In this document: piece by piece, positions 1 through 64,000 of the stretch
How the letters are laid out: every line of letters begins with the position of its first letter
Numbering within the stretch: position 1 is the stretch's first letter
NCBI GenBank assembly: GCA_963769425.1
Contig: CAVYLP010000004.1
Location: 320,001-384,000 of the forward strand
Source: Candidatus Bathyarchaeota archaeon
Lineage (GTDB): Archaea > Thermoproteota > Bathyarchaeia > TCS64
Reading direction: 5' to 3'
Length of the DNA: 64,000 bases
The notes under the pieces: model-generated
Database searches by the model: none
Told to the model about the DNA's origin: nothing
What the model saw: only the letters and a program-made list of their open reading frames with translations
Made by a program: the position numbers and the translations under genes

Positions 1-1
1 T

Positions 2-445
2 CAGGAGAAGAGCGCCGCCGTTCTAATCGACGAGAACGAGGGCGTCCTCGGCATATTGACGCCGAAGGAGCTTCTCACACTCATAGCGGAGCCCGCGACG
101 AAGGAGGAGATGCCCATCTCCATAGTTGGCCTCGCAAACGAGGAGTTCCTGGCGAGGAGCCTCGCCGAGGAGAAGGTGAGGAAGGTCATCACCCTCGGCA
201 TGAAGATTCACCCACACATCAACGACGTTCAGGTGGTCATCAAGAAGTCGGACAAGGGCGGCGAGAACGAGAGGTACGAGATGACGGCGCGCGCCCTAAG
301 CCCCACAGAGCAGTTCCAGACCTCAAACGCGGGCTACGACCTCGTAAAGACCTTCGACGGCCTCATGTCCTCCCTAGAGAAGGAGTTCAAGGAGGCAAAG
401 CACGAGTCCTCGAAGGTCCCCCGCAGGGGCAGGGGACGCTCCTAA
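2..445 (+). CDS. C-terminal part of a CBS-domain protein with a C-terminal HPF/RaiA-like domain (5' truncated by the window edge)
   Basis: Frame 2 is open from base 2: QEKSAAVLIDENEGVLGILTPKELL is a CBS-type motif. It is followed by about 100 aa with a beta-alpha-beta-beta-beta-alpha pattern ending GYDLVKTFDGLMSSLEKEF, which resembles the HPF DLYxAID..LERQL motif. Confidence 0.6.
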   Translation, partial: QEKSAAVLIDENEGVLGILTPKELLTLIAEPATKEEMPISIVGLANEEFLARSLAEEKVRKVITLGMKIHPHINDVQVVIKKSDKGGENERYEMTARALSPTEQFQTSNAGYDLVKTFDGLMSSLEKEFKEAKHESSKVPRRGRGRS

Positions 446-484
446 GCTTCTTAACCGGTCCCGACAACTCATTCTGGATTTAGC

Positions 485-1441
485 TTGCCCCAGTGGACAG
501 TTGTAGTCACGGAGCCGATCAACGAGGCCGGAGTCAAACTCCTAGAGAATAAGGGTGTCACCGTCATCCAGCTCCCACCGGGGAGCAGGGAGGACGCCCT
601 CGCCGCCGTCGCACCCTCGGCTGACGCGCTAATCACCCGCGGCGGGATACGGGTGACGCGCGAGATCATGGCATCGAGCCCCGGACTCAGGGCCATCGGA
701 GTCCACGGAATAGGGTGCGACCACGTCGACCTCGCCGCGGCTCAGGAGCTTGGTAAGGTTGTCCTCAACACACCCGACGCCCTCTCCGTCACCGTAGCTG
801 AGATGACGGTAGCTATGATGCTATCCATGACGCGAAAGATAGCCACGGCGGACAAGGTCGTCAGAAACGGTGGCTGGAGCCGAAAATACTCCGACCTTAT
901 CGGCGTCGAGCTGATGGGGAAAACCATCGGCCTCATTGGTCTCGGTCGGATAGGGGCTGCCACGGCGAGGCGGCTCAAGGCATTCGACGTTAAGCTACTC
1001 TACTGGAGCAGGACTCGCCACCCAGAGTTGGAACATGAACTCGGCTTAGAGTGGGTGGAGTTCACCGAACTCCTCGGCAGGAGCGACATCGTGAGCCTCC
1101 ATGTCCCGGGCACCGCTGAGACGCACCACCTCCTAGGCTCAAAGGAATTCGCGTGCATGAAGCGTGGCGCGATGATTGTAAACACAGCACGCGGTAGAAT
1201 CATCGACGAGGCAGCACTCGTGGAGGCGCTGAGGGGCGGACAAATATCCGCAGCGGCCCTCGACGTCTTCGAACAGGAGCCGGTGAAGCCCGACAACCAG
1301 CTGCTCGCCATGGATAACGTAGTGCTAGCCCCCCACCTCGGGGCCAGCAGCTTAGAGGCCATGAAGCGGATAGCTATACAGGTCGCACAGGGCGTTCTCG
1401 ACGTGCTGGAAAGCAAAGAGCCTCGGAATAGAGTCGCATAA
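485..1441 (+). CDS. D-isomer-specific 2-hydroxyacid dehydrogenase (SerA/phosphoglycerate dehydrogenase-like, no ACT domain)
   Basis: GLIGLGRIG Rossmann motif, VNTARG, AALDVFEQEP and PHLGAS catalytic motifs. Confidence 0.9.
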   Translation: MPQWTVVVTEPINEAGVKLLENKGVTVIQLPPGSREDALAAVAPSADALITRGGIRVTREIMASSPGLRAIGVHGIGCDHVDLAAAQELGKVVLNTPDALSVTVAEMTVAMMLSMTRKIATADKVVRNGGWSRKYSDLIGVELMGKTIGLIGLGRIGAATARRLKAFDVKLLYWSRTRHPELEHELGLEWVEFTELLGRSDIVSLHVPGTAETHHLLGSKEFACMKRGAMIVNTARGRIIDEAALVEALRGGQISAAALDVFEQEPVKPDNQLLAMDNVVLAPHLGASSLEAMKRIAIQVAQGVLDVLESKEPRNRVA

Positions 1442-1527
1442 GAACTCAAAAAGCAGTCGCCAATCCAGGTCACCCCCTAAGGAAATGGTTTTAAAGCCTC
1501 GACCCCCCGGATAGGAGAGGTGTGAAT

Positions 1528-1710
1528 ATGCCTACAGTCACAGTAGACAAGAACAAGTGTGATGGAGAGGGCACATGCGTGGACGTCTGCCCAATGAACG
1601 TCTACGACATGGTCAACAAAAAATCCGAGCCCACACGGGCCGCAGACTGCATCGCATGCATGGCATGCGTCAACAGCTGCCCCACACAGGCAATAACCGT
1701 CGAGCCGTAA
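1528..1710 (+). CDS. Dicluster-type ferredoxin
   Basis: CDGEGTCVDVCP and CIACMACVNSCP motifs; GAGGTG Shine-Dalgarno before the ATG at 1528. Confidence 0.9.
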   Translation: MPTVTVDKNKCDGEGTCVDVCPMNVYDMVNKKSEPTRAADCIACMACVNSCPTQAITVEP

Positions 1711-1744
1711 AAAGCTCAAAAACCGTCCTTTTTAACTCCCGTTT

Positions 1745-2416
1745 TTAACGAGGCCTAACCGAGACAGCCCTTACTATGTCGGCCGTGTTCTCGCACCAAT
1801 CGGCGACCGTCTCCAAGGCGTCCAGGAACTCGTTGAGGAGTATGAGAGAACCCATGCTCCACCCCTTAAACTCCAGATTAGCTAGGTGCTGCCTAGCCTG
1901 GCTGTAGAGTTCGTCGATGTCCTCCTCTAGCATCTCGACCTTGTTGGCTAGGTTTATGGCCTCCTTCGGATCTGTCGAGATGACCTTAAGGCAATCGTCG
2001 AGTACCGTTACGCAGTCGGCATCGGCCTTCGCCATGTTCAGGGCGGCTTCCCTCATCTCCTGCGGGGCCCTGTCGAGGTGGATAACGTTCATTATTCTCC
2101 CAGCCTCCTTGCTCCAGTCGGCTATCCAGTCGACCGCGCGGACCATCTCCATAAGGTCATCCCGCTCCTCGGGGAACATCTCGCTCTTCGTGAGGGCGTC
2201 GACCATCTGCCTCCTTAACTCGTCGGCCTCCATCTCCATCCGGCTAAGGCTGATGTAGTGCGTGGAGCACTTCTCAGCATCGCAGTGCGCCGCGGCGTCG
2301 ACCATGCTGTACATCTCCATGACCGCACCCTTAGTGAGTTCAAGGTGCTTCTCCGCCATCGCGAGAACTTCTTCGCCGCGCTTAGGGGCGAACCATCCGA
2401 AGAGTTTCCTAGACAA
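1745..2416 (-). CDS. DUF47/PhoU-like phosphate transport regulator
   Basis: Repeated helical E..AD / DW.AD motifs; lies downstream of the Na/Pi transporter. Confidence 0.85.
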   Translation of the reverse strand: MSRKLFGWFAPKRGEEVLAMAEKHLELTKGAVMEMYSMVDAAAHCDAEKCSTHYISLSRMEMEADELRRQMVDALTKSEMFPEERDDLMEMVRAVDWIADWSKEAGRIMNVIHLDRAPQEMREAALNMAKADADCVTVLDDCLKVISTDPKEAINLANKVEMLEEDIDELYSQARQHLANLEFKGWSMGSLILLNEFLDALETVADWCENTADIVRAVSVRPR

Positions 2417-2467
2417 TCTTCCCGTCTATCCCTCTGAACATTAGTTTATGAAACCTTCCCCCGAAGC

Positions 2468-3547
2468 TCATACCCTGAGGAAATAGTAGAGGATAACAGA
2501 AGCGGGGACGAGATGGAAGACCACCGTGATGACGAGGGTGAGCTTTGGCGACGCCGCGACCTTGTCGGCTGTGACCTTGATCATCTTGCTGAACGGCTTC
2601 ATTAAGGGGAGGAAGATGAGGGCTCCGATGACGTTGATGCTAAGGTGGACGAGCCAGACCCCCATCGCCACCGGGTCGCCGGTCGCCATCGCGGCTATCA
2701 TTACGTCAAAGACCGTTCCTATATTGGCGCCGAGTATGTAGGGCAAAATGTAGTAGTCGGCGCTGAGGACGCCACTCGTGGCGAGAGGTATCAGCAGAGA
2801 AACCATTACCGTGGTACTCGGGATGAGCATGGTGAACAGGAACCCTGCCAGGAAGGAGCGCAGAGGCTTCTGGAATGTCGCCCTGATGAGGTTCCAGGAC
2901 CTCGGCATGTTGAATATCTCGGTCATGTACTTCTCGACACCTCCGAGGGCGAGGACTAGCATGGCGGCGCCAGCGATTATCCCTAGCCAGGGTGGGATAT
3001 ACCTCAGAACTACGGGGACCCACGGTGTGGCGACCTCGAGTACGTCAGGGATGGCGTTGAGCCATGGCGCTTTCACGAAGATATTGCTCCCCTGAAGCGC
3101 GATGAAGGTGAGGAACCCGAAGAACAGCTCGGCGGGGAAGAAAATCATCAGACAGATGAGGTTATAGAGTACGTGGGTTAACGTCACGTTAAAGGCCGCA
3201 CCCTGGTTCTTCTTCCCCCTGATTTGATTGAGGACCGAGATCAGGAAGGGGGTAACGGTTGTCCCGAGCTCCGCTCCGAGTATGGATGAGACGGCTAAGC
3301 TAAGTGGCATAGCACCCGAGGAGACGAAGGCAACGACTATGCTGTCGAAGGCTCCGCTGCTGTGGACTAGTGCGGTTCCGATCCAACCAGCGAAGACAGC
3401 GCTTGTTGTGTCCCTGATGATTAGCACTATGCCCTCTGTCAGGGCCGTCGCCATCATCGATGCAGAGTCCTTGATGAGCATTATAGCGGAGATGAAGAAG
3501 TACAGCGCACCCAAGGAGCCCAGTACGTTCCAATACTTGGAACCCAA
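2468..3547 (-). CDS. Na/Pi cotransporter family protein
   Basis: Hydrophobic; duplicated VHSSG...ILGAELGTT and ILGANIGT motifs. Confidence 0.85.
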   Translation of the reverse strand: MGSKYWNVLGSLGALYFFISAIMLIKDSASMMATALTEGIVLIIRDTTSAVFAGWIGTALVHSSGAFDSIVVAFVSSGAMPLSLAVSSILGAELGTTVTPFLISVLNQIRGKKNQGAAFNVTLTHVLYNLICLMIFFPAELFFGFLTFIALQGSNIFVKAPWLNAIPDVLEVATPWVPVVLRYIPPWLGIIAGAAMLVLALGGVEKYMTEIFNMPRSWNLIRATFQKPLRSFLAGFLFTMLIPSTTVMVSLLIPLATSGVLSADYYILPYILGANIGTVFDVMIAAMATGDPVAMGVWLVHLSINVIGALIFLPLMKPFSKMIKVTADKVAASPKLTLVITVVFHLVPASVILYYFLRV

Positions 3548-3606
3548 AGCGATCCTTATTCGATTTCGGGTATATAATTAAGTGTAATCTATATAGAATA
3601 TTGTGA

Positions 3607-4206
3607 TTATATAGGCGTGGTTTTATATTTTAGGGTGTTTAGGCCGGCGTCTTTGAGCATATCGTGCAGTAGACTCAGGGGTAGGCCGACGACGTTGTAA
3701 AAGCAGCCCTCAACGCCCTCGATTGTCACCGCGCCGATCCCTTGGGCGGCGTATGCGCCCGCCTTATCCATTGGCTCCCCCGTGGCGACGTAGGCGTCGA
3801 TCTCGTCCTCGCCCAGCCGACGCATCGAGACCTTCGTCTCTTCTGTCTGGATGTCGCATAAGCTTTTTTCCTTAATGACGACTGCTACCGCCGATATTAC
3901 CGTGTGTATTCTGCCACTGAGAACCAGGAGCATGCGTTTAGCATCATCGGCGTCCTTAGGTTTCTCAATGATTCTACCGTCTAAGACCACGATTGTGTCC
4001 GCCGCCACGACGATTCGATCGGGGTATCTGGCCGAAACCGCCTCCACCTTCTTCAATGCGTTCTCCCTGACATGCATAATCGGATCGGATGACTCACTAT
4101 TCTCAACGTCGCCTGGGTCTACAACCTCGAAGGCGATTTCCAGCTGCCTCAAAAGGGACGCCCTGCGGGGGGAGGTCGACGCGAGCACCAGCACTTGACC
4201 GTTCAA
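3607..4206 (-). CDS. maf: Maf-family nucleoside triphosphate pyrophosphatase
   Basis: LASTSPRR, AADTIV, KP, DKAGAY and NVVGLP motifs. Confidence 0.95.
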   Translation of the reverse strand: MNGQVLVLASTSPRRASLLRQLEIAFEVVDPGDVENSESSDPIMHVRENALKKVEAVSARYPDRIVVAADTIVVLDGRIIEKPKDADDAKRMLLVLSGRIHTVISAVAVVIKEKSLCDIQTEETKVSMRRLGEDEIDAYVATGEPMDKAGAYAAQGIGAVTIEGVEGCFYNVVGLPLSLLHDMLKDAGLNTLKYKTTPI

Positions 4207-4275
4207 AGATTATCACCCTCAGCGTTTTATCTCGGAGCGGGATTCACAGAGATGGGGTAAGCCGCGGGTATAAGA

Positions 4276-4836
4276 GTGATTGTGATGGAGAAAATATACT
4301 ACTCGGCGCTTGAGACGCCACTAGGAAGGATGTGGGTAGCCGCCTCGGAGCGCGGGCTAGTCCAGTTCGACATGACGGACGATAAAGAGGGCTTCATGAG
4401 AGAGCTGAAAGAGAGGATCAAGGCTGAATACGTCGAAGATCCTAGTAAGTTCAAGCAGCTGCGGGCCGAGCTCGAACGTTACTTCAGTGGAGAGAAGCTC
4501 ATCTTCAAAGGTCCATTCGACATGAGGGGAACGCCCTTCCAAGTGGATGTCTGGAAGGCGATCCACTCCATCCCCAACGGGAAACTGACTAGCTACGGCG
4601 GGATAGCGAAGCAGATCGGGCGGCCGAAGGCGGTCCGTGCAGTTGGAAACGCCGTGGGTGACAACCCAATGGGACTTATAGTCCCTTGCCATAGGGTGGT
4701 ATCCTCGGACGGGGGCATCGGCGGCTTCAGCACAGGCCTCGAGTGGAAGAGGAAGCTCCTCGCTCAAGAGGGCATCCTAGGGTCCTCCGAGGGAAAGCCC
4801 GAGACGGGCCTCGACCTGCGCAAGTTCTTCAAGTGA
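4276..4836 (+). CDS. ogt: Methylated-DNA--protein-cysteine methyltransferase
   Basis: GTPFQ..VW, RAVGNA and the PCHRV active-site motif. Confidence 0.95.
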   Translation: MIVMEKIYYSALETPLGRMWVAASERGLVQFDMTDDKEGFMRELKERIKAEYVEDPSKFKQLRAELERYFSGEKLIFKGPFDMRGTPFQVDVWKAIHSIPNGKLTSYGGIAKQIGRPKAVRAVGNAVGDNPMGLIVPCHRVVSSDGGIGGFSTGLEWKRKLLAQEGILGSSEGKPETGLDLRKFFK

Positions 4837-4873
4837 CCGCTAGTATTTTCCCGCGCCGAGGTGTTCCTCATCC

Positions 4874-6385
4874 ATGGCTACAAAGAGGATCGTGCTCGGC
4901 ACCTTCAGCCACGAGACAAACGTGCTGTCGAACATCAAGACGGACCTCTCTGAGTTCCGGAAGAGGCACCTGTTCCACGGGGACGAGATCCCGCCCCACT
5001 TCCGAGGGACGAAGACCGCCGCGGGAGGTCTGATCGATGGGTGCGAGAAGAACGGGTTCGAGTTTGTAGAGACTGTGCACGCGTCAGCTACACCCAGCGG
5101 CATCATCGTAGAGGAGGCTTACGAGCACATCCTCGGCGCGATGCTCGACGGGATCAAGGCGGCGAAGCCCTTCGACGCCGTAGCCCTCCATCTTCACGGT
5201 GCTGCCGTCGCCGAGGGGCACGACGATGTCGAGGGGGACGTCCTCAGCGAGGTTCGGAAGCTCATAGGAAAGAAGCCACTCGTCGCCAGCTTCGACCTCC
5301 ACGCCAACTACACCGAGAAGATGGTAAGGGAGGCAGACATCTCAGTCGGCTACGACACCTACCCCCATATAGACGAGTACGAGCGCGCCGTAGAGTCCGT
5401 CGACTTGCTTGCCAAGATGCTCGACGGCAAGCTGAAGCCTACGAGGGCGCTGAGGCAACCCCCGATGCTCCCCGCACTACAGGCACAGTTCACGGGGAGG
5501 TACCCGATGGCGAAGCTTCTCGAAGAGGCTCACCGGATGGAGCAGCTACCCGGAGTCGAGGCGGTCACTGTCGCCGCGGGCTTCCCCTGGAGCGACATAA
5601 AGGAGGCTGGCATGAGCTTCATAGTCATCACGAACAACGACCAGAAGCAGGCAGACGCCCTCGCCGAGGAGCTAAGCGACCTCGCGTGGTCGATCCGTAG
5701 GGACTTTCTAGTCAAGCCGATGCCCGTGAGGGACGCTTTGAAGAAAGTGAAGGCGGCCAAGGAGGGGCCTATCGTCCTTGCAGACATCGGTGATAACCCC
5801 GGGGGCGGCACCCCCTGCGACGGCACATTCGTCCTCAAGGCAGTCCTCGAGGAGGGATTAACCAGCGGCATCTTCGGCGTCATCTGGGACCCCGCAGCCG
5901 CGGCGAAAGCAGCAAGAGCCGGGCCAGGGAAGGAGATTGAGGTAAACCTCGGTGGTCACACGGACCGGCTCCACGGAAAACCGATCAGGGTCAAGGCGCA
6001 CGTGAAGAGCGTAAGCGACGGGAAGTGGCTGGTAAAGGGTCCGATGGGCACCGGTTCGCTCACCGAGATGGGCCTCACAGCCGTCCTGAATGTCGCCGGA
6101 AATGACTTGATAGTCACGTCGCTCCGACTCCAGCCACTGGACCTAGAGCTATACCGTAGCCAGGGGATTGAGCCGACATCGGCGAAGTTCATCGTTGTGA
6201 AGTCGAGTGTTCACTATCGCGCAAGCCACGAACCCGTCGCCAAGGAGATAATCGAGCTCGACACACCCGGCCTAACATCGCCACGTCTCGCGGGCTTCAA
6301 GTTCCGCAAGATTAGGCGACCTATCTTTCCCCTCGACTTCGAGATGCTTGGAATAACCGAGCTCAAGAGGATGGACGAGGAGTAG
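4874..6385 (+). CDS. M81-family metallopeptidase (MlrC-like)
   Basis: HETN, LHLHGA, DLHAN, YPHID, DNPGGG and VKSSVHYRA motifs. Confidence 0.9.
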   Translation: MATKRIVLGTFSHETNVLSNIKTDLSEFRKRHLFHGDEIPPHFRGTKTAAGGLIDGCEKNGFEFVETVHASATPSGIIVEEAYEHILGAMLDGIKAAKPFDAVALHLHGAAVAEGHDDVEGDVLSEVRKLIGKKPLVASFDLHANYTEKMVREADISVGYDTYPHIDEYERAVESVDLLAKMLDGKLKPTRALRQPPMLPALQAQFTGRYPMAKLLEEAHRMEQLPGVEAVTVAAGFPWSDIKEAGMSFIVITNNDQKQADALAEELSDLAWSIRRDFLVKPMPVRDALKKVKAAKEGPIVLADIGDNPGGGTPCDGTFVLKAVLEEGLTSGIFGVIWDPAAAAKAARAGPGKEIEVNLGGHTDRLHGKPIRVKAHVKSVSDGKWLVKGPMGTGSLTEMGLTAVLNVAGNDLIVTSLRLQPLDLELYRSQGIEPTSAKFIVVKSSVHYRASHEPVAKEIIELDTPGLTSPRLAGFKFRKIRRPIFPLDFEMLGITELKRMDEE

Positions 6386-7466
6386 AGAGGACGCGCTCGT
6401 AGGCAGCTAGGTGCTGGTCGATGACATTCCCCACCTCGTGAACGGATGAGACGTAGCGTCTGCCCTTCTCCCCAAGCTCCTTCCAATTCCCCTCCAGCAG
6501 CCACCGGAGCCCCGAGGCGTAGTCGCCCCCCTTCACGTGGTAGCCGAACCCGCTGGCGAAGCCGTCGGGGTCGTGCGGGCTGAGGATGGCGCACCCGTGG
6601 GCGGCCGCCTCGAGGAAGCTGACGGGTAGGCACTCGCTCACGCTCGTGTTCACGAGGACCCAGCTCGACGACAGCAGTGCCTCCTTTTCGATTCCCTCGA
6701 TGAAGCCGGGGAACTCGAGGTTTCGCACGGGGTAGTACTTCCTCACGAGGTTATCGTCACGGCTCTTGCTGTTGGCTTTCCCCGCGGCGACGAACCTTAC
6801 ACCGGGGAACTCCTTTGCTAGCTCGAAGAACGTCTCGGGCCTCTTCTCCCTGTCGAACCTGCCGAGAAAGCAGACCATGGGTGTCTTCGCTTTGGTGGGG
6901 GTTCTCTTCGGTACCCTCACGGGATTCGGGAGAAACAACGGGTCCTCCGCAAGATTGTATAGTGCCTTTGTCTTGGGTACGATGTACTTGGCCTGGCAGT
7001 AGACGGCGTCGAGCCTCTTGACGCAACCATCGACGCCTGGGCAGATGAAGGCATTATAGAGCTTGCGCCTAAGAGGGTAGTACCTCTCGACCATACGCCA
7101 GTCTTCCCTCGTCTTCGGGTTCTGCGAGGTAGCGACATGTTTCGAGCCGGGGACCGCCTCAAGCGCTATCTTCGTACCCCAACTCGGCTCCTCCGAGTGG
7201 TAGATGTCCGCCTTTATCCCACTGTAGATGTCGCCAGTCGAGGGGTATCTCGTGAGGGGAAAGGAGTGGACTGCCATGCCGTCCAGTTCCTCCAGTCTCC
7301 CCTGTCTTTTCCCGGCGGGGACGACGACGGAGACGTCGACGCCCCTCTTCGCGAGCTCCCTGCCTATCATCCTCGTCGCCGCCCCGAAGCCGCCCTTCCT
7401 TCCCCAGGCGAAGAGCTCGGTGGCGACTAGGCAGAGGTGTAGATCCATAATAATATTTACTTTCAA
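6363..7466 (-). CDS. GT4-family glycosyltransferase
   Basis: FLGRFDREKRPE and NTSVSECLPVSFLEAAAHG (E-x7-E) motifs. Confidence 0.9.
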   Translation of the reverse strand: MKVNIIMDLHLCLVATELFAWGRKGGFGAATRMIGRELAKRGVDVSVVVPAGKRQGRLEELDGMAVHSFPLTRYPSTGDIYSGIKADIYHSEEPSWGTKIALEAVPGSKHVATSQNPKTREDWRMVERYYPLRRKLYNAFICPGVDGCVKRLDAVYCQAKYIVPKTKALYNLAEDPLFLPNPVRVPKRTPTKAKTPMVCFLGRFDREKRPETFFELAKEFPGVRFVAAGKANSKSRDDNLVRKYYPVRNLEFPGFIEGIEKEALLSSSWVLVNTSVSECLPVSFLEAAAHGCAILSPHDPDGFASGFGYHVKGGDYASGLRWLLEGNWKELGEKGRRYVSSVHEVGNVIDQHLAAYERVLSTPRPSS

Positions 7467-7482
7467 CTATCTTTTATAAATC

Positions 7483-8622
7483 ATGTGCCCGCGGGTGTTA
7501 GTAATCACCCCCTGTTATCCGCGTTTCCCGGGGGACTTTAACGGTGGGTTCGTGAGGGACCTCTGCCTCCGTCTCGCGGCGAGAGGGGTGGAGCTCTCGG
7601 TGCTCGCGCCAAGAAGCAGGACGATGGGGGACCAGGTGGCGCCTTACCCGGTAAAGCGCTTCCCCTATCTCCCCCTGAGGAGGCTTGAGTCCCTGCCAGA
7701 GGAGACCATGAAAGGGGCACCAATAGGAAGGCTCGCCCAACTTCTCCCCTACATGGCATCATGTCTCCTTCACGCCTCGGCCGCCTCTCCCATGCTCATC
7801 CACAGCCACCTAGCTATCCCCCTCGGCTTCGTCGCCTCCTTCGCTCCCGTCAAGGCGCCTAAGATAATCACCTGCCACGGCAGCGACTGCACGTTACCTC
7901 TCGACAACCCCGCGTACCTCCCTTTCACCCGACACGCCCTACGAGATGCTGATCTCGTCGTCGCCGTTTCTCGATACGTCGAGTGCCTCTCTAGGAGGCT
8001 CGGAGCGAGGAAAACAGAGACAATCTACCTCGGCGTTGACACCCGCCGCTTCAAGCCACCCACGGATCGCTCCGAACTCAGGATAAAGGCGGGAATTCCT
8101 AAGGATGCACTTGTCGTAGGTACCCTGGGGCGGCTCGTCCGAGAGAAGAGGATACTAGACATCATCGAAGCCTCCGGGCTGGTCTCGAAGAAATTGGAAG
8201 CGATGTTTCTAATTGGCGGGGATGGACCTGAGAAGCGGAGCCTTGAGGCTTTCACGAGGGCGAGGGGGTTCGACAACGTCCGATTTATGGGAACCATTAA
8301 CGACACGCCATCCTTCCTCGGCTTGCTGGACATATTCGTTCTAGCCTCCTCCCGTGAGGGACTCTCACTGAGCCTGCAGGAAGCCATGGCTTCCAAATGC
8401 GTCCCGGTTGCAGCCGAGGGACACGGTTCGGAGGAGCTTATCACAGACGGGCGTAATGGCCTACTCTACGCCGGTGGTCCTACAGAGTTGGGGGATCGAA
8501 TAATCGAGGCCGCGGACTCCCTTTCAATGGGTAGTAGAGCCAGGGAGACGATCATCGAAGGATTCGACGCCGAGGCGGGCGCGGACAAGTACGCGGAGCT
8601 CTACAGCCGGCTAGCCTTTTAA
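7483..8622 (+). CDS. GT4-family glycosyltransferase
   Basis: HGSD, GRLVREK and SSREGLSLSLQEAMA motifs. Confidence 0.9.
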   Translation: MCPRVLVITPCYPRFPGDFNGGFVRDLCLRLAARGVELSVLAPRSRTMGDQVAPYPVKRFPYLPLRRLESLPEETMKGAPIGRLAQLLPYMASCLLHASAASPMLIHSHLAIPLGFVASFAPVKAPKIITCHGSDCTLPLDNPAYLPFTRHALRDADLVVAVSRYVECLSRRLGARKTETIYLGVDTRRFKPPTDRSELRIKAGIPKDALVVGTLGRLVREKRILDIIEASGLVSKKLEAMFLIGGDGPEKRSLEAFTRARGFDNVRFMGTINDTPSFLGLLDIFVLASSREGLSLSLQEAMASKCVPVAAEGHGSEELITDGRNGLLYAGGPTELGDRIIEAADSLSMGSRARETIIEGFDAEAGADKYAELYSRLAF

Positions 8623-8628
8623 TCGGAG

Positions 8629-9315
8629 GTGACTCATCTCTCAGTCATGAGGGTCGCTGGGGTCGACGAGGCGGGGAGAGGCAGCGCAATCGGCCCTCTC
8701 GTCGTCGCTGGTGCCTCATTCCCCTCGGAGCACATAAAGACCCTTGTGGAGCTTGGCGTCAAGGACTCGAAGCAGTTAACCGCCAAGAGGCGTGAGGAGC
8801 TTGCGCCCCAGATCGAGGCACTCGCTACGGGGGTCAGATACTTTGACCTCCAGCCACGCTCCATCGACTCCGTCGTGAACCGCGGCGTCAGGCTGAAGAG
8901 ACTCAACTACCTCGAAGCCGCCGCGATGGCGAGGGTGTTGAGAGAGCTCGACCCTGAGGAGGCCTATGTCGACGCCTCGGATGTGGACGAGGTCCGCTAC
9001 GGCGAGACGATACTCCGCCTCCTCCCCGCCAAGCCTAGGATCGTCTCTGAGCACAAGGCGGACTCAACGTACCCCGTTGTGTCCGCAGCCTCTGTTCTAG
9101 CTAAGGTGAGGAGGGACGCCCTAGTCGCGGCTCTGCGCGTGGAGTACGGGGACTTCAACTCCGGTTACCCTAGCGACGAGAGGGCGATAGAATGGCTTGA
9201 GTCATGGTATAAGGAGCATAGGAGCTGGCCCAGCATAGTGCGCCACAGTTGGGAGCCGGTGAAGAGGATCCGTCTCGACGCCGCTCAGACGAGGCTCGCG
9301 AGCGCCAGCGCATGA
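8629..9315 (+). CDS. rnhB: Ribonuclease HII
   Basis: GVDEAGRG, VKDSKQL, KAD..YPVVSAASVLAKV and SGYPSD motifs; C-terminal QTRL resembles a PIP box. Confidence 0.97.
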   Translation: MTHLSVMRVAGVDEAGRGSAIGPLVVAGASFPSEHIKTLVELGVKDSKQLTAKRREELAPQIEALATGVRYFDLQPRSIDSVVNRGVRLKRLNYLEAAAMARVLRELDPEEAYVDASDVDEVRYGETILRLLPAKPRIVSEHKADSTYPVVSAASVLAKVRRDALVAALRVEYGDFNSGYPSDERAIEWLESWYKEHRSWPSIVRHSWEPVKRIRLDAAQTRLASASA

Positions 9316-9971
9316 TCCAACTCGTAGGGGTCGAGCTCGATGACCTCCTCGACCCTGAATCCACCGGCCTCTAGGATTTTGACCTGGTCCTTGTATATCT
9401 CTGCAGGGTCCCTGCTAACGTCGATGCTCCTCGACTTAATTGAGAGCATCACGTAGCCTCCCTTCTTGAGGAACAGGCGCGCGTTCTTCACGACTATATC
9501 TGCCTGGTCGGGCTGCGCCACATCAGCGAAAATTGTATCTACCTTTGACACCTGGAAAGCGTAGCTTTGGGGCTGGCGAGCGTCGCTGAGGATTGGAGTC
9601 AGGTTCTTCCTGTACTTCGCGACCTGGTCGATTAGGTCCCTTATCGGGCGGGGGGCGAAGTCGACTCCCCAGACATGGCCCGATTCGCCGATTATGTCGG
9701 AGACGTGGCTGCAGGTGGTACCAGAGGCAACACCCAGGTAAAGGACCTTAGCACCGGGGATGATGGGGTTCCTCTTCAGCCCCTTCATGATGGCGGCACC
9801 GAGCTTGCTGCGGGAGGGGTTCCAGAGGCGGTATTCGACACCGCTTAGGTTGATTAGTTCTTCCCCGTACACTCTCTTCCCTGGAGCTAAGTTACGGGTG
9901 GCTAGGAGCCTCTGCCCGTTTTGAGTTATGAAGTAAACTCCTGGCGTGTGCTCGGCAATTGTGGGCCCCAA
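9285..9971 (-). CDS. flpA: Fibrillarin (box C/D rRNA 2'-O-methyltransferase)
   Basis: VYGE, WNPSRSKLGAAI, VLYLGVASGTTCSHVSD, DVAQPDQ and IKSRSID motifs. Confidence 0.97.
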   Translation of the reverse strand: MGPTIAEHTPGVYFITQNGQRLLATRNLAPGKRVYGEELINLSGVEYRLWNPSRSKLGAAIMKGLKRNPIIPGAKVLYLGVASGTTCSHVSDIIGESGHVWGVDFAPRPIRDLIDQVAKYRKNLTPILSDARQPQSYAFQVSKVDTIFADVAQPDQADIVVKNARLFLKKGGYVMLSIKSRSIDVSRDPAEIYKDQVKILEAGGFRVEEVIELDPYELDHALALASLV

Positions 9972-9977
9972 TCGGGG

Positions 9978-10241
9978 CTACCTCGGCGTCGGGTCAGCCG
10001 CCTCTGCGTCAGGGCTGTCGGCGTCAACCACCCTAGCTTGGTCTATAGCGAGCTTCTGTAGCCAAGTCATCGGAACCTGAAGCTCGCCGACCCTCTTTGC
10101 GAAGTGGTGACAGTTGGGGTAAGCCGGCGTCTTGCAGACCCTCGCGAAGAAGTCCTTAGTTATCTCAACGTTGCAGTCGAAGATGAATGGGCAGTCCTTA
10201 CGCCCGAACTTCTCCTGGAACGCCTCTGAGAACGTGGACAC
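9978..10241 (-). CDS. Small Cys/His-rich hypothetical protein
   Basis: 87-aa ORF between nop5 and flpA with core-like codon usage; C-x5-C...C-x6-CHH pattern. Confidence 0.7.
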   Translation of the reverse strand: MSTFSEAFQEKFGRKDCPFIFDCNVEITKDFFARVCKTPAYPNCHHFAKRVGELQVPMTWLQKLAIDQARVVDADSPDAEAADPTPR

Positions 10242-10289
10242 CCGCAGACCCTCTGGAAAGATACGCTGGGTCCCCGCATTTTAAACCTT

Positions 10290-11450
10290 TCAGGGCTCCG
10301 TACGGCGCCTCGACTCATTAGCCTGTGATGCGGCCTCGTCCAGATCCTTCTTGAGCTGCTCAGCGATCATGCTACCACTGAAGGCGTCTGCCCTCGCAGC
10401 TATGGAGAGCTTCGCGGCTAGGTGGCGGGCGCGTAGCCCGCGGAGGCCGCGTGGGGCCGCGTTCACATAGGGGTGCTGGAAGATAAGTCCATGCTTTGGG
10501 GGTTTCGCATGGGTCTTCACGGCCCTATAGAGCGCCTTCTCGGCGCCGAGTATCTGTAGGGTGCTGGAGGGCATCATTGCGAGGCGCTTAAGGCCGCCCG
10601 CCCTCTCGATGAGCTTTGCGGCGAGAGTTGGCCCGGCGAGGGCTGAGACATTTGGGGCAGCCTCCGCGGCGATGCCGGAGATGTACTCCGTCAGCTTGCC
10701 CCTGTACTCATAGAGTGAGAGGACTTGGTTCGCGAGGCGCTGCACCTCAGTGAGCTCGTCGCCACTTAGCGGAGCACCCATTGAGCCCTCTGCCCCCCTT
10801 ATGATGCTCGTCGCCTCCCTGCGCTGCAGCCCAAGGGCCTCGACCTTCTCCTGGGTGGCCGAGGAGCGGTCACCAATCTCCTTAATGAACCTGAGATAGC
10901 TCTCGTGGTCGCGCACGATCCTACTCAGCTCCGGGTAGTGGAGACCATACCACTCCCTGACGCGGCTGCTGAGACCGTTTAGGCTTGTATCGAGTTCGCC
11001 GAGTAGCTGGACAGTCTGTGTGATCTGGGCCTCCTTTCCGCCGAGAGCATCCTGAACAGCGCCTCGGGTTAGGATGGTGGAGACTTGGCGCCCGAGGTCA
11101 TAGTAACCCTCCTCGTCGTGGACGATATTGTTCTGGCGGGCGATCTCGGGGAGCTGCTCCCTTAGCTCGTCCCCGGGGCCTGAGTCGACGACGCTGATGT
11201 CGAGGCTGAACTCACCGCGGAGGGTCTCGGCGAGCTCTGGGTTCGTGGTGGTTATGCCGTCGAAGCCCCTCTTGATGATGCCCTCTATGACCCGGGTGAC
11301 CTCCTTTGTGACCTCGCCGTTCCTTTGTCTCGTTATGGTGCGGGCGATCTTCTCGGGCTCTTTTGGGTACAGCGCCTTCTCTATCACCCTGCCGTCGGCT
11401 GTTATGGCGAACACGCCGATTAGGGTCTCCTCTATGTGGGCTCTTGTCAA
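10290..11450 (-). CDS. nop5: Nop5 (Nop56/58) box C/D sRNP protein
   Basis: REWYGLHYPEL, APNV..LAG, PSSTLQILGAEKAL, PKHGLIF and LAAKLSIAARAD motifs. Confidence 0.97.
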   Translation of the reverse strand: MTRAHIEETLIGVFAITADGRVIEKALYPKEPEKIARTITRQRNGEVTKEVTRVIEGIIKRGFDGITTTNPELAETLRGEFSLDISVVDSGPGDELREQLPEIARQNNIVHDEEGYYDLGRQVSTILTRGAVQDALGGKEAQITQTVQLLGELDTSLNGLSSRVREWYGLHYPELSRIVRDHESYLRFIKEIGDRSSATQEKVEALGLQRREATSIIRGAEGSMGAPLSGDELTEVQRLANQVLSLYEYRGKLTEYISGIAAEAAPNVSALAGPTLAAKLIERAGGLKRLAMMPSSTLQILGAEKALYRAVKTHAKPPKHGLIFQHPYVNAAPRGLRGLRARHLAAKLSIAARADAFSGSMIAEQLKKDLDEAASQANESRRRTEP

Positions 11451-11532
11451 GTCGTTCGCCTGGTCGTCGCTTCAGTGATCGGCGTGGTGTTTCTAAACGT
11501 TATTGGGCAGTAGCAAGTTAGCGGCCCAAATT

Positions 11533-11928
11533 TCATCGAATCCCCGTGTCTATGTCGATCTGGAGGACAATCGTGCTGCCCTGCTTCACGGTCACTGTAA
11601 TTGGCAGTACGCGTGAGCAGCCGAGGAAGGTGCAGTTACTCATGGTGAGGCTGTATGTGCCCGGTTTCACCTGAGCAGTGAAGTATCCGGTGCCGTTCAT
11701 TGGTATCTCGACCCGTGGCAGAAAAGTGCCCTCTAGGATGATGCGCCTTGATGTGTAGACCTCTGGTGGCGGGTGGCTGCCACCGACGGGCTCCACGGGT
11801 GTCCAGGGCCCTATAGTCACCGTGCCCTGTATGATACCGACGCCGTAGCTTGAGGAGTAGAACAAGGAAACAACCAGGATCGCAGCGAGGCCGACGGCGA
11901 TTATAAGAGTGATGTTGCCTGCCTTCAT
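11533..11928 (-). CDS. Membrane-anchored/secreted protein with a transthyretin/carboxypeptidase-regulatory-like beta domain
   Basis: N-terminal hydrophobic helix, then G.I.GTVTIGP...GYF...PGTY...IDTGIR; the likely start is the ATG at 11928. Confidence 0.65.
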   Translation of the reverse strand: MKAGNITLIIAVGLAAILVVSLFYSSSYGVGIIQGTVTIGPWTPVEPVGGSHPPPEVYTSRRIILEGTFLPRVEIPMNGTGYFTAQVKPGTYSLTMSNCTFLGCSRVLPITVTVKQGSTIVLQIDIDTGIR

Positions 11929-12012
11929 TGGTATCCATGCAACACCGGGGTTCGGCTCTTTATAGACCCTGCAGTGTATGGACACCTTTAATTTTAGGAG
12001 GGTTAAGTTACA

Positions 12013-12939
12013 GTGGTCAGCTTGGCTGGCGAAGGTTTAGCCGTTGAAGTCGCTGGGCTCAAGCTCCGCTCTCCGACGATGAACGCCTCGGGTGTCCTCG
12101 GGATGTCCGCATTGCTTCTCAAGCGTGTATACGACTCGGGCGCGGGTGCCGTGGTAACTAAGAGTCTAGGCCCAGCCCCTAGGCCTGGACACATAAACCC
12201 GACGGTCGTTGAGGTCGAGGGAGGCATCTTAAACGCGATGGGCCTCCCCAACCCAGGCGTTGAGGGTTATCTGGAGGAGCTCCGCGAGCTGAAGGGCGAG
12301 GGTGTACCCATTGTGGCGAGTTTCTTCGCCTCGACAGTTCAGGAGTTTCAGTCAGACGCCAAAGCGCTGGCGAGGGCCGGAGCCGATGCACTAGAACTTA
12401 ACCTCAGTTGCCCGAATGTGGGGGGAGAGCCTGGGATGTGCGCCGCCGACGATGTGAGCGTCGAGAGGGTCACGCGCTCCGTGAAGCAGGTTGTCAAGAT
12501 CCCTGTGTTCGTGAAGCTATCCCCCAACGTCACGGATATAGCGGGGATAGCAGTCGCGGCGGAGAAAGGCGGGGCTGACGCCATCACTGCCGTGAACACC
12601 CTGAAGGCGATGGCTATCGACGCCGACTTCAGACGCCCGGTCCTTTCAAACGTCACCGGCGGGCTATCCGGCTCCGCTATCAAGTCGGTCGCCCTCCGCT
12701 GCGTCTGGGAGATTGCCGAGGTTGTCAAGGTGCCGATAATCGGCTGCGGGGGCGTATCCAATTGGCGCGACGCCATCGAGTACATGCTCGCGGGGGCCTC
12801 AGCGGTCGAGATCGGGACCGCGGTGATGAACCACGGCTTCGAGGTCTACGGTAATGTAAACGATGGTGTGGCACGTTACTTGAGCGAGAATGGGTTCGGC
12901 TCAGTATCAGAGGCGGTCGGCCTCGCCCACAAGCGGTGA
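12013..12939 (+). CDS. pyrD: Dihydroorotate dehydrogenase family 1B, catalytic subunit
   Basis: NASG, TKS, NAMGLPNPG, ELNLSCPN, VKLSPNV and GGLSG motifs. Confidence 0.97.
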   Translation: MVSLAGEGLAVEVAGLKLRSPTMNASGVLGMSALLLKRVYDSGAGAVVTKSLGPAPRPGHINPTVVEVEGGILNAMGLPNPGVEGYLEELRELKGEGVPIVASFFASTVQEFQSDAKALARAGADALELNLSCPNVGGEPGMCAADDVSVERVTRSVKQVVKIPVFVKLSPNVTDIAGIAVAAEKGGADAITAVNTLKAMAIDADFRRPVLSNVTGGLSGSAIKSVALRCVWEIAEVVKVPIIGCGGVSNWRDAIEYMLAGASAVEIGTAVMNHGFEVYGNVNDGVARYLSENGFGSVSEAVGLAHKR

Positions 12940-12943
12940 TACC

Positions 12944-13726
12944 ATGACAACCGTGAAGATCGAGAGGGTGGTGAAGGAGACGCCAGACATCTACACACTC
13001 TACTTTCCCGCGGTCGCGGGCGCACGCCCCGGCCAGTACGTCATGGTATGGCTCCCCGGCGTCGACGAGGTGCCGATGAGCCTCTCAACGATCGGTAGGG
13101 CTTCGAGCATCACCGTCAGGGTGGTTGGCGATGCGACGCGGACAATGTCGGAGCTAAAAACGGGAGATCGAATTGGACTACGTGGGCCTTTCGGGAACGG
13201 CTATACTGCAAAGGGGAGTAACCCCATTATGGTCGGGGGCGGCACGGGAATAGCTTCCCTCACGCCCCTAGCCGAGGAGATGACCTCGAAGGGCGTTAAG
13301 CCCACCTTCATAATCGGCGCCCGCAGCAAGGACCAGCTTCTCTTCAAGGACCGGCTAAGCCACCTCCTCGGGTTCAACCTCGTCGTCTCCACGGACGACG
13401 GCTCCGAAGGCTACCACGGCTACGCCAGCAACCTTGCCGCAGAGATCATGTCACATGGGAAATTCGACCAGCTATACGTCTGCGGCCCCGAGATCATGGC
13501 CGTCAAGACCTGGGCGGAGGCGGATAGGCTCGGGGTACCCACGCAGGCCAGCCTTGAGCGGCTCTGCAAGTGCGCTGTCGGTCTCTGCGGGAGTTGCGCC
13601 ATAGGCCCATACAGGGTATGCAGGGACGGCCCCGTCTTCGACTCAGCGAAGCTGCGGGAGGTCGCCGTCGACTTCGGTAAGAGGCGGATGGACGCCTCGG
13701 GCCGGATGATCCGGGTCGACCACTGA
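12944..13726 (+). CDS. pyrK: Dihydroorotate dehydrogenase electron transfer subunit
   Basis: PGQYVMVW, RGPFGNG, GGGTG, CGP and CKCAVGLCGSC...VCRDGPVF [2Fe-2S] motifs; follows pyrD. Confidence 0.95.
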   Translation: MTTVKIERVVKETPDIYTLYFPAVAGARPGQYVMVWLPGVDEVPMSLSTIGRASSITVRVVGDATRTMSELKTGDRIGLRGPFGNGYTAKGSNPIMVGGGTGIASLTPLAEEMTSKGVKPTFIIGARSKDQLLFKDRLSHLLGFNLVVSTDDGSEGYHGYASNLAAEIMSHGKFDQLYVCGPEIMAVKTWAEADRLGVPTQASLERLCKCAVGLCGSCAIGPYRVCRDGPVFDSAKLREVAVDFGKRRMDASGRMIRVDH

Positions 13727-13762
13727 GGAAACCGTTTTCTATATCTAAACCACCATCGATCC

Positions 13763-14491
13763 ATGTCCAGCGACAAGGCGAGGGTGGACGTCCTCTTCGA
13801 GTGTTTCTACATGAGTCTCGGTGTCCGCGAGGGGCACCCGATGCTGACCTTCAGGTGGCCCCTGACCCCGATGCCGCCGCCAGCAATCGGTCAGACTTAC
13901 AACGGGGTCACCTTCAACCTCACGTCCACGAACACCCTGCTCCTCAGGGACGGGGGAAAGAACATCGTAGTCGATCCGGGCATAATACAGCTCGGGCGCT
14001 ACGGGTGCCTCCCCAAGAGGCTCGCGGAGTTCGGCCTAAAGCCGGGGGACATAGACCTCGTCATCAACACCCACTGCCACTACGACCACACCGAGTCCAA
14101 CTACATGTGGCGGGGGAAGCCACTCATCATTCACGAGGCCGAATATGAGTACGCGGCGGAGCTATACTGGCCGGAGTGGCGGAAGGCGTTCATCGATGTC
14201 CTCGACGTTAGGACCTTCAAGGGGGAGAGGCAGGTCACGAATAACATTCGCCTCATAGAGACGTTCGGCCACACACCGGGCAGTGTCTCCGCCCTTGTCG
14301 AGACCGCCGAGGGCCTCGTAGCGTGCATAGGCGACGCCGCAATCGTGAAGGAGGACTACCTAGAATTCAGGGAGCCGATGGTGGTGACTAAGAACATCAG
14401 CGGTGCGACCGCTGTGGAGAGCCTGAAGAGGATCGCCGGTTACAAGCCGATGCTCGTGATCCCGGGCCACGACGCCCCGTTCAGGCCCTAG
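13763..14491 (+). CDS. MBL-fold metallo-hydrolase
   Basis: THCHYDH, GHTPG, GDA and PGHD motifs. Confidence 0.9.
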   Translation: MSSDKARVDVLFECFYMSLGVREGHPMLTFRWPLTPMPPPAIGQTYNGVTFNLTSTNTLLLRDGGKNIVVDPGIIQLGRYGCLPKRLAEFGLKPGDIDLVINTHCHYDHTESNYMWRGKPLIIHEAEYEYAAELYWPEWRKAFIDVLDVRTFKGERQVTNNIRLIETFGHTPGSVSALVETAEGLVACIGDAAIVKEDYLEFREPMVVTKNISGATAVESLKRIAGYKPMLVIPGHDAPFRP

Positions 14492-14535
14492 AAAGGTTTA
14501 TAGTCTTACGCCCTCCCAGAAGACGGCGGTAAAGT

Positions 14536-14715
14536 ATGCCGACTCACGGTTCGCTGACGAAGGCCGGTAAGGTCAGGGCGCAGACGCCGAAGATCGAGGC
14601 GCAGCCCAGGACCCACCTCGCCCCCAAGAGGAAGACGAGGGCAAACTACATCAAGAGAGTAGTCCACGCGCCACGCGATGATCGCCGCGGCGGCGACCGC
14701 AGACAGCGTTTTTAA
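14536..14715 (+). CDS. rps30e: 30S ribosomal protein S30e (59 aa, absent from the ORF track)
   Basis: Manual translation MPTHGSLTKAGKVRAQTPKIEAQPR...; HGSL.KAGKVR.QTPK is the eS30 signature. Confidence 0.95.
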   Translation: MPTHGSLTKAGKVRAQTPKIEAQPRTHLAPKRKTRANYIKRVVHAPRDDRRGGDRRQRF

Positions 14716-14731
14716 GCCCCTCCAACCCTAG

Positions 14732-16306
14732 TTGGACTCGGTTTTGAATAGCGCCCTCAGGGAGATCGTAGAGAAGCTTCTTCAGGTAAAAGACCCAACG
14801 AAGGCTGACCTAGATCGGGTAAAGATCGAGGTCGCCCGGGCACACGGTCTTCCGCAGATACCCCGCAACTCGGAGATACTCGCTACCCTCACTGAGGAGG
14901 AGGCAGAGATTCTACTGCCCATTCTCAGGAGGAAGGAGGCGCGCGCCCTAAGCGGGGTGAGCGTCGTCGCTGTGATGACTGAGCCCTACGCTTGCCCCCA
15001 CGGGCGCTGCGCCTACTGCCCCGGCGGCCCCGACGAGGACAGCCCCCAGAGCTACACGGGCTACGAGCCAGCCGCAATGAGGGGCGCGCAGAACGAGTAC
15101 GATCCCTACAGGCAGGTCAAGGCGCGGATCAAGCAGTTGAAGACCATCGGGCACGTCGTCGACAAGGTCGACCTCATAATCATGGGCGGGACCTTCCCCG
15201 CGTCGCCCCGTGCCTATCAGGAGGGCTTCGTGAAGGGGCTCTTAGACGCACTCACCGACGTGCCATCCGCTGACCTCGCCGAGGCGAAGCTTCATGCCGA
15301 GGACTCGGGCGTGAGGAACGTCGGCATAACCGTCGAGACACGACCCGACTGCATAAAGGAGGCGGATGTGAACGGGATGCTGGAGCTGGGCGTCACACGC
15401 GTGGAGCTCGGCGTCCAGAACGTCTACGACGACATCTACCAGAAGGTCAACCGGGGCCACTCGGTGCAGGACGTGGTAGACGCCACGGCCTGCCTCAAGG
15501 ACTCCGCCCTCAAGATATGCTACCACATGATGCCCGGCCTCCCCGGTTCAAACCCGGAGAGGGACTTGGAGGGCTTCAGAACAATCTTCGAGGACCCTCG
15601 CTTCAAGCCGGACATGCTCAAGATATACCCCACCCTAGTCGTGAAGGGTACGCGCCTCTACGACTGGTGGAAGAAGGGCGAGTACACGCCCCTTGAGACG
15701 GAGGAGGCGGCTGAGCTGGTGTCCAAGGTGATGGAGATCACGCCACCGTGGGTCAGGATAATGCGTGTCCAGCGTGACATACCCCTCCCCAGGATAGACG
15801 CGGGGGTCGACATGAGCAACCTCAGGCAGCTAGCCGAGGACCGCCTCGTGGCGAGGGGCGGTCGTTGCAGGTGCATCCGATGCCGCGAGGCTGGCCACTC
15901 CGCGAAGAAGGCCGACTCGGGTAAGGTCGAGTTAACCCACACAGTCTACGAAGCCTCGGGGGGCACCGAGGACTTCATACAGGCCGAGGACAGGGAGGCG
16001 GACGCCCTCATAGGCTTCGTCAGGCTCAGGATACCTACTGAGCCCTTCAGGCCCGAGCTGGACACCCAAACTGGGCTGATCCGAGAGCTACACGTCTACG
16101 GGCGCATGGTCCCCGTCGGTGAGAGGCGGGGCGACGCGTGGCAGCACAGGGGCTGGGGTGAGGCACTCATGGATGAGGCCGAGAAGGCCGCCTCTGAGAG
16201 GTTCGATATGCGGAGGATGGTAGTGATGAGCGCCCTCGGAACGAAGCAGTACTATGCCCGCCTCGGCTACGCGAAGCAGGGCGTCTATGTCTCCAAGCCC
16301 CTCTGA
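14732..16306 (+). CDS. elp3: tRNA wobble-uridine acetyltransferase Elp3 (radical SAM + KAT domains)
   Basis: CPHGRCAYCPGG, QSYTG.EPA.MR, ETRPD, KIYPTLV, RELHVYG and QHRGWG motifs. Confidence 0.97.
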   Translation: MDSVLNSALREIVEKLLQVKDPTKADLDRVKIEVARAHGLPQIPRNSEILATLTEEEAEILLPILRRKEARALSGVSVVAVMTEPYACPHGRCAYCPGGPDEDSPQSYTGYEPAAMRGAQNEYDPYRQVKARIKQLKTIGHVVDKVDLIIMGGTFPASPRAYQEGFVKGLLDALTDVPSADLAEAKLHAEDSGVRNVGITVETRPDCIKEADVNGMLELGVTRVELGVQNVYDDIYQKVNRGHSVQDVVDATACLKDSALKICYHMMPGLPGSNPERDLEGFRTIFEDPRFKPDMLKIYPTLVVKGTRLYDWWKKGEYTPLETEEAAELVSKVMEITPPWVRIMRVQRDIPLPRIDAGVDMSNLRQLAEDRLVARGGRCRCIRCREAGHSAKKADSGKVELTHTVYEASGGTEDFIQAEDREADALIGFVRLRIPTEPFRPELDTQTGLIRELHVYGRMVPVGERRGDAWQHRGWGEALMDEAEKAASERFDMRRMVVMSALGTKQYYARLGYAKQGVYVSKPL

Positions 16307-16353
16307 CCCGCATCTCTTAATACCCGGAGCAGCGGTAGAAATCCTGATTCTAG

Positions 16354-17685
16354 ATGGCTACCGAGACTCTCCCCGGCTACAGAGGGAAGCTCAGGGAGCT
16401 TCTCACCCGCGCTAGGGTCGGCGTGGGGGACGTGGTCAGGGTAAACAAGGGTGGCGAGGCATACGAGGGCACGCTCCTCCCCCGCGTCGAGAACGCCGAC
16501 GACTGGCACCTAATCATCAAGCAGAAGACCGGCTACAACATAGGGATCGCCCTCGTCAACGACCTACGCGTCGAGAAGATCGGGGAGGCCGTGAAGCCCG
16601 AGTTCAGGCCACCACCACTCCCCCCCGTGAAGGAGGGGCTGCCCAAGGTCAGCATCATAAGCACAGGCGGCACCATCGCAAGCCGCGTCGACTACGTAAC
16701 CGGCGGCGTCTATGCCGCGATGTCGAGTCGGGACCTACTCAGCATCGTCCCAGAGCTCGCAGACATCGCCCAGATCGAGGCGGACATCCTCTATAGCGTC
16801 TTCAGCGAGAACATCAACTCGGACCATTGGGAGGGCATTGCGAAGAGGGTGGCAGAGAAGATCAAGCAGGGCGCGGACGGCGTCATCATCACACACGGGA
16901 CAGACACGATGGGGTACAGCACCGCCGCACTCACGCTGGCGATCCAGAACCTCCCCGTCCCCGTCATCTTCGTCGGTAGCCAACGCAGTAGCGACCGCCC
17001 CAGCAGCGACTCCGCCACGAACCTAGTCGCAGTTGTCAACGCGGCGGCCCACGCCCCCTTCGCCGAGGTTGTCCTAGGCATGCACGAGGGCACGGGCGAC
17101 GACTCCATAATCTTCCACCCCGGCGCCAAGGTCCGCAAGTGCCACTCAAGCGCCCGCTACGCCTTCCAGACGGTGAACGCGAGCCCCGTAGCCCGATTCA
17201 GGGACGGTAAGATGGAGATGCTAGCCGAGCATTACCGGCCACGCCAGGACTCGGAGCCCATCATCATGAACAAGTTCGAGAAGAAGGTGGCGCTCGTCAA
17301 GTTCCACCCCGGATTCAACCCAATAATAATCGACGCCCTCATAGACGCGGGCTTCCGCGGCCTCGTCTTCGAGGGGACGGGCCTCGGCCACGTCTCCGAG
17401 ACGCTCTACGACGCCATCGGGCGCGCGGGGAAGGCGGGTTTGCTTATGGGTATGACGAGCCAGTGCATCTGGGGCCGCGTAAACATGAACGTCTACAGCA
17501 TGGGGCGGGAGCTAACACGCCGCGGCGTCGAGCCTCTTGAGGACATGCTCCCCGAGACCGCCTTAGTCAAGATGATGTGGAGCCTCGGCAACACGGGCAC
17601 CGCCGAGGAGGCGAAGAAGCTCCTCAAGACAAACGTCGCGGGGGAGTACAACCCCCGGACCCCGTACGCGAGGAGGGAGAAGTGA
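16354..17685 (+). CDS. gatD: Glu-tRNA(Gln) amidotransferase subunit D
   Basis: STGGTIASRVDY.TG, HGTDTM, GSQRSSDRPSSD and GTGLGH motifs. Confidence 0.97.
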   Translation: MATETLPGYRGKLRELLTRARVGVGDVVRVNKGGEAYEGTLLPRVENADDWHLIIKQKTGYNIGIALVNDLRVEKIGEAVKPEFRPPPLPPVKEGLPKVSIISTGGTIASRVDYVTGGVYAAMSSRDLLSIVPELADIAQIEADILYSVFSENINSDHWEGIAKRVAEKIKQGADGVIITHGTDTMGYSTAALTLAIQNLPVPVIFVGSQRSSDRPSSDSATNLVAVVNAAAHAPFAEVVLGMHEGTGDDSIIFHPGAKVRKCHSSARYAFQTVNASPVARFRDGKMEMLAEHYRPRQDSEPIIMNKFEKKVALVKFHPGFNPIIIDALIDAGFRGLVFEGTGLGHVSETLYDAIGRAGKAGLLMGMTSQCIWGRVNMNVYSMGRELTRRGVEPLEDMLPETALVKMMWSLGNTGTAEEAKKLLKTNVAGEYNPRTPYARREK

Positions 17686-19584
17686 TGGACTACAAGAAGA
17701 TAGGGCTAAAGGTCGGCATAGAGGTCCACCAGGAGCTCGCCACCGAGCACAAGCTCTTCTGCAGCTGCCCCCCGAGGCTCAGCGAGTCGGAGCCCGAGTT
17801 CAGGTTCCTGCGCCGCCTCCGTCCGAGCCAGAGTGAACTAGGCGAGTTCGACCCAGCCGCCCTATTCGAGTTCCTCAAGGGCAAGACTATACAGTACGAG
17901 GGCGACAGCGCCACAACATGTCTCGTCGAGATGGACGAGGAGCCCCCAGGACCCCTAGACCCCGAGACGCTTGAGCTGACCCTGAGCTTCGCCCTCATGG
18001 TGGGGAGCAAGCCTGTGGACGAGGTCCACGTGATGCGTAAGACCGTCGTGGATGGCAGCAACACGGGCGGGTTCCAGCGAACATGCGTCGTCAGCCTCGG
18101 TGGAGGCATTGAGGTCGACGGCAAACCGTACGGTATCCAGCAGATCAGTCTCGAGGAGGACGCCGCGAGGAACGTCGGCGAGGAGGGGAGCATCGTCCGC
18201 TACCGCCTCGACCGCCTCGGGATACCCCTCATGGAGATCGCTACTGCGCCTGACATGCACAACCCAGCGGAGGTCCAGGCAGTAGCACTCAGGATCGGTA
18301 GCTTACTCCGCGCCACCGGGAAGGTACGTAGGGGCCTTGGCACAATCCGCCAGGACGTGAACGTCTCGATAATGAACGGGAGAGGTCGTCGAGATCAAGG
18401 GCGTCCAGGATCTACCCCTGATGCCCACCATAGTCGAGTACGAGGCTCAGCGCCAGTGGAGCCTCCTAGAGATCAAGGAGGAGCTCCTTAAGCGCGGCGT
18501 GAAGCCCGAACACATTAAGGACGAGCAGCTCGACGTATCCACCATCTTCAAGGCGACCGAGTCAAAGATACTAAAGGGCGCGCTGAAGAATGGGGGTGTT
18601 GTTAGGGCGGTGAGACTCCCCGGCTTCGCAGGCCTGACCGGCAGGGAGCTATGCCCCAACAGACGCCTCGGCACCGAAATGAGCGACCACGCCAAGTACA
18701 AGGGCGGGGTCAAGGGAATCTTCCACACAGACGAGCTACCCGGCTACAGCATCACACAGGCCGAGGTCGACGCCCTACGCTCCGCCGCCCACGCCGCGGA
18801 GGGGGACGCCGTCGTCATAGTCGCTGATGAAGCGGAGAAGAGCAGACGAGCCCTGACGGCAGTAGTGGAGCGGGCACGGGATGTCTTCAACGGGATACCC
18901 TTGGAGACCCGGGCGGCGAACCCCGACGGGACTACCCGATTTACGCGGCCACGCCCCGGCGCAGCGCGCATGTACCCAGAGACGGATGTAAAGGCCATAA
19001 CCATAACCCCCGAGCACCTAGAGAAGCTCAGGGCGAGCCTACCCGAGATGCCGGAGGCCAAACTCAAGCGCTTCCAGAGTGACTACGGCCTCAACGAGAA
19101 GCTGGCGAGGCAGATCGTCGACAGCGAGTACATGGGCCTCTTCGAGGAGTTGACGCGCGAGTACAAGGCTCTTACTACACTCGCTGCGGTGACTCTTACT
19201 GAGGACCTGAAGAAGCTACAGAGGGACGGCGTCCCAGTTGAGGCGCTTACGGACAATGCCATACGCGGTACCTTCGCCCTTGTGGATTGCGGGGATACCG
19301 TGAAGGAGTCGGTCCCAGTAATACTCACGTGGCTCGTCCAGAACCCTTCCAGGAAGGCGAGGGATGCTATCACCGCCCTCGGGCTAGGTGTACTATCGGA
19401 AGAGAAGCTCGCTTCTGTCGTCGACGCGAAGATCAAGGCGAACACCGCGATGATCGCCAAGATAGGGGAGAAGGCTGCGGGGCCGATAATGGGTGCAGTC
19501 ATGGCGGAGGTACGCGGGAAGGCGAAGGCCACTGACGTGCAGGATATGATCGCGAGAAAGCTTAAGGAAGCACTCGCGAAGTAA
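17685..19584 (+). CDS. gatE: Glu-tRNA(Gln) amidotransferase subunit E, split by a single-base frameshift near 18378-18381
   Basis: MDYKKIGLKVGIEVHQ, DGSNTGGFQRT and GTIRQDVNVSI, then VVEIKGVQ and RPRPGAARMYPETD in the next frame; removing one G restores SIMNGEVVEIKGVQ. Confidence 0.93.
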
Positions 19585-19821
19585 TCCTTATTTTATAATA
19601 TTCGCTCATTCATAAGCGTATTATGATCAGGCTATGTATATCATCTCATAATTCTGAGACGTTATGCATTAAATCAGGATAATAATCTTGAATAAAGACC
19701 AAAAAACAACGATTTTTCATATTTAATCGCCTTTTTTAAAAAGGGTAACAAAACGCCGCAAGTTGTTCGACAACTGTTATAAGCCCCATAATACCAAGAG
19801 TAATACGAGTTGTGAGGATCC

Positions 19822-20265
19822 ATGAGCCGCCCGCTGTTTCATCTCAAAGTTAAGATCGGGGAGATGGAGGTAGAGCTAGGCGGGGACAAGGCAGAGGTCC
19901 TCAGCGCCCTCGACGAGCTCCCGAGTATAGTCGAGAAGGTCTCCGCGAGCTTCCAGGGTGAGTCCTCCGGTCACAGGCCACGCCCCCGGAAGCAGCCGGA
20001 GAACGGGGCCCCCGAGGCGTTGCCTCAGATTCCCCGGACCACCCAGTGCAGCGAGGCAGTGACCGCGCTCCTCGCGGACCCGTGGGGGAAGACTCCCCGA
20101 ACCATCGCGGAACTCAGGGAGGCTATGGAGGCAAACGCCGTCTTCTTCCCCAAAACGACCCTATCCGGGGTCCTCGTTTGGATGGTGAAGAAGGGGACCG
20201 TCAGAAGGTGGAAGGACAAGAAGAGGGGATACCTCTACACGATGAATACGCCGGAGCCCGAGTAG
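19822..20265 (+). CDS. Hypothetical protein: N-terminal beta-hairpin domain plus C-terminal winged helix
   Basis: LKVKIGEMEVELGG N-terminus; PRTIAELREAM...LSGVLVWMVKKGTVRR...GYLY wHTH pattern. Confidence 0.75.
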   Translation: MSRPLFHLKVKIGEMEVELGGDKAEVLSALDELPSIVEKVSASFQGESSGHRPRPRKQPENGAPEALPQIPRTTQCSEAVTALLADPWGKTPRTIAELREAMEANAVFFPKTTLSGVLVWMVKKGTVRRWKDKKRGYLYTMNTPEPE

Positions 20266-20266
20266 T

Positions 20267-20749
20267 ATGCCGAAGATAACGCTGACCGTCAAGACCCAGT
20301 TCGGGGACATACAGGTGTCGGGGGAGAACCCCGAGGAGCTTCTCAGCGGCCTAGACTGGCTCACACAAGAGTACGTAGCGCAGCTCAATGAGAAGGTCTC
20401 CGTGGTTGTCTCAAAGCAAGCCCTCGACCACCTGAAGGACATAGTCGAGATGAGGCGGGACGGCCCAATACTCGTCTGCAAGGAGGAGATAAGCCACTAC
20501 GAGGCTATCGGGTTACTCCTCTACGCGATGAAGGGTTACCAGGCGACGGGGAAGGAGTTGAAGGCTTTCCTCAACGAGAGCGGGCGCAAGGTGATAGTGC
20601 CCGCTCGGCTTCACGAGATGGTGAAGAAGGGCGTGCTCTTCCGCCCCGAGGGGAGGGGGAGTATCTACAAGCTGACGGCGAAGGGCGTCAACTGGGTGGA
20701 GAAGGAGGTTCTTCCGCCGATTCGGGAGAAGCAGGCTGCGTTGGCCTAG
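20267..20749 (+). CDS. Hypothetical protein: N-terminal beta-hairpin domain plus C-terminal winged helix
   Basis: ITLTVKTQFGDIQVSG N-terminus; ARLHEMVKKGVLF...YKLTAKG wing motif. Confidence 0.75.
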   Translation: MPKITLTVKTQFGDIQVSGENPEELLSGLDWLTQEYVAQLNEKVSVVVSKQALDHLKDIVEMRRDGPILVCKEEISHYEAIGLLLYAMKGYQATGKELKAFLNESGRKVIVPARLHEMVKKGVLFRPEGRGSIYKLTAKGVNWVEKEVLPPIREKQAALA

Positions 20750-21062
20750 GGTGTGCCCTTTCGTAGTCCTCGTACATGTCGGAAACAGTGACGAGTAGAC
20801 TGAGTATGATCTGCTTAGCTTCGCAGGTGTAGCCTCCGTCCTTGAATGGGCTGCGCTGTATGAGATTCTTCTCGAGGAGCTTCGACACCGCCCTCTCCGT
20901 CGCCTTGGGCGTGAGGTTGAGTTCCGTCGAGATCTCCTTCACCGTCATCGTCCTCGCAGTCCCCAGTAGGTGGAATACTATCTGGAACTGGCTCGGCGCC
21001 TTCCGTAGCTTGAGGAGCGTGTCCGTCCTGTCCCTTAGCTCGGCAAGCTGCTTCTCAGACAT
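20688..21062 (-). CDS. Small winged-helix (TrmB/MarR-like) protein
   Basis: MTVKEISTELNLTPKATERAVSKLLEKNLIQR. Confidence 0.8.
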   Translation of the reverse strand: MSEKQLAELRDRTDTLLKLRKAPSQFQIVFHLLGTARTMTVKEISTELNLTPKATERAVSKLLEKNLIQRSPFKDGGYTCEAKQIILSLLVTVSDMYEDYERAHPRPTQPASPESAEEPPSPPS

Positions 21063-21141
21063 CTTTTCCCGATGCCACTTTCTCTCATGACCTTTTAAAT
21101 GATACCTATCGGCGTGGAGCAGGGAGGTGGTCGAAAGTGGC

Positions 21142-21399
21142 TTACTTGTGCCCCATGTCCCGGTAGAGCTTCATGATCAAATCATAAGGCGTCACGACGG
21201 CGACGTAGCCCTCGGGGCGTGCCTCGACTAGGCCCTGCTTCTTCAACTCCGCGAGGCGCGCTCGGACCGTGGAGCCGTTCTCCCCCAGAACCACAGCGAT
21301 CTCCTGCGGCTTGAGGATGCTCCCCCTAAAGGCTAGGTGGCAGAGTATCTTGTAGGCTGAGGTCTCGGGTTCTAGCTGGTCGAGCTTCTCGGCGCTCAT
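21142..21399 (-). CDS. Small winged-helix protein
   Basis: LKPQEIAVVLGENGSTVRARLAELKKQGLV. Confidence 0.85.
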   Translation of the reverse strand: MSAEKLDQLEPETSAYKILCHLAFRGSILKPQEIAVVLGENGSTVRARLAELKKQGLVEARPEGYVAVVTPYDLIMKLYRDMGHK

Positions 21400-21662
21400 T
21401 TGGTGAAATACTCCTTGAGGAGCGTGACTAGGATGGGGCCGAGCTTGTAGCGGTAGACTCCGCGGCTGACGGGGTCGACGAGCCCCTTGTTCTTGAGATT
21501 GAAGAGGGCGATGTTGACGGCGTTGACGGTGAGCTTGAGTTTCTCGGCGATCTCCTGACTCGACATGGCCTCGCCGCTCTCAACGAGGCAGAGTAGCACC
21601 TGCTGCTGGCTTTCTGCTCGCCTCAGGCCCTCAAGCTCGTCCGCGCCAACCAACCCGGTCAC
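21396..21662 (-). CDS. Small winged-helix protein
   Basis: MSSQEIAEKLKLTVNAVNIALFNLKNKGLV..VSRGVY. Confidence 0.85.
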   Translation of the reverse strand: MTGLVGADELEGLRRAESQQQVLLCLVESGEAMSSQEIAEKLKLTVNAVNIALFNLKNKGLVDPVSRGVYRYKLGPILVTLLKEYFTK

Positions 21663-21916
21663 TTCTTCGCGAAGATGTATGAAACGAAGTCGGTGAAGGG
21701 GATGGCGCTTCTGTAGGTACCGTCTTCTTGCTGCTTGACGTAACCCTTGTCGAGGAGGCTACGGAGCGCTGGACGTACTGTGCCTGGGGCGATGCCTGTC
21801 TCCTCGCTAATAGCTCCAGGGAGGCTCGCGCCACGGAATGCCAGGTATGTTAGGGTCTTGAATTGCGCCGTATCCGGTTTGAGCTCTTGCGTCGCCTTAT
21901 CGATCAGCTCTGCCAA
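21659..21916 (-). CDS. Small winged-helix protein
   Basis: PGAISEETGIAPGTVRPALRSLLDKGYV. Confidence 0.85.
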   Translation of the reverse strand: MAELIDKATQELKPDTAQFKTLTYLAFRGASLPGAISEETGIAPGTVRPALRSLLDKGYVKQQEDGTYRSAIPFTDFVSYIFAKK

Positions 21917-21917
21917 T

Positions 21918-22163
21918 CTACTTCACCTGCTTCTCCAGTGCCTCAATTCTCTCCATTAGATGGATGACGATCCCTGCGTAGTTAGGCTCGTAGTTGCCCC
22001 GCCCGCTCCTTTGGAGGAGCCCTTCACGGGCCAGCTTGGCGAAGGCGTCCTTGACAGAGTTGTACTTAGCGTCGAGCTTGGCCGCCATCTGCTCGGGGCC
22101 GAGTGTTGGGTCTTGGAGGAAGCTGCGGAAAACCTTGTCCTTTAGGCTCAAATCCTCGGACAT
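21918..22163 (-). CDS. Small winged-helix protein
   Basis: GPEQMAAKLDAKYNSVKDAFAKLAREGLL..SGRGNY. Confidence 0.8.
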   Translation of the reverse strand: MSEDLSLKDKVFRSFLQDPTLGPEQMAAKLDAKYNSVKDAFAKLAREGLLQRSGRGNYEPNYAGIVIHLMERIEALEKQVK

Positions 22164-22333
22164 TTGATTAAAACTGGCCCGTACTTCTTATTAACTTTGT
22201 TTTTGACCTGGCGATGTCGGATCGCTCGTGGAGTGGTTTTACCGAGCGTTATCATTTCTTTATTTATATATAAAATGGCGTTTAAACCAAATTACGCTCT
22301 ATGCATTCGATCACTTTATATGTCTAGGAAAAA

Positions 22334-23431
22334 ATGTGTTGTGCAGGGACAGTTCTGGGGGTTAATCGTCGAGTGCTAAGTCTTGAGGAGCGGGCGGGGG
22401 TAATTGAGGGAGTACGGAGGCCGGGGGAGAGTCTGAGCCTCTCCATAAGGGACCTCCTGCTGGGCGAGATTTCGAGTGACGTGGCGTCTGAGCAACCCGC
22501 CGTCGCTGCCTTAGCTGCTAGGATCAGGGAGGAGATGAGCCTCTTCCCCATGACGAAGCATGAGGTATTCAAGAGAGTGGCTGGTGTGGACGCGGGGAGC
22601 CAGATCCTGCCCCTTGCATCGAAGAGGTATGGCGTCGTCAGCGCACTCGCCTACGGGCTTCCGGGGGGAGCTAAATTTTGGATGCGCCCCGAGTCGATGT
22701 CGCTTCCGTACGGTGTCGCGGGGAATAGGTTCGAGGGGATGGTGAACGCGAGGAGGGAGGCGAAGCTCTACGAGACCGCAGCCGTCTACCTAATTGCCCA
22801 CCCCGAGACCGAGCTACTCCTAGTCGACGGTCCACTCGCCTTCAGCGACTGGTGGAGGATGACGGGCTGCCACAAGGACCAGAAGAGGCTCCTCGACGCC
22901 GTCAACAATCTTCTTCACCTCGGCAGGGAAGCTGGTGTCGCCCTCGCCGGCGTCGTGAAGAGGCCGAGCGCCAGGTACCTCCTTTACCATCTCGGCATGC
23001 AGGGGGAGACTCAACTACCCGACAGCTTCCTCCTCCTCCACGCGCTGAGGCCGGGGGAGAGGACGGACATCTTCTCGCCGAAGTCCGCGCTGGCGCAGGC
23101 GAGCAGGCCCGCCGCCTTCATGGGCTCCCTAGACGTCCCCATCTACAGCTTCTATGCAAGGATGACACGGGAGTGGAGCCTCCCCCCCATTAGGGTGGAC
23201 CTCCCCGCCCACTGCCTCGGGGGGCTCGACGACGTCGCCGACTACTGCTATGGGACGGCGCTAAACAACGGCATACCTCTCCCCCTAGTGAAGGCGGACG
23301 AGGAGGTCAAGATAACCCGCCGCTTCATGGCGGAGGTCTACGGGGAGATACTGAGCAGGGTGAGCAGGCGCACCGGGGAGGTACGGGGGCTCGCGCCGTA
23401 CTGGGGTGAGGGCAGATGGATGGGGGCTTGA
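22334..23431 (+). CDS. NurA-domain nuclease (true start probably further downstream)
   Basis: VAGVDAGS, LLLVDGPL, GVVKR and GIPLPLVKADEEVKI motifs match the NurA RNase H-fold pattern. Confidence 0.8.
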   Translation: MCCAGTVLGVNRRVLSLEERAGVIEGVRRPGESLSLSIRDLLLGEISSDVASEQPAVAALAARIREEMSLFPMTKHEVFKRVAGVDAGSQILPLASKRYGVVSALAYGLPGGAKFWMRPESMSLPYGVAGNRFEGMVNARREAKLYETAAVYLIAHPETELLLVDGPLAFSDWWRMTGCHKDQKRLLDAVNNLLHLGREAGVALAGVVKRPSARYLLYHLGMQGETQLPDSFLLLHALRPGERTDIFSPKSALAQASRPAAFMGSLDVPIYSFYARMTREWSLPPIRVDLPAHCLGGLDDVADYCYGTALNNGIPLPLVKADEEVKITRRFMAEVYGEILSRVSRRTGEVRGLAPYWGEGRWMGA

Positions 23432-24930
23432 AGGTAGGGCATACCTACAGCCTGACGGGCGAGTACAGCATCGATAAGATCACTGTGCTCCTCATGAGGG
23501 GACGTGAGTTGGCGAAGGGCGACCTCGTCTACGTCAAGCACCCTAAGAACGGGTCACCCGTCGTTTACCAGGTCGTCAAGGTCTACCCCCACAAGCGGGT
23601 CCGCGAGTACGAGGAGGCCCTGCTCACAGAGGGGCGAGTCATAGACGACGCCGAGGACTCCAGTCTGCACGCAGAGGCGTACCAGTGGGGGTGGATGGAC
23701 GGGGAGGGCAGCCTCAGGCCGCTACGGTACCCACTCGCCCCAAACACGCAGGTCTTCGCGGCGGAGCGCGACCTTGTCGCGAAGTTCACGAAGCCGAACG
23801 GGGAGTGGAAGTTCCTACTCGGCACGGACCCGACGACCGACCTCGATGTTGAACTGGGTCTCTACCCGTTGATCCGGCAGAGCTGTCTCATCTGCGGGGC
23901 GGTTGGGACAGGGAAGACGACGACGGCAGTAAGCATGGTGGCACGCGCTGCAAACGCGAATCCCCCTGTCCGCTTCTTTATAGTCGATAAGGACGGGGAG
24001 TACAGCAGCTTAACCGACCGCCTCGGGGCGGGCGCCGTCCTCAAGGTACCTTGGAGCAGCTTCTTCCAGCCCGGTGACATCCCCTGGGACGACTACGTCG
24101 CCGAGTTCGGGTGGCAGAAGACGTGGTGGAACGCTAAGATACTCGTCCAGGCGCTGAAAGTCCTCTACGCGCAGGCCGCCACCGTCACGAAGGCGAACCT
24201 ACGTCGGGCTGTCACCATCGTAAGCCCCGAGAACCTGGGATTCAACAAGAAGTCGGAGGAGTGGGAGCTATACAGGGCACAGGTGGAGAACGCCATAAAC
24301 GCGAGCCGACTCATCCCCGAGGGCGAAGCCACCGTCCTAGACCCAGTCCAGCTCCTCAAGGAGAGGAAGATAATCATCATGGACCTTAGCGACGGCAAGG
24401 ACACTTGGGAGCAGAAGCACCTTGTTGTGGCTCAGGTTCTCCGGAAGATCTTCGGTGAGGCCCTGGAGAACAGGAAGTTCGGATGCATCGTACTGCTCGA
24501 GGAGGCGATGTACTACGCGCCTCAGCACGGCGTCTTCGAGATAGGTGAGAAGGAGAGCCGGGGGAAGCTACTTAGTGTCATCAAGGAGATCGCTACGAAC
24601 GGTGGGCGTAACGGCGTCGGCCTCTGGGCGGTGACGCAGCGCCTCGCTACCGTGGAGAAGACCGTAGTTACCCAGTGCGCTAACAACATTATCTGTCATG
24701 GTCTCGAGGACCTCGACAAGCAGCGCCTCGCAGAGATAATGGGGGACGAGTTTACGCAGCTCATAGGCGACTTGCCCCCGGGGGAGGCTATAGTGAAGGG
24801 AACCGCATTAAAGTGTCGGTTTCCTATCTGGGTCAAGGTGCTCCCCGAGGTCTACCCCGCGTCGAGCCTGAGTACCCCGATGAGTCGCTTTGTCCACATG
24901 GCATTGACCGAGGCGGCCGCTCCCCAATAA
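23428..24930 (+). CDS. HerA/FtsK-family ATPase (HAS-barrel-like N-terminus, DUF87-type)
   Basis: Walker A GAVGTGKT, IVDKDGEY, Walker B LLEEAMYYAP, GVGLWAVTQR and LPPGEAIV; the TTG start overlaps the nurA stop. Confidence 0.85.
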   Translation: MKVGHTYSLTGEYSIDKITVLLMRGRELAKGDLVYVKHPKNGSPVVYQVVKVYPHKRVREYEEALLTEGRVIDDAEDSSLHAEAYQWGWMDGEGSLRPLRYPLAPNTQVFAAERDLVAKFTKPNGEWKFLLGTDPTTDLDVELGLYPLIRQSCLICGAVGTGKTTTAVSMVARAANANPPVRFFIVDKDGEYSSLTDRLGAGAVLKVPWSSFFQPGDIPWDDYVAEFGWQKTWWNAKILVQALKVLYAQAATVTKANLRRAVTIVSPENLGFNKKSEEWELYRAQVENAINASRLIPEGEATVLDPVQLLKERKIIIMDLSDGKDTWEQKHLVVAQVLRKIFGEALENRKFGCIVLLEEAMYYAPQHGVFEIGEKESRGKLLSVIKEIATNGGRNGVGLWAVTQRLATVEKTVVTQCANNIICHGLEDLDKQRLAEIMGDEFTQLIGDLPPGEAIVKGTALKCRFPIWVKVLPEVYPASSLSTPMSRFVHMALTEAAAPQ

Positions 24931-24962
24931 TTATTAATAAAACACCCACAGCCGGGGGATAC

Positions 24963-25948
24963 ATGGGTGCAGCGCAGACAACAAGGCACAGACGCGTAGA
25001 CTACGGTCGGAGCCTCCTCAAGATCATCGTGCTGTTTGTTCTACTCAGTGCCTGTCTGAGCATCGTCGTTATCCTATTCCAGTGGCAGGACGTGCAGCAG
25101 CTGCCCGTGTTCCTCAGACCATACGCTCCGATACTGCTCGCCATCAGCCCACACCTCCGCTACATAAACGCGGTGATAATCATCGTCCTCGGTTACTTAA
25201 TCGTCGGTGAGGTGGGGCACATAGTCTACGCATATATGCGCGGCTTCGCTGACCAGTCCTCTGCGGCAACGGTCCAAAACATCACGAGGATCGTGGGATT
25301 CGGCGTCCTCCTGGCGGTGTTAGCCTCCGTGTTCAGCGTCGACCCCGCAGCGGCACTCACCCTCGGCGGGTTCGGGGGCTAGTCGTAGGCTTCGCGACGC
25401 AGACGTTCCTATCTAATACAATTGCGGGCATCTTCGTCCTGGTAACCCGCCCCTTCACATTCGGCGATGTTGTCACGATATCAGGAAATTGCGGTACCGT
25501 CAAGGAGATCAGGATCATGCACCTACTTCTGGAGTCATCCGACGGCTCCAAGGATATACTGATACCAAACAGCCTCGTGCTTAGCCAGGTGATCCTGAAG
25601 AACAGGCCCGGGGTGAGGATGGGGCCGACCCCGACGCTGCTCACACTCGACCCGCTTCCTGAGAAGGTGAAGATTGGCGAGAAGATAGTGTTCACGGGGA
25701 GGTTGACGGATACGACGAATGGGAAGCCGATGGCTGAGGCGACCGTATTAATCCTTGACAGGGACATTGGAAAGGACGACCTGCTCGGGGAGGGGGTAAC
25801 CGACGCCGAGGGAGCCTACCGCGTCGAGTGGGAGGCCCGAAAGGTGGACGAGTTCGACGACACAGCCGAGGTATACGCCAAGTTCGAGGGGGACGAAGAT
25901 CACAGATCCTGTCACACGAAGCGGTACGTCGTCGAGATACTGAAGTGA
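24963..25948 (+). CDS. mscS: MscS-family mechanosensitive channel with an extra C-terminal Ig-like domain, frameshifted at about 25374-25379
   Basis: TM helices, GGFGG/LVVGFATQTFLSNTIAG, RPFTFGDVV and IPNS motifs; adding one G to the G5 run joins the frames. Confidence 0.8.
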
Positions 25949-25998
25949 GTCATTAAGGCTTAAACAGCGGCGTCGGCGCCACTCTCATGGTGTGATCG

Positions 25999-26430
25999 AT
26001 GAGTCCTAGCCGCCTCTATCCTGAGCGCCCCATGATCGGTGTGGGTACGCTGATCCGAAAGGGCGAGGAGTACCTCCTGATCAAGCGCGCATCCGAGCCC
26101 GATAAGGGGCTCTGGTCAGTCCCCGGGGGGATGGTGGAGCTTGGAGAGAAGACGAGGGAGGCCGCCGTGAGGGAGGCGGAGGAGGAGACGGGGCTCGTAG
26201 TGGAGATTCTTGAGGACCTCGGCGTCGTCGACAAGATAGTGAGGGATGAGGCGGGGAGGGTGAGGTACCACTTCGTGATAATCGACTACCTCGCGGAGCC
26301 GGTCTCGGGGGTGATGCACCACCACGATGACGCCTTAGACGCCCGCTGGGTTCACCCGCGTGACTTCAGGAAGTACGAGATGTCCCCGACGCTTGTTGAT
26401 CTATTGAAGAAGATCGACCTGTACCCCTAG
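25999..26430 (+). CDS. Nudix hydrolase
   Basis: Nudix box GGMVELGEKTREAAVREAEEETGL. Confidence 0.95.
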   Translation: MSPSRLYPERPMIGVGTLIRKGEEYLLIKRASEPDKGLWSVPGGMVELGEKTREAAVREAEEETGLVVEILEDLGVVDKIVRDEAGRVRYHFVIIDYLAEPVSGVMHHHDDALDARWVHPRDFRKYEMSPTLVDLLKKIDLYP

Positions 26431-26480
26431 ACCTGAGCCCCTCACGCTTTTAAGGAGAGAAACCCACCTGAGTTGCCGTA

Positions 26481-27416
26481 GTGATTGCTTTGGTTAAGGC
26501 ATCCGACTTCAAGGGGAAGGACGTACTGTCCATGCGGGACTACGGCCGCGAGGAGATCGACTTCATCCTCGACGAGTCCACGAAGATGGTTAAGGTGGCG
26601 GAGAAGCCCAGCGCCCTCTGCGCGGGCAAGGTGATGGCGGCGCTATTCTGGGAGCCGAGCACGCGCACTCGCCTCAGCTTCGAGACGGCGATGCTCCGCC
26701 TCGGCGGAGGAGTCACGGGCTTCAGCGACCCGAGCGCCAGCTCGGTGAAGAAGGGGGAGACGCTGGAGGATACGATAAAGACGGTGGAGTGCTACGCGGA
26801 CATAATCGCGATGCGCCACCCGGAGATCGACTCCGCTGCGAGAGCAGCGGCTGCAGCTAGCATCCCGATCCTCAACGGTGGGGCGGGCTCGGGCGAGCAC
26901 CCGACTCAAGCCCTCCTCGACCTGCACACGATGAAGTATGCGAAGGGGAAGATCGACGGGCTGAAGATCGGGCTCTGCGGCGACCTCCTCTACGGGCGTA
27001 CCACACACAGCCTCGCACTTGCCCTGAACCACTTCGACGTGGAGCTATACCTCATCGCCCCCAAGGAGCTGTCGATGAAGGAGGACATCAGGAAAGACCT
27101 CAAGATGAAGGTCAACGAGGGGACCGACTTAGCCAAGGTCATCCCCAAGCTCGACGTCCTCTACGACACGCGCATCCAGAAGGAGCGCTTCACAGACCCG
27201 GCGAAGTACGAGGAGCTGAAGAACGCGTACATCATCGACCCCGCGATGGTGAGAAGAGGGAAGAAGGACCTCGTCCTCATGCACCCGCTCCCCCGCGTCA
27301 ACGAGATCACGACGGACGTTGACTCGATGCCGAACGCGTGGTACTTCAAACAGGTGAAGCACGGCGTCTACGTGAGGATGGCGCTCATCGCCCTCCTCCT
27401 CGGAGCCATCAAGTGA
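26481..27416 (+). CDS. pyrB: Aspartate carbamoyltransferase catalytic subunit
   Basis: EPSTRTRLSF, HPTQALLD, TRIQKERF and MHPLPR motifs. Confidence 0.97.
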   Translation: MIALVKASDFKGKDVLSMRDYGREEIDFILDESTKMVKVAEKPSALCAGKVMAALFWEPSTRTRLSFETAMLRLGGGVTGFSDPSASSVKKGETLEDTIKTVECYADIIAMRHPEIDSAARAAAAASIPILNGGAGSGEHPTQALLDLHTMKYAKGKIDGLKIGLCGDLLYGRTTHSLALALNHFDVELYLIAPKELSMKEDIRKDLKMKVNEGTDLAKVIPKLDVLYDTRIQKERFTDPAKYEELKNAYIIDPAMVRRGKKDLVLMHPLPRVNEITTDVDSMPNAWYFKQVKHGVYVRMALIALLLGAIK

Positions 27417-27424
27417 CCTTTTTT

Positions 27425-28045
27425 CTAGCCTACCCATAAGTAGGCAAGGGAGAGACAACCAAAGCCAGCGATTATCAGGCCGGACCCCATGTTCACGGCC
27501 CTCATCCACCGGTCGTCGAACCTGCCCCTGAGCAGCCCCACGTCGAGGGTCAGCACTACCCACCAGCAGGCTGATCCGAGGAAGACGCCAAGCGTCACAA
27601 TCGCTGCCTGATCGAGCCCCACCAAGGCGACGCCGAAGCCCGCGAAGACCGCCGTGAACATCAGTATGGTGAGCGGATTCGTCACCGTTAACAGGAGTGT
27701 GGAGAGGTAGTTTGTGAGGAGGCCCCCACCCTTAGCCTCTGCAGCCCTCTCCAGGGGGCGCGACCTGAAGGTCTGGGCGCCGAGGTAGACTAGGAAGGCA
27801 CCCCCGATTAACCTCAGCCACGTCTGCTGTCCGATGAGGAAACTGGAGACGAATGAGAGGCCGAAAGCCGCGACTCCCCCATAGGACGCGTCGCCTGTTG
27901 CCGCGCCTAGCCCTGTGACTAGTCCCTTGAGTCTCCCCTCGGCGAGGGTCCTCCTGATGCAGAGGACGCCGATTGGCCCGACGGGTATGGCTATGCTCAA
28001 CCCGATTATGAAACCTCGGGCGAGGAGGTCGAGCGTCGGGGCCAT
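27425..28045 (-). CDS. LysE-family translocator
   Basis: IPVGPIGVLCIRRTL, GGAFLVYLG and TNPLT motifs. Confidence 0.92.
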   Translation of the reverse strand: MAPTLDLLARGFIIGLSIAIPVGPIGVLCIRRTLAEGRLKGLVTGLGAATGDASYGGVAAFGLSFVSSFLIGQQTWLRLIGGAFLVYLGAQTFRSRPLERAAEAKGGGLLTNYLSTLLLTVTNPLTILMFTAVFAGFGVALVGLDQAAIVTLGVFLGSACWWVVLTLDVGLLRGRFDDRWMRAVNMGSGLIIAGFGCLSLAYLWVG

Positions 28046-28086
28046 GGAGAAACTTGGCCGCGACTCGTTAAAAGATGCTCGACCGG

Positions 28087-28524
28087 CTAGGGTGTGACCA
28101 TGAAGTCGAAATTCTTGCCCTTGACTATCTTTGCCTCCTCTGGGCAGACGTTTATGATAACCCTCTCGTGTAGGTGGCTACCCTGCGTGAACCATGGGTA
28201 CTTGGCGAACTCGGGATGCCAGAAGAGCATCCACCACTTCCACTTCTGGCGGACTTCCTCCTCGGGGGCCAGGGTGGCTGAGCCGGTTATCTCGTACATA
28301 TCTCCCTCCCTGTTGCTCGGGAAGGTGATCTTGATCCTGGGGTTCTTCGTTATTTGCTCGACCTTGTTCGTCTGCCTGAAGGTGGCGAACCAGATGGTGC
28401 TGTAGGGGTCCTCGTTGTAGTTGGTCATCGGCCTGTGGAACTGCTTGCCGCGCTCGCCGATGGTTGTTACGTAGACGACCCTCGCGTTCTTGAAATCCTC
28501 ATCCATTCCCTCTATCTTGTTCAT
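28087..28524 (-). CDS. Pyridoxamine 5'-phosphate oxidase-like FMN-binding protein
   Basis: RPM, IWFAT...NKVEQI..NP and ITGSA motifs. Confidence 0.8.
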   Translation of the reverse strand: MNKIEGMDEDFKNARVVYVTTIGERGKQFHRPMTNYNEDPYSTIWFATFRQTNKVEQITKNPRIKITFPSNREGDMYEITGSATLAPEEEVRQKWKWWMLFWHPEFAKYPWFTQGSHLHERVIINVCPEEAKIVKGKNFDFMVTP

Positions 28525-28570
28525 GTCGGGTAATATTTTGAGGAATCTTTTTTTAAACAGGTGAGATGGC

Positions 28571-29227
28571 TCAGCCCTTGTCGACGCGTGTGAACATGTC
28601 GCGTACCCGCCTCCACCTGTTCTCTTCCTCGTTGGTTTGTGGTGCTTTTGCTTCCTTTGTGTATGCCTCGGGGATTCGGTAGAGGAACATCTTGTGGCTC
28701 CCCATAACGTGGGGGGAGCCGTCGGGTTGGTCGGTGACCCAGCCGTGGATGGGAAAGTCGTGGCTCACGACCCTAGCGCCGGGCTTGAGCTCGGCCTCCA
28801 GCTTCGGGCGGAGCTTGGCGTTCCCGCTTGTGGTTAGGTAGAGGGTCACTATCGTGGCGGGGCTGAGGTCCACCTCCATGAAGTTGGTCTGGATCGCGGC
28901 TATGCGCCCGACCATCCCAGATTCCTTTATCTTCTTCTCCAGCGCCTCGACCATTTCATGGTCGAGGTCGTAGCCGACGGCCCGGGTGACGTTGAACTCC
29001 TGCACGGCGGTGAATAGTACGCGCCCGTCGCCGCAGCCGAGGTCGTAGACGACGTCCCCGGGGCCCGCGCCGGCGAGTGTGAGCATCTCGCGGACTATGT
29101 TTTGGGGGGTTGGCACGTAGGGGGCGAGGCTGTCGGGGTGGTCTCCCCAGAAGGTGGCGCGGACCCAGTCCGGCACCTTGCGCTCCTGCTCCTCGGGGCG
29201 CCGCTCATCGACCATAAGTGAAGACAC
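28571..29227 (-). CDS. Class I SAM-dependent methyltransferase (protein-lysine methyltransferase-like)
   Basis: PYVPTP, YDLGCGDGR, TLYL and GARVVSHDF motifs. Confidence 0.88.
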   Translation of the reverse strand: MSSLMVDERRPEEQERKVPDWVRATFWGDHPDSLAPYVPTPQNIVREMLTLAGAGPGDVVYDLGCGDGRVLFTAVQEFNVTRAVGYDLDHEMVEALEKKIKESGMVGRIAAIQTNFMEVDLSPATIVTLYLTTSGNAKLRPKLEAELKPGARVVSHDFPIHGWVTDQPDGSPHVMGSHKMFLYRIPEAYTKEAKAPQTNEEENRWRRVRDMFTRVDKG

Positions 29228-29294
29228 GCCCTAACCCGTTCATATACCCTGCGAGGGGTCTCAAGTTTTAAGCCCAACAGGCGGAGGATCATTC

Positions 29295-29777
29295 ATGGAG
29301 TTCAAGGTCGTTAGGGTGGAGGCCCCGCAGGACTGTAACCTCATCCTCGGGCAGAGCCACTTCATAAAGACGGTCGAGGACGTCTACGAGGCTCTCGCCT
29401 CGTCGGCGGCCGGGATCAAGTTTGGGCTCGCCTTCTGCGAGTCGAGCGGGGAGTGTCTGGTCCGCCATGATGGGAACGACGCAGAGCTAAGGAGGAAGGC
29501 GGCGGAGGCGGCCCTCGCCATCGGTTGCGGGCACAGCTTCATAGTCTTCCTCAAGGGAGCCTACCCGATCAACGTCCTCACCCAGCTGAAGGCTGTACCC
29601 GAGGTCTGCGGCATCTACGCCGCGACCTCCAACCCCCTAGAGGTCATCGTTGTAGAGACGGATCAGGGCCGCGGCATCATGGGCGTCGTCGATGGAGCTA
29701 AGCCGAGGGGCGTCGAGGACGAGGTCGGGATCAAGTGGCGCAGGGACTTCCTCAGGAAGATTGGGTACAAGACCTGA
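29295..29777 (+). CDS. Adenosine-specific kinase family protein (DUF355)
   Basis: NLILGQSHFIKTVED, FCESSG, YPINVL and GRGIMGVVDG motifs. Confidence 0.9.
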   Translation: MEFKVVRVEAPQDCNLILGQSHFIKTVEDVYEALASSAAGIKFGLAFCESSGECLVRHDGNDAELRRKAAEAALAIGCGHSFIVFLKGAYPINVLTQLKAVPEVCGIYAATSNPLEVIVVETDQGRGIMGVVDGAKPRGVEDEVGIKWRRDFLRKIGYKT

Positions 29778-29796
29778 TCCTCAGGGAGATGGTTTC

Positions 29797-30205
29797 ATGG
29801 AGTTCGACACCAAGATAGTCGTGATCATCCGTGAGGACCTCGCCACTATGGCAGAAGCTCAACGTCACGGCCTTCACCGTAAGCGGCTTAGCGGGCACTG
29901 AGCAGATAGTCGGCGAGAACTACGTGGACGCCTCAGGGAACAAGTACCTCCCCATGAGCAGGCAGCCCATACTCGTCTTCGGAGCCACCCGCGAGCAGAT
30001 GAGGGAGGTCTACAACCGCGCCATGAAGAGGAACATGCGCTTTACAATCTACACCGAGGAGCTCTTCAAGACCTACAATGACGACGACAACCGGGCCGCC
30101 GTCGCGACGGTCAAGGCAGAGGATCTGAACCTCGTTGGGATGGCGATCAGGAGCACAAAGAGGCAGATAGACACAGTTGTAAAGGGGCTCAGACTACACC
30201 CATAG
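29797..30205 (+). CDS. DUF2000-family protein, single-base frameshift near 29845-29849
   Basis: MEFDTKIVVIIREDLA joins WQKLNVTAF...DDDNRAAV...LVGMAI. Confidence 0.75.
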
Positions 30206-30209
30206 AGGA

Positions 30210-30740
30210 GTGAATGTGTTGGAAGTCTACGAGGCTGTACAAAGGCGAAAGTCTGTGCGCGCATACGAGTCGACACCCATCCCGAAGGAGGTTATGGAAA
30301 GGGTCATGGAGGCCGCCCGGATCTCCCCCTCGGCTAGCAACCGCCAACCCTGGCACTTCATAATCGTCACCGACCCCGAGAAGAGGAAAGCACTCTCAAA
30401 AGGGCTCTACGCAAAGTTCGTCCACGAGGCACCCACAGTAATCGTGGCCTGCGGCGACGCGAAAGCGTCCCCCAACTGGTACGCCGTGGACACCGCGATA
30501 GCCATCCAGAGCATGGTCCTCGTCGCCACGGGGGAGGGACTCGGCACGTGCTGGATCGGTAGCTTCGACGAAACGGATGTCAAGAAACTCCTAGACATCC
30601 CCGACCACCTCAGGGTCGTCGCCCTGCTCCCCCTCGGTTACCCCCGCGACAAGATCGATCTAGTTAAGGTACTAAACCAGACCATGAGGAAGAGGAAGAC
30701 GCTAAACGAGATATTTAACCAAGAAAGATACAATGCGTAG
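30210..30740 (+). CDS. Nitroreductase-family protein
   Basis: RKSVRAY, SPSASNRQPW and GLGTCWIG motifs. Confidence 0.95.
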   Translation: MNVLEVYEAVQRRKSVRAYESTPIPKEVMERVMEAARISPSASNRQPWHFIIVTDPEKRKALSKGLYAKFVHEAPTVIVACGDAKASPNWYAVDTAIAIQSMVLVATGEGLGTCWIGSFDETDVKKLLDIPDHLRVVALLPLGYPRDKIDLVKVLNQTMRKRKTLNEIFNQERYNA

Positions 30741-31108
30741 TTATCAAATAGCTAAGCTCGACGAATGGAGCCTAGCGCTTCCTGCATAGACAAAACGGCC
30801 GATTCCTTATCTCTCCTCAAGCTCACGTACAAGTTCTTCCCTGTTTTTTCAACTCATCTAAGGATCATTTCCGTCCGCCAACTCTTGGGTTCCCAGAGCA
30901 GAGTATGCGCATCTCTTTTCTGCTCCTCGCGGGCTTTTTCTTATCCCTTACCATGAATTATTCTTAGTGCTTTATCTTGGGAATAAATTGAATATATCTC
31001 ACCTTTTTTTTGGATATGATTTTCAAGCTTCCGAATTAAGAACCAACATCTAGTTAGTCGCCCAATCTGATTCGGAAAAATTTATCTTTATCTAGTGTTG
31101 ACGCATGA

Positions 31109-31758
31109 TCAGCCGTGGCCGAGTACTCGCCTCAGGGCGGCGGGCAGCTCTTTCAGATCGATGTCTCCCCTGATGGTCTTGATCTCCCCCCTCTTCTCGT
31201 AGAAGTCGAGGAGGGGTCGTGTCTTCTCCCTGTATACCTCGAGCCTCCGTCCTTATGACCTCGGGCTTGTCGTCGTTCCTCTGAACGAGGGCTGTGGCGC
31301 AGACGTCGCATTTGCCACTCGATCTCGGCGGCTTGTTCTCTAGGTGGAAGATGGCCCCGCACTTTGGGCAGCTCCTCCTCTTGCTTAGCCTGTCGATGAT
31401 GACCTCGTCTTCTAGGTTGACGTGGAGTACGTGGTCGAGTCTTTTCCCTGTCTGCTTTGAGTACATTCTCCAGCGTGTCCGCTTGCCTCGGGCTCCGGGG
31501 ATAGCCGTCTAGAATGAAGCCGTTCGCTGTGTCGGGCTCCCTGAGCCTCTCCGCGACGAGGTCGTTCACAAGGTCGTCGGGAACCAACTCGCCCCGCTCC
31601 ATGTACCCTTTAGCGGTTACTCCAAGCGGCGTCGCCTTGGCAACAGCCGCCCTCAGCATATCCCCCGTTGTGATGACGGGCACGCCATACATCTCACCGA
31701 TGATTTTAGCACATGTCCCCTTGCCGGACCCAGGCGGACCGAGAAGCACGACCCTCAA
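31109..31758 (-). CDS. adk: Adenylate kinase (bacterial type, Zn-lid), with two single-base frameshifts
   Basis: LGPPGSGKGT, TGDMLR, LDGYPR, CPKC...CDVC lid, RNDD and RLEVY motifs; TTG start with GGAGG; frame breaks near 31457 and 31250. Confidence 0.9.
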
Positions 31759-31844
31759 AGAACAGCCTCCAAGAGCACGCAGATACCCGTCCAAGCGATT
31801 ATAACGTTTACGGGGCCCCAAACAAGAAAGAAATTATAATCTGA

Positions 31845-32132
31845 CTAAAAGCCTCTGGGATAGAGTTTTAGCATCGACTGTATGAATGGCCAGTGCTGGG
31901 GCGATAAATAGGATGGGTAACTATACATTCTGGTCATCTGTCCATTCGTATCCAGTCTCAGCTTCGCGGATGTCTTGCTCAAGAGTTCGATGTCTCTCTT
32001 GATGGGGTTGAGGTTTCTCCTCACCCTCGTGAAGAGCTTCTTCGTCTCGTTGTCCTCCGCACCCGTCTCCAGCCAAACCTTCAGTCGTCGCCTCTCAGCC
32101 TCCGTGAAAACATACTTTCTCAACGTAACCAT
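31845..32132 (-). CDS. Hypothetical helical protein
   Basis: ORF at the core/accessory junction; the N-terminal two-thirds looks protein-like. Confidence 0.5.
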   Translation of the reverse strand: MVTLRKYVFTEAERRRLKVWLETGAEDNETKKLFTRVRRNLNPIKRDIELLSKTSAKLRLDTNGQMTRMYSYPSYLSPQHWPFIQSMLKLYPRGF

Positions 32133-32666
32133 CCCGAGCTATCGCGGTGGCTAGGAATCGGATTCCATGTAGGGTGGTATAACACACTGGCTGGTTGGGC
32201 GCTTATGCCTCGCTGGTAGGGATAAGGAAAAATCATTATTTTTACACCTGTGGCAAGGAATTGCCTTTTTCCTCGGTTGCCCGATTTCTCCAGTAGTAGT
32301 AAGTCTTTGACTGTGATAGAACTGAGAGTGTCTTTAGACTCTGGGCTAAGCGGTTTGGGCCTTGTTTCGCCAGCCACTTCTGCATGGTCTCACGTTTGAT
32401 GAACGCCCTGTTTGTGCTGCCTAGTCGCTTGTAGTAGATCGCTTTTACATTCAGGAGGATGCGGCGAACCTCTGAAAAATCAAGTTTCTAACATGTTGGA
32501 CAATTCCTTTGGAAAAGTGTTTTGATGTATTGGAAGAGATTATTAAATAATATTTTTAATAACAATATAGGAGTAGTCCCACTTTACTTGCGAGCAAGAT
32601 TTCGATCACTCTCTGAGTAAATTTTGGAAAAAAGTTAAAAGATAGTTCAGGGCGTGCATCATTAGA

Positions 32667-33035
32667 ATGAACGGACTAGAATTCGACACGTCACAATCAG
32701 GCTTCAATGCTGTTCTGAAGGACTGGCAGCTCAAGGCTATGAAGGTTGTCTGGGCTTCTCCAGAGGGCGCTAATAGTAGGACGGTTTGGATTAAGGTGAA
32801 CCAAGCTCTTCACGGCGAGACCATCTCTAGAGCCAGCATCATCAACTTCCTCGAGGCGATGCGAGAGATGGGTGTGATCTCGGGTGAGGAGAAGACGGGT
32901 AAGGGTGGCCATCACTGGGTCTACTTCCCTAAGCTGGATGAGACCGGGTTCAAGAAGTATATTGTAGAGAAGATGTTAGAAATCCTGATGCGCGACTTCC
33001 CAGATGAGACTAGGCAGATTATTAAAAAACTTTAA
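32667..33035 (+). CDS. Winged-helix regulator (BlaI/Lrs14/TrmB-like)
   Basis: ISRASIINFLEAM...TGKGGHHWVY wing; paralog at 49908-50279. Confidence 0.85.
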   Translation: MNGLEFDTSQSGFNAVLKDWQLKAMKVVWASPEGANSRTVWIKVNQALHGETISRASIINFLEAMREMGVISGEEKTGKGGHHWVYFPKLDETGFKKYIVEKMLEILMRDFPDETRQIIKKL

Positions 33036-33157
33036 ACCTGAACGGCGCAGAAGCAGAGTACGCCGTGGTCGGATTATTAAGCTCGATCTGCGAGTAACAT
33101 ATCAGGCCTCGCCGAATCGGCAAGGACCCCGGGTCATCGTGAGGTATGGAACAGTCG

Positions 33158-33425
33158 TGGAACTATGGTTGTTGCTCTCGATCACAGTCGTAGTGATACT
33201 CGTCCCCTTCCTCAAGGGCAGGAAGGACAGAAAATTCGCTCGACGAAAGGCGGCGGCTATCATAGCGGCAGCCTGATCTTGTTCGTCCTCAGTGGCCTCT
33301 TTTTAGCAAACATCCTCCTCAATCTCGTCGAGAGCTTCCCATACCAATTAGGTGCAGCCCTGACCTTAATTACCTCCCCGACGCTTATGTTGTCAGGAAT
33401 CGTCACATACATCGCATCTCCATAA
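33158..33425 (+). pseudogene. Small membrane protein split across two frames
   Basis: The hydrophobic segment VELWLLLSITVVVILVPF in one frame is continued by GSLILFVLSGLFL in another. Confidence 0.35.
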
Positions 33426-33712
33426 AAAAAGAAGCCCGATGTTCACATCATCTCGACGATAAAACACAGTGTGAAGAGCCCGCCTTGAATGGTGAGAAAG
33501 GCCTATGTGTTTTTCATAATGAGGCTGGGAAAACATACGCCACTGACATCAGGAGCAGAGTTTTGATCCTTCTTAAAGTACAAAGTTTTGGAGTGAAGGA
33601 TTATAATTTTATAATAATTAGTTAAATATACTAAAAAAAGTAATTAGAAACCGATATATTCTATCATATTTCAGAAGTACATAGCCAGGATATTTAGTCA
33701 CAATATTCCAAG

Positions 33713-34123
33713 ATGGAGAGAATCGACTTGACTTGGGGAAATACTGACAATCTCAAAGATCTAGTTTGGTTATTATGCGACCTACAACCTCATAGTAAAA
33801 CCATTATTAGGCATGGATGGAGAACAGGTCTTCCCCAGGAAAAGGCTCCGATATGGGTTTTTTGCCCTCTTCTAAGATCAAACTTCCCAAGAGATCGAGA
33901 GTTAATCGAAAAATGTGAAAAGTGTTCTCATTGTAAAGGCCTAGGATTTCCCAATAGCGGAGTGGAAGATAACTCGAGAATGACATCGAATCTAAAAACG
34001 ATTAAAAAAGAAACGAGTACTTCTAAAAGAGTATTCAGTAAAGAAGAGCTGGAGAGAGCCGAGCACCTCAGCAAGATAGAAGATCAGGAATGGCTCGATG
34101 AGGAGAAGAAGCTGCAGGGATAA
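33713..34123 (+). CDS. Cys-rich hypothetical protein (possible Zn-binding)
   Basis: FCPLL...KCEKCSHCKG; charged C-terminal helix. Confidence 0.65.
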   Translation: MERIDLTWGNTDNLKDLVWLLCDLQPHSKTIIRHGWRTGLPQEKAPIWVFCPLLRSNFPRDRELIEKCEKCSHCKGLGFPNSGVEDNSRMTSNLKTIKKETSTSKRVFSKEELERAEHLSKIEDQEWLDEEKKLQG

Positions 34124-34209
34124 CTTTTTCATTGCAGCAACGTCAGTGGTTTAATGATTAGAATAATATAACGTAAATTTTCGATAGGCTACAGTCACAT
34201 TTTAATGGA

Positions 34210-34452
34210 TCAAGTTGTCGTAGACTGTTCGCATGGAATTTTCTTAGTAACTCGACTCCTTATTTTGGCGTCCCACTCCTCCATGACACCATAGTCAATC
34301 ATTGTCGTCATACCCGCAATTGCTGCTCTCAAACTGACACCAACCAAGGGTATTTCGGCCACCGTTATAATGAGGTCAGCGTGCAAGATCACTCCTTTTT
34401 CCAGGATCAAATCTAAGAGATCTACCAAAGCTCCTTCTCTTGTAGGCTCCAT
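34210..34452 (-). CDS. gvpM: Gas vesicle protein GvpM
   Basis: MEPT...ADLIITVAEIPLVGVSLRAAIAGMTTMIDYG..EEWD matches haloarchaeal GvpM. Confidence 0.9.
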   Translation of the reverse strand: MEPTREGALVDLLDLILEKGVILHADLIITVAEIPLVGVSLRAAIAGMTTMIDYGVMEEWDAKIRSRVTKKIPCEQSTTT

Positions 34453-34456
34453 GGTT

Positions 34457-36376
34457 TTAGGCCTCCTCCTCGAGTTCTAGCATTAATAGCGCCTCCCTGA
34501 GATGCTTAACCTCAGATTCAACTTTCCTGCCAGATTCTGTCTTAATCTTCCTAATTGAATTCTCAATTAGAGTCCGGTTTTTATTCGACTTACCGCTTGG
34601 AAATCTGAGTGCTGAGGAAGCTAGAAGACTCATACGTTCCACAGTATTCGCCTTTGACTTTGAGACTTCAACTATGTTAGTCAGTGCATCTGATGATTTT
34701 TTCATTTCCTTAATGTTTTCGTTTGTAATGGAGATCTCTAGTCTGCTCATAGCCTCCAAATAACCTATCTTCTCCTTCTCAGTGAGGGATTTTTCTACAT
34801 CCTCGAATAGCCTTTTAGCACCGAATAAAATAGCCTTGGCATTTTCCGCGGATTTAATATCTGCCACTACTTTAGAGTCTGCATCATCGAATTTTGTAGC
34901 CTCGATGATTTTTAAAGCAATTTCACTCTCTGTAATCTCTTTTGCACTTCTGACGGGGACATCATAACATAACCCGGTCGATAGTACCTCAGCGGAGACT
35001 TTGAGGATACCATCCGCGTCGACTTTAAAGGCGACTTCAACCTCCTGTCCAAACCTAGGTGCAGGTGGGATACCATCTATCTTCAGTAATCCCAAAGAGG
35101 TATTGCCACGTGCAACATCCCTCTCACCCTGTAGAACATGGATGATCATTGTTGATTGTTGGTCTTCTTCCGTAGAAAAATTCCGTCTCGCTAACGTCGG
35201 AATAGTTGTGTTTCTCTGGATCAACCTGGTAAATATTCCTCCAGCAGTCTCCACGCCAAGAGAGAGAGGTATAACATCCATTAGTAGCATATCCCTTATC
35301 TCGCCGCTCATGATGATACCCTGTGTTAGGGCTCCCATTGCCACAACGTTCATTGGGTCTATGCCCTCCTCCGCCTCTCTCCCGAAGATCTTGAGGATTT
35401 GTCTACGCACCACTGGCATCTTCGTAGGGCCTCCGACTAGCACCAGCTTGTCGATATCCTCGATAGATAGTGATGAGTCTTCGAGAGCTTGCATGATTGG
35501 CTGACGCAGTCTATTGGTCAACCCAGCAACTAGTAATTCGAGTCTACTACGGGTTAAGACCAATCTTGGTTTTAGTATCTTATCTCCAATAGACAGTATG
35601 GGGGTAACCGTGACTCTCTCAAGACTGGAGAGTTTTATCTTCATTTGTTCCGCTGCATCTCGGAGTGTGTTCAGGCTTTGGGGATCCGAGCTCAAATCTA
35701 TGGAACACTTTCTCTCTATTTCCTTGATGAGGTAGTTGAGGATGGCATCGTCCATATCCTTCCCTCCGAGAACAGTGTCTCCACAGGTTGATCGAACTTT
35801 GAAGATCCCCTGCCTCATCTCCAGTATTGTGATGTCGAAGGTTCCGGCTCCGAGATCGAGCACGGCGATGTCAAGATCTGCGTCTCTTTGGTTAAGGCCG
35901 TAAGCAAGTGCCGCTGCTGTGGGTTCGCTCACGATCCTTAGTACATTGAATCCGGCGAGCTCCCCCGCCTGTCTAGTCGCATTACGCTGACTATTATTGA
36001 AGTAGGCGGGCACCGTGATCACAGCCTGGTTAATTGTCTCCCCGATGAATCTCTCGGAGTCGAGCTTAATCTTCTTCAAGATGAACGAGGAAATTACCTG
36101 TGGCGTATACGATACACCGTCGACATTGAAGGTGTAATCAGAGCCCATTTGTCTCTTGACCCATCGGACGACCCTATCTGAATGAACATTAGAGTATTCT
36201 AGAGCCTTCTTACCCACGACTACTTCGCCGTCCTCTCTAAAGGCTACTGCAGATAGGAACATTTTACCATGAGCAGTCTCCCCATCCTCCGAGGGCACGA
36301 CCCTGATCTTTCCATCCTTTAAAATAGCGGCTGAAGAGTTGCTGGTCCCAAGATCGATACCCAACGTACGTTTCAA
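34457..36376 (-). CDS. dnaK: Hsp70/DnaK paralog inside the gvp operon
   Basis: GIDLGTSNS, TVPAYFN, EPTAAALAYG, DLGAGTFD, LVGGPTKMP, linker MLLMDVIPLSLGVET and substrate-binding-domain RNTTIPT...LQGER. Confidence 0.95.
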   Translation of the reverse strand: MKRTLGIDLGTSNSSAAILKDGKIRVVPSEDGETAHGKMFLSAVAFREDGEVVVGKKALEYSNVHSDRVVRWVKRQMGSDYTFNVDGVSYTPQVISSFILKKIKLDSERFIGETINQAVITVPAYFNNSQRNATRQAGELAGFNVLRIVSEPTAAALAYGLNQRDADLDIAVLDLGAGTFDITILEMRQGIFKVRSTCGDTVLGGKDMDDAILNYLIKEIERKCSIDLSSDPQSLNTLRDAAEQMKIKLSSLERVTVTPILSIGDKILKPRLVLTRSRLELLVAGLTNRLRQPIMQALEDSSLSIEDIDKLVLVGGPTKMPVVRRQILKIFGREAEEGIDPMNVVAMGALTQGIIMSGEIRDMLLMDVIPLSLGVETAGGIFTRLIQRNTTIPTLARRNFSTEEDQQSTMIIHVLQGERDVARGNTSLGLLKIDGIPPAPRFGQEVEVAFKVDADGILKVSAEVLSTGLCYDVPVRSAKEITESEIALKIIEATKFDDADSKVVADIKSAENAKAILFGAKRLFEDVEKSLTEKEKIGYLEAMSRLEISITNENIKEMKKSSDALTNIVEVSKSKANTVERMSLLASSALRFPSGKSNKNRTLIENSIRKIKTESGRKVESEVKHLREALLMLELEEEA

Positions 36377-36387
36377 GCAACTTCACC

Positions 36388-37374
36388 TTAAGATAGGACC
36401 CGACGACCTGCCAGGGAGACGATCAGCCTGTCTTCAACTAGCTGGTCATCGGTATTGCAGGGATAATTCTCGCAGTACTCGACTAAGAGATCTCTAGCGC
36501 TTTTTAGGGCCCTGAACTCGTGTTCAGTATCTGGGCTTGTGTTATCGTCTGGGTGACAAAGCCGAATCAATTTCTTGAAAACGATTTCAACGTCAGATAA
36601 TGAGAAAGGGTCATCTAAACCTAGGAGTTTCTTTGCCTTTGATACCTGCTCGAAACTAACTTTTTTTACACTGAGATTAACGAAATCGTAGGGAGGTAGT
36701 GGTGTAACACATCGGAATTTGAGCACCTCCTGGTAAGCATCTTCCAGTTCATCTATTTTTAAGAGGAAATCGGTTGAATCCCTGTCTTTCACTAGGAATG
36801 AGTTGTTGAAAATCATATCGCTATTTTCAATCTTTCTCTCTTTGCATCCAATCGCTAGGGCATTCAAGGAGTTAAGGATCCCTGGGATCAGCTTCCTCTC
36901 CTCTGACGTGAGAGACTCTTTTATTCTTCGACCTAGCTCAATTTTTAATGCTACGCTATTAGGTGCCTCTTTGAGTTTCTCGAAGGATAACTTCACGTTC
37001 TTCTCATTCATGACGTTGGATAGAACTTGATTATTCCAAGAAACCCTGATATCCACCTGAAATGTTCCCCTTAAACGTTCGATTGTTTCCTTGAAGGGGA
37101 TTAAACCCTGCTTCAAGATGTCTTTGATATCTTTTTCGTTTCTTGCGAATAGCCCAAAACCAACGGGCACCACCGAGCCCTCTTTCATAGCTCGTAAAAT
37201 GACTTTTTCATGTGTCAAAGCATCTACTGGCTTCATTTCTTCCGTGTCAGGAAATTGACTTGATAATATGCAGATTTCTTTAAATGAGATCGTTGAAACC
37301 TCGGCTCCACGAATTCCAATATTTCCTAAGCTGTGATTTCTAGGTTCACTCGCTACACAGTAGATGTAGTTCAT
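36388..37374 (-). CDS. GvpL/GvpF-family protein fused to a C-terminal J-domain
   Basis: YIYCV, HEKVI, VVPVGFG and PLPPYDFV, then AKKLLGL...VFKKLIRLCHPDD...FRALKSARDLL (J-domain with HPD). Confidence 0.88.
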   Translation of the reverse strand: MNYIYCVASEPRNHSLGNIGIRGAEVSTISFKEICILSSQFPDTEEMKPVDALTHEKVILRAMKEGSVVPVGFGLFARNEKDIKDILKQGLIPFKETIERLRGTFQVDIRVSWNNQVLSNVMNEKNVKLSFEKLKEAPNSVALKIELGRRIKESLTSEERKLIPGILNSLNALAIGCKERKIENSDMIFNNSFLVKDRDSTDFLLKIDELEDAYQEVLKFRCVTPLPPYDFVNLSVKKVSFEQVSKAKKLLGLDDPFSLSDVEIVFKKLIRLCHPDDNTSPDTEHEFRALKSARDLLVEYCENYPCNTDDQLVEDRLIVSLAGRRVLS

Positions 37375-38162
37375 TTACCGACCACCCTATCGCTACCAGA
37401 AAAGACAAAGGAGTAGGGTGGCCAAGGGCCAGTGAACTTTACGGTTAAACCATCTTTCTCGATGAAGGTTGAGAGCATTTTTCCGAGAGGCTTGACGTTC
37501 TCCGTATTAACGAGGCATGAAATTTTTAGTATCATTTGGGATTTTTCTTCGAGTGATGGAGTCTCCTGATGAACCTCATCGGAAAAAACCTTAATCTTCT
37601 GAAATTTCTCCTCGGCAATGGCTCGAGCTTCCACCTCCCTGAAGACTCTTGTTTTCTGCTCCAGTTTTTTTTGCAGGAGGTATGATGCACCCTTCGGTTT
37701 ATTCTCTAGAGCTTCCTTGAGAGCAGATACTTCGGGGTGTTTATTGACAAGTTCTCCGAGGACGCCATCATCTATGCTGATCTTAATGCTATACTCCGCT
37801 TTATTTTTGAACGTCTCTAGTAGACTAATCAGTCTGTCATGCTCCTCATTGAGCCAATTAATCACCTCTTCGTCTCCTCCCTTGAAGATTGTGTTAAACT
37901 TCAGGGGAACAACGGTCTCGTAACGATGCATCGCGAGGTCAACGATATTTTGGTGGGACATCACCCACTCTCTCGCAATTTTATCATCAGTGGTATCATA
38001 TGGTTCGGAGCTGCATTGGTGAACGATTCCGCTGATACCGTTGGTCGAGACGGAGTGAACTTGTTGTCCGTTTATTCCAGGGAAACTCAGATCTCTCTCT
38101 TTCGGAATATGATTTGTGACACAGTAGAGATATGTTCCAAGTCCACTGGTCCCATTACCCAA
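37371..38162 (-). CDS. gvpL: Gas vesicle protein GvpL (GvpL/F family)
   Basis: YLYCV, WVMSHQNIVD, VPLKFNTIF, GASYLLQKKLE and FTGPWPPYSF; follows gvpK. Confidence 0.88.
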   Translation of the reverse strand: MGNGTSGLGTYLYCVTNHIPKERDLSFPGINGQQVHSVSTNGISGIVHQCSSEPYDTTDDKIAREWVMSHQNIVDLAMHRYETVVPLKFNTIFKGGDEEVINWLNEEHDRLISLLETFKNKAEYSIKISIDDGVLGELVNKHPEVSALKEALENKPKGASYLLQKKLEQKTRVFREVEARAIAEEKFQKIKVFSDEVHQETPSLEEKSQMILKISCLVNTENVKPLGKMLSTFIEKDGLTVKFTGPWPPYSFVFSGSDRVVGK

Positions 38163-38481
38163 TTTTCCTTACCTCCCTCGAGGATTGAGGATTCACTAAG
38201 TCAATACTGTCTTCAACCAGCTTATTCAGTTCACCGCGGACATTCCTAACGACATCTGTAAGATTATTCTCAATTTTTATCAAATCTATTGCTTTATCTA
38301 ACTCAATTAGACTCAATCCAAGTCTATCTATCTCATCATCAGTTAGCTGTAAACTATCCATTCTCCTTACTGCCTCTTTCTCAAGTACATCTTTTATTAT
38401 CTCTACTAATGCGACAACCAATCCCAGTAGACCGGATTTAAGATTGTCCTCGTCTATTTTAATCATAGTTTTAAGCTCCAC
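38155..38481 (-). CDS. gvpK: Gas vesicle protein GvpK
   Basis: GLLGLVVALVEII.DVLEKEAVRRM...LTDDEIDRLG. Confidence 0.93.
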   Translation of the reverse strand: MELKTMIKIDEDNLKSGLLGLVVALVEIIKDVLEKEAVRRMDSLQLTDDEIDRLGLSLIELDKAIDLIKIENNLTDVVRNVRGELNKLVEDSIDLVNPQSSREVRKIG

Positions 38482-38500
38482 TGTTGATTAAGATTATTTC

Positions 38501-38848
38501 TTACTTCCAAATTTCTTGTTCTTTCCAGCCACACATACATTCATTTTTCTTTAGTGCGTTTTCGAAAATCTTTCCACAGTTGGGGCAAGCCTCTTTAGCT
38601 GCCAAAGCCTTCCAGGCTGGCGCGTTTAGGTTCGTCCCCGAAGGAAATTCGAGGCCGAATTTCGCCGCCGTCTCGAATGAAGCAAGTGCCGCCCTTATCT
38701 TAACTCCTAGAAGCTCCACACCAACGACACTTACCATAATGTCCGCGTTAATTACCAGACCTTTATCGAGGATCATACCGATAGCATCTGCAAGACCCGT
38801 TGGTCCTTCTTTTTCAGGGCTCAGGATTAGTTCATTTGTGTTCATCAA
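38501..38848 (-). CDS. gvpJ: Gas vesicle protein GvpJ with a C-terminal Cys cluster
   Basis: ILDKGLVINADIMVSV..VELLGVKIRAALASFETAAKFGLEFPSG; CPNC...CMC tail. Confidence 0.92.
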   Translation of the reverse strand: MMNTNELILSPEKEGPTGLADAIGMILDKGLVINADIMVSVVGVELLGVKIRAALASFETAAKFGLEFPSGTNLNAPAWKALAAKEACPNCGKIFENALKKNECMCGWKEQEIWK

Positions 38849-38961
38849 TCTCCCTCATCTTATTAACATTAGATTTCTATCTACTCTATCCAAGTCTATA
38901 TCATACTTAAGTAATGCTAAATATTTTGATACGAATTCTGTTTCGAAATTCGAAATATTAA

Positions 38962-39276
38962 CTAATTTACTTTAACGTCGTTATGTATATCGTTAAGAAG
39001 ATTAATTCTTAAAGAGTTTAAATTGTTAAGTTCTTCAATATCTCTTAATTTAAGGTTTAATTCTTTATTTTTTCTTACGTACTCTTCCCTTGTTATTTCT
39101 CCGAGCTCATAAAAGAGGCTATTTTCCTTCAAATTATCAAGTACCCATTTTTTTACTTCCTTTTGATAGGCCTCTTCTGCGTTACTCGAAATGGTTTCCA
39201 TCAACCATATCATGTCAAATGGGGGAAGCGAGAGACCTACAGAGCGTAGCAGAATATCATCTATAAAAAAAACCAT
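38962..39276 (-). CDS. gvpG: Gas vesicle protein GvpG
   Basis: FFIDDIL...LKENSLFYELGEITREEY...L pattern; follows gvpF. Confidence 0.88.
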   Translation of the reverse strand: MVFFIDDILLRSVGLSLPPFDMIWLMETISSNAEEAYQKEVKKWVLDNLKENSLFYELGEITREEYVRKNKELNLKLRDIEELNNLNSLRINLLNDIHNDVKVN

Positions 39277-39288
39277 TCACATCAAGAC

Positions 39289-40095
39289 CTATCGCTTAAA
39301 CTCTATGCCTTCTTTTCCGATCTTGATGTGAATAAAATTATAGGGTGCCCAAGGACCGCTATATAGAAGCTTCACCATCGGATACATCGATCTCAACCGA
39401 GCAACTTCCTCCGAGAACGGGGGTAAACTATCTTTCTTTACCAAGAATGATTCATTGAATAATAACCGGTCACTAAATAATTCACCAGACACCGATTTAA
39501 TTGCCAAACATTTTAGAGGTTCAAGAATTTCAGTAGGTTTTAAATCTTGAGTGTCAGTTAGATCCTTCATAATTACCCCCTTAACTCCTAGCTCAACGCA
39601 ATTCTCGACGGATCTAAGTGCCTCCGTGATGTGGGTACTCGCCTTTTCAAGGAGTTGCTTGAGAACTACTCCAGACTGGAGCACTGTTTCGAACTCGGCT
39701 GGAATAACTGTATTAGATTCCAAGAGAAGTCGAAGTACCTCGTTATGTCTCTTCGCATTCGCTTCAGTGAGCTCATATTCCCCTTTTTCAGTGTCGCTTA
39801 CGACGCCGGCTAAGCCTTCATATTGAATTACATAAACTTCTTCGTCGAGTATACCTATTTTCCCGAAATTCGCTTTTCCGTTATTGAATATTATTGCGTA
39901 GAGGTATTTTCCGGATTGCATATTTCCAACATAGGTTACTTTTGCAGATCGATTTTCTTCATTAATTTTGATATCTGTTATAGTTTCAGTATCAGCAATA
40001 ACTGTTCCCGATTCTTCACTTTTAGGTATTATCTTATAAGCTGTTTGTGTCTCCACCGTTGAGCTCAAAGTGAGTTCATTGTTAGGTTCAATCAA
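39289..40095 (-). CDS. gvpF: Gas vesicle protein GvpF
   Basis: YLYAII, LAGVVSD, HNEVL, TVIPAEF, ELGVK and YSGPWAPYNF. Confidence 0.9.
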   Translation of the reverse strand: MIEPNNELTLSSTVETQTAYKIIPKSEESGTVIADTETITDIKINEENRSAKVTYVGNMQSGKYLYAIIFNNGKANFGKIGILDEEVYVIQYEGLAGVVSDTEKGEYELTEANAKRHNEVLRLLLESNTVIPAEFETVLQSGVVLKQLLEKASTHITEALRSVENCVELGVKGVIMKDLTDTQDLKPTEILEPLKCLAIKSVSGELFSDRLLFNESFLVKKDSLPPFSEEVARLRSMYPMVKLLYSGPWAPYNFIHIKIGKEGIEFKR

Positions 40096-40984
40096 GCCAT
40101 GGATCTCTCCTTCTGTTCGAATTTAGTCTTACTGTGTTGTCAACCAGTTGACCGGCTTCCATTTGAAGGTTCGATCTACTTTGAAGATAATTATTTAACA
40201 TTTTTCGGGCTTGTATTTGGTCAGAGATTAGTTGCTGTATTTCACTCTCGGATTCGCTAGTGGTTTTGTATATCCGCTCCTTTCCCATTCTCATGGAAGA
40301 AAGTAGCCCCTTTTTCTGTAGAGAATCTAGTAGGGGATAGACGGCGCCTGGACTTAGTAGAACATTGAACTCCATATTTATCGTTTTCATTATGTCTAAC
40401 CCAGTCATCATTTTCTCCTGCATTAATGAGAGAATAATTATGTCCAAATTATCTTTCACATTCTTTTTTATGGAGTCATAAGATACCTGAAGCGATTCTA
40501 TAAATTCTCCAGAAATGAGGGCCAGATCGTTCGTCGTTAGCTGTAAGAGAGTGTGAAGTTTGGAGAGTGGTTTGATCATTTGTTCAGATAAGGCGTTTAT
40601 TCGATACGTGCAAAGGCATCTGATGGGATTCTTAGCGATTAATCCGATAATATTCTGTTCTCGCTCCCAGATCTGCTCATATGTCTGACTCGGTAGAGAT
40701 CCTGTATCGATGATTAGACGTATCTTGGTTTTTTTATCTGATTCATCGTTCAGACTATTTAATCCATCGAAGCTAAGGACTTTCAAGTTAACATTGGCTA
40801 AGTCTAATTCGTTTATGATTTTCCCTTGTTCGTCTGATGAAATTATTATTGCATCTTCATCGTCTTCCATAGAATCAAAAAAAGACTTGTGTATTAGTTG
40901 TTTATTCACCTTTGATGAATATAGGTGTAAAATATGCTCTGAAGATTTAGTGTCTATAATACAACTTAAATCATTACTAATCAT
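40088..40984 (-). CDS. MEDS-like sensor domain fused to a PadR-type wHTH (GvpE-like regulator)
   Basis: EHILHLY...WEREQ...CLCTY (MEDS-like) followed by LDIIILSL...LLSPGAVYPLL.SL.KKGLL. Confidence 0.75.
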   Translation of the reverse strand: MISNDLSCIIDTKSSEHILHLYSSKVNKQLIHKSFFDSMEDDEDAIIISSDEQGKIINELDLANVNLKVLSFDGLNSLNDESDKKTKIRLIIDTGSLPSQTYEQIWEREQNIIGLIAKNPIRCLCTYRINALSEQMIKPLSKLHTLLQLTTNDLALISGEFIESLQVSYDSIKKNVKDNLDIIILSLMQEKMMTGLDIMKTINMEFNVLLSPGAVYPLLDSLQKKGLLSSMRMGKERIYKTTSESESEIQQLISDQIQARKMLNNYLQSRSNLQMEAGQLVDNTVRLNSNRRRDPWLD

Positions 40985-41059
40985 ATATATTCATCCATCA
41001 CTAGCAATTGGTTTCTCTTCCTGATATTGAATTATTAACTTTAACATTGTGAAAGTTCT

Positions 41060-41347
41060 TTATCCTGAGTAGTGATCAAAGCGTTTACGGATCAATATCT
41101 GCTTCCAGCCCAAAATCTTGCCACTTGCATTGAAGTTAACCTGGTAACGACTGAGAAGATCTTGAGAGTCGGGCATACCCTTTCTTTCGAGAGCCTCAAC
41201 GATTACGTACCAGCCATCCTTGGACTCCTCGATACTTACAACCGTCTCAGCTTTACGTAGAATCGTATTTTTCACTATATCCATTGCTGACATCACAAAA
41301 AATTCGATTGGGGGAGTATTCTGCATCATAGCTTCGTTACTTGACAA
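41060..41347 (-). CDS. gvpO: Gas vesicle protein GvpO
   Basis: DGWYVIVEALERKGMPDSQDLLSRYQV. Confidence 0.92.
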   Translation of the reverse strand: MSSNEAMMQNTPPIEFFVMSAMDIVKNTILRKAETVVSIEESKDGWYVIVEALERKGMPDSQDLLSRYQVNFNASGKILGWKQILIRKRFDHYSG

Positions 41348-41349
41348 GT

Positions 41350-42363
41350 TTATTGATCCTTCCTGTAGACATCCCTCAATACATCGTCAACTAAGGTGAT
41401 GTACTTCGAATCCGATTCGGGACCTGAGATCTTTGAGGAAAGTACATCGAGGTATATCTGCTGAATGTCCTCGAACTCTCGACTCATCATTACTCTTAGC
41501 CCCCTTCCAACCATTATAGCCGCTCGGGTTCCCGGCTTCGACTCAAGGGGCATTTTATCCCTAATATGCCTCATCGAAGTAACTACTTTTCCCGCGTCTT
41601 CGTCATTAAGCCCAGTGTGCTTCATCACAATATCGAGCTCTGTGGGGAAATCGTAATAGTCCATGTAAATGTGAATCATGCGATCCAGAAGGGCATCTTG
41701 TGGCCTGTGAACACCAGCATACTCGATGGAGTTGCTTGTGAATATTACACTGAAGTTAGGATGCACCTTCACGTAGCGTTGTGCACCAAACATCATTGGA
41801 AGCTCGAGAATGCCCTCTTCGAGGACTGAAAGTAGCACGTTGTTGGCCATCGGCTTTGCTCGAGAAAACTCGTTATAGATTAGAGTGTAGCCATACTTAC
41901 ATGCGATCGTAAGTGGGTTATCCACCCACATGTATTTACTCTTGTCCTTCGCGACGACGACGTTGTGTACGTACCTATCCCTAATTATGGATGTCTCCAT
42001 CTCGGAGTACCCTCCGATCAGGTCTCCAGTTGTCATTTGATCGTCTCCGTTTACCCATAGAATGGGTTGGCCCATTTTCCTGGCTACGGCTAGCGCTAGC
42101 GTCGTCTTCCCACACCCGGTTGGACCTATTAGATGTGGAGAATACCCAACATCGGTCCACTTCACTACTCGCTCAATTATCTTGCTGACTTGTTCTGTCT
42201 CCACGAAATTCTCATTGGCTGGAACCAGAAACTCGAAATCTACTTTATCAATTTTTATAGGTTCTTCGTTTTTCACTCTTTTCTTCTTATCTGAGTGCTC
42301 CTTCATCGTGTCATGTATTTTTGACCCAATCACTCGTCGAGGATGCGCTTCCTTGTAATACAT
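41350..42363 (-). CDS. gvpN: Gas vesicle AAA+ ATPase GvpN
   Basis: HLIGPTGCGKT, VDNPLT, YNEFSR, TSNSIEYAGVH.PQDALLDR. Confidence 0.96.
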   Translation of the reverse strand: MYYKEAHPRRVIGSKIHDTMKEHSDKKKRVKNEEPIKIDKVDFEFLVPANENFVETEQVSKIIERVVKWTDVGYSPHLIGPTGCGKTTLALAVARKMGQPILWVNGDDQMTTGDLIGGYSEMETSIIRDRYVHNVVVAKDKSKYMWVDNPLTIACKYGYTLIYNEFSRAKPMANNVLLSVLEEGILELPMMFGAQRYVKVHPNFSVIFTSNSIEYAGVHRPQDALLDRMIHIYMDYYDFPTELDIVMKHTGLNDEDAGKVVTSMRHIRDKMPLESKPGTRAAIMVGRGLRVMMSREFEDIQQIYLDVLSSKISGPESDSKYITLVDDVLRDVYRKDQ

Positions 42364-42493
42364 TCCTTTCTTATCACCTGAGAATGAGGGCTCCTTAGCC
42401 TTTTTAACTAATATTTAGAAAATAGTTATGAGTATTGAGTCGAGTTTGGAAACATTAACAATAAACGAATAAGTGAAAAAACTAAGAAATAGG

Positions 42494-42652
42494 TTATGTC
42501 GCCTTTTGCTTATTTTCCATATTACTCTTCAGCCATATGGTCCTTACACACTGTGGGCGAGGAACAACTGACATATGTTGAGTCATTTCTCTGAATTTCT
42601 TTGACCAGAGTAACTGTTTTATCCTTTTTGGATTCTTACTTGCTATAGACAT
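42494..42652 (-). CDS. Small basic protein (52 aa), positional GvpI-like candidate
   Basis: Manual translation MSIASKNPKRIKQLLWSKKFREMTQHMSVVPRPQCVRTIWLKSNMENKQKAT; GAAGGT just upstream and a TTATATA box further up. Confidence 0.5.
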   Translation of the reverse strand: MSIASKNPKRIKQLLWSKKFREMTQHMSVVPRPQCVRTIWLKSNMENKQKAT

Positions 42653-42860
42653 ATTTCTTAACCTTCTACACTGAGCTAAAACGATTCTCTGAAAGTATAT
42701 AACAAATATTCAAGGAGATGAAACGTAAATTGTTTCGAATCCGGATGTTCCTTTTGATTAATGATAATGAAGTTTGTTTAAAAGAGTTTTTTTGATAAAT
42801 CTATTGATAAATATAATATGAGTGACAAAGAGCGAGTAAATAGTTTATTTTTTGATATTT

Positions 42861-43574
42861 TTAGATTGTCTTTAACTTTTTTAAAGTTATTTCTAAAATA
42901 CCATTTTCGTATTTCTTTTTAACATCAGTTTTATCGGCTTTTTCAGGGAGGTTTATTTCGATGAGGTTATTGTCATTTAGACCAGTATTTATTTTTAGCT
43001 TATCCCGATCGACTTCGACTGTTATTTTCTTTTCGTCCAAGTTTGGTAGCTCAGCTATTATGGTGATGTAGTCGACATTTTCCGTTATTTCGATTAAGGG
43101 TTCGTTATTATCTAGGGATTTGGGTAAATCTCCGAGTTTTAAGTTGAGGGATGGCTCTTTTCCAGGACGTTTACTGTTAAGACTGCTGTGGCCAACGATA
43201 TGACCTTTCAGAGGTCTGGCGTTTATTTTATATTCGAAGACACCTTTTTTTCCTGCTACCTCAAATTCCTTTTTAACATATTCCGTTTTTTCTGATAGTT
43301 CAGATAATCTGTTAATAATATCTATAAATCCGCCGTTTTTATTATTATCACTCGCCTTTCCAGAAATTCCCATAGTGTTAAAAGTTAAATTGAATAGATC
43401 TGATACCTCATTCACCATTTTCTTTAAATCACTATTTTCATCTACTTGTTTATTTTTTTGCATCTTTTCATTTAATTCTTGTAAGCTTTTTTCAATTTTC
43501 TCGATTTCATTTTTCCTTTGTTTTACTTCTTCCGATAAGTCCTCTATTTTTTTTCTGATGTCATCATTTGACAA
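42861..43574 (-). CDS. Hsp20/alpha-crystallin-domain protein with an N-terminal coiled coil (GvpH-like)
   Basis: EPLIEI...IIAELP...YENGILEITL motif; heptad-rich N-terminus. Confidence 0.8.
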   Translation of the reverse strand: MSNDDIRKKIEDLSEEVKQRKNEIEKIEKSLQELNEKMQKNKQVDENSDLKKMVNEVSDLFNLTFNTMGISGKASDNNKNGGFIDIINRLSELSEKTEYVKKEFEVAGKKGVFEYKINARPLKGHIVGHSSLNSKRPGKEPSLNLKLGDLPKSLDNNEPLIEITENVDYITIIAELPNLDEKKITVEVDRDKLKINTGLNDNNLIEINLPEKADKTDVKKKYENGILEITLKKLKTI

Positions 43575-43589
43575 TTCATTAACACACTC

Positions 43590-43958
43590 TTAGACATTAT
43601 TCGCGTTCAAATTTTTTAATAAATGTATATTTACAAAACTGAATATTCTTTCACTATGTTTTTGATACGAATCATTAATTATATGTACCCTTATTTGACC
43701 TTTCTCAGTGAGAGAATATAATTTTCTTCTATCCATGGAGTTAACTTCTATAAATCCCTCCTTCTCAAGATGATATAGAAGAGGGTACAGAGTCCCTGGG
43801 CTAAGTAAAACGCCGAACGACTTGTGTAATTCTCCGATTAATTTGTATCCGTATATGGGTTCGCCATTCAGCATAGCAAGTACTATTACGTCTAAAAATG
43901 TCTTGATCATGCTGTCGTTTAGTTTTTCCGAAGTATATTCTGGATACATCGTGGTCAT
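43590..43958 (-). CDS. PadR-family regulator (GvpE-like)
   Basis: LDVIVLAML...YGYKLI...LLSPGTLYPLL..LEKEG...RRKLYSLTEKG. Confidence 0.9.
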   Translation of the reverse strand: MTTMYPEYTSEKLNDSMIKTFLDVIVLAMLNGEPIYGYKLIGELHKSFGVLLSPGTLYPLLYHLEKEGFIEVNSMDRRKLYSLTEKGQIRVHIINDSYQKHSERIFSFVNIHLLKNLNANNV

Positions 43959-44125
43959 GGTAGGTACAACAGTTAGTTTGTTATTAAACAGTTATGAATG
44001 CCATATTTATGTAAAATATACATCCAGATGAATTATCAATCTATACAAGAAAATCATGTAAATTAAACATCTATAATAAGGATATTATGTTTAATGATTT
44101 ATAGTATATTTTCTGATTTGATATA

Positions 44126-44157
44126 AGAAACGGATATCTAAATATTGCTTATATAAA
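44126..44157 (+). promoter_or_regulatory. Putative gvpA promoter (TATA box plus upstream motif)
   Basis: TTATATAAA at 44149-44157, preceded by AGAAACGGATAT at 44126-44137. Confidence 0.45.
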
Positions 44158-44235
44158 GAAAGGGAATGTTCTGTGTTTAGGCGAGTCGAGAACGAAGAGT
44201 CGCCGACAAAACAAAAAAAGGAGTAATGAATGAAA

Positions 44236-44460
44236 ATGGTAAGTCAAACCCCAGATGCAAGCAGTCTCGCAGAAGTTATCGACAGGATACTGGACAAAGG
44301 TCTAGTCGTGGACGTATGGGCCAGGGCTTCACTGGTTGGGATAGAGATCCTGACCATCGAGGCTCGCGTGGTCGCAGCCAGCGTTGACACGTTCCTCCAC
44401 TACGCTGAGGAGATGACAAAGGTCGAGCAAGCGGCCATTGCCGTTGCCCCAGCTGCGTAG
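44236..44460 (+). CDS. gvpA: Major gas vesicle structural protein GvpA
   Basis: [51 protein letters not shown]; alternative start at 44230. Confidence 0.98.
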
Positions 44461-44499
44461 AGGATACCTACCACCTACTGACCTCTTCTGTTGAGGTGT

Positions 44500-45015
44500 A
44501 TGACCACGGCCGAATACAATGAAGCCAAAGAAACGTATATCAAGGAGCTAGCAAGCAACAACTCAAGGAAAAAGTTGGATGAGATAGCATCGGCTTTGGA
44601 CCTTGACCCCAAGAAGTACGCGAGCAAGAGGGAGATTGCATTAGCAATCATGCTGGCTGGCAGTCAAGCTCTGTTGTATAGGTCTAACGTCGACACCGCC
44701 GATACAGAAGAGGAAAAAAAGGAGATGAGTAAACAAATGAGTTCCGTGAAAAGCATCAGAAAAGCCATCAACGACGAAGCAGAGAGTTTCATGACATTCT
44801 ATAAGGGCGAGTTTATGACCAACATAGCAGCGTTCCATGATGCCACTCAGATGTTCAGAGAGGACATCAAAAAGCAGGTGAAGGAGAACAACGACTTTGA
44901 TCATGAATTTGGTCAGAGTGTCAAGAAATATCAGGACAGCATAGAAATCTTCAGACGCAGCATACTAGAACAGTCAAAAGAGAACCAAAAATACATCAGA
45001 CAGTTCTACGGCTAA
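44500..45015 (+). CDS. GvpC-like helical repeat protein with an extra N-terminal domain
   Basis: Directly after gvpA; two approximately 32-aa amphipathic repeats (F..............FR..I..Q.KEN..(F/Y)...F); GAGGTG Shine-Dalgarno before ATG 44500. Confidence 0.6.
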   Translation: MTTAEYNEAKETYIKELASNNSRKKLDEIASALDLDPKKYASKREIALAIMLAGSQALLYRSNVDTADTEEEKKEMSKQMSSVKSIRKAINDEAESFMTFYKGEFMTNIAAFHDATQMFREDIKKQVKENNDFDHEFGQSVKKYQDSIEIFRRSILEQSKENQKYIRQFYG

Positions 45016-45020
45016 TAGTC

Positions 45021-45048
45021 TCCCTTTTTTCACTTAATATTTTTCTTT
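45021..45048 (+). terminator. Oligo-T archaeal-type terminator after gvpAC
   Basis: CCCTTTTTT and TTTTTCTTT right after the stop codon. Confidence 0.4.
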
Positions 45049-45067
45049 GAGTAAATTTAACCAGGTA

Positions 45068-45410
45068 ACTAATTCGTATTTTTTTTAATAGTTTAGGAAG
45101 GGGATCAATAATTTATATAATTTAATGTGATTCTTAATAATATCTTTTAATAAGTAAATTTGTTGAATAGTATTGGAAATAATTTCCTTATTGATATTTA
45201 TTTCTTACTATCTTTTCTTATAACCTTAACGATGATTACTACTAATTCGTATTTTTTTTAATAGTTTAGGAAAGGGATCAATAATTTATATAATTTAATG
45301 TGATTCTTATAATATCTTTTAATAAGTAAATTTGTTGAATGGTATTGGAAATAATTTCTTTATTAATATTTATTTATTACTATCTTTTCTTATAACCTTA
45401 ACGATGATTA
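45068..45410. repeat. Tandem duplication, 2 x about 172 bp
   Basis: Copies start ACTAATTCGTATTTT at 45068 and 45241; about 6 differences counted by eye. Confidence 0.95.
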
Positions 45411-45534
45411 TCTCACCTAATTTTAAATTGAGTTCTCTAACGATATTTACAGGTATTGTAATTATTGAGCTAGCACATTGATATCTAACTTTACCTTCGA
45501 ACTTCTTTGAGAATTCATTGATTTCGTTCTCTGT
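45370..45534 (-). pseudogene. AbrB/MazE/SpoVT-like DNA-binding protein lacking an in-frame start
   Basis: Manual translation TENEINEFSKKFEGKVRYQCASSIITIPVNIVRELNLKLGEIIIVKVIRKDSNK*. Confidence 0.7.
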
Positions 45535-45780
45535 TTATAAGAACTGATGTGTGAACCTTAATTTAATATTCTTCGTGGTTTAATAACTCACAATAATTGT
45601 AAAGGCTTTAAATTTACCTCATTTCCACTCTCCCAGTTAATTCTTAGAGCAGGATCGATTGAAACACCATTTAATCTCTTTAACCTCATACATCCGACAA
45701 AACCATGGGAAAGTCTCGCGAGCGAGTTATCAACAGGGAACGGGCACTACTAAATAATTCTCATTGCGCGAAATATTTAA

Positions 45781-46032
45781 TCAACCATTAGCCCAGGTGT
45801 TATTTTTGGCTTTAGCCGCTTTCGCAGGAGCAAAAATCTCACTCTCTATACCAACTAAATGTTTAGCCTCTTGGAAGGAAATCAAGAAATCCTTTCCCTT
45901 CTCAGTGATCATGTAATGCTTCCTCTTCCCTATGCCTTCCTCAGCAGGGGTACGGTACTTCAAAAGTCCCTGATCTAGGGAGTCGTATAAGTGAGAACCT
46001 ACTTGTTTCCAGTTGCAGCTCGCCATGTACAT
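45781..46032 (-). pseudogene. N-terminally truncated archaeal winged-helix regulator
   Basis: MYMASCNW....HL..L...GLL...YMITEKGKDFL. Confidence 0.6.
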
Positions 46033-46406
46033 GATCGATTTTTAGTGAAATCGATTAAAACTGAACCTATTTGTTTCATATCCGAAATAATAATTGCCTC
46101 TCATTATTTATAAAAATATTTAATAAAATCGATATTAACCCGTATCGTTTTTCGATACAATTATCGATAATAATTTAGAAAATTCGAGATTATAACATAT
46201 TTGAGCAGTCTCTCAACTTCTAACGAGCGCTCTCACTAACTCCAGTTTCTGCTTCCATTCACTTCTTTTCCACGATGGAGATTATCCGATTCTTTAAAAC
46301 CAATTGGTTTATAGGGTCGGTTCTCTTTCTAGTGAAAGTACTCTTCATATTATTAACTGGATAATAGTGGAGAAGTATTGATATCTTGACAAAAGCGAAG
46401 ATCAAA

Positions 46407-46679
46407 TTAATTGGTTTTTTTGAATCCAATAACTGGATAGAGGTTTTTCAACTCTTTTTCTCTCTCATCTAATTGTTTTTCAATCAGTTCTAATAGTTGT
46501 TCAGGTGAAAATGGTTTTACAATGTACTCGTGTACCCCATAGCGGATAGCCTCCTGAGCGGTCTCAATGGAAGGATAGCCTGTAATGATTAATTTCCGGA
46601 TTACTGGCTTAGTGTCCTCAATAAAACCTATTAATTTTACTCCATCCATATCAGAGAGTTTAACGTCAACAATAATCAA
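46407..46679 (-). pseudogene. Response regulator receiver domain, N-terminally truncated
   Basis: IIVDVKLSDMDG, IITGY and YIVKPF motifs; the first acidic-pocket strand is missing. Confidence 0.75.
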
Positions 46680-46945
46680 TGAATAAAATTTATGAGATGT
46701 TTAATATAATGTTTAAGAAGATCTTCAGTCTTTTCTTTTCCATATGGTGTGAGTTTATATGATATTTTTATTGCTTTCCGTCACTACTATTTTTCGTTTA
46801 AATCGGGTTTCCGTCAACTCTACTATTAATCGAATTAAATTGTCTTTTTCCATTCTGTAAAGAAGTGGATACATGGTACCCGGACTCAGTAGGACGCCAA
46901 ATTGTTTGTGCCTGCTATTATCTTTTTCCCAAATTATGTTTATGT

Positions 46946-47077
46946 AGAGAGAAAAAAAATAGCGTCCCAGTAGGGTTCGCGGGTAAAGTTCGATATCAGT
47001 GTGCTAGTTCTATAATTACTATACCTGTAAGTATTGTCCGAGGTCTTAACCTGAAATTAGGTGATACTGTTATGTGA
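46946..47077 (+). pseudogene. AbrB/SpoVT-like paralog with a premature stop or frameshift
   Basis: FAGKVRYQCASSIITIPVSIVRGLNLKLGDTVM*, nearly identical to the core of 45370-45534. Confidence 0.65.
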
Positions 47078-47621
47078 GTGTCAAAAGATGATAGTAAGGA
47101 TAATTTGCAGACTAAGTAAACTAGTTAGATATTTTAACCGAGATAATATGTAATAGATATCCAATAGATCACACGCCTTATCTTTCACAGTGTCATCAAT
47201 CTAACCATTTAAAAAAATCATTTGATTTCAATCTAAAAAATAGTCTTAACTTCAATACTATACGATATGATACATCGATATACTTTTAAAAAACTACATA
47301 TTCAGATCTGAACGACATTACAGAACGTTAAAAATTCAAAAGTAAAAATTAATCCTCTATCCAACATTTTATTGATAGCTTCTGTCATACTGAATGCCTC
47401 TACGGCGACTTACCGTTTTTTTCATATATATATATTTATTTTTTTCTACGAGCCTTTTTTTGACTCGCTTAAACAAATTATATTATATTTGTTTATGCAC
47501 ATCTGCTATTATCTTGTAACCATATGCAGGTTCGTTTTTTAATATGATGAGAATTATAATATCTAAAAGGGATTTTATAAGTTGGTCGTCGAGGTTTACT
47601 TCGATTCGATTTTGTGGATAT

Positions 47622-47786
47622 AACATTAAAGTAATACACCTTCATTGGAGGCAATGTTAAACTTTAGACACGATCTCCAAGTTAAGAAGCCTCATCCCAA
47701 AAAAAAAAAACATTAACGTAATACACCTTCGTTGTAGGCTATGGTAAACTTTAGCACGCTCTCCACGTTAAGAAACCTGATCCCAA
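47622..47786. repeat. Imperfect tandem repeat, 2 x about 79 bp, separated by an A tract
   Basis: AACATTAA.GTAATACACCTTC...TCCCAA at 47622 and 47709. Confidence 0.9.
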
Positions 47787-48477
47787 ACATATTTACACAG
47801 TCATCTTTGATGCAACTTGGTTCTTCGACCCGAGTTAATTCGGCTCGTAATGAGTTTTCACTTATTTCCTTACCGAGTAACTCAAAACTAGGTTAATATA
47901 ATTTTAACTGTTATTCATCAAGAATCTATAAATATTCACATTCTCGTTAAATAAATATTTTCTGTTAATCGATTCGAAATCGTATCGAAATCCGATAATT
48001 CAATTATATATTTATTATATATGGAGAAAAATACAACATAATATTAATGAAAAATATACTTAACGGGTTAATAATCGCCTTAGACTGAAATTTTTATACT
48101 CTCGAAGTTTTAAAGGTCTCTGCGTTGCATTGGTGACCTTGAAAGCTTTAAAGTTTAATTTAGTTTGATTTGTATAGCACCTTTGGTCGAGTTTTGATCT
48201 TGATCGTGAAATAAGTTGCGCGCGCGAATGATAGTATCGTATGAAAGTTTCAATTCCATAATCTTTAGAATAGTGATATGATTGTTGCCCGTATGGAGAT
48301 AAATAGAATCATTGTTGCGTTTACCCTTTTCAGACGGAACGAGACTTACTGGGATATTTTAGAAAGGTGAAGAGCACTAATGCGATTACATTTAGGATAT
48401 GAAATTAGATAGCTATCATTTGGATAATTTCAGATTTTCTTCTAAATCGATAAATTTATACATTCACAATTCACTTT

Positions 48478-48717
48478 TTGTTTATGATTTCCGTGGTAAC
48501 CTGGAGATACACCATATCCATTGTGGGACTTAACTTACTCTTTGTACATCTCCTTGAGATAAACCTACATGAATTTCAGAGTACAGTACACATCATCTTG
48601 GTTTATTCCACAGGTGCAATTGGGTCAATTCTCGTCCTAGTTGGATCGTACTACGTGATCAAATTTTGGCTACTGCACCGCAAGTTCATGCGGGAGTTGG
48701 ATAAGTTTTTTTCCTGA
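48478..48717 (+). CDS. Small two-TM membrane protein
   Basis: Two hydrophobic segments and a basic tail. Confidence 0.45.
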   Translation: MFMISVVTWRYTISIVGLNLLFVHLLEINLHEFQSTVHIILVYSTGAIGSILVLVGSYYVIKFWLLHRKFMRELDKFFS

Positions 48718-48889
48718 TATTCGTGATGGCTAGGTGTGTACACTTTATTCGACCAATAATCGATACCCCCAGAGATCCAGTCATCACGCGCTGAGTTTGT
48801 TTAGAAATTAATATTTACAAACACTCTCCTTAAAAAAGATGGTAATATGAATCGGGTATGAGGCTAGGTTTAGACATTGGCTTTTACGT

Positions 48890-49276
48890 CTAAACTCTGC
48901 GTTTAATCAGACTTCTGATCTCCTCGGCGACAGTGTCGCGGATACGTAAGCTCTTTAAAATGAATCTATTTGCACCCGCGGATAGCGCGGCCTCCGCGAC
49001 CTTATCATCGTCCACCATGCTGTAGACTATTATCGGAACATTCGAGGTACGGCGGATACTTCTCACCAACTCGATTCCATTCATTTCCTTCATCAAACAG
49101 TCGGTCACAACGCAGTCGAACTCGTTGCGGTGGATCTCATCTACTGTCTCGTTGGGTGAGGAGCAAAATCTAACGAGCATATCGTCTTCTGGCTCGAAGA
49201 ATAGCTTCATTGCTTCTAACTGATAAGCGTCGTCGTCGACGCAGAGAACTCTTATTTTTTCCTTACGTTTGGACAT
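48890..49276 (-). CDS. Stand-alone response regulator receiver protein
   Basis: VLCVDDD, VVTDCLMKEMNG (phospho-Asp), IIVYS and FILK. Confidence 0.9.
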   Translation of the reverse strand: MSKRKEKIRVLCVDDDAYQLEAMKLFFEPEDDMLVRFCSSPNETVDEIHRNEFDCVVTDCLMKEMNGIELVRSIRRTSNVPIIVYSMVDDDKVAEAALSAGANRFILKSLRIRDTVAEEIRSLIKRRV

Positions 49277-49451
49277 TGGATTTCTATGTTTATTATTTTT
49301 ATCATTATATGTTAAAAGCTTTAGCCTGTGAGGATTCGATAGGGATGATTTATGCGCTTACCTATTTCGAAGCATTCAACATGATGACCTTTTCTAAACA
49401 AAGCTAGCACACTACTCTGGGTAACGGAGTCAATTTTAACCCTGCTTTTTC

Positions 49452-49796
49452 CTAACCAATTATCGCCTGGATTTGTTCCTGCAACCTCGTAACGTTTGCC
49501 ATAAGTTGCTGCAACATGGTCCCCTGAGTTTCGATGAGTATGCTCTGGGCCTGAAGTTGTGCGGCTTGAGCTTGAATCTGTACATCTTGGGCCTGAATCT
49601 GTGCATCTTTGGCCAGAAGTTGAGCGTCCTTTGCTTGAAGCAGTGCATCTTTCGCGGTTATCTCCGCGTCTTGGCTCTGAAGTCTGGCTTGAGAGGCGAC
49701 GTTTTGATTTTGGATAGATGTTGAGGCAATGATGTATCCTCCAACCAGGCCCCCAGTCAAACAGATTATCGCTAGGATATAGAGTTTCGAATCCAT
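49452..49796 (-). CDS. Membrane-anchored heptad-repeat coiled-coil protein
   Basis: N-terminal TM helix, then AKDALLQ/AKDAQLL/AKDAQIQ/AQDVQIQ/AQAAQLQ repeats. Confidence 0.75.
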   Translation of the reverse strand: MDSKLYILAIICLTGGLVGGYIIASTSIQNQNVASQARLQSQDAEITAKDALLQAKDAQLLAKDAQIQAQDVQIQAQAAQLQAQSILIETQGTMLQQLMANVTRLQEQIQAIIG

Positions 49797-49907
49797 GGAA
49801 CTAGGTTGTGGAAGAGAAGTTAAGTTTTATGACGATTAATCTTATCAATGTTAAATCAACCGTGAACTGATCACTTTTAAAAGCTCTTGCGCCGTGTGTG
49901 CCCGTCA

Positions 49908-50279
49908 TTACAATATCTTTGAGATAGCTTTCCTCGTCTCAGCGGGGAAGTTCTCCAATAAGCAAGTCAACATTGTTTCAACTATGTATTTTCTAAATCC
50001 TTCTTCATCCAATGGAGGGTGATAGACGTAGTGATGACCACCTTTACCGGTCGCGTCATCCCCTCGTATTACCAACATTTCACGCATTGCTTCAAGGAAA
50101 TTGATGATGCTCGCTTTACTGATAGGTTCATTATTGAGGGCCTTGACCACGGAGTTCCAGACAGTACTGCTGGATACTCCCTCGGGATGACTCCAAACCA
50201 CCTTTATCGTCTCAAGTTGCCAGTCCTTGATGACCGCAAGGAAGCCGATCCGAGACGTATCGAATTCGATTTCGTTCAT
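49908..50279 (-). CDS. Winged-helix regulator (BlaI/Lrs14/TrmB-like), paralog of 32667-33035
   Basis: ISKASIINFLEAMREM...TGKGGHHYVY. Confidence 0.85.
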   Translation of the reverse strand: MNEIEFDTSRIGFLAVIKDWQLETIKVVWSHPEGVSSSTVWNSVVKALNNEPISKASIINFLEAMREMLVIRGDDATGKGGHHYVYHPPLDEEGFRKYIVETMLTCLLENFPAETRKAISKIL

Positions 50280-50558
50280 CCTAATTAATTAAACATCTAG
50301 GTTAGTTTTAAATATTTATCAAAATTAAATTAAGATTGCTATTTGCTTAATCGCGCATATAAAACCTGGAGGAGAACTCCTACGATTTCTTGCCAATCTA
50401 TTTGGAAGTACTACGTCTGACGGGGAAAATGGGAGCCGCTAATTAATTCTGCAAAGGATCCTCTTTAACGCCACATCCAGAAAAGATTTCCTCGTAGAAA
50501 AAATCGATATATTTATTTAAAAAATATTTGACGCCCGTGCTGTCTGTTTCCTATACAA

Positions 50559-50969
50559 TCATTTATAGTCCTTCATATGGGGCAGAGGTAGTGGATGTAT
50601 CTCATATTTTGGTTCGTTTTCTTCTGCTGTTGGTTCGCTGCTCTGCTGATTGATGTCTAATTCATCTAGCTTAGCCTGGCGTTCCTTAATGCATCTCGGG
50701 CAATGGAGTATCATGTAGTGCCCACTTGGGGTTGTGATCTGGAAACCATGATCTTCGCACTCTATGAGATAACAGGGTATCTCCGACTTCCATCCACTCA
50801 TGCGAATGTAGCCAACCTCAACGTTGCCTTGGAGTCTTAGGGTGAGTCTCTGAACGACGCTCAGCTTTTCGACTACTCTTTCAATTACAAAGGGATCGAA
50901 GTTGCCGAGTTTAGCCACACCGCTGAAATCGATGCCCGAGGAGCCCCTAGCCATTCCAATCAGTATCAC
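50559..50969 (-). CDS. Hypothetical protein with a CxxH...CxxC Zn-ribbon
   Basis: CEDHG...LHCPRC. Confidence 0.6.
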   Translation of the reverse strand: MILIGMARGSSGIDFSGVAKLGNFDPFVIERVVEKLSVVQRLTLRLQGNVEVGYIRMSGWKSEIPCYLIECEDHGFQITTPSGHYMILHCPRCIKERQAKLDELDINQQSSEPTAEENEPKYEIHPLPLPHMKDYK

Positions 50970-51104
50970 ATTTTAGTGTACAAGTAAACCAATTGCGGAT
51001 CGTGACTCCATATCAATAATATGTACTAATTTGTGCTTCGTGGATTAATATAGAAGCCCAATTCATACGACCCCATCAACCCAGTTCCAAATATTAACCA
51101 TGGA

Positions 51105-52256
51105 TTAGCGAAGATAGTTGTCATTGACCTTTTTTACGCCGTCTATGATGGATTCGAGTTCGCTGTAGGATAGATATGGGTGCATAGGTAGGCTTAGTAT
51201 CATCTTAGACAGGTCCTCCGAGATGGGGCAACTCACGGGCTTCAGTAGTTCCTCGATTATGGGCTGCTTGTTGAGGGGCGTCGGGTAATGGACTCCGCAG
51301 TCGATGTTCTCAGCTTGGAGTGCCTTCATGAATTCGTCTCGGGTACATTTGAGGTGGTCCAGATCCAGCCTGATGCTGAAGTAGCTGTAGCTGGGGTTTG
51401 TGGATGGTGTAATCTTCTGTGGATGGACTGCCTCAGAGTTGCTGAGACCTTTGATGAGGGTCTTCGCGTTAGCTCTTCGCTTAGCTAGGAATTCGTTTAG
51501 CTGGGCCAGCTGGTTTAGGCCGATCACCGACATTATGTCGGTGATCCTGTAGTTCAACCCCAGAATAACATGGTGGTACCTGCCGTCATCGCCGTGGCTG
51601 CGTATAAGCGAGCCCAGTCGATGTAGCTCGTCGTCGTTTGTTGTGACAATGCCTCCCTCTCCGGTGGTCAGTGTCTTCGTGGGGTAGAAGCTGTAGCAGC
51701 TTATGTCTGGCCATGAGCCAAGGTCTTTGCTCATGTATTCGGTGCCGTGGGCCTGTGCGCAGTCGTTGATTATTCTGAGGTTGTGATCCTTAGCGATCTC
51801 CGCTAGTGCCTTCATGTCGCAGCTGTTACCGAAGAGGTGAACTGGGGCTATTGCCTTCGTCTTGTTACTGATCTTTTCTTTAACTTTCTCCGGGTCGAGG
51901 AGGAAGGTTTCGGGGTCGACGTCGGCTAGGATGGGCTTAGCGTTGCTGTAGATTATGGTGCTGATGGTGGCGATGAATGTGAAGGCGGGGGCGATGACCT
52001 CATCTCCGGGTTTTAGGGTGGATAGGTATGCGCAGTGGAGAGCCGCTGTGCCGTTGGAGACGGCGTAGGCGTGCTTCGCACCTACCCTCTCTGCGAATGT
52101 GTCTTCGAATTGTTTCGTGTATGGTCCTTGGCGGACATAGCCCGATTTCAGGACCTTTGCGATGTCGTCCGCGTCCTTCTGGCTGAAGAGGGGTTTGGCG
52201 AGGGGGATCTTGTGATCGGAGGCGGGTCTCCCGCCGTCGATGGCTAGTTTATCCAT
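51105..52256 (-). CDS. DegT/DnrJ/EryC1/StrS-family aminotransferase
   Basis: SNGTAALH, FTFIAT, DCAQAHG and SFYPTKTLTTGEGG motifs. Confidence 0.95.
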   Translation of the reverse strand: MDKLAIDGGRPASDHKIPLAKPLFSQKDADDIAKVLKSGYVRQGPYTKQFEDTFAERVGAKHAYAVSNGTAALHCAYLSTLKPGDEVIAPAFTFIATISTIIYSNAKPILADVDPETFLLDPEKVKEKISNKTKAIAPVHLFGNSCDMKALAEIAKDHNLRIINDCAQAHGTEYMSKDLGSWPDISCYSFYPTKTLTTGEGGIVTTNDDELHRLGSLIRSHGDDGRYHHVILGLNYRITDIMSVIGLNQLAQLNEFLAKRRANAKTLIKGLSNSEAVHPQKITPSTNPSYSYFSIRLDLDHLKCTRDEFMKALQAENIDCGVHYPTPLNKQPIIEELLKPVSCPISEDLSKMILSLPMHPYLSYSELESIIDGVKKVNDNYLR

Positions 52257-52807
52257 GTTAACTTCTTGATCATCGGATGATTTAATAGATGTAGTCTTAC
52301 CAAACCATTTCTTCAGACTTCGGGATTGTTGGAGAGGACCAGTGTGCTGGCGAGTGTTAATCTAATCATGTTTGACTTGGAGCACATGAGTTACAGAAAA
52401 TCACTCAAACTTAATTAGCTCAATTCTCTTGATATCTTTGTATTAGTACACTGGAGGCAAAAAAGATTCTGAAAATCACTCCAGAGCAAGAAGAGGAGCT
52501 CGGCATCGTAACGGATAGGAATATCTTCGAGTTTTGGAAGGAGGAGGTTTTAAGACTCTACCAGAAGGGGTGAAAGGAACCCCATGCCGGAAATCTCAAG
52601 CGGGCACTCCAAAGAAGCACGTAGATTGATGGTGGGAAGAATCAATATACTTGGAGTGAGAGGGGATTGGCGCTCATCGAGGCAGAGTTGAGGAGTAAGG
52701 ATATTGTTGTCGAGCGCACAGGTCATTCCGCTGGAGATAGATATTGCACACTTACAAATTTCTACGTGCAGGGCCTGTGATTTTAATTACGGGTAGTTCA
52801 CCTACCC

Positions 52808-54037
52808 TCAGATTAGAATCATCGAGGCTCCAGCTGCCAATGGGATGAGCAGGTTATCATCGATTGGTAGGGGGATTGTCTCGATCAGGAGACCAGATGC
52901 TGCGCCCATTATGGCGGTAACCGGATCCACGAATAACAGCGCGCCCAAGAGTGCGAAGACGAAGCCGAATATTGAGCCTTCGACACTCTTTCCCCGATTG
53001 AAGGGGATCTTCGTTTTCCCAAATCTCTTGCCGAGTATTGAGGCTGAGCTGTCGCCGAGCGTTAGCACGGCTATCGCGGCGTATCCTATCCTCGCCGGAA
53101 ATATTAGTAGGGCTAGAGCTATACCCATTGCATGGAATATTGGTGCGGTGTTGAACTCCTGAAGCTCTGATCTGTCAGCGGCCCAAAGGGTGATCCTTGA
53201 GATTAAGGGTACATTGGTTCCATGGATTCTAAGCAGCTCGGAGGCGGAGTAGATTAGCGCCGCTACGATTAGTAGCGCCGCTACTGTCTGGTTGTTGAGC
53301 AGATAGATGCAGAGGAATGGGATTAACAGTCCGCTGGTGTGGATCGCCTCTCGAATCACGTTGCCTGTGGTTATTTGGGTGTCATGCATAGCCTCTCCTG
53401 TTAGTATTCGCGGGATCTCTGAGAGGTCCTCCTTCACAACGTAATCTGCCCCTCTACCAATCACATAGTCTGGGTTGAAGCCGATGCTGAGCCCGCAGAT
53501 CCTCAGCAGTTGCATGTTGTTTAGGTCGTCTACGACGATTGCGCAGTTCTCTGAGGAGAGACCCTCACTAGCAATTATCTCCTCGAGGGCAGCAACCTTG
53601 CCTTTCTCCTTGATCACATTCCCTGATATTTCGCCTGTGAGTACGCCGTCTCGAGTCTCTACACGTATCCCGGTAGAGTAGTCCGCTCCGAGATGCCTCG
53701 CTAAGTCAGCTACCATCTCATCGGGGAGACCCGAGCTTATTAACGCGGTTTTAAACCCCAGGCTCTTTAAATCGGTAAAGAGCTTCTCGGACCCCGGCAT
53801 GAGTGGGATGTCTTCGAAGGCCGTTGATAGTTCTCCAATCTGTGTTCCCTTGAGTGATCTGAAGACGGATCTTAGAGAACGCTCCAGCGAGAGGAGCCCC
53901 ATCGAGTAGAGAGCCCCGATTGTTGCGAACTTAATGAAGGATGTAATTGCGTGACCTCTTCGTGCCCCGAATAGTAGGAAGCGTCTCTTTGGTATGAGCA
54001 CTCCCTCTACGTCGAATACTACTAGTTTGATGGGCAA
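52808..54037 (-). CDS. HAD (SerB-like) domain fused to a dolichol/phytol kinase-like (CTP-dependent) membrane domain
   Basis: VVFDVEGVL, LISSG and K motifs; then REAIH, LGDSSASILGKRFG, KSVEGS and IDDNLLIP. Confidence 0.85.
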   Translation of the reverse strand: MPIKLVVFDVEGVLIPKRRFLLFGARRGHAITSFIKFATIGALYSMGLLSLERSLRSVFRSLKGTQIGELSTAFEDIPLMPGSEKLFTDLKSLGFKTALISSGLPDEMVADLARHLGADYSTGIRVETRDGVLTGEISGNVIKEKGKVAALEEIIASEGLSSENCAIVVDDLNNMQLLRICGLSIGFNPDYVIGRGADYVVKEDLSEIPRILTGEAMHDTQITTGNVIREAIHTSGLLIPFLCIYLLNNQTVAALLIVAALIYSASELLRIHGTNVPLISRITLWAADRSELQEFNTAPIFHAMGIALALLIFPARIGYAAIAVLTLGDSSASILGKRFGKTKIPFNRGKSVEGSIFGFVFALLGALLFVDPVTAIMGAASGLLIETIPLPIDDNLLIPLAAGASMILI

Positions 54038-54370
54038 TTCGCTCTTCTCTAGTCTGGTCGCGTAGTATCTTTTAAAACGTACAGTGCTCTATATCCACTT
54101 CTCTAGGACCGTTGGGTAAGATTTCAATTTGTAATAATCTGAGTTCGGAAATTATTGATGGGAAATGTGCAGTAGTTATTTCAAAGATTTTGTCTTCTTA
54201 AGGCTGCTTAAGATTAATACACGTGAATTGTATGATTCTAATTAGGATGCTGTTATTGAGTCGACTAAGTTGGCGCGAATTTTAATAGCACCACTCATTA
54301 ATCTATGAATTAGCTGGGGATATTAATTGCACTACTAAAGCACGGATTCCAGAGATAAGGTTAAGATTAT

Positions 54371-54541
54371 GTGGATTTGCATCGTATTAAGTATTTAACG
54401 TCTCAAACTAGTAGCGTCGTCTTCGCAGTCGATTTCCTACATCTGGGAGTTGTAGCGGTTTTCTTGATTATTACTTTGTTTTTAGCTGTTCTCCTTCGTA
54501 GGAGAGGCGGAAACAGGGAGACCTCTTCAGAGAAGAAGTAG
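54371..54541 (+). CDS. Possible small single-pass membrane protein (56 aa)
   Basis: Manual translation from GTG: ...FLHLGVVAVFLIITLFLAVLLRRR... Confidence 0.35.
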   Translation: MDLHRIKYLTSQTSSVVFAVDFLHLGVVAVFLIITLFLAVLLRRRGGNRETSSEKK

Positions 54542-54751
54542 GAGCAGACGTTACCTCAACCTTAAACCCTCCAAATGGACTGTTCCACAATCTACTCCAG
54601 AATCTTCAGAAAGAAGGAGTGGATAGTCTTCTGCGCCAACGTGGCGATTGAGGTTTACGAAGTGGATGATCGTGATTAGGATCGCGCATGTGGTCAGGTA
54701 GGTGCCGCCCAACTAGGAATTGGATCAATGCGGCATTAATCACAAGTTGTT

Positions 54752-55009
54752 TTAAAGATTAGTTTTTCTTCCCCAGTAACTGCACCAGTTTTTTTGTCGC
54801 ATCTCTCCATATTGATCTTTATTTATACATGAAATCTCAAAGTAATCTTTGGTTAGCTTTTCTCCGTTATTAAACCTGCATCTCAAGCAAATCAAAATTG
54901 TTGTATCCCAATCTGGATCGTGGTAACCAACCCGTACAAACATAGATTTGCTATTCGGGGCCTCATGGAAGCGTTCTAATGGTATGTATGCCCCCGAACC
55001 AGACTCCAT
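54752..55009 (-). CDS. Hypothetical Cys-containing protein
   Basis: 85-aa ORF with CLRC and further Cys. Confidence 0.45.
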   Translation of the reverse strand: MESGSGAYIPLERFHEAPNSKSMFVRVGYHDPDWDTTILICLRCRFNNGEKLTKDYFEISCINKDQYGEMRQKNWCSYWGRKTNL

Positions 55010-55120
55010 AGAAAAAATAAATTAACCTATTTTTATAAACACGACTCTTTGAATCCTTAATTTATTTGACTAAAGACTAATTTTTTAAACTGATGTTTCT
55101 GTGTCGATTTCAAGCGCCAA

Positions 55121-55315
55121 TTAAGGTCGAGGGAAAATCGTTTTGCATTTAATACACTTTAAAATCTGTTTTCTCTTGTTGTCGACATCGACACTTGCAA
55201 AGATTGATTTCTTGGCTCCGCATATCGGACAATCACCGCCCCATTCGACTTTCTTATCACTATGAGAATTGGACAATTCGAAAACCACCCGGATGAGGTG
55301 TACGATACTTTTCAC
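55121..55315 (-). CDS. Small Zn-ribbon protein
   Basis: CPICG...CIKC. Confidence 0.55.
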   Translation of the reverse strand: MKSIVHLIRVVFELSNSHSDKKVEWGGDCPICGAKKSIFASVDVDNKRKQILKCIKCKTIFPRP

Positions 55316-55627
55316 CGGAGTTTATATTAGTTTAGCTAAGTAAGCACGGGCAAGTGCTAGATGCGATTACAACGTCCCGTTAAGCATTCTTCACTAAGGA
55401 ACGGATATCGTGCATTGTAGGTCTCATCGGATATCGTCAATGTTCTATGACCCTGTGTATGCACATACGTGGCGCTCGCTGTATACAAAATTCCGTATCA
55501 TATTTTGAAATAATTACAATATATTGGATTATACGGATATATTTTTTGTAATTATTGTGAGTTTTTTCATAATAAATTTATTAACCTCAACTACGTACGC
55601 TGTGGAAGAACAAGTATCTTAGCGGAC

Positions 55628-56635
55628 TTGAACACGAGGAAGCATCCATTGAAAACGGAACTAACCACAGGCGGAAGCCAAGTCGCGTCAGACATCCCGA
55701 GGCCTCTTGATCAGCTCTCTGAAGTGGAGCTTGAGAGAAAGTCCTGCATCGGCAGGGTAATGACATACACATTGAGTAATCTCACCAATTACTTCACAGT
55801 GAACGGATTCCAGTGGCTACTTCCCGTCGCCCTCTCCAGATCGACGGACCCGCTTTGGCCCGACCCAGGGGCATCGATCGATAAGCGGATCGAGGTGGAC
55901 ATCTATGGTGAGACGGTCCGGACAACTTCGAGCATGATCGTTCACAAGTTAATTGCCGCCTCCCTCGCTTATCCTAAACTATTCATCCTGTCCCCAAACA
56001 TCAGGATCGAGAAGGCTGAGCGTGCGAAGACGGGGAAGCACGTCTACGAGTTCACTCAATTGGACTTCGAAGCCAGAGACGCCACGTCCGCGGATGTCAT
56101 GAGGCTCGTGGAGGGCGCTGTCTGTGGGCTGGTTGAAAATCTGAGGAGATATGAGGCGGAGGACCTAAGACGCCTTGAGAGATTCGACGAGCTGAGTGTT
56201 CCCAAGAAGCCGTTCACCGTTTACGACGCTGCTCAGTTGGAGGCTGAGTTCGGTGCTGGATGGGAGACGAAGCTGGTCGGTGAGATCAAGGCGCCTGTGT
56301 GGTTAACTAACATCCCCCGTGAGTTCTACGACTTTGAGGACTTCGAGTCGGGGAGGTGGGATAATTACGATCTTCTGATGCCGGGTTACGGTGAGGTTCT
56401 CTCGGGCGCCAAGAGGGAGTGGGAGTACCAGAAGATGCTGAGGAAGATGGAGAGGGACGGCGTCAGGAAGGAAAACTTTGCATTGATACTGAGGCTGGCG
56501 AAGGAGGGAAGGATCAAGCCTACCGCGGGCGCCGGCATCGGGGTTGAGAGAATCGTAGGCTGGATAACGGGGGCTAAACACATCGGGGAGACCCAGCCAT
56601 TCCCGAAGGTCCCTGGCACGGTTTATGAACTATAA
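55628..56635 (+). CDS. asnA: Archaeal asparagine synthetase A (AsnRS-like catalytic domain without an anticodon domain)
   Basis: TDPLWPDP, SMIVHK, SPNIRIE, EFTQLDFE, GEVLSG..REWEY and GAGIGVER motifs. Confidence 0.85.
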   Translation: MNTRKHPLKTELTTGGSQVASDIPRPLDQLSEVELERKSCIGRVMTYTLSNLTNYFTVNGFQWLLPVALSRSTDPLWPDPGASIDKRIEVDIYGETVRTTSSMIVHKLIAASLAYPKLFILSPNIRIEKAERAKTGKHVYEFTQLDFEARDATSADVMRLVEGAVCGLVENLRRYEAEDLRRLERFDELSVPKKPFTVYDAAQLEAEFGAGWETKLVGEIKAPVWLTNIPREFYDFEDFESGRWDNYDLLMPGYGEVLSGAKREWEYQKMLRKMERDGVRKENFALILRLAKEGRIKPTAGAGIGVERIVGWITGAKHIGETQPFPKVPGTVYEL

Positions 56636-56834
56636 TCTCCGAGTTTTTTTGTGTGGGTGGAAGTCTAGGTAGTTTTACCCTTACTCGTGCGTGCTGAGAT
56701 TAGATGATTACTAGCAGGAAATACTTGTTAAGCAGATTAGGTGTATAAAACGAGGATTTCCATCCCACAAACGGGATCGTTATGTTATACTAGTAAGAGC
56801 AGAGTTCATCGAGTAGACCCTGGCTGGTAGGCCA

Positions 56835-57092
56835 ATGAAGGAGTCCATGAGCTGGATAGAGGAGGTAATCCACCCGAGCATTGGAATGCTCGAGAAGGCG
56901 TCTATGGACAAGAAGCTGCTAAGAGGCACGCTCGCAGGTGGACGAGAAGGTGTTTTCGTATTGGAGGCTTCCTCAAATGAGGAAGTCGGAAAATTCCTTC
57001 GAAATTTGCCCTTTTGGTTTGCCATGAAGTGGTCGATTATTCCTCTCCAGTCCTTCAGGAGCACCGAGACTATTGTTCGGATTTTTCATTGA
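56835..57092 (+). CDS. Muconolactone-isomerase/YCII-like small protein, possibly partial
   Basis: AGGREGVFVLEASSNEEV..FL.NLPFW. Confidence 0.5.
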   Translation: MKESMSWIEEVIHPSIGMLEKASMDKKLLRGTLAGGREGVFVLEASSNEEVGKFLRNLPFWFAMKWSIIPLQSFRSTETIVRIFH

Positions 57093-57143
57093 ACTGTTAA
57101 CATCCGCATAAAATTAAAGTTATTAACACGACCGGCGCGCGCC

Positions 57144-57757
57144 GCCTTGTCCCTTTATTGGATAATACCGGTTTTAAACGGTCATACCCCCCATCACCGG
57201 CTGAGAGGATCAACTGAATCCCTTCCCCGAGTTATCCCCCCGCCAACCCACCCGCCACGACGTTTCCCTGTAAGTGGTAACCACTAATAAGGTGTTTCCA
57301 CGGGACACCCTTCACACCGATGAATGAACACATCCAAACCGGGTTACGCCTACGATTGAATAGCGTCCACCCACCCCGCCTCTATTCACATCGTTCAATG
57401 AAGCGCGATCCACGCCCTTCAATGGATTGTTGAAGGCACACGGAATGCAACGGTTTTCAATCGATATTCAACGGTTTTTAACACGTTTCAGGTGGTTCCG
57501 GCGACGCGTCCCCGATGACGTCGCTATATATAGCTGAGTCTGTGGAGGAGAATGCAACGGGATTTTTTTGAGAAGCCTATGTGATTGCGGGTGAGGGGAA
57601 AGGAAGCCGTTGAATTAGTTTTAAGGTACCTCGCTAATTTTGTCGTTTCTTTGGTGGTTCAGGATCTCGGTGTCAGAAGGGTCTATTTGGTGCCTTATTT
57701 GGCGTGATGGTGTTTAGGACCGTTTTAAACCGTCTGTTATCAATTTAGGGACAAGGC
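57144..57757. other. 614-bp non-coding element bounded by 54-bp imperfect inverted repeats
   Basis: 57144-57197 versus the reverse complement of 57704-57757; the outer 11 bp (GCCTTGTCCCT) are identical. Confidence 0.75.
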
Positions 57758-57999
57758 AGAGTGGGGGTTCGGCCCAATCGGTAGGCTCGTTCAATGTTTA
57801 GGTGATTCGGGCATGGATTATGCCTTCATTTGGGCGTTGGCTATGAGCCTAGAACCACTCGTGGTGTTGACGTGATTATCACCATAAGCGACAATGACCT
57901 TAGGATGGTCATTGATTTTTTCCACTGCGTGTCCCTCGATATAGGTGAGCGAATGATGAATGAAGTAACCTTATCGGGCTAAAACATCGCCACATTGGT

Positions 58000-59619
58000 T
58001 TAGAAATTAGTGAGTAGGTTTTCGACGCCTCTTCTGCAGAAGACGTAGGATAGGACGAGGATAACGCAACCAACTATCAATGAGATGATGAATAATGTTA
58101 TGGTCGAGAAACCCAGTGTCGAGGTACCGATTAAGAATCCCAGTACCACAGGTGTAAACACGAGGAGGGATGTCAACCCGGCTAATAGGAAGCCGATGAG
58201 GAAACCCTTCAAGGAAACGTATCTGCTCCTCGCCCCAACGTTATAATCCGGCCACCTCGAACCCACTCCGAGACCTATGAAGCTGTTGATCACTATGACA
58301 AGAATCGCCGTCACCAAGATCTCCGAGGCATCGATTAAGCTGATAGGTGTGATGAACTCTAGGCCAAGCATCACGCCGATGGTGGCTACACCTGATATCA
58401 GCCATGCGGGGGCCAGCTTTCCCTTAATCAACTCCGTCGGCTTGATGGGTAGTGTGAGTAGGTTCATCACCGATTTACCTTCTTGGCCTATCACAATTGT
58501 TGAAAACATCAGAGGCGTTATGTAGGGTATCATCAAAGTGATAATGAACACCGGCTCCCCTAGGTCCCCCCCACCCGGAGTGAGGAGTATCGGGAGGATT
58601 GAGGAGATGATGATGACGATCGGTATCGCGATGAATCTTGCCATATCCTTTCTACGCAGCAGGGCCCTGAACTCCTTCAAGGCGAGAGCGGCCTCAAGGG
58701 GGTTGTATCCGAGCCTAAGCTTACTCGAGGAGTGGGGTATGTACTTCGTGGAGGAGTCGAAGGAGATTGAAATTGGGATGGGGGACCAGTAGATTCGCCT
58801 CAGTTGAGAGGCGGCTTCGTAGACTAGGAGGGTGAACCCCACCGATAACCCGGAGAAGAGTGCTGCTCTTAGGAGGTCTCTACCCGTGAAGCTGATCAAA
58901 GCTATGGCTGGCCAGACGATTGGTAAAACCCATATCGTTTCGACTCCGGCGGTTAACTGTCCCAGAACGTAGTATAGTAAGTAGGGTTGAAAGGCGATCT
59001 GAATAACTACGAATAGTAGGATCAGGGCCACTAGCCTCGAAATCATTCCTAGTCGGCTACTCTTCCTGTAGACGGTCGATGAAACCCTGTTCATCACCGA
59101 TCTGAGTATCTCGATGATGAGCGCCCCGAGTATTAGGGAGAGCAGGGATAGCATCATAGCCGGTGACCAGAGGTCAAACAACCCAGTTCGCAGGGCCAGG
59201 GGGAGTGTGAGCCCAGCCGTGATCGCCAGAATCTCGGAGTAGACGAAGGAGGTCGATAACGCTGAGGCGACGACGTATTCGCCGGGGGTGAGGGGAAGCC
59301 AGTTCACCGCCTCGCTGGAAGATATGGCCGACCCTTGACTGAGTTCAAACATGAGGCCGGCGACGATCACAGCGGAGGTCATCAGGACTGGTATGCCGAT
59401 CATTGCTTGGGTGAGGAGCCCCGCTAACACCGTAGTCATTGATTCCGGTATCATTCCCACAATATACCACATGAATGCCAGTGGAGCCGCAAATAACGCT
59501 GCATCGACCAGGAGCATAACCCTCGGCTTAGAAAAGAATGTTATCCTACCGCCCCGACTTGATCGAAGATAGGACTTGAAGAGAGCTGAGGACAGGGCAG
59601 CAACTAGGCTGAGCCTCAC
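58000..59619 (-). CDS. Putative ABC exporter permease
   Basis: Multi-TM protein with KEFRALLR and QEGKS..LLTLPI...IKGK motifs; coupled to the ABC ATPase. Confidence 0.85.
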   Translation of the reverse strand: MRLSLVAALSSALFKSYLRSSRGGRITFFSKPRVMLLVDAALFAAPLAFMWYIVGMIPESMTTVLAGLLTQAMIGIPVLMTSAVIVAGLMFELSQGSAISSSEAVNWLPLTPGEYVVASALSTSFVYSEILAITAGLTLPLALRTGLFDLWSPAMMLSLLSLILGALIIEILRSVMNRVSSTVYRKSSRLGMISRLVALILLFVVIQIAFQPYLLYYVLGQLTAGVETIWVLPIVWPAIALISFTGRDLLRAALFSGLSVGFTLLVYEAASQLRRIYWSPIPISISFDSSTKYIPHSSSKLRLGYNPLEAALALKEFRALLRRKDMARFIAIPIVIIISSILPILLTPGGGDLGEPVFIITLMIPYITPLMFSTIVIGQEGKSVMNLLTLPIKPTELIKGKLAPAWLISGVATIGVMLGLEFITPISLIDASEILVTAILVIVINSFIGLGVGSRWPDYNVGARSRYVSLKGFLIGFLLAGLTSLLVFTPVVLGFLIGTSTLGFSTITLFIISLIVGCVILVLSYVFCRRGVENLLTNF

Positions 59620-60380
59620 AGCCTAAGGGCCTCCACAAGCTTCGCCGTGTCCTCTCCACCGGTTAGCTTCAGGAAGACGTCCTCGAGGCTCGAACCCTTT
59701 AGGCCAGCCATATCCTTGATCTCCTGAGGGGTTCCTTTGGCTACGACTGAACCGTCGCCAATTATGGTAATCGCGTTGCAGATCGCGTCCGCAATCTCCA
59801 GCACGTGTGTGCTGAAGAGGACTGAGACCCCCTCTGTGGCTAACCGGTGCAGGATCTCCTTTACTATTCTCGCTGATCTGGGGTCGAGTCCATTCAGGGG
59901 CTCGTCCAGTATCAGGACCTTAGGTCGGTGCATGAGCGCTGAGATCAATGCAACTTTCTGTCTCATGCCCTGCGAGTAGCCACTCATCACCTCGTTGACG
60001 TGCTTGTCCATCTGGAGGACTTGGAGGAGCTCACCCACTCTATCCTTCCGCTCCTCCGAGGATAGCCCATACGCTATACCAACGAGGTCAAGGTACTCGG
60101 CCGCGGAGAGGTACTCGTAGAGAAATGGGGTCTCAGGGACATAGCCTATCTGTTTTCTCGCCTCGACCGGATGAGCTCCGACGTCCACCCCACACACGGT
60201 GACGCTGCCCGAGTCGGGTTTGATTACTCCCATTATAATCTTCATAGTTGTGCTCTTGCCTGAGCCGTTTGGGCCAAGTAGCCCCATGATCTCGCCGGGC
60301 TCGACGCTGAGGCTGAAGTTGTTGACTGCCTTTAACTCTCCAAAGGACTTTGACACATCCACGACCGAGATATTTACCAA
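59616..60380 (-). CDS. ABC transporter ATP-binding protein
   Basis: GPNGSGKST, YSQGMRQK, ILDEP and STH motifs. Confidence 0.97.
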   Translation of the reverse strand: MVNISVVDVSKSFGELKAVNNFSLSVEPGEIMGLLGPNGSGKSTTMKIIMGVIKPDSGSVTVCGVDVGAHPVEARKQIGYVPETPFLYEYLSAAEYLDLVGIAYGLSSEERKDRVGELLQVLQMDKHVNEVMSGYSQGMRQKVALISALMHRPKVLILDEPLNGLDPRSARIVKEILHRLATEGVSVLFSTHVLEIADAICNAITIIGDGSVVAKGTPQEIKDMAGLKGSSLEDVFLKLTGGEDTAKLVEALRL

Positions 60381-60555
60381 GATTTACCCCTGCGATGCTC
60401 GCTGATTCAGGGTTGCATTTATTAACCTTTGTCATAACCCACCTCTGACACATGTTTATTTTAAAAATAAGTTCAAGAGGCCACGTCGAGCGCCATCCCG
60501 AGAGACGCAACTAGTACATCATATAAATGTACACACCAAACTTTAATCGAATATA

Positions 60556-61530
60556 ATGTACAAGCCAACCCTCAAAGACGTATTAGATGCCAGGAAACGA
60601 ATACAACTCTACCTGGCGAAGACCCCTCTACGCGATTATGGTGCACTCTCCGAGGCAGTAGGCTGTGAGATGTATGTTAAACATGAAAACTACCAGCCCA
60701 CGTGTGCATTCAAGATCAGAGGCGGGATCAACCTAGTCAGCCAACTGAGCCCCGAGGAGAAGCGCCTCGGAGTAGTAACCGCTTCCACCGGTAATCACGG
60801 TCAATCGATAGCTTTAGCGTCGAAGATGTTCGGCGTGAAGGCGATCATATGCGTGCCAAGGAACCCTAACCCCGATAAGGTCCGTGCTATCAAGGGCTAC
60901 GGGGCTGAGATCGTCGAGGAGGGGGCGGATTTTGAGGAGGCTAAGAATAACGCTGAGAGGCTCGCTCATGAACATGGCTACAGGTACATACACAGCGGAA
61001 ATGAGCCTCACCTCATCGCGGGTGTCGGGACGATCGGCCTCGAGATGATTGAGGATCAGCCGGCACTCGACGCTGTTATTGTTCCGGTGGGGGGAGGCTC
61101 TGGCGCCTCAGGGGTCTCAACCGTCTATAAGACGATGTCTCCTGAGACGAGAATTATCGGTGTTCAGGCCGAGGAGGCGCAGAGCGTCTTCCTGAGCTGG
61201 AGGAGCGGCAGGATGGAGAGCACGGGGAAGTCGAGGACCTTCGCCGATGGGTTAGCGACGAGGAGTGCCTTCGAGCTCCCGCTGGAGATTATGAGGGAGA
61301 ATCTAGACGACTTCGTGCTGGTCTCTGAGGATGAGATGAAGGCGGCCATCAGGCTCTACGTTGAGAAGGCTCATACGATAGCCGAGGGGGCTGGGGCCGC
61401 CTCTCTCGCGGCGGCTATTAAGATGCGTGATATGCTGAGGGGTAAAAAAGTGGGTGTTGTTCTCAGTGGTGGAAATCTCACCGCGGATATGCTCCGAGAC
61501 ATATTGAATGGTTCGAACCCGACTCCATGA
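60556..61530 (+). CDS. Threonine/serine dehydratase (PLP fold II, no ACT domain)
   Basis: KHEN.QPT.AFKIRG, ASTGNHGQ, PVGGGSG and SGGN motifs. Confidence 0.93.
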   Translation: MYKPTLKDVLDARKRIQLYLAKTPLRDYGALSEAVGCEMYVKHENYQPTCAFKIRGGINLVSQLSPEEKRLGVVTASTGNHGQSIALASKMFGVKAIICVPRNPNPDKVRAIKGYGAEIVEEGADFEEAKNNAERLAHEHGYRYIHSGNEPHLIAGVGTIGLEMIEDQPALDAVIVPVGGGSGASGVSTVYKTMSPETRIIGVQAEEAQSVFLSWRSGRMESTGKSRTFADGLATRSAFELPLEIMRENLDDFVLVSEDEMKAAIRLYVEKAHTIAEGAGAASLAAAIKMRDMLRGKKVGVVLSGGNLTADMLRDILNGSNPTP

Positions 61531-61780
61531 AAATTTCGATCCAATGAATATGGAAACCATATTCCTTTTATTCAATTCTTAGTTTAAAAGTAAACTGTAA
61601 AATTCATCACAGGGGTAGAATGAGAGATTAAGCGTGACTTAGTAAAAAGGGGATTTGATATTCACCACATAGACGGTAAAAGCCCGAGGGAGATCCTCAG
61701 AATTTGAATGACCCTGAAATATGTAGACATGTTCATGAAGCGCATCAGAAGAATAGAAGCACTTCGAAGCGTCGCCGTCT

Positions 61781-62896
61781 GTGGGGTTAAAAAGAAATCA
61801 TTTGATTCTAGTTGTGGTAGTTCTAATTGCCGCTTTCAGTGTCGCCATCTTTCTGAAGATGCCACTCTTACATGAGCAGTTTACCCAGAGCACAGCCGAT
61901 GCGTTGAATGAACAGATAATTAATACCCCGCCGGGGAGTAGCTCGGAGAGCCGCAGAGACCTGCTTCTGAGCTTTGACGACTTCATCTCGAAGAATTTTC
62001 CAGTCACACTCACTCAGGGCGCGGTGGCGAATCTACTCGAACTCAGAACAAAGCGAGCCATTGAGGAGATCCGCTCCACCAGTGTCCAGGAGGGGAGCAT
62101 GAGGGTCTGGTACATATACAACATGGGGGTTGTCATCAAGACGGCGAACGCCACTATAGGCATAGACGTAGCAGGCACGTATGTGGCCCCCTCCATCGCC
62201 GACGTCGGAGGGCTCCTCGACGTGCTCATCGTGACCCACCCCCACGGAGACCATCTCGACGCGAAGGTCGCAGCCGCCGCGGCGAAGGCCGGGGCTAAGA
62301 TTGTCGTAGCTGACGAGAGGGTAAGGGTCGACTACCTGAATCAGAATAACCTAGTGAGGGACCCTAATGGGGAGAGTATGGTCAAGGTCCTCACCGGGTC
62401 AGCCTTGGCAGCTCAGGCATTGGTCGGTTTGGAGCCGGGGGGGACAATTGACGTGAAGGGTGTCAGGATCACGGCGTACCCCGCGGAGCACAGTACTCCG
62501 AATGACACTGAGGACGCCTTCTCGGCGACGCCTACGGATTGGTTCTACGTCGAGGTCTCGGGTTTCTGCATCCTTCATACCGGGGACGGCTTCTTCAATG
62601 GCTTAAAGCCTGATTTCTCGGGTAAACGTGTGGACCTCTACATTATTCACTACGTTGACGGGATGATCACAGAGGACTACTATAAGCTGGTTCCGCAGAG
62701 CCGCGTCATGTTCCCGCTTCATCTCCATGAGCTCGGCCACGGTAGGGGGATACTTGACTATGCGATGTTCAGTAACGCCCTCGGGCAGGAGAGGAATGGT
62801 GATCTCTGGCTCAGCCATACAGTGCCTCAGGATACGGGGATGCGCTACGTCCCTCTCGTCTGGGGTGAGAGCTTGGAAATGAGTGTCGGCAAATGA
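61781..62896 (+). CDS. Membrane-anchored MBL-fold metallo-hydrolase
   Basis: N-terminal TM helix; THPHGDHLD, HTGD and PLHLHE motifs. Confidence 0.85.
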   Translation: MGLKRNHLILVVVVLIAAFSVAIFLKMPLLHEQFTQSTADALNEQIINTPPGSSSESRRDLLLSFDDFISKNFPVTLTQGAVANLLELRTKRAIEEIRSTSVQEGSMRVWYIYNMGVVIKTANATIGIDVAGTYVAPSIADVGGLLDVLIVTHPHGDHLDAKVAAAAAKAGAKIVVADERVRVDYLNQNNLVRDPNGESMVKVLTGSALAAQALVGLEPGGTIDVKGVRITAYPAEHSTPNDTEDAFSATPTDWFYVEVSGFCILHTGDGFFNGLKPDFSGKRVDLYIIHYVDGMITEDYYKLVPQSRVMFPLHLHELGHGRGILDYAMFSNALGQERNGDLWLSHTVPQDTGMRYVPLVWGESLEMSVGK

Positions 62897-62988
62897 GAGA
62901 ACGTGTTTTCTAACTACGCACTTATACTTCTCCACTTCTCCTGCATATTATCAGCAGTTTCAAAACCTTTCACAGGAAAAATTCTACG

Positions 62989-63507
62989 TTACTTTAACTC
63001 GGGTTTAATTGCCTTGTTTCGACCGTCGCCGTGGACTCTGTCCCCAAGAGCTGCCTTTAGGACTCTCATGTCCTGCGGGTCTGCGTCAAAGACATACTTG
63101 TATTCACCCTGATTGGATACCAGGGTTAACAAGTACCTGTCCACTTGGATGTGGGAGTCCTCATCTTTTCCCTCATTCTCGTAGTCTACGTAGGCTCTTG
63201 TTACCTCTGGTAGATCTAAGGCAATGTTTCCTGGTGTTTCAGCTAAGATTTGTTCGGGGCTCATCTTAAGATATTTGCGTGAATACTCCACTATGTCCTG
63301 GGGAAGCAGAACCTTACCGGCTAATAGTTTACCCATGAACCCTTTCGCACGGACTTTAGACATTGCTAAAGCCTCCTGCATCTGTGGGCCGCCGAACTGA
63401 GTAAGTAGAATCCTATGCTCCGTGGTGACCAACATCCAGCCTTTTGTGGTGGGTTTTCCGGTTGCCTGTATGAGATGTTGGATGACACCTACTACTTGTT
63501 CGACCAT
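62989..63507 (-). CDS. Hypothetical protein (PH-like beta-rich pattern)
   Basis: 172-aa ORF with LVTTEHRILL; protein-like composition. Confidence 0.65.
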   Translation of the reverse strand: MVEQVVGVIQHLIQATGKPTTKGWMLVTTEHRILLTQFGGPQMQEALAMSKVRAKGFMGKLLAGKVLLPQDIVEYSRKYLKMSPEQILAETPGNIALDLPEVTRAYVDYENEGKDEDSHIQVDRYLLTLVSNQGEYKYVFDADPQDMRVLKAALGDRVHGDGRNKAIKPELK

Positions 63508-63566
63508 GGTTATAGTTACATCCAGATATAAAAAAAATTTCTTAGAAAAAGCAATAATTTTCGCTA

Positions 63567-64000
63567 TTATCGTCTCTGCCGGAGGTATAGACCGAATATG
63601 ATTCCTATGACCAGACCTCCTAGGTGAGCGCCATGTGCGATGGTGTCAGGGGTGAATAATCCCAGCAGGTCGAGTAATGCGTAGGCTGGAACGATTACGA
63701 TTATTGGCAGGGGGAGGATGAAGCCGAGGTACACGACCTGTAGGGGGTCGAGGACGGCGAGGGCTCCCATTATGCCGTAGATTGACCCGGAGGCCCCGAG
63801 ACCCGGTATATATGGGCTGAATGATGTGATCTGGTACCCGATGTTTCCGATTATTCCGGCGAGTATGAAGATTATTAGGAAAAGTTTCGGTCCTAGGATC
63901 CGCTCAAGGTAGGTCCCGAAGATTAGAAGCACGACCATGTTTACGATTAAGTGTTCGAGGCTCGCGTGCAGGAAGATTGAGGTGATATAAACCCAGGGGT
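63567..64000 (-). CDS. Rhomboid intramembrane serine protease (5' truncated by the window edge)
   Basis: FLHA..EHLIVNM, GASG and AHLGG motifs. Confidence 0.92.
   Translation of the reverse strand, partial: PWVYITSIFLHASLEHLIVNMVVLLIFGTYLERILGPKLFLIIFILAGIIGNIGYQITSFSPYIPGLGASGSIYGIMGALAVLDPLQVVYLGFILPLPIIVIVPAYALLDLLGLFTPDTIAHGAHLGGLVIGIIFGLYLRQRR

Follow-up and report, generated by a model that had tools for sequence, protein, structure and literature searches.

HerA-NurA is known as an archaeal end-resection machine that works with Mre11-Rad50. Among small archaeal winged-helix (wHTH) proteins, AspA, which binds the centromere of pNOB8 in Sulfolobus (PDB 4rs8, 5k1y and 5k5o), works with the ParB and ParA genes in a partition cassette, and Lrs14/Sta1 of the Sulfolobales are small nucleoid or regulator proteins (PDB 2d1h and 6cmv) whose genes are scattered and not known to form arrays. 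Proteins of the ArsR/MarR/AspA type are normally homodimeric, and we know of no five-gene array in the ArsR/SmtB and MarR families. Here we analyzed a locus from Bathyarchaeia, an abundant and uncultured group of sediment archaea, in which a second, strongly diverged NurA-HerA pair is accompanied by arrays of small winged-helix genes rather than by Mre11-Rad50. Every genome sampled from the order keeps this second pair, as do some of the other lineages sampled. In the literature searched, with passages of PMC10936438, PMC13748450 and PMC9905601, no account of wHTH arrays beside a second NurA-HerA was found, and supplementary arCOG neighbourhood tables might list the families; the terms 'paralog' and 'HTH' were not found in the searched part of a 2026 NurA review (PMC13748450).

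The window, a stretch of 64,000 nucleotides, carries seven small genes that the first-pass annotation had described as five minus-strand genes converging with two plus-strand genes, and the reading frames, overlaps and gaps are indeed arranged as it described. Gene A (19822..20265, plus strand, 147 aa) encodes an N-terminal beta-hairpin/helix module, a linker and a weakly BlaI/MecI-like wHTH. It is followed after a 1-bp gap by gene B (20267..20749, plus strand, 160 aa), whose product combines a beta-hairpin/helix N-module, a wHTH and a C-terminal helix, and B converges with gene C in a 62-bp overlap. C (20688..21062, minus strand, 124 aa) encodes a small wHTH protein nearest to E, with a P/S/E-rich tail that is present only in close relatives, and D (21142..21399, minus strand, 85 aa) encodes one nearest to F. 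E (21396..21662, minus strand, 88 aa, GTG start) is the most conserved of the five small wHTH proteins, F (21659..21916, minus strand, 85 aa, TTG start) consists of a helix a0, a wHTH and a C-terminal helix, and G (21918..22163, minus strand, 81 aa), the first gene of the minus-strand operon, is the most divergent of the five. The orthologues of F have ATG at the position of its TTG start, and the start codons of E (GTG) and of the neighbouring nurA2 are uncertain by a few codons. A 1-bp gap separates G from F, 4-bp overlaps join F to E and E to D, and a 79-bp gap lies between D and C. Each of the seven genes is single-copy in the window's genome. The composition of the array is core-like, as had been proposed, and its GC content of 0.55-0.63 drops on either side, to 0.43-0.47 at 19400-19999 and 0.49-0.52 at 22000-22599, which agrees with the AT-rich DNA reported at both ends. 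Scanning 19400-22500 against Rfam produced no match at E<=0.1.

Profile comparison revealed that the five minus-strand genes are closely related to one another. Using hhalign, D and F align at 99.5% (E 3e-23) and C and E at 98.5%, G aligns with C, D, E and F at 94-95%, and all ten pairs reach at least 94%. Two subfamilies alternate along the operon. Similarity of C-G to A and B is low (46% for B and D, at most 5% for the other pairs). D and F share a T..(F/Y)K.L..LAFRG-type motif (TSAYKILCHLAFRG in D and TAQFKTLTYLAFRG in F), as the first reading of the sequence had noticed, and all five of the hydrophobic C-terminal stretches that it had quoted were found. Its description of the genes as divergent paralogs was also sound, since C-G are each other's closest relatives and do not belong to unrelated regulator families. 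The five proteins C-G share a minimal ArsR/MarR/AspA-like module, in which a wHTH lies between an N-terminal and a C-terminal helix, and as paralogues they likely originated through tandem duplication of a two-gene unit (F,E giving D,C) plus G.

The AF2 model of F (pLDDT 93.3) places one short helix on each side of the wHTH, the C-terminal one following the wing at residues 74-84 and corresponding to the quoted hydrophobic stretch, and it matches structures of AspA, MecI, IclR-N, MarR and ArsR/SmtB. AspA is also the profile match of F (E 4e-5, 26 bits, 47 positions; Foldseek TM 0.63, E about 3e-3), and the profile of E matched ST1889, ArsR, TFE and an Lrs14-like protein in a PDB profile search. 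Pfam and NCBIfam returned only generic wHTH matches for C-G and none for B. For MarR (PF01047), C lies above the cut-off of 24.6 bits, at 27.6, D, E and F lie below it at 11.8-16.9, and G has no match. For PF12802, C-F score 18.8-26.5 bits under a cut-off of 27, again with no match to G. For the ArsR domain HTH_5 (PF01022), C-F reach 15-17.4 bits under a cut-off of 22, and for ArsR/SmtB (NF033788), C-E reach 16.4-23.5 bits under a cut-off of 55, F and G not being listed. The small proteins show the ArsR/SmtB fold order a1-a2-a3-aR-b1-b2-a5 of about 90-100 aa. They do not show the MarR architecture of about 140-150 aa with a separate dimerisation domain, because D-G, at 81-88 aa, are without the extra MarR dimerisation helices. 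D, E, F and G differ from MarR and ArsR proteins in remaining under the Pfam cut-offs for both and under the NCBIfam ArsR/SmtB cut-off, and no metal or ligand site is evident. The likeness to Lrs14/Sta1 lies in small size, an archaeal wHTH, a C-terminal helix and several paralogues per genome, and these families (NF040939, NF053606) are the best NCBIfam match of C and E; the scores of 26-28 bits are far under the cut-offs of 80-90 and cover only the HTH part, at about profile positions 20-69, and the charge here is near neutral. The AspA system also differs: its likeness to F spans 47 profile positions only, the block has five paralogues where AspA is one, the adjoining genes are GatDE, NurA and HerA, and the Pfam matches of the block contain neither ParA nor ParB.

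A and B constitute an older family with a beta-hairpin/helix N-module joined to a wHTH. The two proteins align collinearly and weakly with each other (hhalign E 6e-4, probability 29%), A has a weak match to Penicillinase_R (17.7 bits, under the cut-off), and its orthologues are 48-89% identical. The AF2 model of B (pLDDT 77) starts with a beta-hairpin at residues 4-19, continues with helices and then the wHTH, and ends in a C-terminal helix. Fold searches with B were dominated by its wHTH half, and this C-terminal half matches PadR, MarR, F93 and AspA structures; at the sequence level there was no match to PadR (PF03551) above the cut-off. PDB profile searches with A and B gave no match under E 0.2, and ESM Atlas searches with both returned only unnamed Bathyarchaeota clusters together with weak Penicillinase_R/HTH clusters.

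The array recurs in related genomes. Every one of the seven ORFs has orthologues at 44-92% identity in conserved order, which makes the array more than chance. Counting the genome of the window itself, F was found in 33 of 41, namely in 32/32 others of the order and 0/8 of other families, and E in 15 of 81, namely in 14/14 others of the order and in none of 66 genomes from 25 other Bathyarchaeia families. C-G are complete in 68/76 loci, which reduce to 53 distinct sets, so the expectation that the array would be conserved was borne out. In loci taken from whole genomes, G-F-E-D-C adjoin NurA-HerA in 16 of 16 cases, and nearly all of 60 named-collection loci carry GatD-GatE-A-B, C-G and NurA-HerA as far as the contig extends. 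The junctions G-F and E-D are tight or overlapping in 53/53 loci each and A-B in 47/47 (medians 1, 2 and -1 nt, respectively), and this conserved spacing makes co-translation of the neighbours plausible. One apparent exception (L049), in which E lacks adjoining F, G and NurA-HerA, was discarded because its break coincides exactly with a run of N; in that genome HerA2 is found at another place. On our preferred reading, C-G arose in the ancestor of the window's Bathyarchaeia order, and all seven genes were inherited vertically. The entire stretch from ELP3 and GatDE through HerA to NUDIX and OTC is syntenic across the order. The flanking housekeeping genes keep their places just as well, so little can be concluded from a fixed order by itself: adjacency within the order could be frozen gene order.

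Back-to-back with gene G lies nurA2 (22334..23431, plus strand), a second, divergent NurA-family nuclease gene (PF09376, 46 bits against a cut-off of 21), and its reading frame overlaps that of herA2 (23416..24930, plus strand), which encodes a divergent ATPase of the HerA superfamily (PF01935, 39.4 bits against a cut-off of 23.2). The pair is like canonical HerA-NurA in having NurA and HerA (DUF87) domains above the Pfam cut-offs in adjoining genes with overlapping frames. It differs in that Mre11 and Rad50 are not beside it and wHTH arrays are, while a canonical four-gene nurA-herA-mre11-rad50 operon is kept elsewhere in the genome (C6:870026-876230, with its NurA at C6:874944-876230). Against the HerA equivalog NF040937 (HerA_Thermprot), HerA2 scores 37 bits versus 171.5 for the canonical C6 copy, under a cut-off of 800, and it thus stays below the equivalog level. 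Outside the window's order, the one family of the phylum sample in which close orthologues of HerA2 were found is f14, where they are 57-59% identical. PADLOC matched HerA2 over part of its length to generic HerA models, matched C-G to the wHTH parts of CasR, Csa3, CARF and AbiEi (17-22 bits) and gave no match for A, B and NurA2; no defined defence system was recovered.

The link between A/B-type genes and NurA-HerA extends beyond the order. The A family is present in 34 of 201 Thermoproteota genomes, and A/B-type genes in other Bathyarchaeia families and in Caldarchaeum-type archaea form arrays of three to four paralogues by equally divergent NurA-HerA pairs. In an HMM run over 20 loci around A-family matches, a HerA-like gene lay within the stretch in 11, and in three of the loci (L110, L114 and L115) it is co-directional with the wHTH genes. 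The other nine had no HerA-like gene in the stretch, among them four from f30 and one from f23 with a lone A-like gene. Three genomes of family f11 have a second A-like gene back-to-back with or near a HerA-like gene, which in G170 is accompanied by a NurA match, and in genome G192 an A-like gene on another contig is back-to-back with a NurA/HerA-like pair. Records from Caldarchaeum/Nitrososphaeria have a HerA-like gene, an A-like gene and two B-like genes in the same layout in 11/11 loci, and in one locus (L127) the gene in between reaches the NurA cut-off (22.9 bits against 21). Across classes the A/B-type arrays and NurA-HerA thus occur together although orientations differ and HerA identity is about 21%. 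The association is recurrent, yet not universal.

The DNA between the genes contains conserved elements. A promoter block upstream of G (22188..22205, minus strand; CAAAA..AAAGTTAATAA) keeps at least 80% column identity in 54 sequences across the order. Between G and nurA2 lies a control region of 56 bp (22244..22299, no strand assigned), in which inverted arms, GAGCG..ATTTC at 22244-22258 and AAATTaCGCTC at 22289-22299, surround a TATA box at 22263-22275. The left arm pattern occurs a single time in the window, and a slightly looser arm pattern has five genome-wide matches, with only this one in such a context. The spacer between D and C holds a further inverted repeat (21074..21141, minus strand) with perfect 9-bp arms, GCCACTTTC and GAAAGTGGC, around a TATA-like box upstream of C. 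Its arms are kept in those close relatives that have the spacer, and the repeat has two matches in the window against a chance expectation of 0.52.

Taking these results together, we give about even chances to the reading that the seven genes and the adjoining second NurA-HerA are one conserved chromosomal module, in which the wHTH set would serve as a control or DNA-targeting layer. C-G would probably constitute one operon, with its conserved promoter back-to-back with that of nurA2-herA2. The proteins would bind DNA through the wHTH as dimers, held together by their N- and C-terminal helices in the manner of ArsR/SmtB and AspA. One or more of them may occupy the dyad that surrounds the TATA box in the G-nurA2 intergenic DNA and thereby control both operons, and together the seven may control the NurA2-HerA2 nuclease-motor, target it to DNA, or both. 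Heterodimers of neighbours (A.B; G.F and E.D; or F.E and D.C) are possible pairings. Five paralogues are more than a simple autoregulator requires, which counts against this reading. If the wHTH set does control or target the motor-nuclease, the module would define a new archaeal genome-maintenance pathway and provide an example, rare in prokaryotes, of a multi-paralogue wHTH assembly.

We tentatively consider, as a less probable reading, that the wHTH paralogues might form a hetero-oligomeric DNA-recognition complex that loads or aims the second NurA-HerA at particular DNA. Such a loader might be made of A, B and the five small proteins here, and of A with two or three B-like proteins elsewhere. 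Its possible roles include action at specific chromosomal sites, on imported or foreign DNA, and in chromosome resolution and segregation. Should it exist, it would process DNA independently of the end resection that relies on Mre11-Rad50, as a machine so far undescribed in Thermoproteota.

The first-pass annotation had gone in another direction, proposing that translational coupling of the paralogues marks one stoichiometric hetero-oligomer, such as a nucleoid complex, a segregation adaptor or a combinatorial regulator, and a job of this kind independent of NurA-HerA seems to us unlikely. The proposal is consistent with the retention of all five small genes, each single-copy, in every sampled genome of the order, with the conserved tight junctions, with the alternation of two subfamilies along the operon, and with AspA, a centromere-binding segregation protein, being the closest small solved relative of F. 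Against it, ArsR/MarR/AspA-type proteins are normally homodimers, the block is without a ParA/ParB-type partner, and operon order is conserved no better than in the unrelated flanking genes. The window proteins carry net charges of 0 to +3, and their orthologues have medians of +1 to +4; such near-neutral values are low for abundant nucleoid proteins and disfavour the bulk chromatin role in particular. A complex prediction of G+F+E+D gave ipSAE values of 0.02 and 0.01 for partner D, with the mark at 0.32, from alignments of 50-53 rows and speaks neither for nor against binding. The earlier proposal held for a conserved array of mutual paralogues and is disfavoured for bulk chromatin, and it missed the link to NurA-HerA.

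Equally improbable in our estimate is that the seven genes encode separate homodimeric transcription factors, each with its own regulon, that stay together only because local rearrangement is rare. The generic MarR/TrmB/IclR/ArsR matches, the name 'MarR/IclR family regulator' given to orthologues of F in databases and the equal synteny of the surrounding housekeeping genes fit this explanation, as do the separate promoter-like box of C in close relatives and the distance of over 100 nt between C and D in 13/53 loci. It accounts poorly for one promoter serving four genes with overlapping or near-touching frames and for A/B-type arrays that stay with NurA-HerA across classes despite changes of orientation and such low HerA identity, and the genome search found no additional copies of the dyad arm that would hint at a wider regulon.

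We regard it as very improbable that the winged helices mediate contacts between proteins, like those of ESCRT-II or of WH subunits in eukaryotic initiation factors, and that the proteins are structural subunits of NurA2-HerA2 or of another complex and not DNA readers. The hint towards it is the EAP30 match, a single sub-threshold one in which a B-like relative scores 18.8 bits for ESCRT-II PF04157 under a cut-off of 26.8, and none of the seven window proteins matches. DNA-binding repressors head both the structure and the profile matches, the scanned neighbours include neither an ESCRT-III nor a Vps4 gene, and a term search of the main text of an ESCRT survey (PMC10936438) did not find HerA. 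Least credible is a mobile or anti-virus island with HerA-type defence and wHTH regulators, for which the partial matches of HerA2 to PADLOC and NCBIfam 'anti-phage HerA' models (68 and 46 bits) and the CasR, Csa3 and AbiEi matches of the small proteins speak, since these matches are limited to the shared ATPase core or wHTH (46 bits against an NCBIfam cut-off of 800), and the locus keeps one chromosomal site, with gatDE on one side and housekeeping genes on the other, throughout the sampled genomes of the order, and it has core-genome composition and no integrase, repeats or variable content that we could see.

The preferred module reading lends itself to experiment: with small, soluble-looking proteins and a candidate operator narrowed to 56 bp, direct in vitro tests are feasible without culturing. 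When proteins of 306-2000 aa were searched by word index with the B-like alignment A12, no fused form was recovered, which is weak evidence, and an exhaustive search returned a few longer proteins, none of them fused to NurA or HerA. These longer proteins comprise a Ser/Thr kinase that contains two B-like parts (P0121), a B-like part joined to DUF488 (P0249), and two proteins (P0175 and P0185) that carry an unnamed N-terminal region of 200 aa.

All seven winged-helix (wHTH) genes proposed in the first-pass annotation were recovered as ORFs at exactly the positions it gave: A (19822-20265) and B (20267-20749) on the plus strand, and the small genes C (20688-21062), D (21142-21399), E (21396-21662), F (21659-21916) and G (21918-22163) on the minus strand. 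The tight junctions it described are likewise present, with a 1-bp gap between G and F and overlaps of 4 bp each at F-E and E-D. A and B are separated by 1 bp and D and C by 79 bp, and the convergent genes B and C overlap by 62 bp. The motif that had been read as common to D and F was found in both (TSAYKILCHLAFRG and TAQFKTLTYLAFRG), and the flanks are indeed AT-rich: GC content is 0.43-0.47 ahead of A and 0.49-0.52 in the interval from G to the following gene, against 0.55-0.63 in the array interior. The B-C overlap (20688-20749) sets the 3' end of B against the DNA coding for a P/S/E-rich, low-complexity C-terminal tail of ~20 residues, which is found in C of the window and its closest relatives; distant C orthologues end at ~104 aa, without overlap. 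In three related genomes (L048, L050 and L051) C is separated from D by ~0.9-1.7 kb rather than following it closely, with an insertion between the two.

Beside G lies a NurA-domain gene (22334-23431) followed by a DUF87/HerA-domain gene (23416-24930), both assigned by domain match. The genome encodes a canonical nurA-herA operon, with Mre11-like metallophosphatase and Rad50-like SMC ATPase genes, outside the window on another contig (C6:870026-876230), so the window NurA-HerA is a second pair. It is also divergent: the NCBIfam HerA model scores 171.5 bits on the C6 copy versus 37 bits on the window copy, whose close orthologues (57-59% identity) were found, across the phylum sample, only in family f14 besides the genome itself. 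Alignments of nurA2 orthologues start at residues 12-34. More conserved blocks, TTTA..ATATC...GAAA and TGTTGT on the plus strand, lie just 5' of and within the annotated nurA2 start (22315-22342), making the true start codon and the promoter uncertain.

The array is confined to, and consistently retained in, the Bathyarchaeia order of the window genome among the genomes searched. F was present in 33/41 genomes including the window's own, namely 32/32 others of the order and 0/8 from other families of the class; the E profile (cut-off E<=1e-8) detected 15/81 class genomes, with 14/14 others of the order and 0/66 from 25 other families. Synteny holds within this order: G-F-E-D-C adjoins NurA-HerA in 16/16 whole-genome loci, accompanied by A in 15/16 and B in 14/16. 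Nearly all of 60 named-collection loci, titled almost exclusively Bathyarchaeota or Bathyarchaeia, show GatD-GatE-A-B, C-G and NurA-HerA as far as the contig extends. All five small genes occur in 68/76 loci (L013-L088), yielding 53 distinct sets; six of the eight incomplete loci end at contig ends (L030, L033, L040, L054, L077 and L085), one is broken at a run of N (L049), and one holds just an E-like paralogue, on a different contig (L088). Across the 53 sets, median spacing was 1 nt for G-F and 2 nt for E-D (23 overlaps each), 13 nt for F-E, and 52 nt for D-C, exceeding 100 nt in 13 cases; for A-B it was -1 nt (n=47). Two loci in bacteria-titled records, L060 (Candidatus Desulfaltia) and L074 (Krumholzibacteriaceae), carry the complete archaeal block with an E orthologue 74-75% identical, and are most likely mis-binned contigs.

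The best fit to the evidence, to which we give about even chances, is that the array proteins would bind DNA as a set dedicated to controlling and/or targeting the second NurA-HerA. The putative hetero-oligomer of array proteins suggested in the first-pass annotation, a less likely reading, would be compatible with the tight coupling and strict co-retention of the genes. It is also possible that the proteins are independent regulators kept together by frozen synteny, because the flanking genes are equally syntenic: ELP3, GatDE, NUDIX and OTC border the array in most of the same loci, so that gene order here is generally stable throughout the order and synteny alone is no proof of a functional unit. 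Against independence, however, the association of wHTH genes with NurA-HerA recurs across classes with changed orientation. Within the flank, a frameshift or an assembly error splits GatE of the window into two ORFs (17577-18491 and 18421-19584; 17577-19584 overall) that overlap in different frames, whereas in relatives a single ORF of ~630-640 aa is present. HerA, GatE or GatD is also in pieces in three related long-contig loci (L024, L029 and L068).

The recurrence was traced with the A profile, which found relatives in 34/201 sampled Thermoproteota genomes. The 20 loci fetched around these matches contain no C-G type genes; beside A stand B-like paralogues, two or three in number and 150-170 aa long, and a HerA-like gene falls inside the fetched stretch in 11/20. 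Three loci (L110, L114 and L115) have a co-directional B-B'-B''-A-NurA-HerA arrangement. Three genomes of family f11 carry a second A-like gene that is back-to-back with, or near, a HerA-like gene, which in one of them (G170) adjoins a NurA match; in genome G192 a NurA/HerA-like pair on a different contig has an A-like gene back-to-back with it. A locus from another class (L127) encodes HerA-like (21% identity to the window's) and NurA-like (PF09376, 22.9 bits, cut-off 21) proteins, then an A-like gene facing two B-like genes, and this layout recurs in 11/11 records holding relatives of its A-like protein, titled Candidatus Caldarchaeum, Nitrososphaerota or Nitrososphaeria. In the other 9/20 loci no HerA-like gene lies in the fetched stretch, and four f30 loci and one f23 locus among these have a lone A-like gene. 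What is new here is the wHTH array and its partnership with a paralogous NurA-HerA; full-text literature searching, covering main texts, brought up neither arrays of this kind nor a second NurA-HerA accompanied by wHTH proteins. The B-like family comprises 982 representatives at E<=0.001, mostly stand-alone proteins of 150-180 aa. Rare longer relatives in the public collection are a Ser/Thr protein kinase followed by two B-like parts (P0121), a B-like part followed by DUF488 (P0249), and two proteins (P0175 and P0185) with an unnamed N-terminal domain of ~200 aa containing a putative PD...E.K-like stretch.

Judged from sequence, these are seven genuine single-copy paralogues. In related genomes each has a single orthologue, similar in length and 44-92% identical, and when the window's own genome is searched with the seven profiles, the best match of each is the gene it was built on, followed by other members of the array. 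Beyond the array, the one notable relative in this genome is a B-like ORF of 304 aa (C6:726536-727450; L129:1537-2451), whose C-terminal part matches the B profile (E 1.4e-9) and whose N-terminal ~200 residues have no Pfam match. Profile-profile comparison links D with F at 99.5% (score 117) and C with E at 98.5% (score 85); the remaining pairs among C-G reach 94-97%, with G about equidistant from all others. The match between A and B is collinear though weak (29%, E 6e-4), and both are only remotely related to C-G (B-D 46%). Along the array the small genes run G, F (I), E (II), D (I), C (II), an order consistent with copying of a gene pair (F, E to D, C) alongside a fifth member, G, which may be older or faster-evolving.

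The array proteins belong to a known fold class. C-G draw only generic, mostly sub-threshold wHTH matches in Pfam and NCBIfam, where A has a weak Penicillinase_R match and B none. In the AF2 model of F (54 sequences, pLDDT 93.3) the wHTH consists of three helices and a wing of two strands; a short helix precedes it and another helix forms the C-terminus. The F profile matches AspA (E 4e-5), the E profile matches ST1889, ArsR, TFE and one Lrs14-like protein, and databases name F orthologues 'MarR/IclR family' or 'winged helix-turn-helix' proteins. The window proteins carry net charges of 0 to +3, which is usual among regulators; for bulk nucleoid proteins such values would be low. An ESCRT-II-like protein-scaffold role, suggested by one sub-threshold match, is improbable. 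A defence island is also unlikely, since the array keeps a fixed place in the core genome, shares the composition of the core and matches no PADLOC system.

When the 200 nt preceding G were aligned across 54 genomes of the order, three blocks showed column identity of 80% or more. The first is a G promoter block, CAAAA..AAAGTTAATAA (22188-22205); the others are a TATA box (22263-22275) and the inverted arms enclosing it, GAGCG..ATTTC (22244-22258) and AAATTaCGCTC (22289-22299). Arms and box together cover 56 bp. Within the window the left arm pattern occurs only once, and a slightly looser version has only four other genome hits, none in a comparable setting. In the D-C spacer, a perfect 9-bp inverted repeat, GCCACTTTC / GAAAGTGGC (21133-21141 and 21074-21082, arms 50 bp apart), begins directly after the D stop codon, surrounds a TATA-like box ~35 nt upstream of C, and is also conserved among close relatives. 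By analogy, the 56-bp arms and the D-C repeat look like operators of dimeric wHTH repressors and are candidate binding sites.

Follow-up and report, generated by a model that had tools for sequence, protein, structure and literature searches.

A conserved array of seven predicted winged-helix genes beside a second NurA-HerA pair in Bathyarchaeia: a candidate accessory or control module

The HerA ATPase and the NurA nuclease are viewed as a minimal engine for resection, made of two proteins and working with Mre11 and Rad50, and to our knowledge nothing is known, for most archaea, of how this engine is targeted to DNA or controlled. Elsewhere on motors of the FtsK/HerA superfamily such a reader of DNA does exist, the gamma domain of FtsK being a winged helix-turn-helix (wHTH) that reads KOPS. 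The locus considered here comes from the Bathyarchaeia, which are abundant and for the most part uncultured. In the accessible text of a 2026 review of NurA, the known cluster consists of four genes, and “winged” and “Bathyarchae” each have 0 occurrences; a full-text literature search, whose coverage stopped short of the 2004 FtsK-HerA comparative paper, returned no description of a wHTH module accompanying HerA-NurA. We describe below an array of small genes, adjoining a second and divergent nurA-herA pair, whose sequences and genomic setting point to a DNA-binding module, so far undescribed, with an accessory or control role for HerA-NurA.

The array consists of seven open reading frames (ORFs) of 81-160 aa each, located at 19822-22163 of the window (the whole 64,000-nucleotide stretch of bathyarchaeal DNA that was analysed), two on the plus strand and five on the minus strand (Table 1). 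An earlier note on this DNA had described it as a five-plus-two array, correctly as to coordinates, strands and couplings when set against the ORF list. The tight coupling it claimed for four of the minus-strand genes is borne out by 4-bp overlaps at the D/E and E/F junctions (ATGA and GTGA) and a 1-nt spacer at F/G; a 1-nt spacer also separates A from B, while 79 nt lie between C and D. The minus-strand set converges with the plus-strand pair, as had been claimed, with 62 nt common to the 3′ ends of B and C. All of the hydrophobic C-terminal stretches that the note quoted occur in the translations, and its T..(F/Y)K.L..LAFRG motif was located in D85 and F85. Composition is core-like and the flanks are AT-rich, again as described, with GC contents of 0.57-0.65 in the genes, matching the genome core, versus 0.38-0.45 in both flanking intergenic regions. 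Within 15000-27000 of the window Rfam yielded no match and a tRNA search found none.

Table 1. Positions in the window of the array genes, the neighbouring pair and the intergenic features.
Feature	Position	Strand	Description and basis
AT-rich intergenic region	19585-19821		Presumed A-B promoter, 5′ of A147; GC 0.38
A147	19822-20265	+	N-terminal hairpin and helix, variable linker, C-terminal wHTH (predicted); Pfam-less family “A”
B160	20267-20749	+	β-hairpin, long helix, second hairpin, then wHTH and long C-terminal helix (predicted); Pfam-less family “B”
C124	20688-21062	-	Short wHTH, C-terminal helix, low-complexity tail; ORF list, Pfam
D85	21142-21399	-	Short wHTH, C-terminal helix; ORF list, Pfam
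E88	21396-21662	-	Short wHTH, C-terminal helix; most conserved member of the array
F85	21659-21916	-	Short wHTH, C-terminal helix; ORF list, Pfam
G81	21918-22163	-	Short wHTH (predicted), amphipathic C-terminal helix; first gene of the five-gene operon, divergent from nurA
56-bp symmetric element	22244-22299		G81/nurA intergenic; GAGC and ATTTC arms around a TATA-like core
NurA-family nuclease, second divergent copy	22334-23431	+	PF09376, 46 bits (cut-off 21)
HerA-family ATPase, second divergent copy	23416-24930	+	DUF87 (PF01935), 39.4 bits (cut-off 23.2)

Chance does not account for the clustering. Among Bathyarchaeia, 59 species-level loci show the arrangement gatD-gatE-A-B-(C, D, E, F, G reversed)-nurA-herA, and 53 of them have all five short genes; in the remaining six, a contig end or an N gap truncates the block. 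When 12 loci drawn from three of the order's families were inspected more closely, all 12 had the block from A to HerA, with 1:1 orthologs and with gatD-gatE at its flank wherever the contig reaches. Across these 12 loci ortholog identity ranges from 46 to 92% per gene (53-85% for C124, 65-91% for E88 and 48-86% for F85), levels resembling those of GatD, GatE and NurA. D-E, E-F, F-G and A-B remain coupled at 20 nt or less in 52-55 of 53-56 loci. Of the order's 79 genomes, 73 have E88 as a single copy, as do 23/23 of the high-quality ones, and every array family is single-copy in the genome that contains the window. The earlier note had proposed examining synteny, and had named as fatal to its reading a lack of conservation or membership of the proteins in unrelated known regulator families; neither was found. 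Its broader contention, that the seven proteins function together and are not so many unrelated repressors, gains support from conservation of the unit, the single-copy paralogs, each with a conserved recognition helix of its own, and the retained coupling; its interpretation is supported in part, the stoichiometric hetero-oligomer at the centre of it being a proposal. Mirror-tree comparison over 47 loci, controlling for NurA and HerA, gave residual distance correlations among the seven families of 0.04-0.47, modest values obtained with no null model and from pairs that are non-independent.

Next to the array stand adjacent genes for a NurA-domain nuclease and a DUF87 ATPase, the hallmark of a HerA-NurA pair. 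herA overlaps the nurA stop, and the two genes overlap in 49/49 loci. The true start of nurA is likely a GTG near 22373, as judged from the intergenic alignment, and the HerA translation contains a Walker A motif (GTGKT) and an LLEEA Walker-B-like motif. A scan of the seven ORFs that lie around this pair, downstream and upstream, gave neither a Metallophos nor an SMC match, as sought for mre11 and rad50. A canonical herA-nurA-mre11-rad50 operon, with a HerA at E 1e-33, lies on another contig of the same genome; since it is separate and lacks an A/B neighbour, the array goes with the second pair.

Outside the order, clusters of the A/B type lie beside NurA and HerA in 7/8 loci from other families of the class, and NurA-HerA linkage is found in 23 of 36 further loci of the phylum (24 with a broader profile); in the other 13 of the 36 there is no NurA within the fetched flanks, and the same applies to locus L024. 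This phylum-wide linkage of A/B to NurA-HerA is the strongest clue at the locus and had been missed by the earlier note. Sister lineages have, in place of the window's set, A, B, B′ and A′, and A′ is divergent from NurA in 16/21 loci of the sister type. The A/B-linked HerAs are spread over at least three deep clades, and in some loci (L025, L028, L041) are followed by Mre11-like genes; the other DNA-repair neighbours are Lhr (L062) and Ogg (L069, L070). In several lineages, among them L027, L028 and L029, the A/B-type genes share a strand run with nurA-herA. One lineage encodes a 466-aa fusion (L053:7273-8673) that joins a DUF87 core (E 3e-18), a coiled coil and a B-family part (i-E 3e-26), a type of protein represented by two protein clusters on several contigs. 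The HerA-like ATPase of this fusion has neither an N-terminal barrel nor a NurA neighbour, and may come from a different system.

The earlier note had assigned a wHTH to all seven proteins. This stands for C124 (MarR, 27.6 bits, cut-off 24.6; HTH_24, 26.6 bits, cut-off 21.9), D85 (HrcA_DNA-bdg, 23.7 bits, cut-off 21), E88 (HTH_24, 25.0 bits, cut-off 21.9) and F85 (HTH_IclR, 23.9 bits, cut-off 22), all four of which reach the gathering score of a wHTH model in Pfam, and for B160 by its AlphaFold2 (AF2) model; the Pfam matches of G81 and A147 are sub-threshold only. On sequence grounds, C to G are one paralog family with a winged helix and a C-terminal helix: G81 falls within it at hhalign probabilities of 91-95%, and D85 and F85 are paralogous (35% identity; hhalign E 3e-21). 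D85 also provides the best link to the B′ family (hhalign probability 77%). No fusion forms of E88 were seen among proteins of 155-2000 aa, in itself weak evidence, and a search for solved relatives by sequence returned none better than E 0.05.

A and B are less readily placed. The only Pfam match of A147 is the sub-threshold one to Penicillinase_R (17.7 bits, cut-off 22.6), its nearest solved relative by sequence stands at E 0.05, and its orthologs are alignable class-wide. B160 has no match in Pfam or NCBIfam, and the 72 B homologs listed include no informative name, the named ones being “hypothetical protein” except one, whose histidine kinase label is an evident mis-annotation. The AF2 model of B160 (pLDDT 84) has a β-hairpin, helices and a second hairpin, followed by the wHTH and a long C-helix. 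Its residues 70-160 resemble QsrR, MftR, F93, PadR and AspA (Z 9-11; rmsd 2.2-3.0 over 82-85 residues), while a Foldseek search of the PDB with the full model returned nothing at E ≤ 1e-3. The β-hairpin N-domain that the earlier note had claimed for both plus-strand proteins is thus present in the B160 model, and for A147 it would follow by homology to B (BLAST, 31% over 49 aa, E 0.04; hhalign E 2e-4); an A-like N-terminus was also found on one B-type protein. Folded by itself, the N-domain of B reached pLDDT 68 and pTM 0.36, and a VIA wide search gave a best Z of 3.4, on long helices only. The N-domain profile had 62 matches among 1.84 billion representatives, nearly all in proteins of 200 aa or shorter with the domain N-terminal, and these matches included no new architectures; two long ones look spurious, with repeated short stretches. 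The B family is present in 96/301 genomes of the phylum. Extra A/B-like genes occur in low-GC islands of the window's own genome.

Tentatively, and with rather less than even confidence, we favour a reading in which the seven genes are one co-inherited set of diverged wHTH DNA-binding proteins that serve the adjacent non-canonical NurA-HerA by targeting, by regulation or by both. A and B would associate through their hairpin and long-helix N-parts, and the five short proteins would pair through their C-terminal helices. Such pairing through C-terminal helices is the habit of wHTH proteins of the PadR, F93 and Sso10a types. The homo- or heterodimers so formed are predicted to bind DNA, at least one of them at the 56-bp element, where it would set the expression of the G81 operon and of nurA-herA; the set might also recruit, position or modulate HerA-NurA on DNA.

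The intergenic sequences bear on the first of these roles. The G81 side is divergent from nurA across an intergenic region of median 193 bp in 52/52 loci, and the 56-bp element within it, a candidate shared promoter and/or operator, is indel-free in 53/53 loci, with 19 of 64 aligned columns invariant. TATATAAA occurs in 51 of 53 G81/nurA intergenic regions versus a maximum of 9 in shuffles, and a TATA-like box, identified by eye, is centred ~27 nt 5′ of the G81 ATG. The pair of arms occurs once only in the 2.55-Mb genome; a whole-genome search for a regulon with single arms at up to 3 mismatches gave 14 scattered matches, none of them paired. Lineages with the A′/B′ complement have other conserved palindrome-like motifs at the same position. 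The element was also considered as an RNA hairpin, a reading disfavoured by arms that differ in the spacing between their conserved blocks (6 vs 3 nt) and by the equal co-variation that palindromic protein sites would give. Upstream of A, the 8-mers AAGTATTA and GTATTATA are found in 27-35 of 53 loci versus a maximum of 8 in shuffles.

The same observations lend themselves to a plainer account, in which the proteins are dedicated transcription regulators and nothing else: one or more of them would act at the 56-bp element, for instance on DNA damage, to repress or activate both divergent operons, nurA-herA and G-C, and the HerA and NurA proteins would be left untouched. Since wHTH folds are of a generic transcription-factor type, plain regulators account for much of the data: the sequence and fold matches are to regulator-type proteins, transcription away from nurA is universal among the loci, the symmetric element occurs at one place in the genome and never varies in spacing, and the A′/B′ sister lineages have different palindrome-like motifs in the same place. 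We nevertheless consider this account unlikely, though a serious competitor, because seven conserved paralogs seem excessive for one promoter whose element has at most two half-site pairs, because they are as conserved as housekeeping enzymes, and because of the fusion between a B-type domain and a HerA-like ATPase and of the A/B-type genes that run co-directionally with nurA-herA in several lineages.

Two other accounts are improbable, to a like degree. In one, the proteins are architectural components of chromatin or the nucleoid, of the Sso10a or Lrs14 type, that coat or bridge DNA as a hetero-oligomer, an option raised in the earlier note. The array proteins are indeed small and combine a wHTH with a C-terminal helix, an Lrs14-like protein is the nearest to E88 among solved sequences (E 0.1), Sso10a-2 is among the Foldseek rows for B160, and there are weak NCBIfam matches of 26-28 bits to Lrs14 and Sta1 (NF040939 and NF053606). 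These scores, with 28.1 for E88 and 27.3 for C124 as the best, fall far under the respective cut-offs of 90 and 80 bits, so the array proteins are not members of Lrs14/Sta1. Abundant chromatin proteins, moreover, are basic, unlike the near-neutral array proteins (pI 6.7-9.1, net charge 0 to +3), which disfavours a bulk role, and so tight a linkage to NurA-HerA would be unexpected of general chromatin proteins. In the other account, each of the seven acts independently on a regulon of its own, and the genes simply remain side by side. The recognition helix is conserved separately in each paralog, and C124 often has its own upstream gap, the C-D distance exceeding 20 nt in 29/57 loci; yet the five short genes stay together wherever the contig allows, in a fixed order and with genes that overlap or nearly touch. 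That the array belongs to a mobile element, or to an anti-virus defence island centred on a HerA-like ATPase, is very improbable, for although defence systems do include ATPases of the HerA type (PADLOC HerA and mad8 matches), a PIN gene lies near locus L057 and the additional A/B-like genes sit in low-GC islands, the site beside gatDE is fixed across the order, the GC content is that of the core, B relatives are found in 0/35 candidate stretches of viral contigs, and PADLOC and PHROGs give generic wHTH matches only.

The favoured reading, a set of DNA-binding proteins serving the second NurA-HerA, has a bolder form that we regard as quite unlikely, if a little less so than the chromatin account, and that is drawn by analogy. 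Here the wHTH paralogs would be detachable DNA readers of HerA-NurA, hetero-oligomeric, comparable in function to the gamma domain of FtsK and able to recognise particular DNA sequences or structures, making of the system a guided translocase-nuclease. Hexameric HerA with its NurA might be loaded or oriented by them to process the chromosome, as in programmed resection, resolution or segregation, and not for general break repair. If the favoured reading is true, a layer of DNA recognition or control would be added to the HerA-NurA machine, and several “hypothetical” core genes of Bathyarchaeia would acquire a function, with the tie of two Pfam-less families and five short paralogs to a second HerA-NurA pair reaching deep into evolution. 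Because the proteins are small and the genes encoding them known, direct tests with recombinant proteins are possible.

Compared with known families, the array proteins share with the Lrs14, Sta1 and Sso10a wHTH proteins of crenarchaea a similar size and layout and weak profile matches, and differ from them in forming a fixed multi-paralog operon tied to NurA-HerA. With PadR, MarR, F-93 and AspA proteins they have in common the fold of B160 residues 70-160 and, by sequence, the layout of wHTH and C-helix in the short proteins, whereas the N-part of A and B is without counterpart there; the sole match to PadR (PF03551, gathering score 27 bits) is that of F85, at 12.5 bits. FtsK gamma, whose model is absent from the Pfam matches of all seven proteins up to E 1, offers a functional analogy only: its layout is repeated in the ATPase-linker-B-type wHTH fusion of L053, while the wHTH proteins of the window are separate polypeptides, seven in number. 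The archaeal HerA-NurA(-Mre11-Rad50) cluster itself is a further close counterpart of the locus, the window's genes for NurA (PF09376) and HerA (DUF87) overlapping as a pair and Mre11-like genes following the array-linked HerA in some lineages; as far as the accessible literature describes that cluster, the second, divergent pair of Bathyarchaeia stands apart from it in having 2-7 dedicated wHTH genes of its own.

The seven small winged-helix (wHTH) genes of the window, named A147 to G81 after their lengths in amino acids, follow gatD and gatE and precede a NurA-domain gene overlapped by a HerA/DUF87 gene (see the table), and the ORFs, coordinates and junctions described in an earlier note are all borne out by the ORF listing. 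D85 and E88 overlap by ATGA and E88 and F85 by GTGA, the F85/G81 and A147/B160 gaps are 1 nt each, C124 and D85 are spaced by 79 nt, and the convergent B160 and C124, whose tail is of low complexity and variable length, overlap at their 3′ ends by 62 nt (window 20688-20749). Flanking intergenic DNA has a GC content of 0.38-0.45, versus 0.57-0.65 in the genes. Upstream, gatE (17577-19584) is split in two frames at window 18379-18383, its ortholog alignment running in frame 3 to ~18383 and in frame 1 from ~18379; orthologs elsewhere are single ORFs of ~632 aa, and either a frameshift or an indel in the assembly accounts for the split. Close to the block's HerA end is a NUDIX hydrolase gene (window 25999-26430), as in a related locus from a distant family (L044:2232-2705; L-numbers denote related loci).

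Genes and intergenic elements of the array region (window coordinates)
Feature	Position	Strand	Remark
A147	19822-20265	+	ORF listing
B160	20267-20749	+	ORF listing
C124	20688-21062	-	ORF listing
D85	21142-21399	-	ORF listing
E88	21396-21662	-	ORF listing
F85	21659-21916	-	ORF listing
G81	21918-22163	-	ORF listing
TATA-like box	~27 nt before G81 start		conserved intergenic block
56-bp symmetric element	22244-22299		between the two TATA-like boxes; a TATA-like core flanked on each side by GAGC and ATTTC arms
TATA-like box	before nurA		conserved intergenic block
NurA-domain gene	22334-23431		downstream of array
HerA/DUF87 gene	23416-24930		overlaps NurA-domain gene; downstream of array

Across three families of the window's order, 12/12 loci carry the block A-B-(C, D, E, F, G reversed)-NurA-HerA, bordered by gatD-gatE as long as the contig extends far enough, and the orthologs correspond 1:1 at 46-92% identity and at rates similar to those of GatD, GatE and NurA. 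B relatives are encoded at 407 loci in a scan limited to a single genome for each species; of the best 80 loci, 59 have the window's arrangement, a set that includes some of the 12 loci, so that the counts are not independent. All five short genes are present in 53/59, and the remaining six loci are truncated by contig ends or a gap of Ns. Close coupling is conserved, with gaps of at most 20 nt at A-B (55/56 loci), D-E (55/55), E-F (52/55) and F-G (52/53); C and D are more than 20 nt apart in 29/57, and the B and C ORFs, as longest-ORF calls, touch or overlap in 44/59. E88 is single-copy in 73/79 genomes of the order and in all 23 high-quality ones, and the window's own genome (2.55 Mb, 6 contigs) holds one copy of each of the seven families. 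Given this coupling and joint inheritance, a hetero-oligomer of the array proteins is plausible. The best 80 loci are titled Bathyarchaeota or Bathyarchaeia, except for two "uncultured archaeon" and four bacterial-MAG labels. Typical Bathyarchaeia arrays stand on contigs named as Patescibacteria, Krumholzibacteriaceae, Thermodesulfobacteriota and Desulfaltia MAGs (L085, L097, L111, L112), names that are probably binning errors.

Beyond this order, most of the loci inspected have two to five tandem paralogs of A/B type clustered beside a NurA-HerA pair. This is the case in 7/8 from other families of the class, where two NurA-sized ORFs missed by Pfam gave clean NurA profile matches (E 2e-44 and 2e-28), and in 23/36 further loci across the phylum (24 with a broader profile). 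The wHTH genes and nurA-herA lie on one strand in L027, L028 and L029. Further DNA-repair genes are close by: Mre11-like genes are found 3′ of HerA in L025, L028 and L041, Lhr is a neighbour in L062, and Ogg in L069 and L070. In a quick tree, the HerAs of the linked pairs split into three or more deep clades. On another contig, the window's own genome carries a nurA-herA-mre11-rad50 operon whose DUF87 match is much stronger and which has no A/B gene beside it; the array thus accompanies a second, divergent NurA-HerA pair. A natural fusion of 466 aa (L053:7273-8673, minus strand) joins a HerA-like ATPase core and a coiled coil to a B-type C-terminal wHTH part; the protein forms two clusters, from several contigs of one lineage, and its gene stands alone, without NurA, between those for prolyl-tRNA synthetase and pyruvate:ferredoxin oxidoreductase. 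Elsewhere, an 836-aa HerA carries an intein directly before the DUF87 core (L061:2342-4852, minus strand; Intein_splicing E 6e-20), and two tandem NurA-HerA pairs of different HerA clades directly adjoin one A/B-type cluster (L050:949-6236).

Generic winged-helix Pfam models match C124, D85, E88 and F85 above gathering scores and G81 and A147 below threshold only, B160 had no match in the Pfam search, and Lrs14/Sta1 NCBIfam matches are weak (26-28 bits versus cut-offs of 80-90). C to G are mutual paralogs (BLAST identity 27-35%, hhalign probability 91-99%), each with a conserved recognition-helix signature of its own and, at the C-terminus, an amphipathic helix. The AF2 model of B160 (pLDDT 84) comprises a β-hairpin, two helices (one long), a second hairpin, a wHTH and a long C-helix; its C-terminal 90 residues resemble PadR/MarR/QsrR/F93/AspA-type proteins (Z 9-11), and Foldseek with the whole chain returned nothing at E 1e-3 or better. 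Folded alone, the N-part is of low confidence (pLDDT 68) and had no structural match (best Z 3.4); by weak homology, A has the N-terminal hairpin-helix in common with B. Sequence searches with A, B and E88 for solved relatives gave none better than E 0.05, none of 72 listed B homologs has an informative name or a Pfam domain, and the Atlas clusters of A and B consist of hypothetical proteins from Bathyarchaeota.

The B profile finds its family in 96/301 genomes sampled over the phylum, among them 40/43 that represent 11 further families of the class. The other 21 of the best 80 loci hold A and B together with one paralog of each, B′ (~169 aa) and A′; A′ is divergent from NurA and is followed by it in 16/21. 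In hhalign comparisons A′ pairs with A (98%), B′ with B (97%) and, weakly, D85 with B′ (77%), so that the five short genes look like an order-specific replacement of B′/A′ by N-terminally shorter paralogs. A second A/B-like set in the window's genome (G000:C6:~726000-728000; L034:3992-5907), with a GC of 0.44 versus 0.55 genome-wide, may be an acquired island; it encodes a 150-aa A-like protein, a 180-aa one with a similar hairpin start and a 304-aa one with a B-like C-terminus, no match in a Pfam search and an N-part that bears an R-x-x-x-x-H-like motif and is possibly HEPN-like. A 90-aa ORF resembling E88 (profile E 9e-7) lies at G000:C3:13718-13990 (GC 0.43). At L057:5180-9587 (minus strand, a PIN gene nearby), several A/B-like proteins, one a 287-aa form whose N-part resembles that of the 304-aa protein, share a strand with a 469-aa HerA-like ATPase with a wHTH-like C-terminus.

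Taken together, the findings speak more for a single module of shared function than for seven unrelated repressors, in line with the earlier note. They also point to a module tied to HerA-NurA rather than to a general chromatin complex, a chromatin or nucleoid complex having been among the note's suggestions. Tentatively, and at somewhat less than even probability, we read the seven proteins as a DNA-binding accessory module that would control the shared promoter and also work with the HerA-NurA proteins. Purely local transcription regulation is a less likely reading. In the G81/nurA intergenic region (median 193 bp, three conserved blocks), the 56-bp element, indel-free in 53/53 loci with 19/64 columns invariant, may act as a bidirectional promoter shared by the two sides, as an operator, or in both roles. 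Its arm pair occurs once in the window's genome, and sister lineages have other conserved motifs at the equivalent place. Three further readings share the remaining probability: chromatin proteins (the seven have pI 6.7-9.1 and net charges of 0 to +3), regulators that act independently of one another, and an origin in a mobile element or a defence system (viral contigs yielded no relatives, PADLOC and PHROGs generic wHTH matches only). In the available portions of the literature, including a 2026 NurA review, a 2023 Ced/Ted paper and a 2014 archaeal "dark matter" paper, wHTH genes are not described as HerA-NurA partners; as far as those portions go, the undescribed part is the conserved accessory gene set that stands beside HerA-NurA, itself a known machine.

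Follow-up and report, generated by a model that had tools for sequence, protein, structure and literature searches.

Within the 64,000-nucleotide stretch of DNA analysed here (the window), positions 34210-45015 hold an intact gas-vesicle (gvp) cluster, recognised through Pfam and NCBIfam profile matches (Table 1). The plus strand carries gvpA and a short gvpC-like gene, while on the minus strand lie the genes for a PadR regulator and an sHsp-like protein, gvpN, gvpO, a gvpE-like gene, gvpF, gvpG, gvpJ, gvpK, gvpL, a fusion of a GvpF/L domain to a J domain, an Hsp70 gene and gvpM. The reading frames of all 15 cluster genes are open, and for gvpA, N, O, F, G, J, K, L and M, which the first-pass annotation of this DNA had already called intact, Pfam and NCBIfam agree. 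Eight genes (A, F, G, J, K, L, M and O) are essential in Halobacterium, and all eight are found in the cluster together with gvpN. In a profile search of the whole 2.55-Mb genome, the three matches to PF00741 all fell within the cluster.

Table 1. Features of the gvp cluster and its surroundings, in window positions
Feature	Position	Strand	Basis or remark
ORF122, left member of inverted paralogue pair	32667-33035	+	pair brackets the low-GC region
ORF136, function not assigned	33713-34123	+	kept beside gvpM in sister species; 73% identical ORF in L005
gvpM (GvpA-family minor protein)	34210-34452	-	PF00741, 52 bits; best NCBIfam halo_gas_GvpM, 106.4 bits (cut-off 109)
Hsp70, 639 aa, divergent DnaK paralogue	34457-36376	-	PF00012, 528 bits
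Third GvpF/L paralogue (domain residues 1-240) with C-terminal J domain (HPD 274-276)	36388-37374	-	PF06386, 154 bits
gvpL (GvpF/L family)	37371-38162	-	PF06386, 201 bits
gvpK	38155-38481	-	PF05121, 63 bits
gvpJ, Cys-rich C-terminal tail resembling a zinc ribbon	38501-38848	-	PF00741, 49 bits; best NCBIfam halo_gas_GvpJ, 94.7 bits
gvpG	38962-39276	-	PF05120, 32.1 bits (cut-off 30.6)
gvpF	39289-40095	-	PF06386, 130 bits, match from residue 62
GvpE-like regulator, N-terminal RecA/KaiC-fold and C-terminal PadR winged helix	40088-40984	-	PadR, 34.7 bits
gvpO	41060-41347	-	PF05800, 55.9 bits
gvpN (AAA+ ATPase)	41350-42363	-	TIGR02640, 325 bits (cut-off 266.8); AAA_5
sHsp-like protein, coiled-coil N-terminus and alpha-crystallin-like C-terminus	42861-43574	-	PF00011 (HSP20), 22.4 bits (cut-off 20.8)
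Stand-alone PadR-family regulator	43590-43958	-	PF03551, 56.5 bits
Presumed promoter region, AT-rich, between the divergent PadR gene and gvpA	43959-44229		sequence reading
gvpA (major shell protein)	44230-44460	+	PF00741; NCBIfam GvpA, 126 bits (above cut-offs 100 and 112)
Short GvpC-like protein	44491-45015	+	directly after gvpA; hhalign to haloarchaeal GvpC
Decayed region, strongly AT-rich (about 32-36% GC), with remnants of genes and local duplications	45016-49900
ORF123, right member of inverted paralogue pair	49908-50279	-	65% identical to ORF122 over 122 aa

The true start of gvpF may be an internal Met near residue 59. The tail of GvpJ follows a pattern (CPxC...CPxCGW) common to non-halophilic archaeal loci, with a Cys knuckle one residue shorter than in homologues. 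The YNEFSR motif of GvpN is present and the cluster proteins lack an acidic halophilic composition, as first noted. Reading by eye points to candidate elements ahead of gvpA, namely a TATA-like cttatataaa about 70 nt upstream of its ATG and a GGAG immediately before it. The Hsp70 gene and the J-domain GvpF/L gene, both in this range, were absent from the first-pass annotation.

Accessory and Regulatory Genes

GvpC-, GvpE- and GvpH-like genes had also been claimed for this locus, and the first two stand on profile alignments to the haloarchaeal families. A Pfam profile search of the GvpC-like ORF returned no GvpC match. Its family lies right behind gvpA in 13 aligned related loci, the FYG ending is shared by the window's ORF and 12 of 13 aligned related ORFs, and profile-to-profile alignment (hhalign) relates the family to haloarchaeal GvpC (94%, E 1.4e-7) and to its methanogen and Hadarchaeota counterparts (98%). 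The PadR winged helix of the GvpE-like protein is homologous to GvpE (hhalign, 97.8%, E 1.2e-12). Its RecA/KaiC-fold domain is devoid of a Walker A motif and reaches 21 bits with MEDS, below that family's cut-off; fold matches are to FlaH (Z 13.7), KaiC (Z 11.8) and PadR (Z 12.8). The GvpH assignment fared less well: the sHsp-like protein scores 59 bits against the NCBIfam archaeal Hsp20 model, below cut-off, and aligns weakly to a candidate haloarchaeal GvpH (hhalign, 56%, E 1e-4); it is possibly GvpH-like.

A Cluster-Encoded Hsp70 and a GvpF/L-J-Domain Fusion

The most distinctive features of the cluster are its Hsp70 and J-domain fusion. The Hsp70 stays below the NCBIfam DnaK cut-off (576 vs. 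648 bits) and is 43% identical to the genome's other, more canonical Hsp70 (contig C4, 155806-157533); with this second copy available, the cluster's Hsp70 is not strictly required here. In an Hsp70 tree, the gvp-linked proteins form one side of a branch with a support of 100*, their topology mirrors that of the GvpN tree, and all labelled members are Bathyarchaeia except for the Pseudomonadota-labelled L065. For BA2 and one other Bathyarchaeia genome, the gvp-linked copy is the sole Hsp70 shown. An Hsp70 within a gvp cluster was met only in Bathyarchaeia-type loci.

The profile of the fusion matches both a solved GvpF (6l5d, E 3e-28) and DnaJ J domains (1bqz and 5nro_B, E 3e-12), and its AF2 model has a pLDDT of 85.8. 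Against the Pfam DnaJ model the J domain scores 26.4 bits, just below the cut-off of 27.8, and the HPD motif is kept in 17/17 fusion proteins and in 56/56 members of the wider family. Compared with the DnaK-DnaJ pair of E. coli (PDB 5nro), the window likewise encodes an Hsp70 with nucleotide- and substrate-binding domains and an HPD-bearing J domain matching solved ones. Unlike DnaJ, however, the fusion lacks the Gly/Phe region, the zinc finger and the C-terminal domains for clients and carries a GvpF/L domain instead; a GrpE gene is absent from the cluster, and the Hsp70 falls below the DnaK equivalog cut-offs.

In metagenomes such fusions are common, and 80 loci there (L099-L178) share the domain fusion with its invariant HPD and an sHsp-like gene after gvpN. 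These differ from the window in carrying several GvpF-like genes in tandem and a GvpN only 38-44% identical, and none of the 80 has an Hsp70 beside the fusion, which indicates that the fusion alone needs no dedicated Hsp70. In the ESM Atlas the family is named "DnaJ/GvpL/GvpF domain-containing protein" and its labels are mostly bacterial.

Host and Cluster Lineage

The host is a non-euryarchaeal, Bathyarchaeia-type archaeon, as had been proposed, with S30e taken to place it outside Euryarchaeota. Archaeal 16S and 23S genes lie on contig C6, and the GC-rich flank on the same contig as the cluster encodes Nop5, Elp3, GatD, GatE, NurA and HerA. S30e (rps30e, window 14542-14688) was matched among 14 control genomes only in Sulfolobus. 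GatD shares 84-93% identity with one Bathyarchaeota-labelled genome, 54-57% with three others and 46% with Methanothrix.

The layout and the YNEFSR motif had been taken as haloarchaeal-like, an affinity not supported by the GvpN tree: the window and 17 Bathyarchaeia-labelled loci make up a clade of 18 rows (SH-aLRT 97), adjoined by Methanothrix/Methanocellales, Hadarchaeota and DPANN forms, and Halobacteria are separated by a branch of 0.87. Nor is the place of gvpNO in the leftward operon, first taken as a move, out of the ordinary: every non-halophilic archaeal locus examined has gvpN-O in line with gvpF-M. What sets gvpA divergent is a local inversion also found in L012; gvpA is co-oriented with gvpN in 12 of the 13 Bathyarchaeia loci that have gvpA on the contig.

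Bathyarchaeia loci L005-L020, BA2 included, have the same type and order, with the Hsp70, J fusion and GvpE-like fusion. The order A-(C-like)-N-O-E-like-F-G-J-K-L-F/L-J-Hsp70-M holds in 15 of these 16 loci, whose GvpN is 55-88% identical to the window's. In the window, by contrast, gvpA and the C-like gene are inverted, and the cluster stands out as an island of low GC from a high-GC genome, whereas those of L005-L020 match their flanks.

Among non-halophilic archaeal types like the window's are the Methanothrix/Methanotrichaceae loci (L024, L026, L028, L030, L034 and L035); gas vesicles in Methanothrix thermoacetophila have reportedly been discussed in one paper (PMC10470525). These loci share with the window the GvpA N-terminus MV(S/T)Q(S/T)PD, the Cys-rich GvpJ tail and a collinear A-N-O-F-G-J-K-L-M plus an sHsp-like gene. 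They differ in having no Hsp70 or J-domain fusion, tandem copies of gvpA (up to 7, in L035), a GvpN 47-54% identical and, mostly, no detected GvpE-like gene.

With the Halobacterium salinarum cluster (gvpACNO/gvpDEFGHIJKLM, L057), the window has homologous A, N, O, E, F, G, J, K, L and M genes in common, and a distant homologue of C; GvpA is about 82-83% and GvpN 47% identical, and both have a PadR-like GvpE and a gvpA divergent from the assembly operon. The window nevertheless lacks GvpI and, in place of a separate P-loop GvpD, has a KaiC-fold domain that is without Walker A and fused to its GvpE homologue; its gvpN-O lie inside the assembly operon, Hsp70 and the J-domain GvpF/L are added, its proteins are not acidic and its GvpN clade is distant. 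The GvpC-like protein has 174 aa, against stop-to-stop frames of 285-413 aa in 13 aligned haloarchaeal GvpC ORFs.

In the literature searched, no paper describing the Bathyarchaeial cluster type was found; the novelty claimed at first was overstated, as the same type occurs in 19 public Bathyarchaeia-labelled loci from a species-representative genome set, and NCBI names some proteins of such loci GvpN and DnaK. GvpN at least 56% identical occurs in more than 100 metagenome protein clusters. Of 401 species sampled from the class, 6 have the cluster, as do 2 of 18 species in the genus, and such rarity means that it is not a general Bathyarchaeial property. It is a lineage-specific, Bathyarchaeia type that brings its own Hsp70.

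A Low-GC Island and Its Proposed History

The island that holds the cluster is foreign in composition, as first described: the GC content of the cluster is 40.8%, against 59.3% in window 1-31000, and GC3 is 0.31-0.61 against 0.76-0.86 in the flank. The drop coincides exactly with a synteny breakpoint at about 31.85 kb of the window; in 5/5 congeners, adk is followed by the homologue of C2:53.6-70 kb in the window's own genome (G000). The paralogues ORF122, which matched no family in a Pfam search, and ORF123 bracket the low-GC region. ORF136, also without a match in a Pfam search, has a dN/dS of 0.175, and collinearity with the sister locus L005 stops at window 33647. Beyond the GvpC-like gene, the decayed stretch contains PadR pieces, a truncated response regulator, AbrB-like pieces, a 173-bp tandem duplication (45068-45410) and a 90-nt inverted repeat (45413-45502 and 46975-47064).

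The cluster is physically linked to host DNA. A contig from another metagenome joins adk (31457-31936) to 32571-33339 (32.6-33.3 kb), and contigs from other metagenomes (32.8-34.3 and 33.7-35.0 kb) tile from there up to gvpM and Hsp70. In the sister species, the cluster shares a contig with DNA homologous to G000 C4:398-406 kb. The chimeric join from another organism that the first-pass annotation had allowed for is thus not borne out.

The cluster DNA is 80% identical to that of the sister, and compared core segments are 79-87% identical. In other Bathyarchaeia loci, the GC content of the cluster (38-46%) matches that of its flanks (40-48%). The cluster may have entered the window's high-GC genus from a low-GC Bathyarchaeial lineage before the split from the sister species and then moved within the chromosome.

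Proposed Function and Alternatives

In the model proposed, GvpA would build the ribbed shell and the short GvpC-like protein would stiffen it. Nucleation would fall to GvpJ and GvpM, with F, G, K, L and O, and growth would be driven by the AAA+ protein GvpN. Two PadR-type proteins, one of them the GvpE homologue, which carries a fused KaiC-like domain lacking Walker A, would regulate the divergent gvpA and gvpN-M operons. A 2024 review (PMC10903477) has GvpF and GvpL associating with GvpA, possibly as chaperones. In the third GvpF/L paralogue, the GvpF/L domain would hold hydrophobic GvpA-family clients while the HPD of its J domain activates the cluster's own Hsp70, giving a chaperone step independent of host DnaK. 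Taken as a whole, an intact Bathyarchaeia-specific gas-vesicle cluster in the genome of an uncultured Bathyarchaeia archaeon with relatives in peat and sediment metagenomes, including this model, the history above and a role in buoyancy, is the reading that we consider probable.

A less likely reading, though one to be taken seriously, is that the cluster is kept for another use, such as gas-vesicle-like structures serving in stress tolerance, control of cell volume or surface, or gas storage in a porous matrix without free floating. The metagenome runs with related sequences are from peat, sediment and soil, where open water is scarce; tiny DPANN-labelled genomes and Hadarchaeota-labelled genomes also have related clusters; and strong purifying selection speaks for a function but not for which one. 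Against this, the set is canonical and its GvpA highly conserved, to our knowledge every characterised system with such a set forms gas vesicles, and vertical gradients do exist in water-saturated peat and at sediment-water interfaces.

It is improbable that the host makes no use of the cluster, which would then be a silent or recently stranded passenger on the island. The foreign composition, the adjoining pseudogene-rich stretch, the lack of conserved synteny to the right and the absence of the cluster from 16 of the 17 other species of the genus searched would all fit such a passenger. The open frames would not, and the cluster genes are under purifying selection, with dN/dS values of 0.055-0.245 at dS 0.5-1.1 in 14/14 genes compared with L005, which is not expected of a silent passenger across such divergence.

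An assembly or binning artefact, suggested by the sharp GC drop and breakpoint, an estimated genome contamination of 4.9% and bacterial labels on some archaeal-type gvp contigs in public bins (L036, L039 and L065), is very improbable given the contig links above, a window starting at 320 kb of a 425-kb contig in a genome of 6 contigs, the Bathyarchaeia-labelled GvpN and Hsp70 clades (L065 excepted in the latter) and the many low-GC islands of this genome (72/1012 5-kb windows below 45% GC).

Vesicle formation and buoyancy are predictions from gene content; no RNA run containing the stretch was listed. Since organisms of soil and sediment, in which the role of gvp clusters is uncertain, carry such clusters as well, a role in buoyancy is not secure. 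On the preferred reading, a working gas-vesicle cluster would make cells buoyant or let them hold a position in water-saturated peat or in the pore water of sediments.

Features of the gvp cluster and its surroundings. The minus-strand cluster genes are listed in order from 43958 down to 34210.
Feature	Position	Strand	Remark
gvpA	44230-44460	+	PF00741; NCBIfam GvpA 126.3 bits, cut-offs 100 and 112
GvpC-like ORF	44491-45015	+	174 aa
PadR		-	
sHsp-like	42861-43574	-	
gvpN		-	
gvpO		-	
GvpE-like	40088-40984	-	298 aa, PadR-containing
gvpF		-	
gvpG		-	
gvpJ	38501-38848	-	
gvpK		-	
gvpL		-	
J-fusion	36388-37374	-	328 aa, GvpF/L domain with C-terminal J domain
Hsp70	34457-36376	-	639 aa
gvpM		-	
S30e	14542-14688		
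adk	31153-31821		
Segment omitted in one metagenome contig	31937-32570		634 nt
Dispersed repeat	32151-32261		~110 bp
ORF122	32667-33035	+	inverted paralogue of ORF123
ORF123	49908-50279	-	inverted paralogue of ORF122
Decayed region	45016-49900		very AT-rich
Tandem duplication	45068-45410		173 bp
AbrB-like fragments	45413-45502, 46975-47064		in inverted 90-nt repeat
Response regulator	46407-46679		without N-terminus

A Gas Vesicle Gene Cluster in Bathyarchaeia

The gvp cluster in this Bathyarchaeia genome is real, intact and under selection. Fifteen open genes lie between positions 34210 and 45015 of the window. Besides GvpA, both GvpJ and GvpM exceed the PF00741 cut-off, and their best NCBIfam models are halo_gas_GvpJ and halo_gas_GvpM, with scores below those haloarchaea-specific cut-offs. 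GvpF/L, GvpG, GvpK, GvpO and GvpN are each above the Pfam cut-off, GvpN also above that of TIGR02640. The window corresponds to C4:320001-384000 of a 2.55-Mb genome assembled into 6 contigs (completeness 91%, contamination 4.9%). PF00741 has three matches in the whole genome, every one inside the cluster. Pfam, NCBIfam and the open frames thus bear out the first-pass annotation in calling the gvp set complete and intact, although it overlooked the Hsp70 and the J-domain fusion. Scans of the window for tRNA and Rfam families gave no match. In all 14 genes shared with the locus of the sister species, dN/dS is 0.055-0.245 at dS 0.5-1.1; these genes include the Hsp70, the J-fusion, both PadR genes, the sHsp-like gene and ORF136. 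Such low values argue for function in the lineages of both the window and its sister. No RNA runs are listed among the sequencing runs that hold the stretch.

The C-terminus of GvpJ in non-halophilic archaeal loci carries a zinc-ribbon-like CPxC...CPxCGW, weakly matched by the HVO_0416 zinc finger model of NCBIfam. The tail of the window's GvpJ (ECMCGW) is one residue shorter than that of the sister species (ECPLCGW).

The 174-aa ORF and the sHsp-like gene had been labelled GvpC-like and GvpH-like. Among Pfam matches of the 174-aa ORF up to E = 1, the GvpC family (PF05465, Halo_GVPC) is absent, while in the same scan the haloarchaeal GvpC of Halobacterium salinarum scores 139 bits. An ORF of 117-270 aa directly follows gvpA in the 13 Bathyarchaeia-labelled loci aligned, and 12 of these end in ...FYG, as does that of the window. 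The profile of this family aligns with haloarchaeal GvpC across 76 columns, the terminal FYG among them (hhalign 94%, E 1.4e-7), a score that helical, low-complexity sequence can inflate. The profile also matches the ORFs found behind gvpA in loci of methanogens and Hadarchaeota and in a single locus labelled Bacteroidales (98%, E 2.4e-13). We read the 174-aa ORF as a candidate short, distant relative of GvpC, with the caveat that helical sequences inflate such scores. The sHsp-like protein has an alpha-crystallin-type C-terminus, and over this region it weakly matches candidate haloarchaeal GvpH (hhalign 56%, E 1e-4), a set picked by position that may mix GvpH with GvpI.

Host Lineage and Relatives of the Cluster

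The host had been taken from the sequence as a TACK-type archaeon, probably of the Bathyarchaeia, and with lineage defined by submitters' labels, rRNA, flank genes, S30e and GatD all agree. Archaeal 16S and 23S genes lie on contig C6 of the genome, and the GC-rich left flank on the window's own contig encodes archaeal Nop5, Elp3, GatD, GatE, NurA, HerA and aspartate carbamoyltransferase. Among 14 control genomes, the S30e family matches Sulfolobus only and none of the three euryarchaeal controls. GatD of the window shares 84-93% identity with its frameshift-broken counterpart in a Bathyarchaeota-labelled genome, 54-57% with those of three further Bathyarchaeia-labelled genomes (including BA2), and 46% with that of a Methanothrix genome. 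In the sister species (G001, C9:14306-15637), GatD is split over four frames; that assembly seems frameshift-rich, and its gene content is to be read with care.

A search with GvpN returned 2288 proteins, the best 120 of which are all at least 56% identical, the named ones among them belonging to Bathyarchaeia and BA2. Scanning one genome per species gave 69 loci. Of these, 19 bear a Bathyarchaeota or Bathyarchaeia label (identity 55-88% in full-length matches), and the remainder carry Methanocellales, Methanothrix, Hadarchaeota, Nitrosotalea, DPANN and Halobacteria labels (44-52%), with a few bacterial ones. A GvpN tree of 58 rows, from which 12 loci with matches shorter than 280 residues were excluded, unites the window with 17 Bathyarchaeia-labelled rows in a single clade (SH-aLRT 97), with the Halobacteria beyond a branch of 0.87. 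The complete order of genes, with GvpE-like fusion, J-fusion and Hsp70, is found in 15 of the 16 Bathyarchaeia-labelled loci L005-L020, L009 being without the distal part; three further loci so labelled are short contigs, uninformative on gene order. Outside this label, the Hsp70 and J-fusion occur in one of 50 loci (L065, a 6-kb contig labelled Pseudomonadota). The GvpN tree and gene order together rule out a haloarchaeal affinity, and the "haloarchaeal-like" reading of the first-pass annotation falls with it: the clade, at SH-aLRT 97, holds Bathyarchaeia-labelled loci only. The GvpA N-terminus MV(S/T)Q(S/T)PD is shared among non-halophilic archaeal loci, those of Methanotrichaceae included; in haloarchaea it reads MAQPDSS. 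Of the 13 loci whose contig includes gvpA, 12 have it in the same orientation as gvpN; in L012, as in the window, it is inverted.

Within the class, the cluster is rare. PF00741 occurs in six of 401 sampled species (the window's genome counted), in five of 131 genera, in four of 219 high-quality genomes and, within the window's genus, in two of 18 species. True GvpN was found in two of 40 relatives searched.

Several loci stand out on their own account. Archaeal-type gvp contigs sit in bins labelled Bdellovibrio, Bacteroidales and Pseudomonadota (L036, L039 and L065); of these, L036 clusters with DPANN, L039 with Methanothrix and L065 with loci of the Bathyarchaeia type, and their bacterial labels likely reflect mis-binning, or else transfer. 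A Methanotrichaceae-labelled locus (L035, 4809-9074) has seven tandem gvpA ahead of gvpN and a second GvpN-like match inside the cluster. L010 and L018 are two separate full Bathyarchaeia-type clusters under the same isolate label, and one bin may hold both, from different GvpN subclades.

A J-Domain Fusion and a Cluster-Encoded Hsp70

In profile searches, residues 1-240 of the J-fusion match solved GvpF structures (6l5d and 4qsg, E 3e-28) and residues 255-306 match solved J domains of DnaJ (1bqz and 5nro_B, E 3e-12); by single-sequence Pfam the J domain scores 26.4, slightly under the cut-off of 27.8. The HPD motif is present in all 17 J-fusions compared (the window's and 16 homologues from related loci), and in 56 of 56 sequences of a wider family alignment. 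In the predicted structure (pLDDT 85.8), helices at 259-273 and 283-303 flank HPD at 274-276. By sequence and model, then, the J-fusion fits the J-domain proteins (Hsp40 co-chaperones), with the HPD loop predicted between helices II and III. A predicted complex of GvpA with the GvpF/L domain (residues 1-240) scored 0.42 and a single control 0.29, values that carry no weight for or against binding.

The J-fusion as an invention specific to Bathyarchaeia is out. A word-based homologue search gave seven matches and was too insensitive for this family, whereas a profile built from 15 J-fusions found 612 representatives at E <=1e-30 among 1.84 billion. Of its 150 best matches, 141 cover the J domain, and the ESM Atlas clusters, auto-named as DnaJ/GvpL/GvpF proteins, bear mostly bacterial labels. 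A metagenome scan with one such J-fusion subfamily yielded 80 loci with the order A-N-sHsp-(GvpF-like x2-3)-G-L-J-K-J, and an Hsp70 was found in none of the 80. With the J-fusion so widespread, it is the Hsp70 inside the cluster that is the speciality of the Bathyarchaeia type among the 149 loci examined.

The cluster Hsp70 is full-length, with a PF00012 match of 528 bits that spans profile positions 103-593 and a further match for the N-terminal part, and fails the DnaK equivalogs of NCBIfam, at 576 and 567 bits against cut-offs of 648 and 822. A second, more canonical Hsp70 is encoded at C4:155806-157533 of the same genome and is 43% identical to the cluster copy. The best 120 homologues listed for the cluster Hsp70 share 50% identity or more with it, and those with names are Bathyarchaeota, BA2, Thermoproteota and the L065 record. 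In a 19-row tree built from the window's copy, 14 other gvp-linked copies and four canonical ones (the truncated L013 and L020 excluded), a branch with 100% support separates the gvp-linked Hsp70s from the rest, and the topology within them matches that of the GvpN tree. In BA2 (G003, L008) and G002 (L006), both of them incomplete bins, no Hsp70 besides the gvp-linked one was found; a canonical Hsp70 is additionally present in the window's genome and in two other Bathyarchaeia genomes.

A GvpE-Like Regulator with a KaiC-Like Domain

The 298-aa protein encoded directly upstream of gvpF had been labelled GvpE-like, and sequence comparison upholds the label: its C-terminal half, a PadR-type winged helix, is homologous to haloarchaeal GvpE (hhalign 97.8%, E 1.2e-12), a PadR-like protein that activates gvp promoters. 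The protein matches PadR in Pfam at 34.7 bits and in fold at Z 12.8, and haloarchaeal GvpE itself has a PadR Pfam match of 31.5 bits. The N-terminal 160 residues are predicted by AlphaFold (pLDDT 73) to adopt a RecA/KaiC-type fold, with FlaH (Z 13.7, 145 residues aligned, rmsd 2.7) and KaiC (Z 11.8) as best fold matches. A MEDS Pfam match is below cut-off. As a homologue by sequence of GvpD, a P-loop regulator, the N-terminal half is out (hhalign 0.6%), and the agreement is in fold class only. The KaiC-like domain has no Walker A motif GxxGxGK[ST], the strand-loop-helix there reading HxLHLYxSKVxK. Across the family alignment, HxLHLYxxKVxK is conserved at the P-loop site, with His17 and Tyr22 invariant in 24 sequences. 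Such conservation hints that the domain binds a ligand or a partner instead of acting as an ATPase.

History of the Low-GC Island

At 40.8% GC, the cluster differs sharply from its left flank (59.3%), and GC3 is 0.31-0.61 against 0.76-0.86. In other Bathyarchaeia loci the cluster (38-46%) matches its own flanks (40-48%), so that of the window looks imported from a low-GC Bathyarchaeial lineage. It thus has the features of a horizontally acquired island: a composition unlike the host's, a patchy distribution in relatives and a composition like that of the putative donors. The GC content of the genome is itself very uneven (mean 0.547, s.d. 0.06, minimum 0.27), with 72 of 1012 5-kb windows under 45% in some 20 low-GC islands, the largest at C3:12-50 kb.

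The sister cluster is collinear with the window from 43961 to 33647 at 80% DNA identity, and core segments of the two genomes are 79-87% identical; with the cluster about as similar as the core, it predates the split of the two species. In the sister species, the gvpM end lies ~3 kb from DNA homologous to C4:398-406 kb of the window's genome. In all five congeners examined (sister included), adk is followed by the homologue of C2:53.6-70 kb in place of the island, and in four of four the DNA upstream of that C2 position (C2:53.5 kb) runs into the homologue of C3:180.8 kb. This synteny gives the window's genome at least three breakpoints relative to the genus, one of them (~31850) exactly at the drop in GC.

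That the island is a chimeric join from another organism, a doubt raised by the first-pass annotation, is not upheld, because metagenome contigs bridge 31457-35034 in overlapping steps: one joins 31457-31936 to 32571-33339, omitting 634 nt, and others span 32837-34285 and 33669-35034. The contigs of other metagenomes thus support the join of the island to the adk flank, against assembly doubt at the breakpoint. Contig cover is missing over parts of the stretch (e.g., 43.7-44.3 kb in two runs). These contigs derive from peat and sediment runs; at 90-99% likeness to the stretch and shares of at most 0.23, they belong to related populations that are not obviously the source.

No integrase or transposase match was found among the ORFs scanned at 29.3-33.4 and 45.8-60.4 kb, and no tRNA in the window. 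The only feature bracketing the island is the pair of inverted paralogues ORF122 and ORF123, 65% identical and with no Pfam match, around a low-GC region of ~17 kb. The segment omitted by the metagenome contig contains a dispersed repeat with more than 10 copies (74-84% identity) on C1, C3, C4 and C6, which could represent a small mobile element or else a fragment of a gene that has been conserved. To the right of the cluster, the decayed region also holds two PadR fragments. From 45 to 64 kb the congeners match scattered single genes only.

A Working Model and Its Implications

Gas vesicles in this lineage had been put forward as new. The cluster type is already in public genomes, sometimes annotated; on the other side, we found no description of gas vesicles in Bathyarchaeia, or of Hsp70 in gvp clusters, in the literature searched (subscription journals and supplementary files being outside its scope). 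A figure legend of PMC7554672 has "gas vesicle formation genes" among the gene families of ammonia-oxidising archaea, so that the presence of gvp genes in a TACK lineage is not in itself new. The cluster is a lineage-specific variant of a known system, and its chaperone pair is of mechanistic interest.

Halobacterium and cyanobacteria supply known roles for A, C, J/M, F/G/K/L/O and N, and those of the cluster would follow this precedent. A 2024 review has GvpF and GvpL associating with GvpA, "possibly" as chaperones (PMC10903477). By joining a GvpF/L domain to a J domain, the fusion would have a client-adaptor design that recruits and activates an Hsp70, and with this Hsp70 supplied by the cluster itself there would be no need of the host's DnaK. 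The KaiC-fold-GvpE chain may unite functions that are split between haloarchaeal GvpD and GvpE. A bolder reading, which we consider less likely than not, goes further: some Bathyarchaeia of peat and sediment would make gas vesicles with a self-contained assembly module, in which a J-tagged GvpF/L passes GvpA-family clients to the cluster Hsp70; the module would have been portable into archaea that lack DnaK, no second Hsp70 being found in BA2 and one further genome; and the KaiC-like-GvpE chain would be the undivided counterpart of the GvpD/GvpE pair.

Anoxic sediments and peat count Bathyarchaeia among their most abundant archaea, and the group is generally regarded as non-motile and sediment-dwelling. 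That a minority of its species carry a complete gvp cluster under selection suggests control of vertical position in some of them, which bears on their access to substrates and redox interfaces. The fusion of a KaiC fold to GvpE would provide a simpler model for regulation of the GvpD/GvpE type. To our knowledge, the field has yet to explain how GvpA, a hydrophobic protein, stays soluble and reaches the vesicle as it grows, and a widespread natural GvpF/L-J fusion, here beside its own Hsp70, is a directly testable handle on it. Where gas vesicles are to serve as acoustic reporters in new hosts, the J-fusion/Hsp70 pair may matter for their engineering. If the bolder reading is true, GvpF/L proteins in general would be client adaptors of a chaperone pathway.
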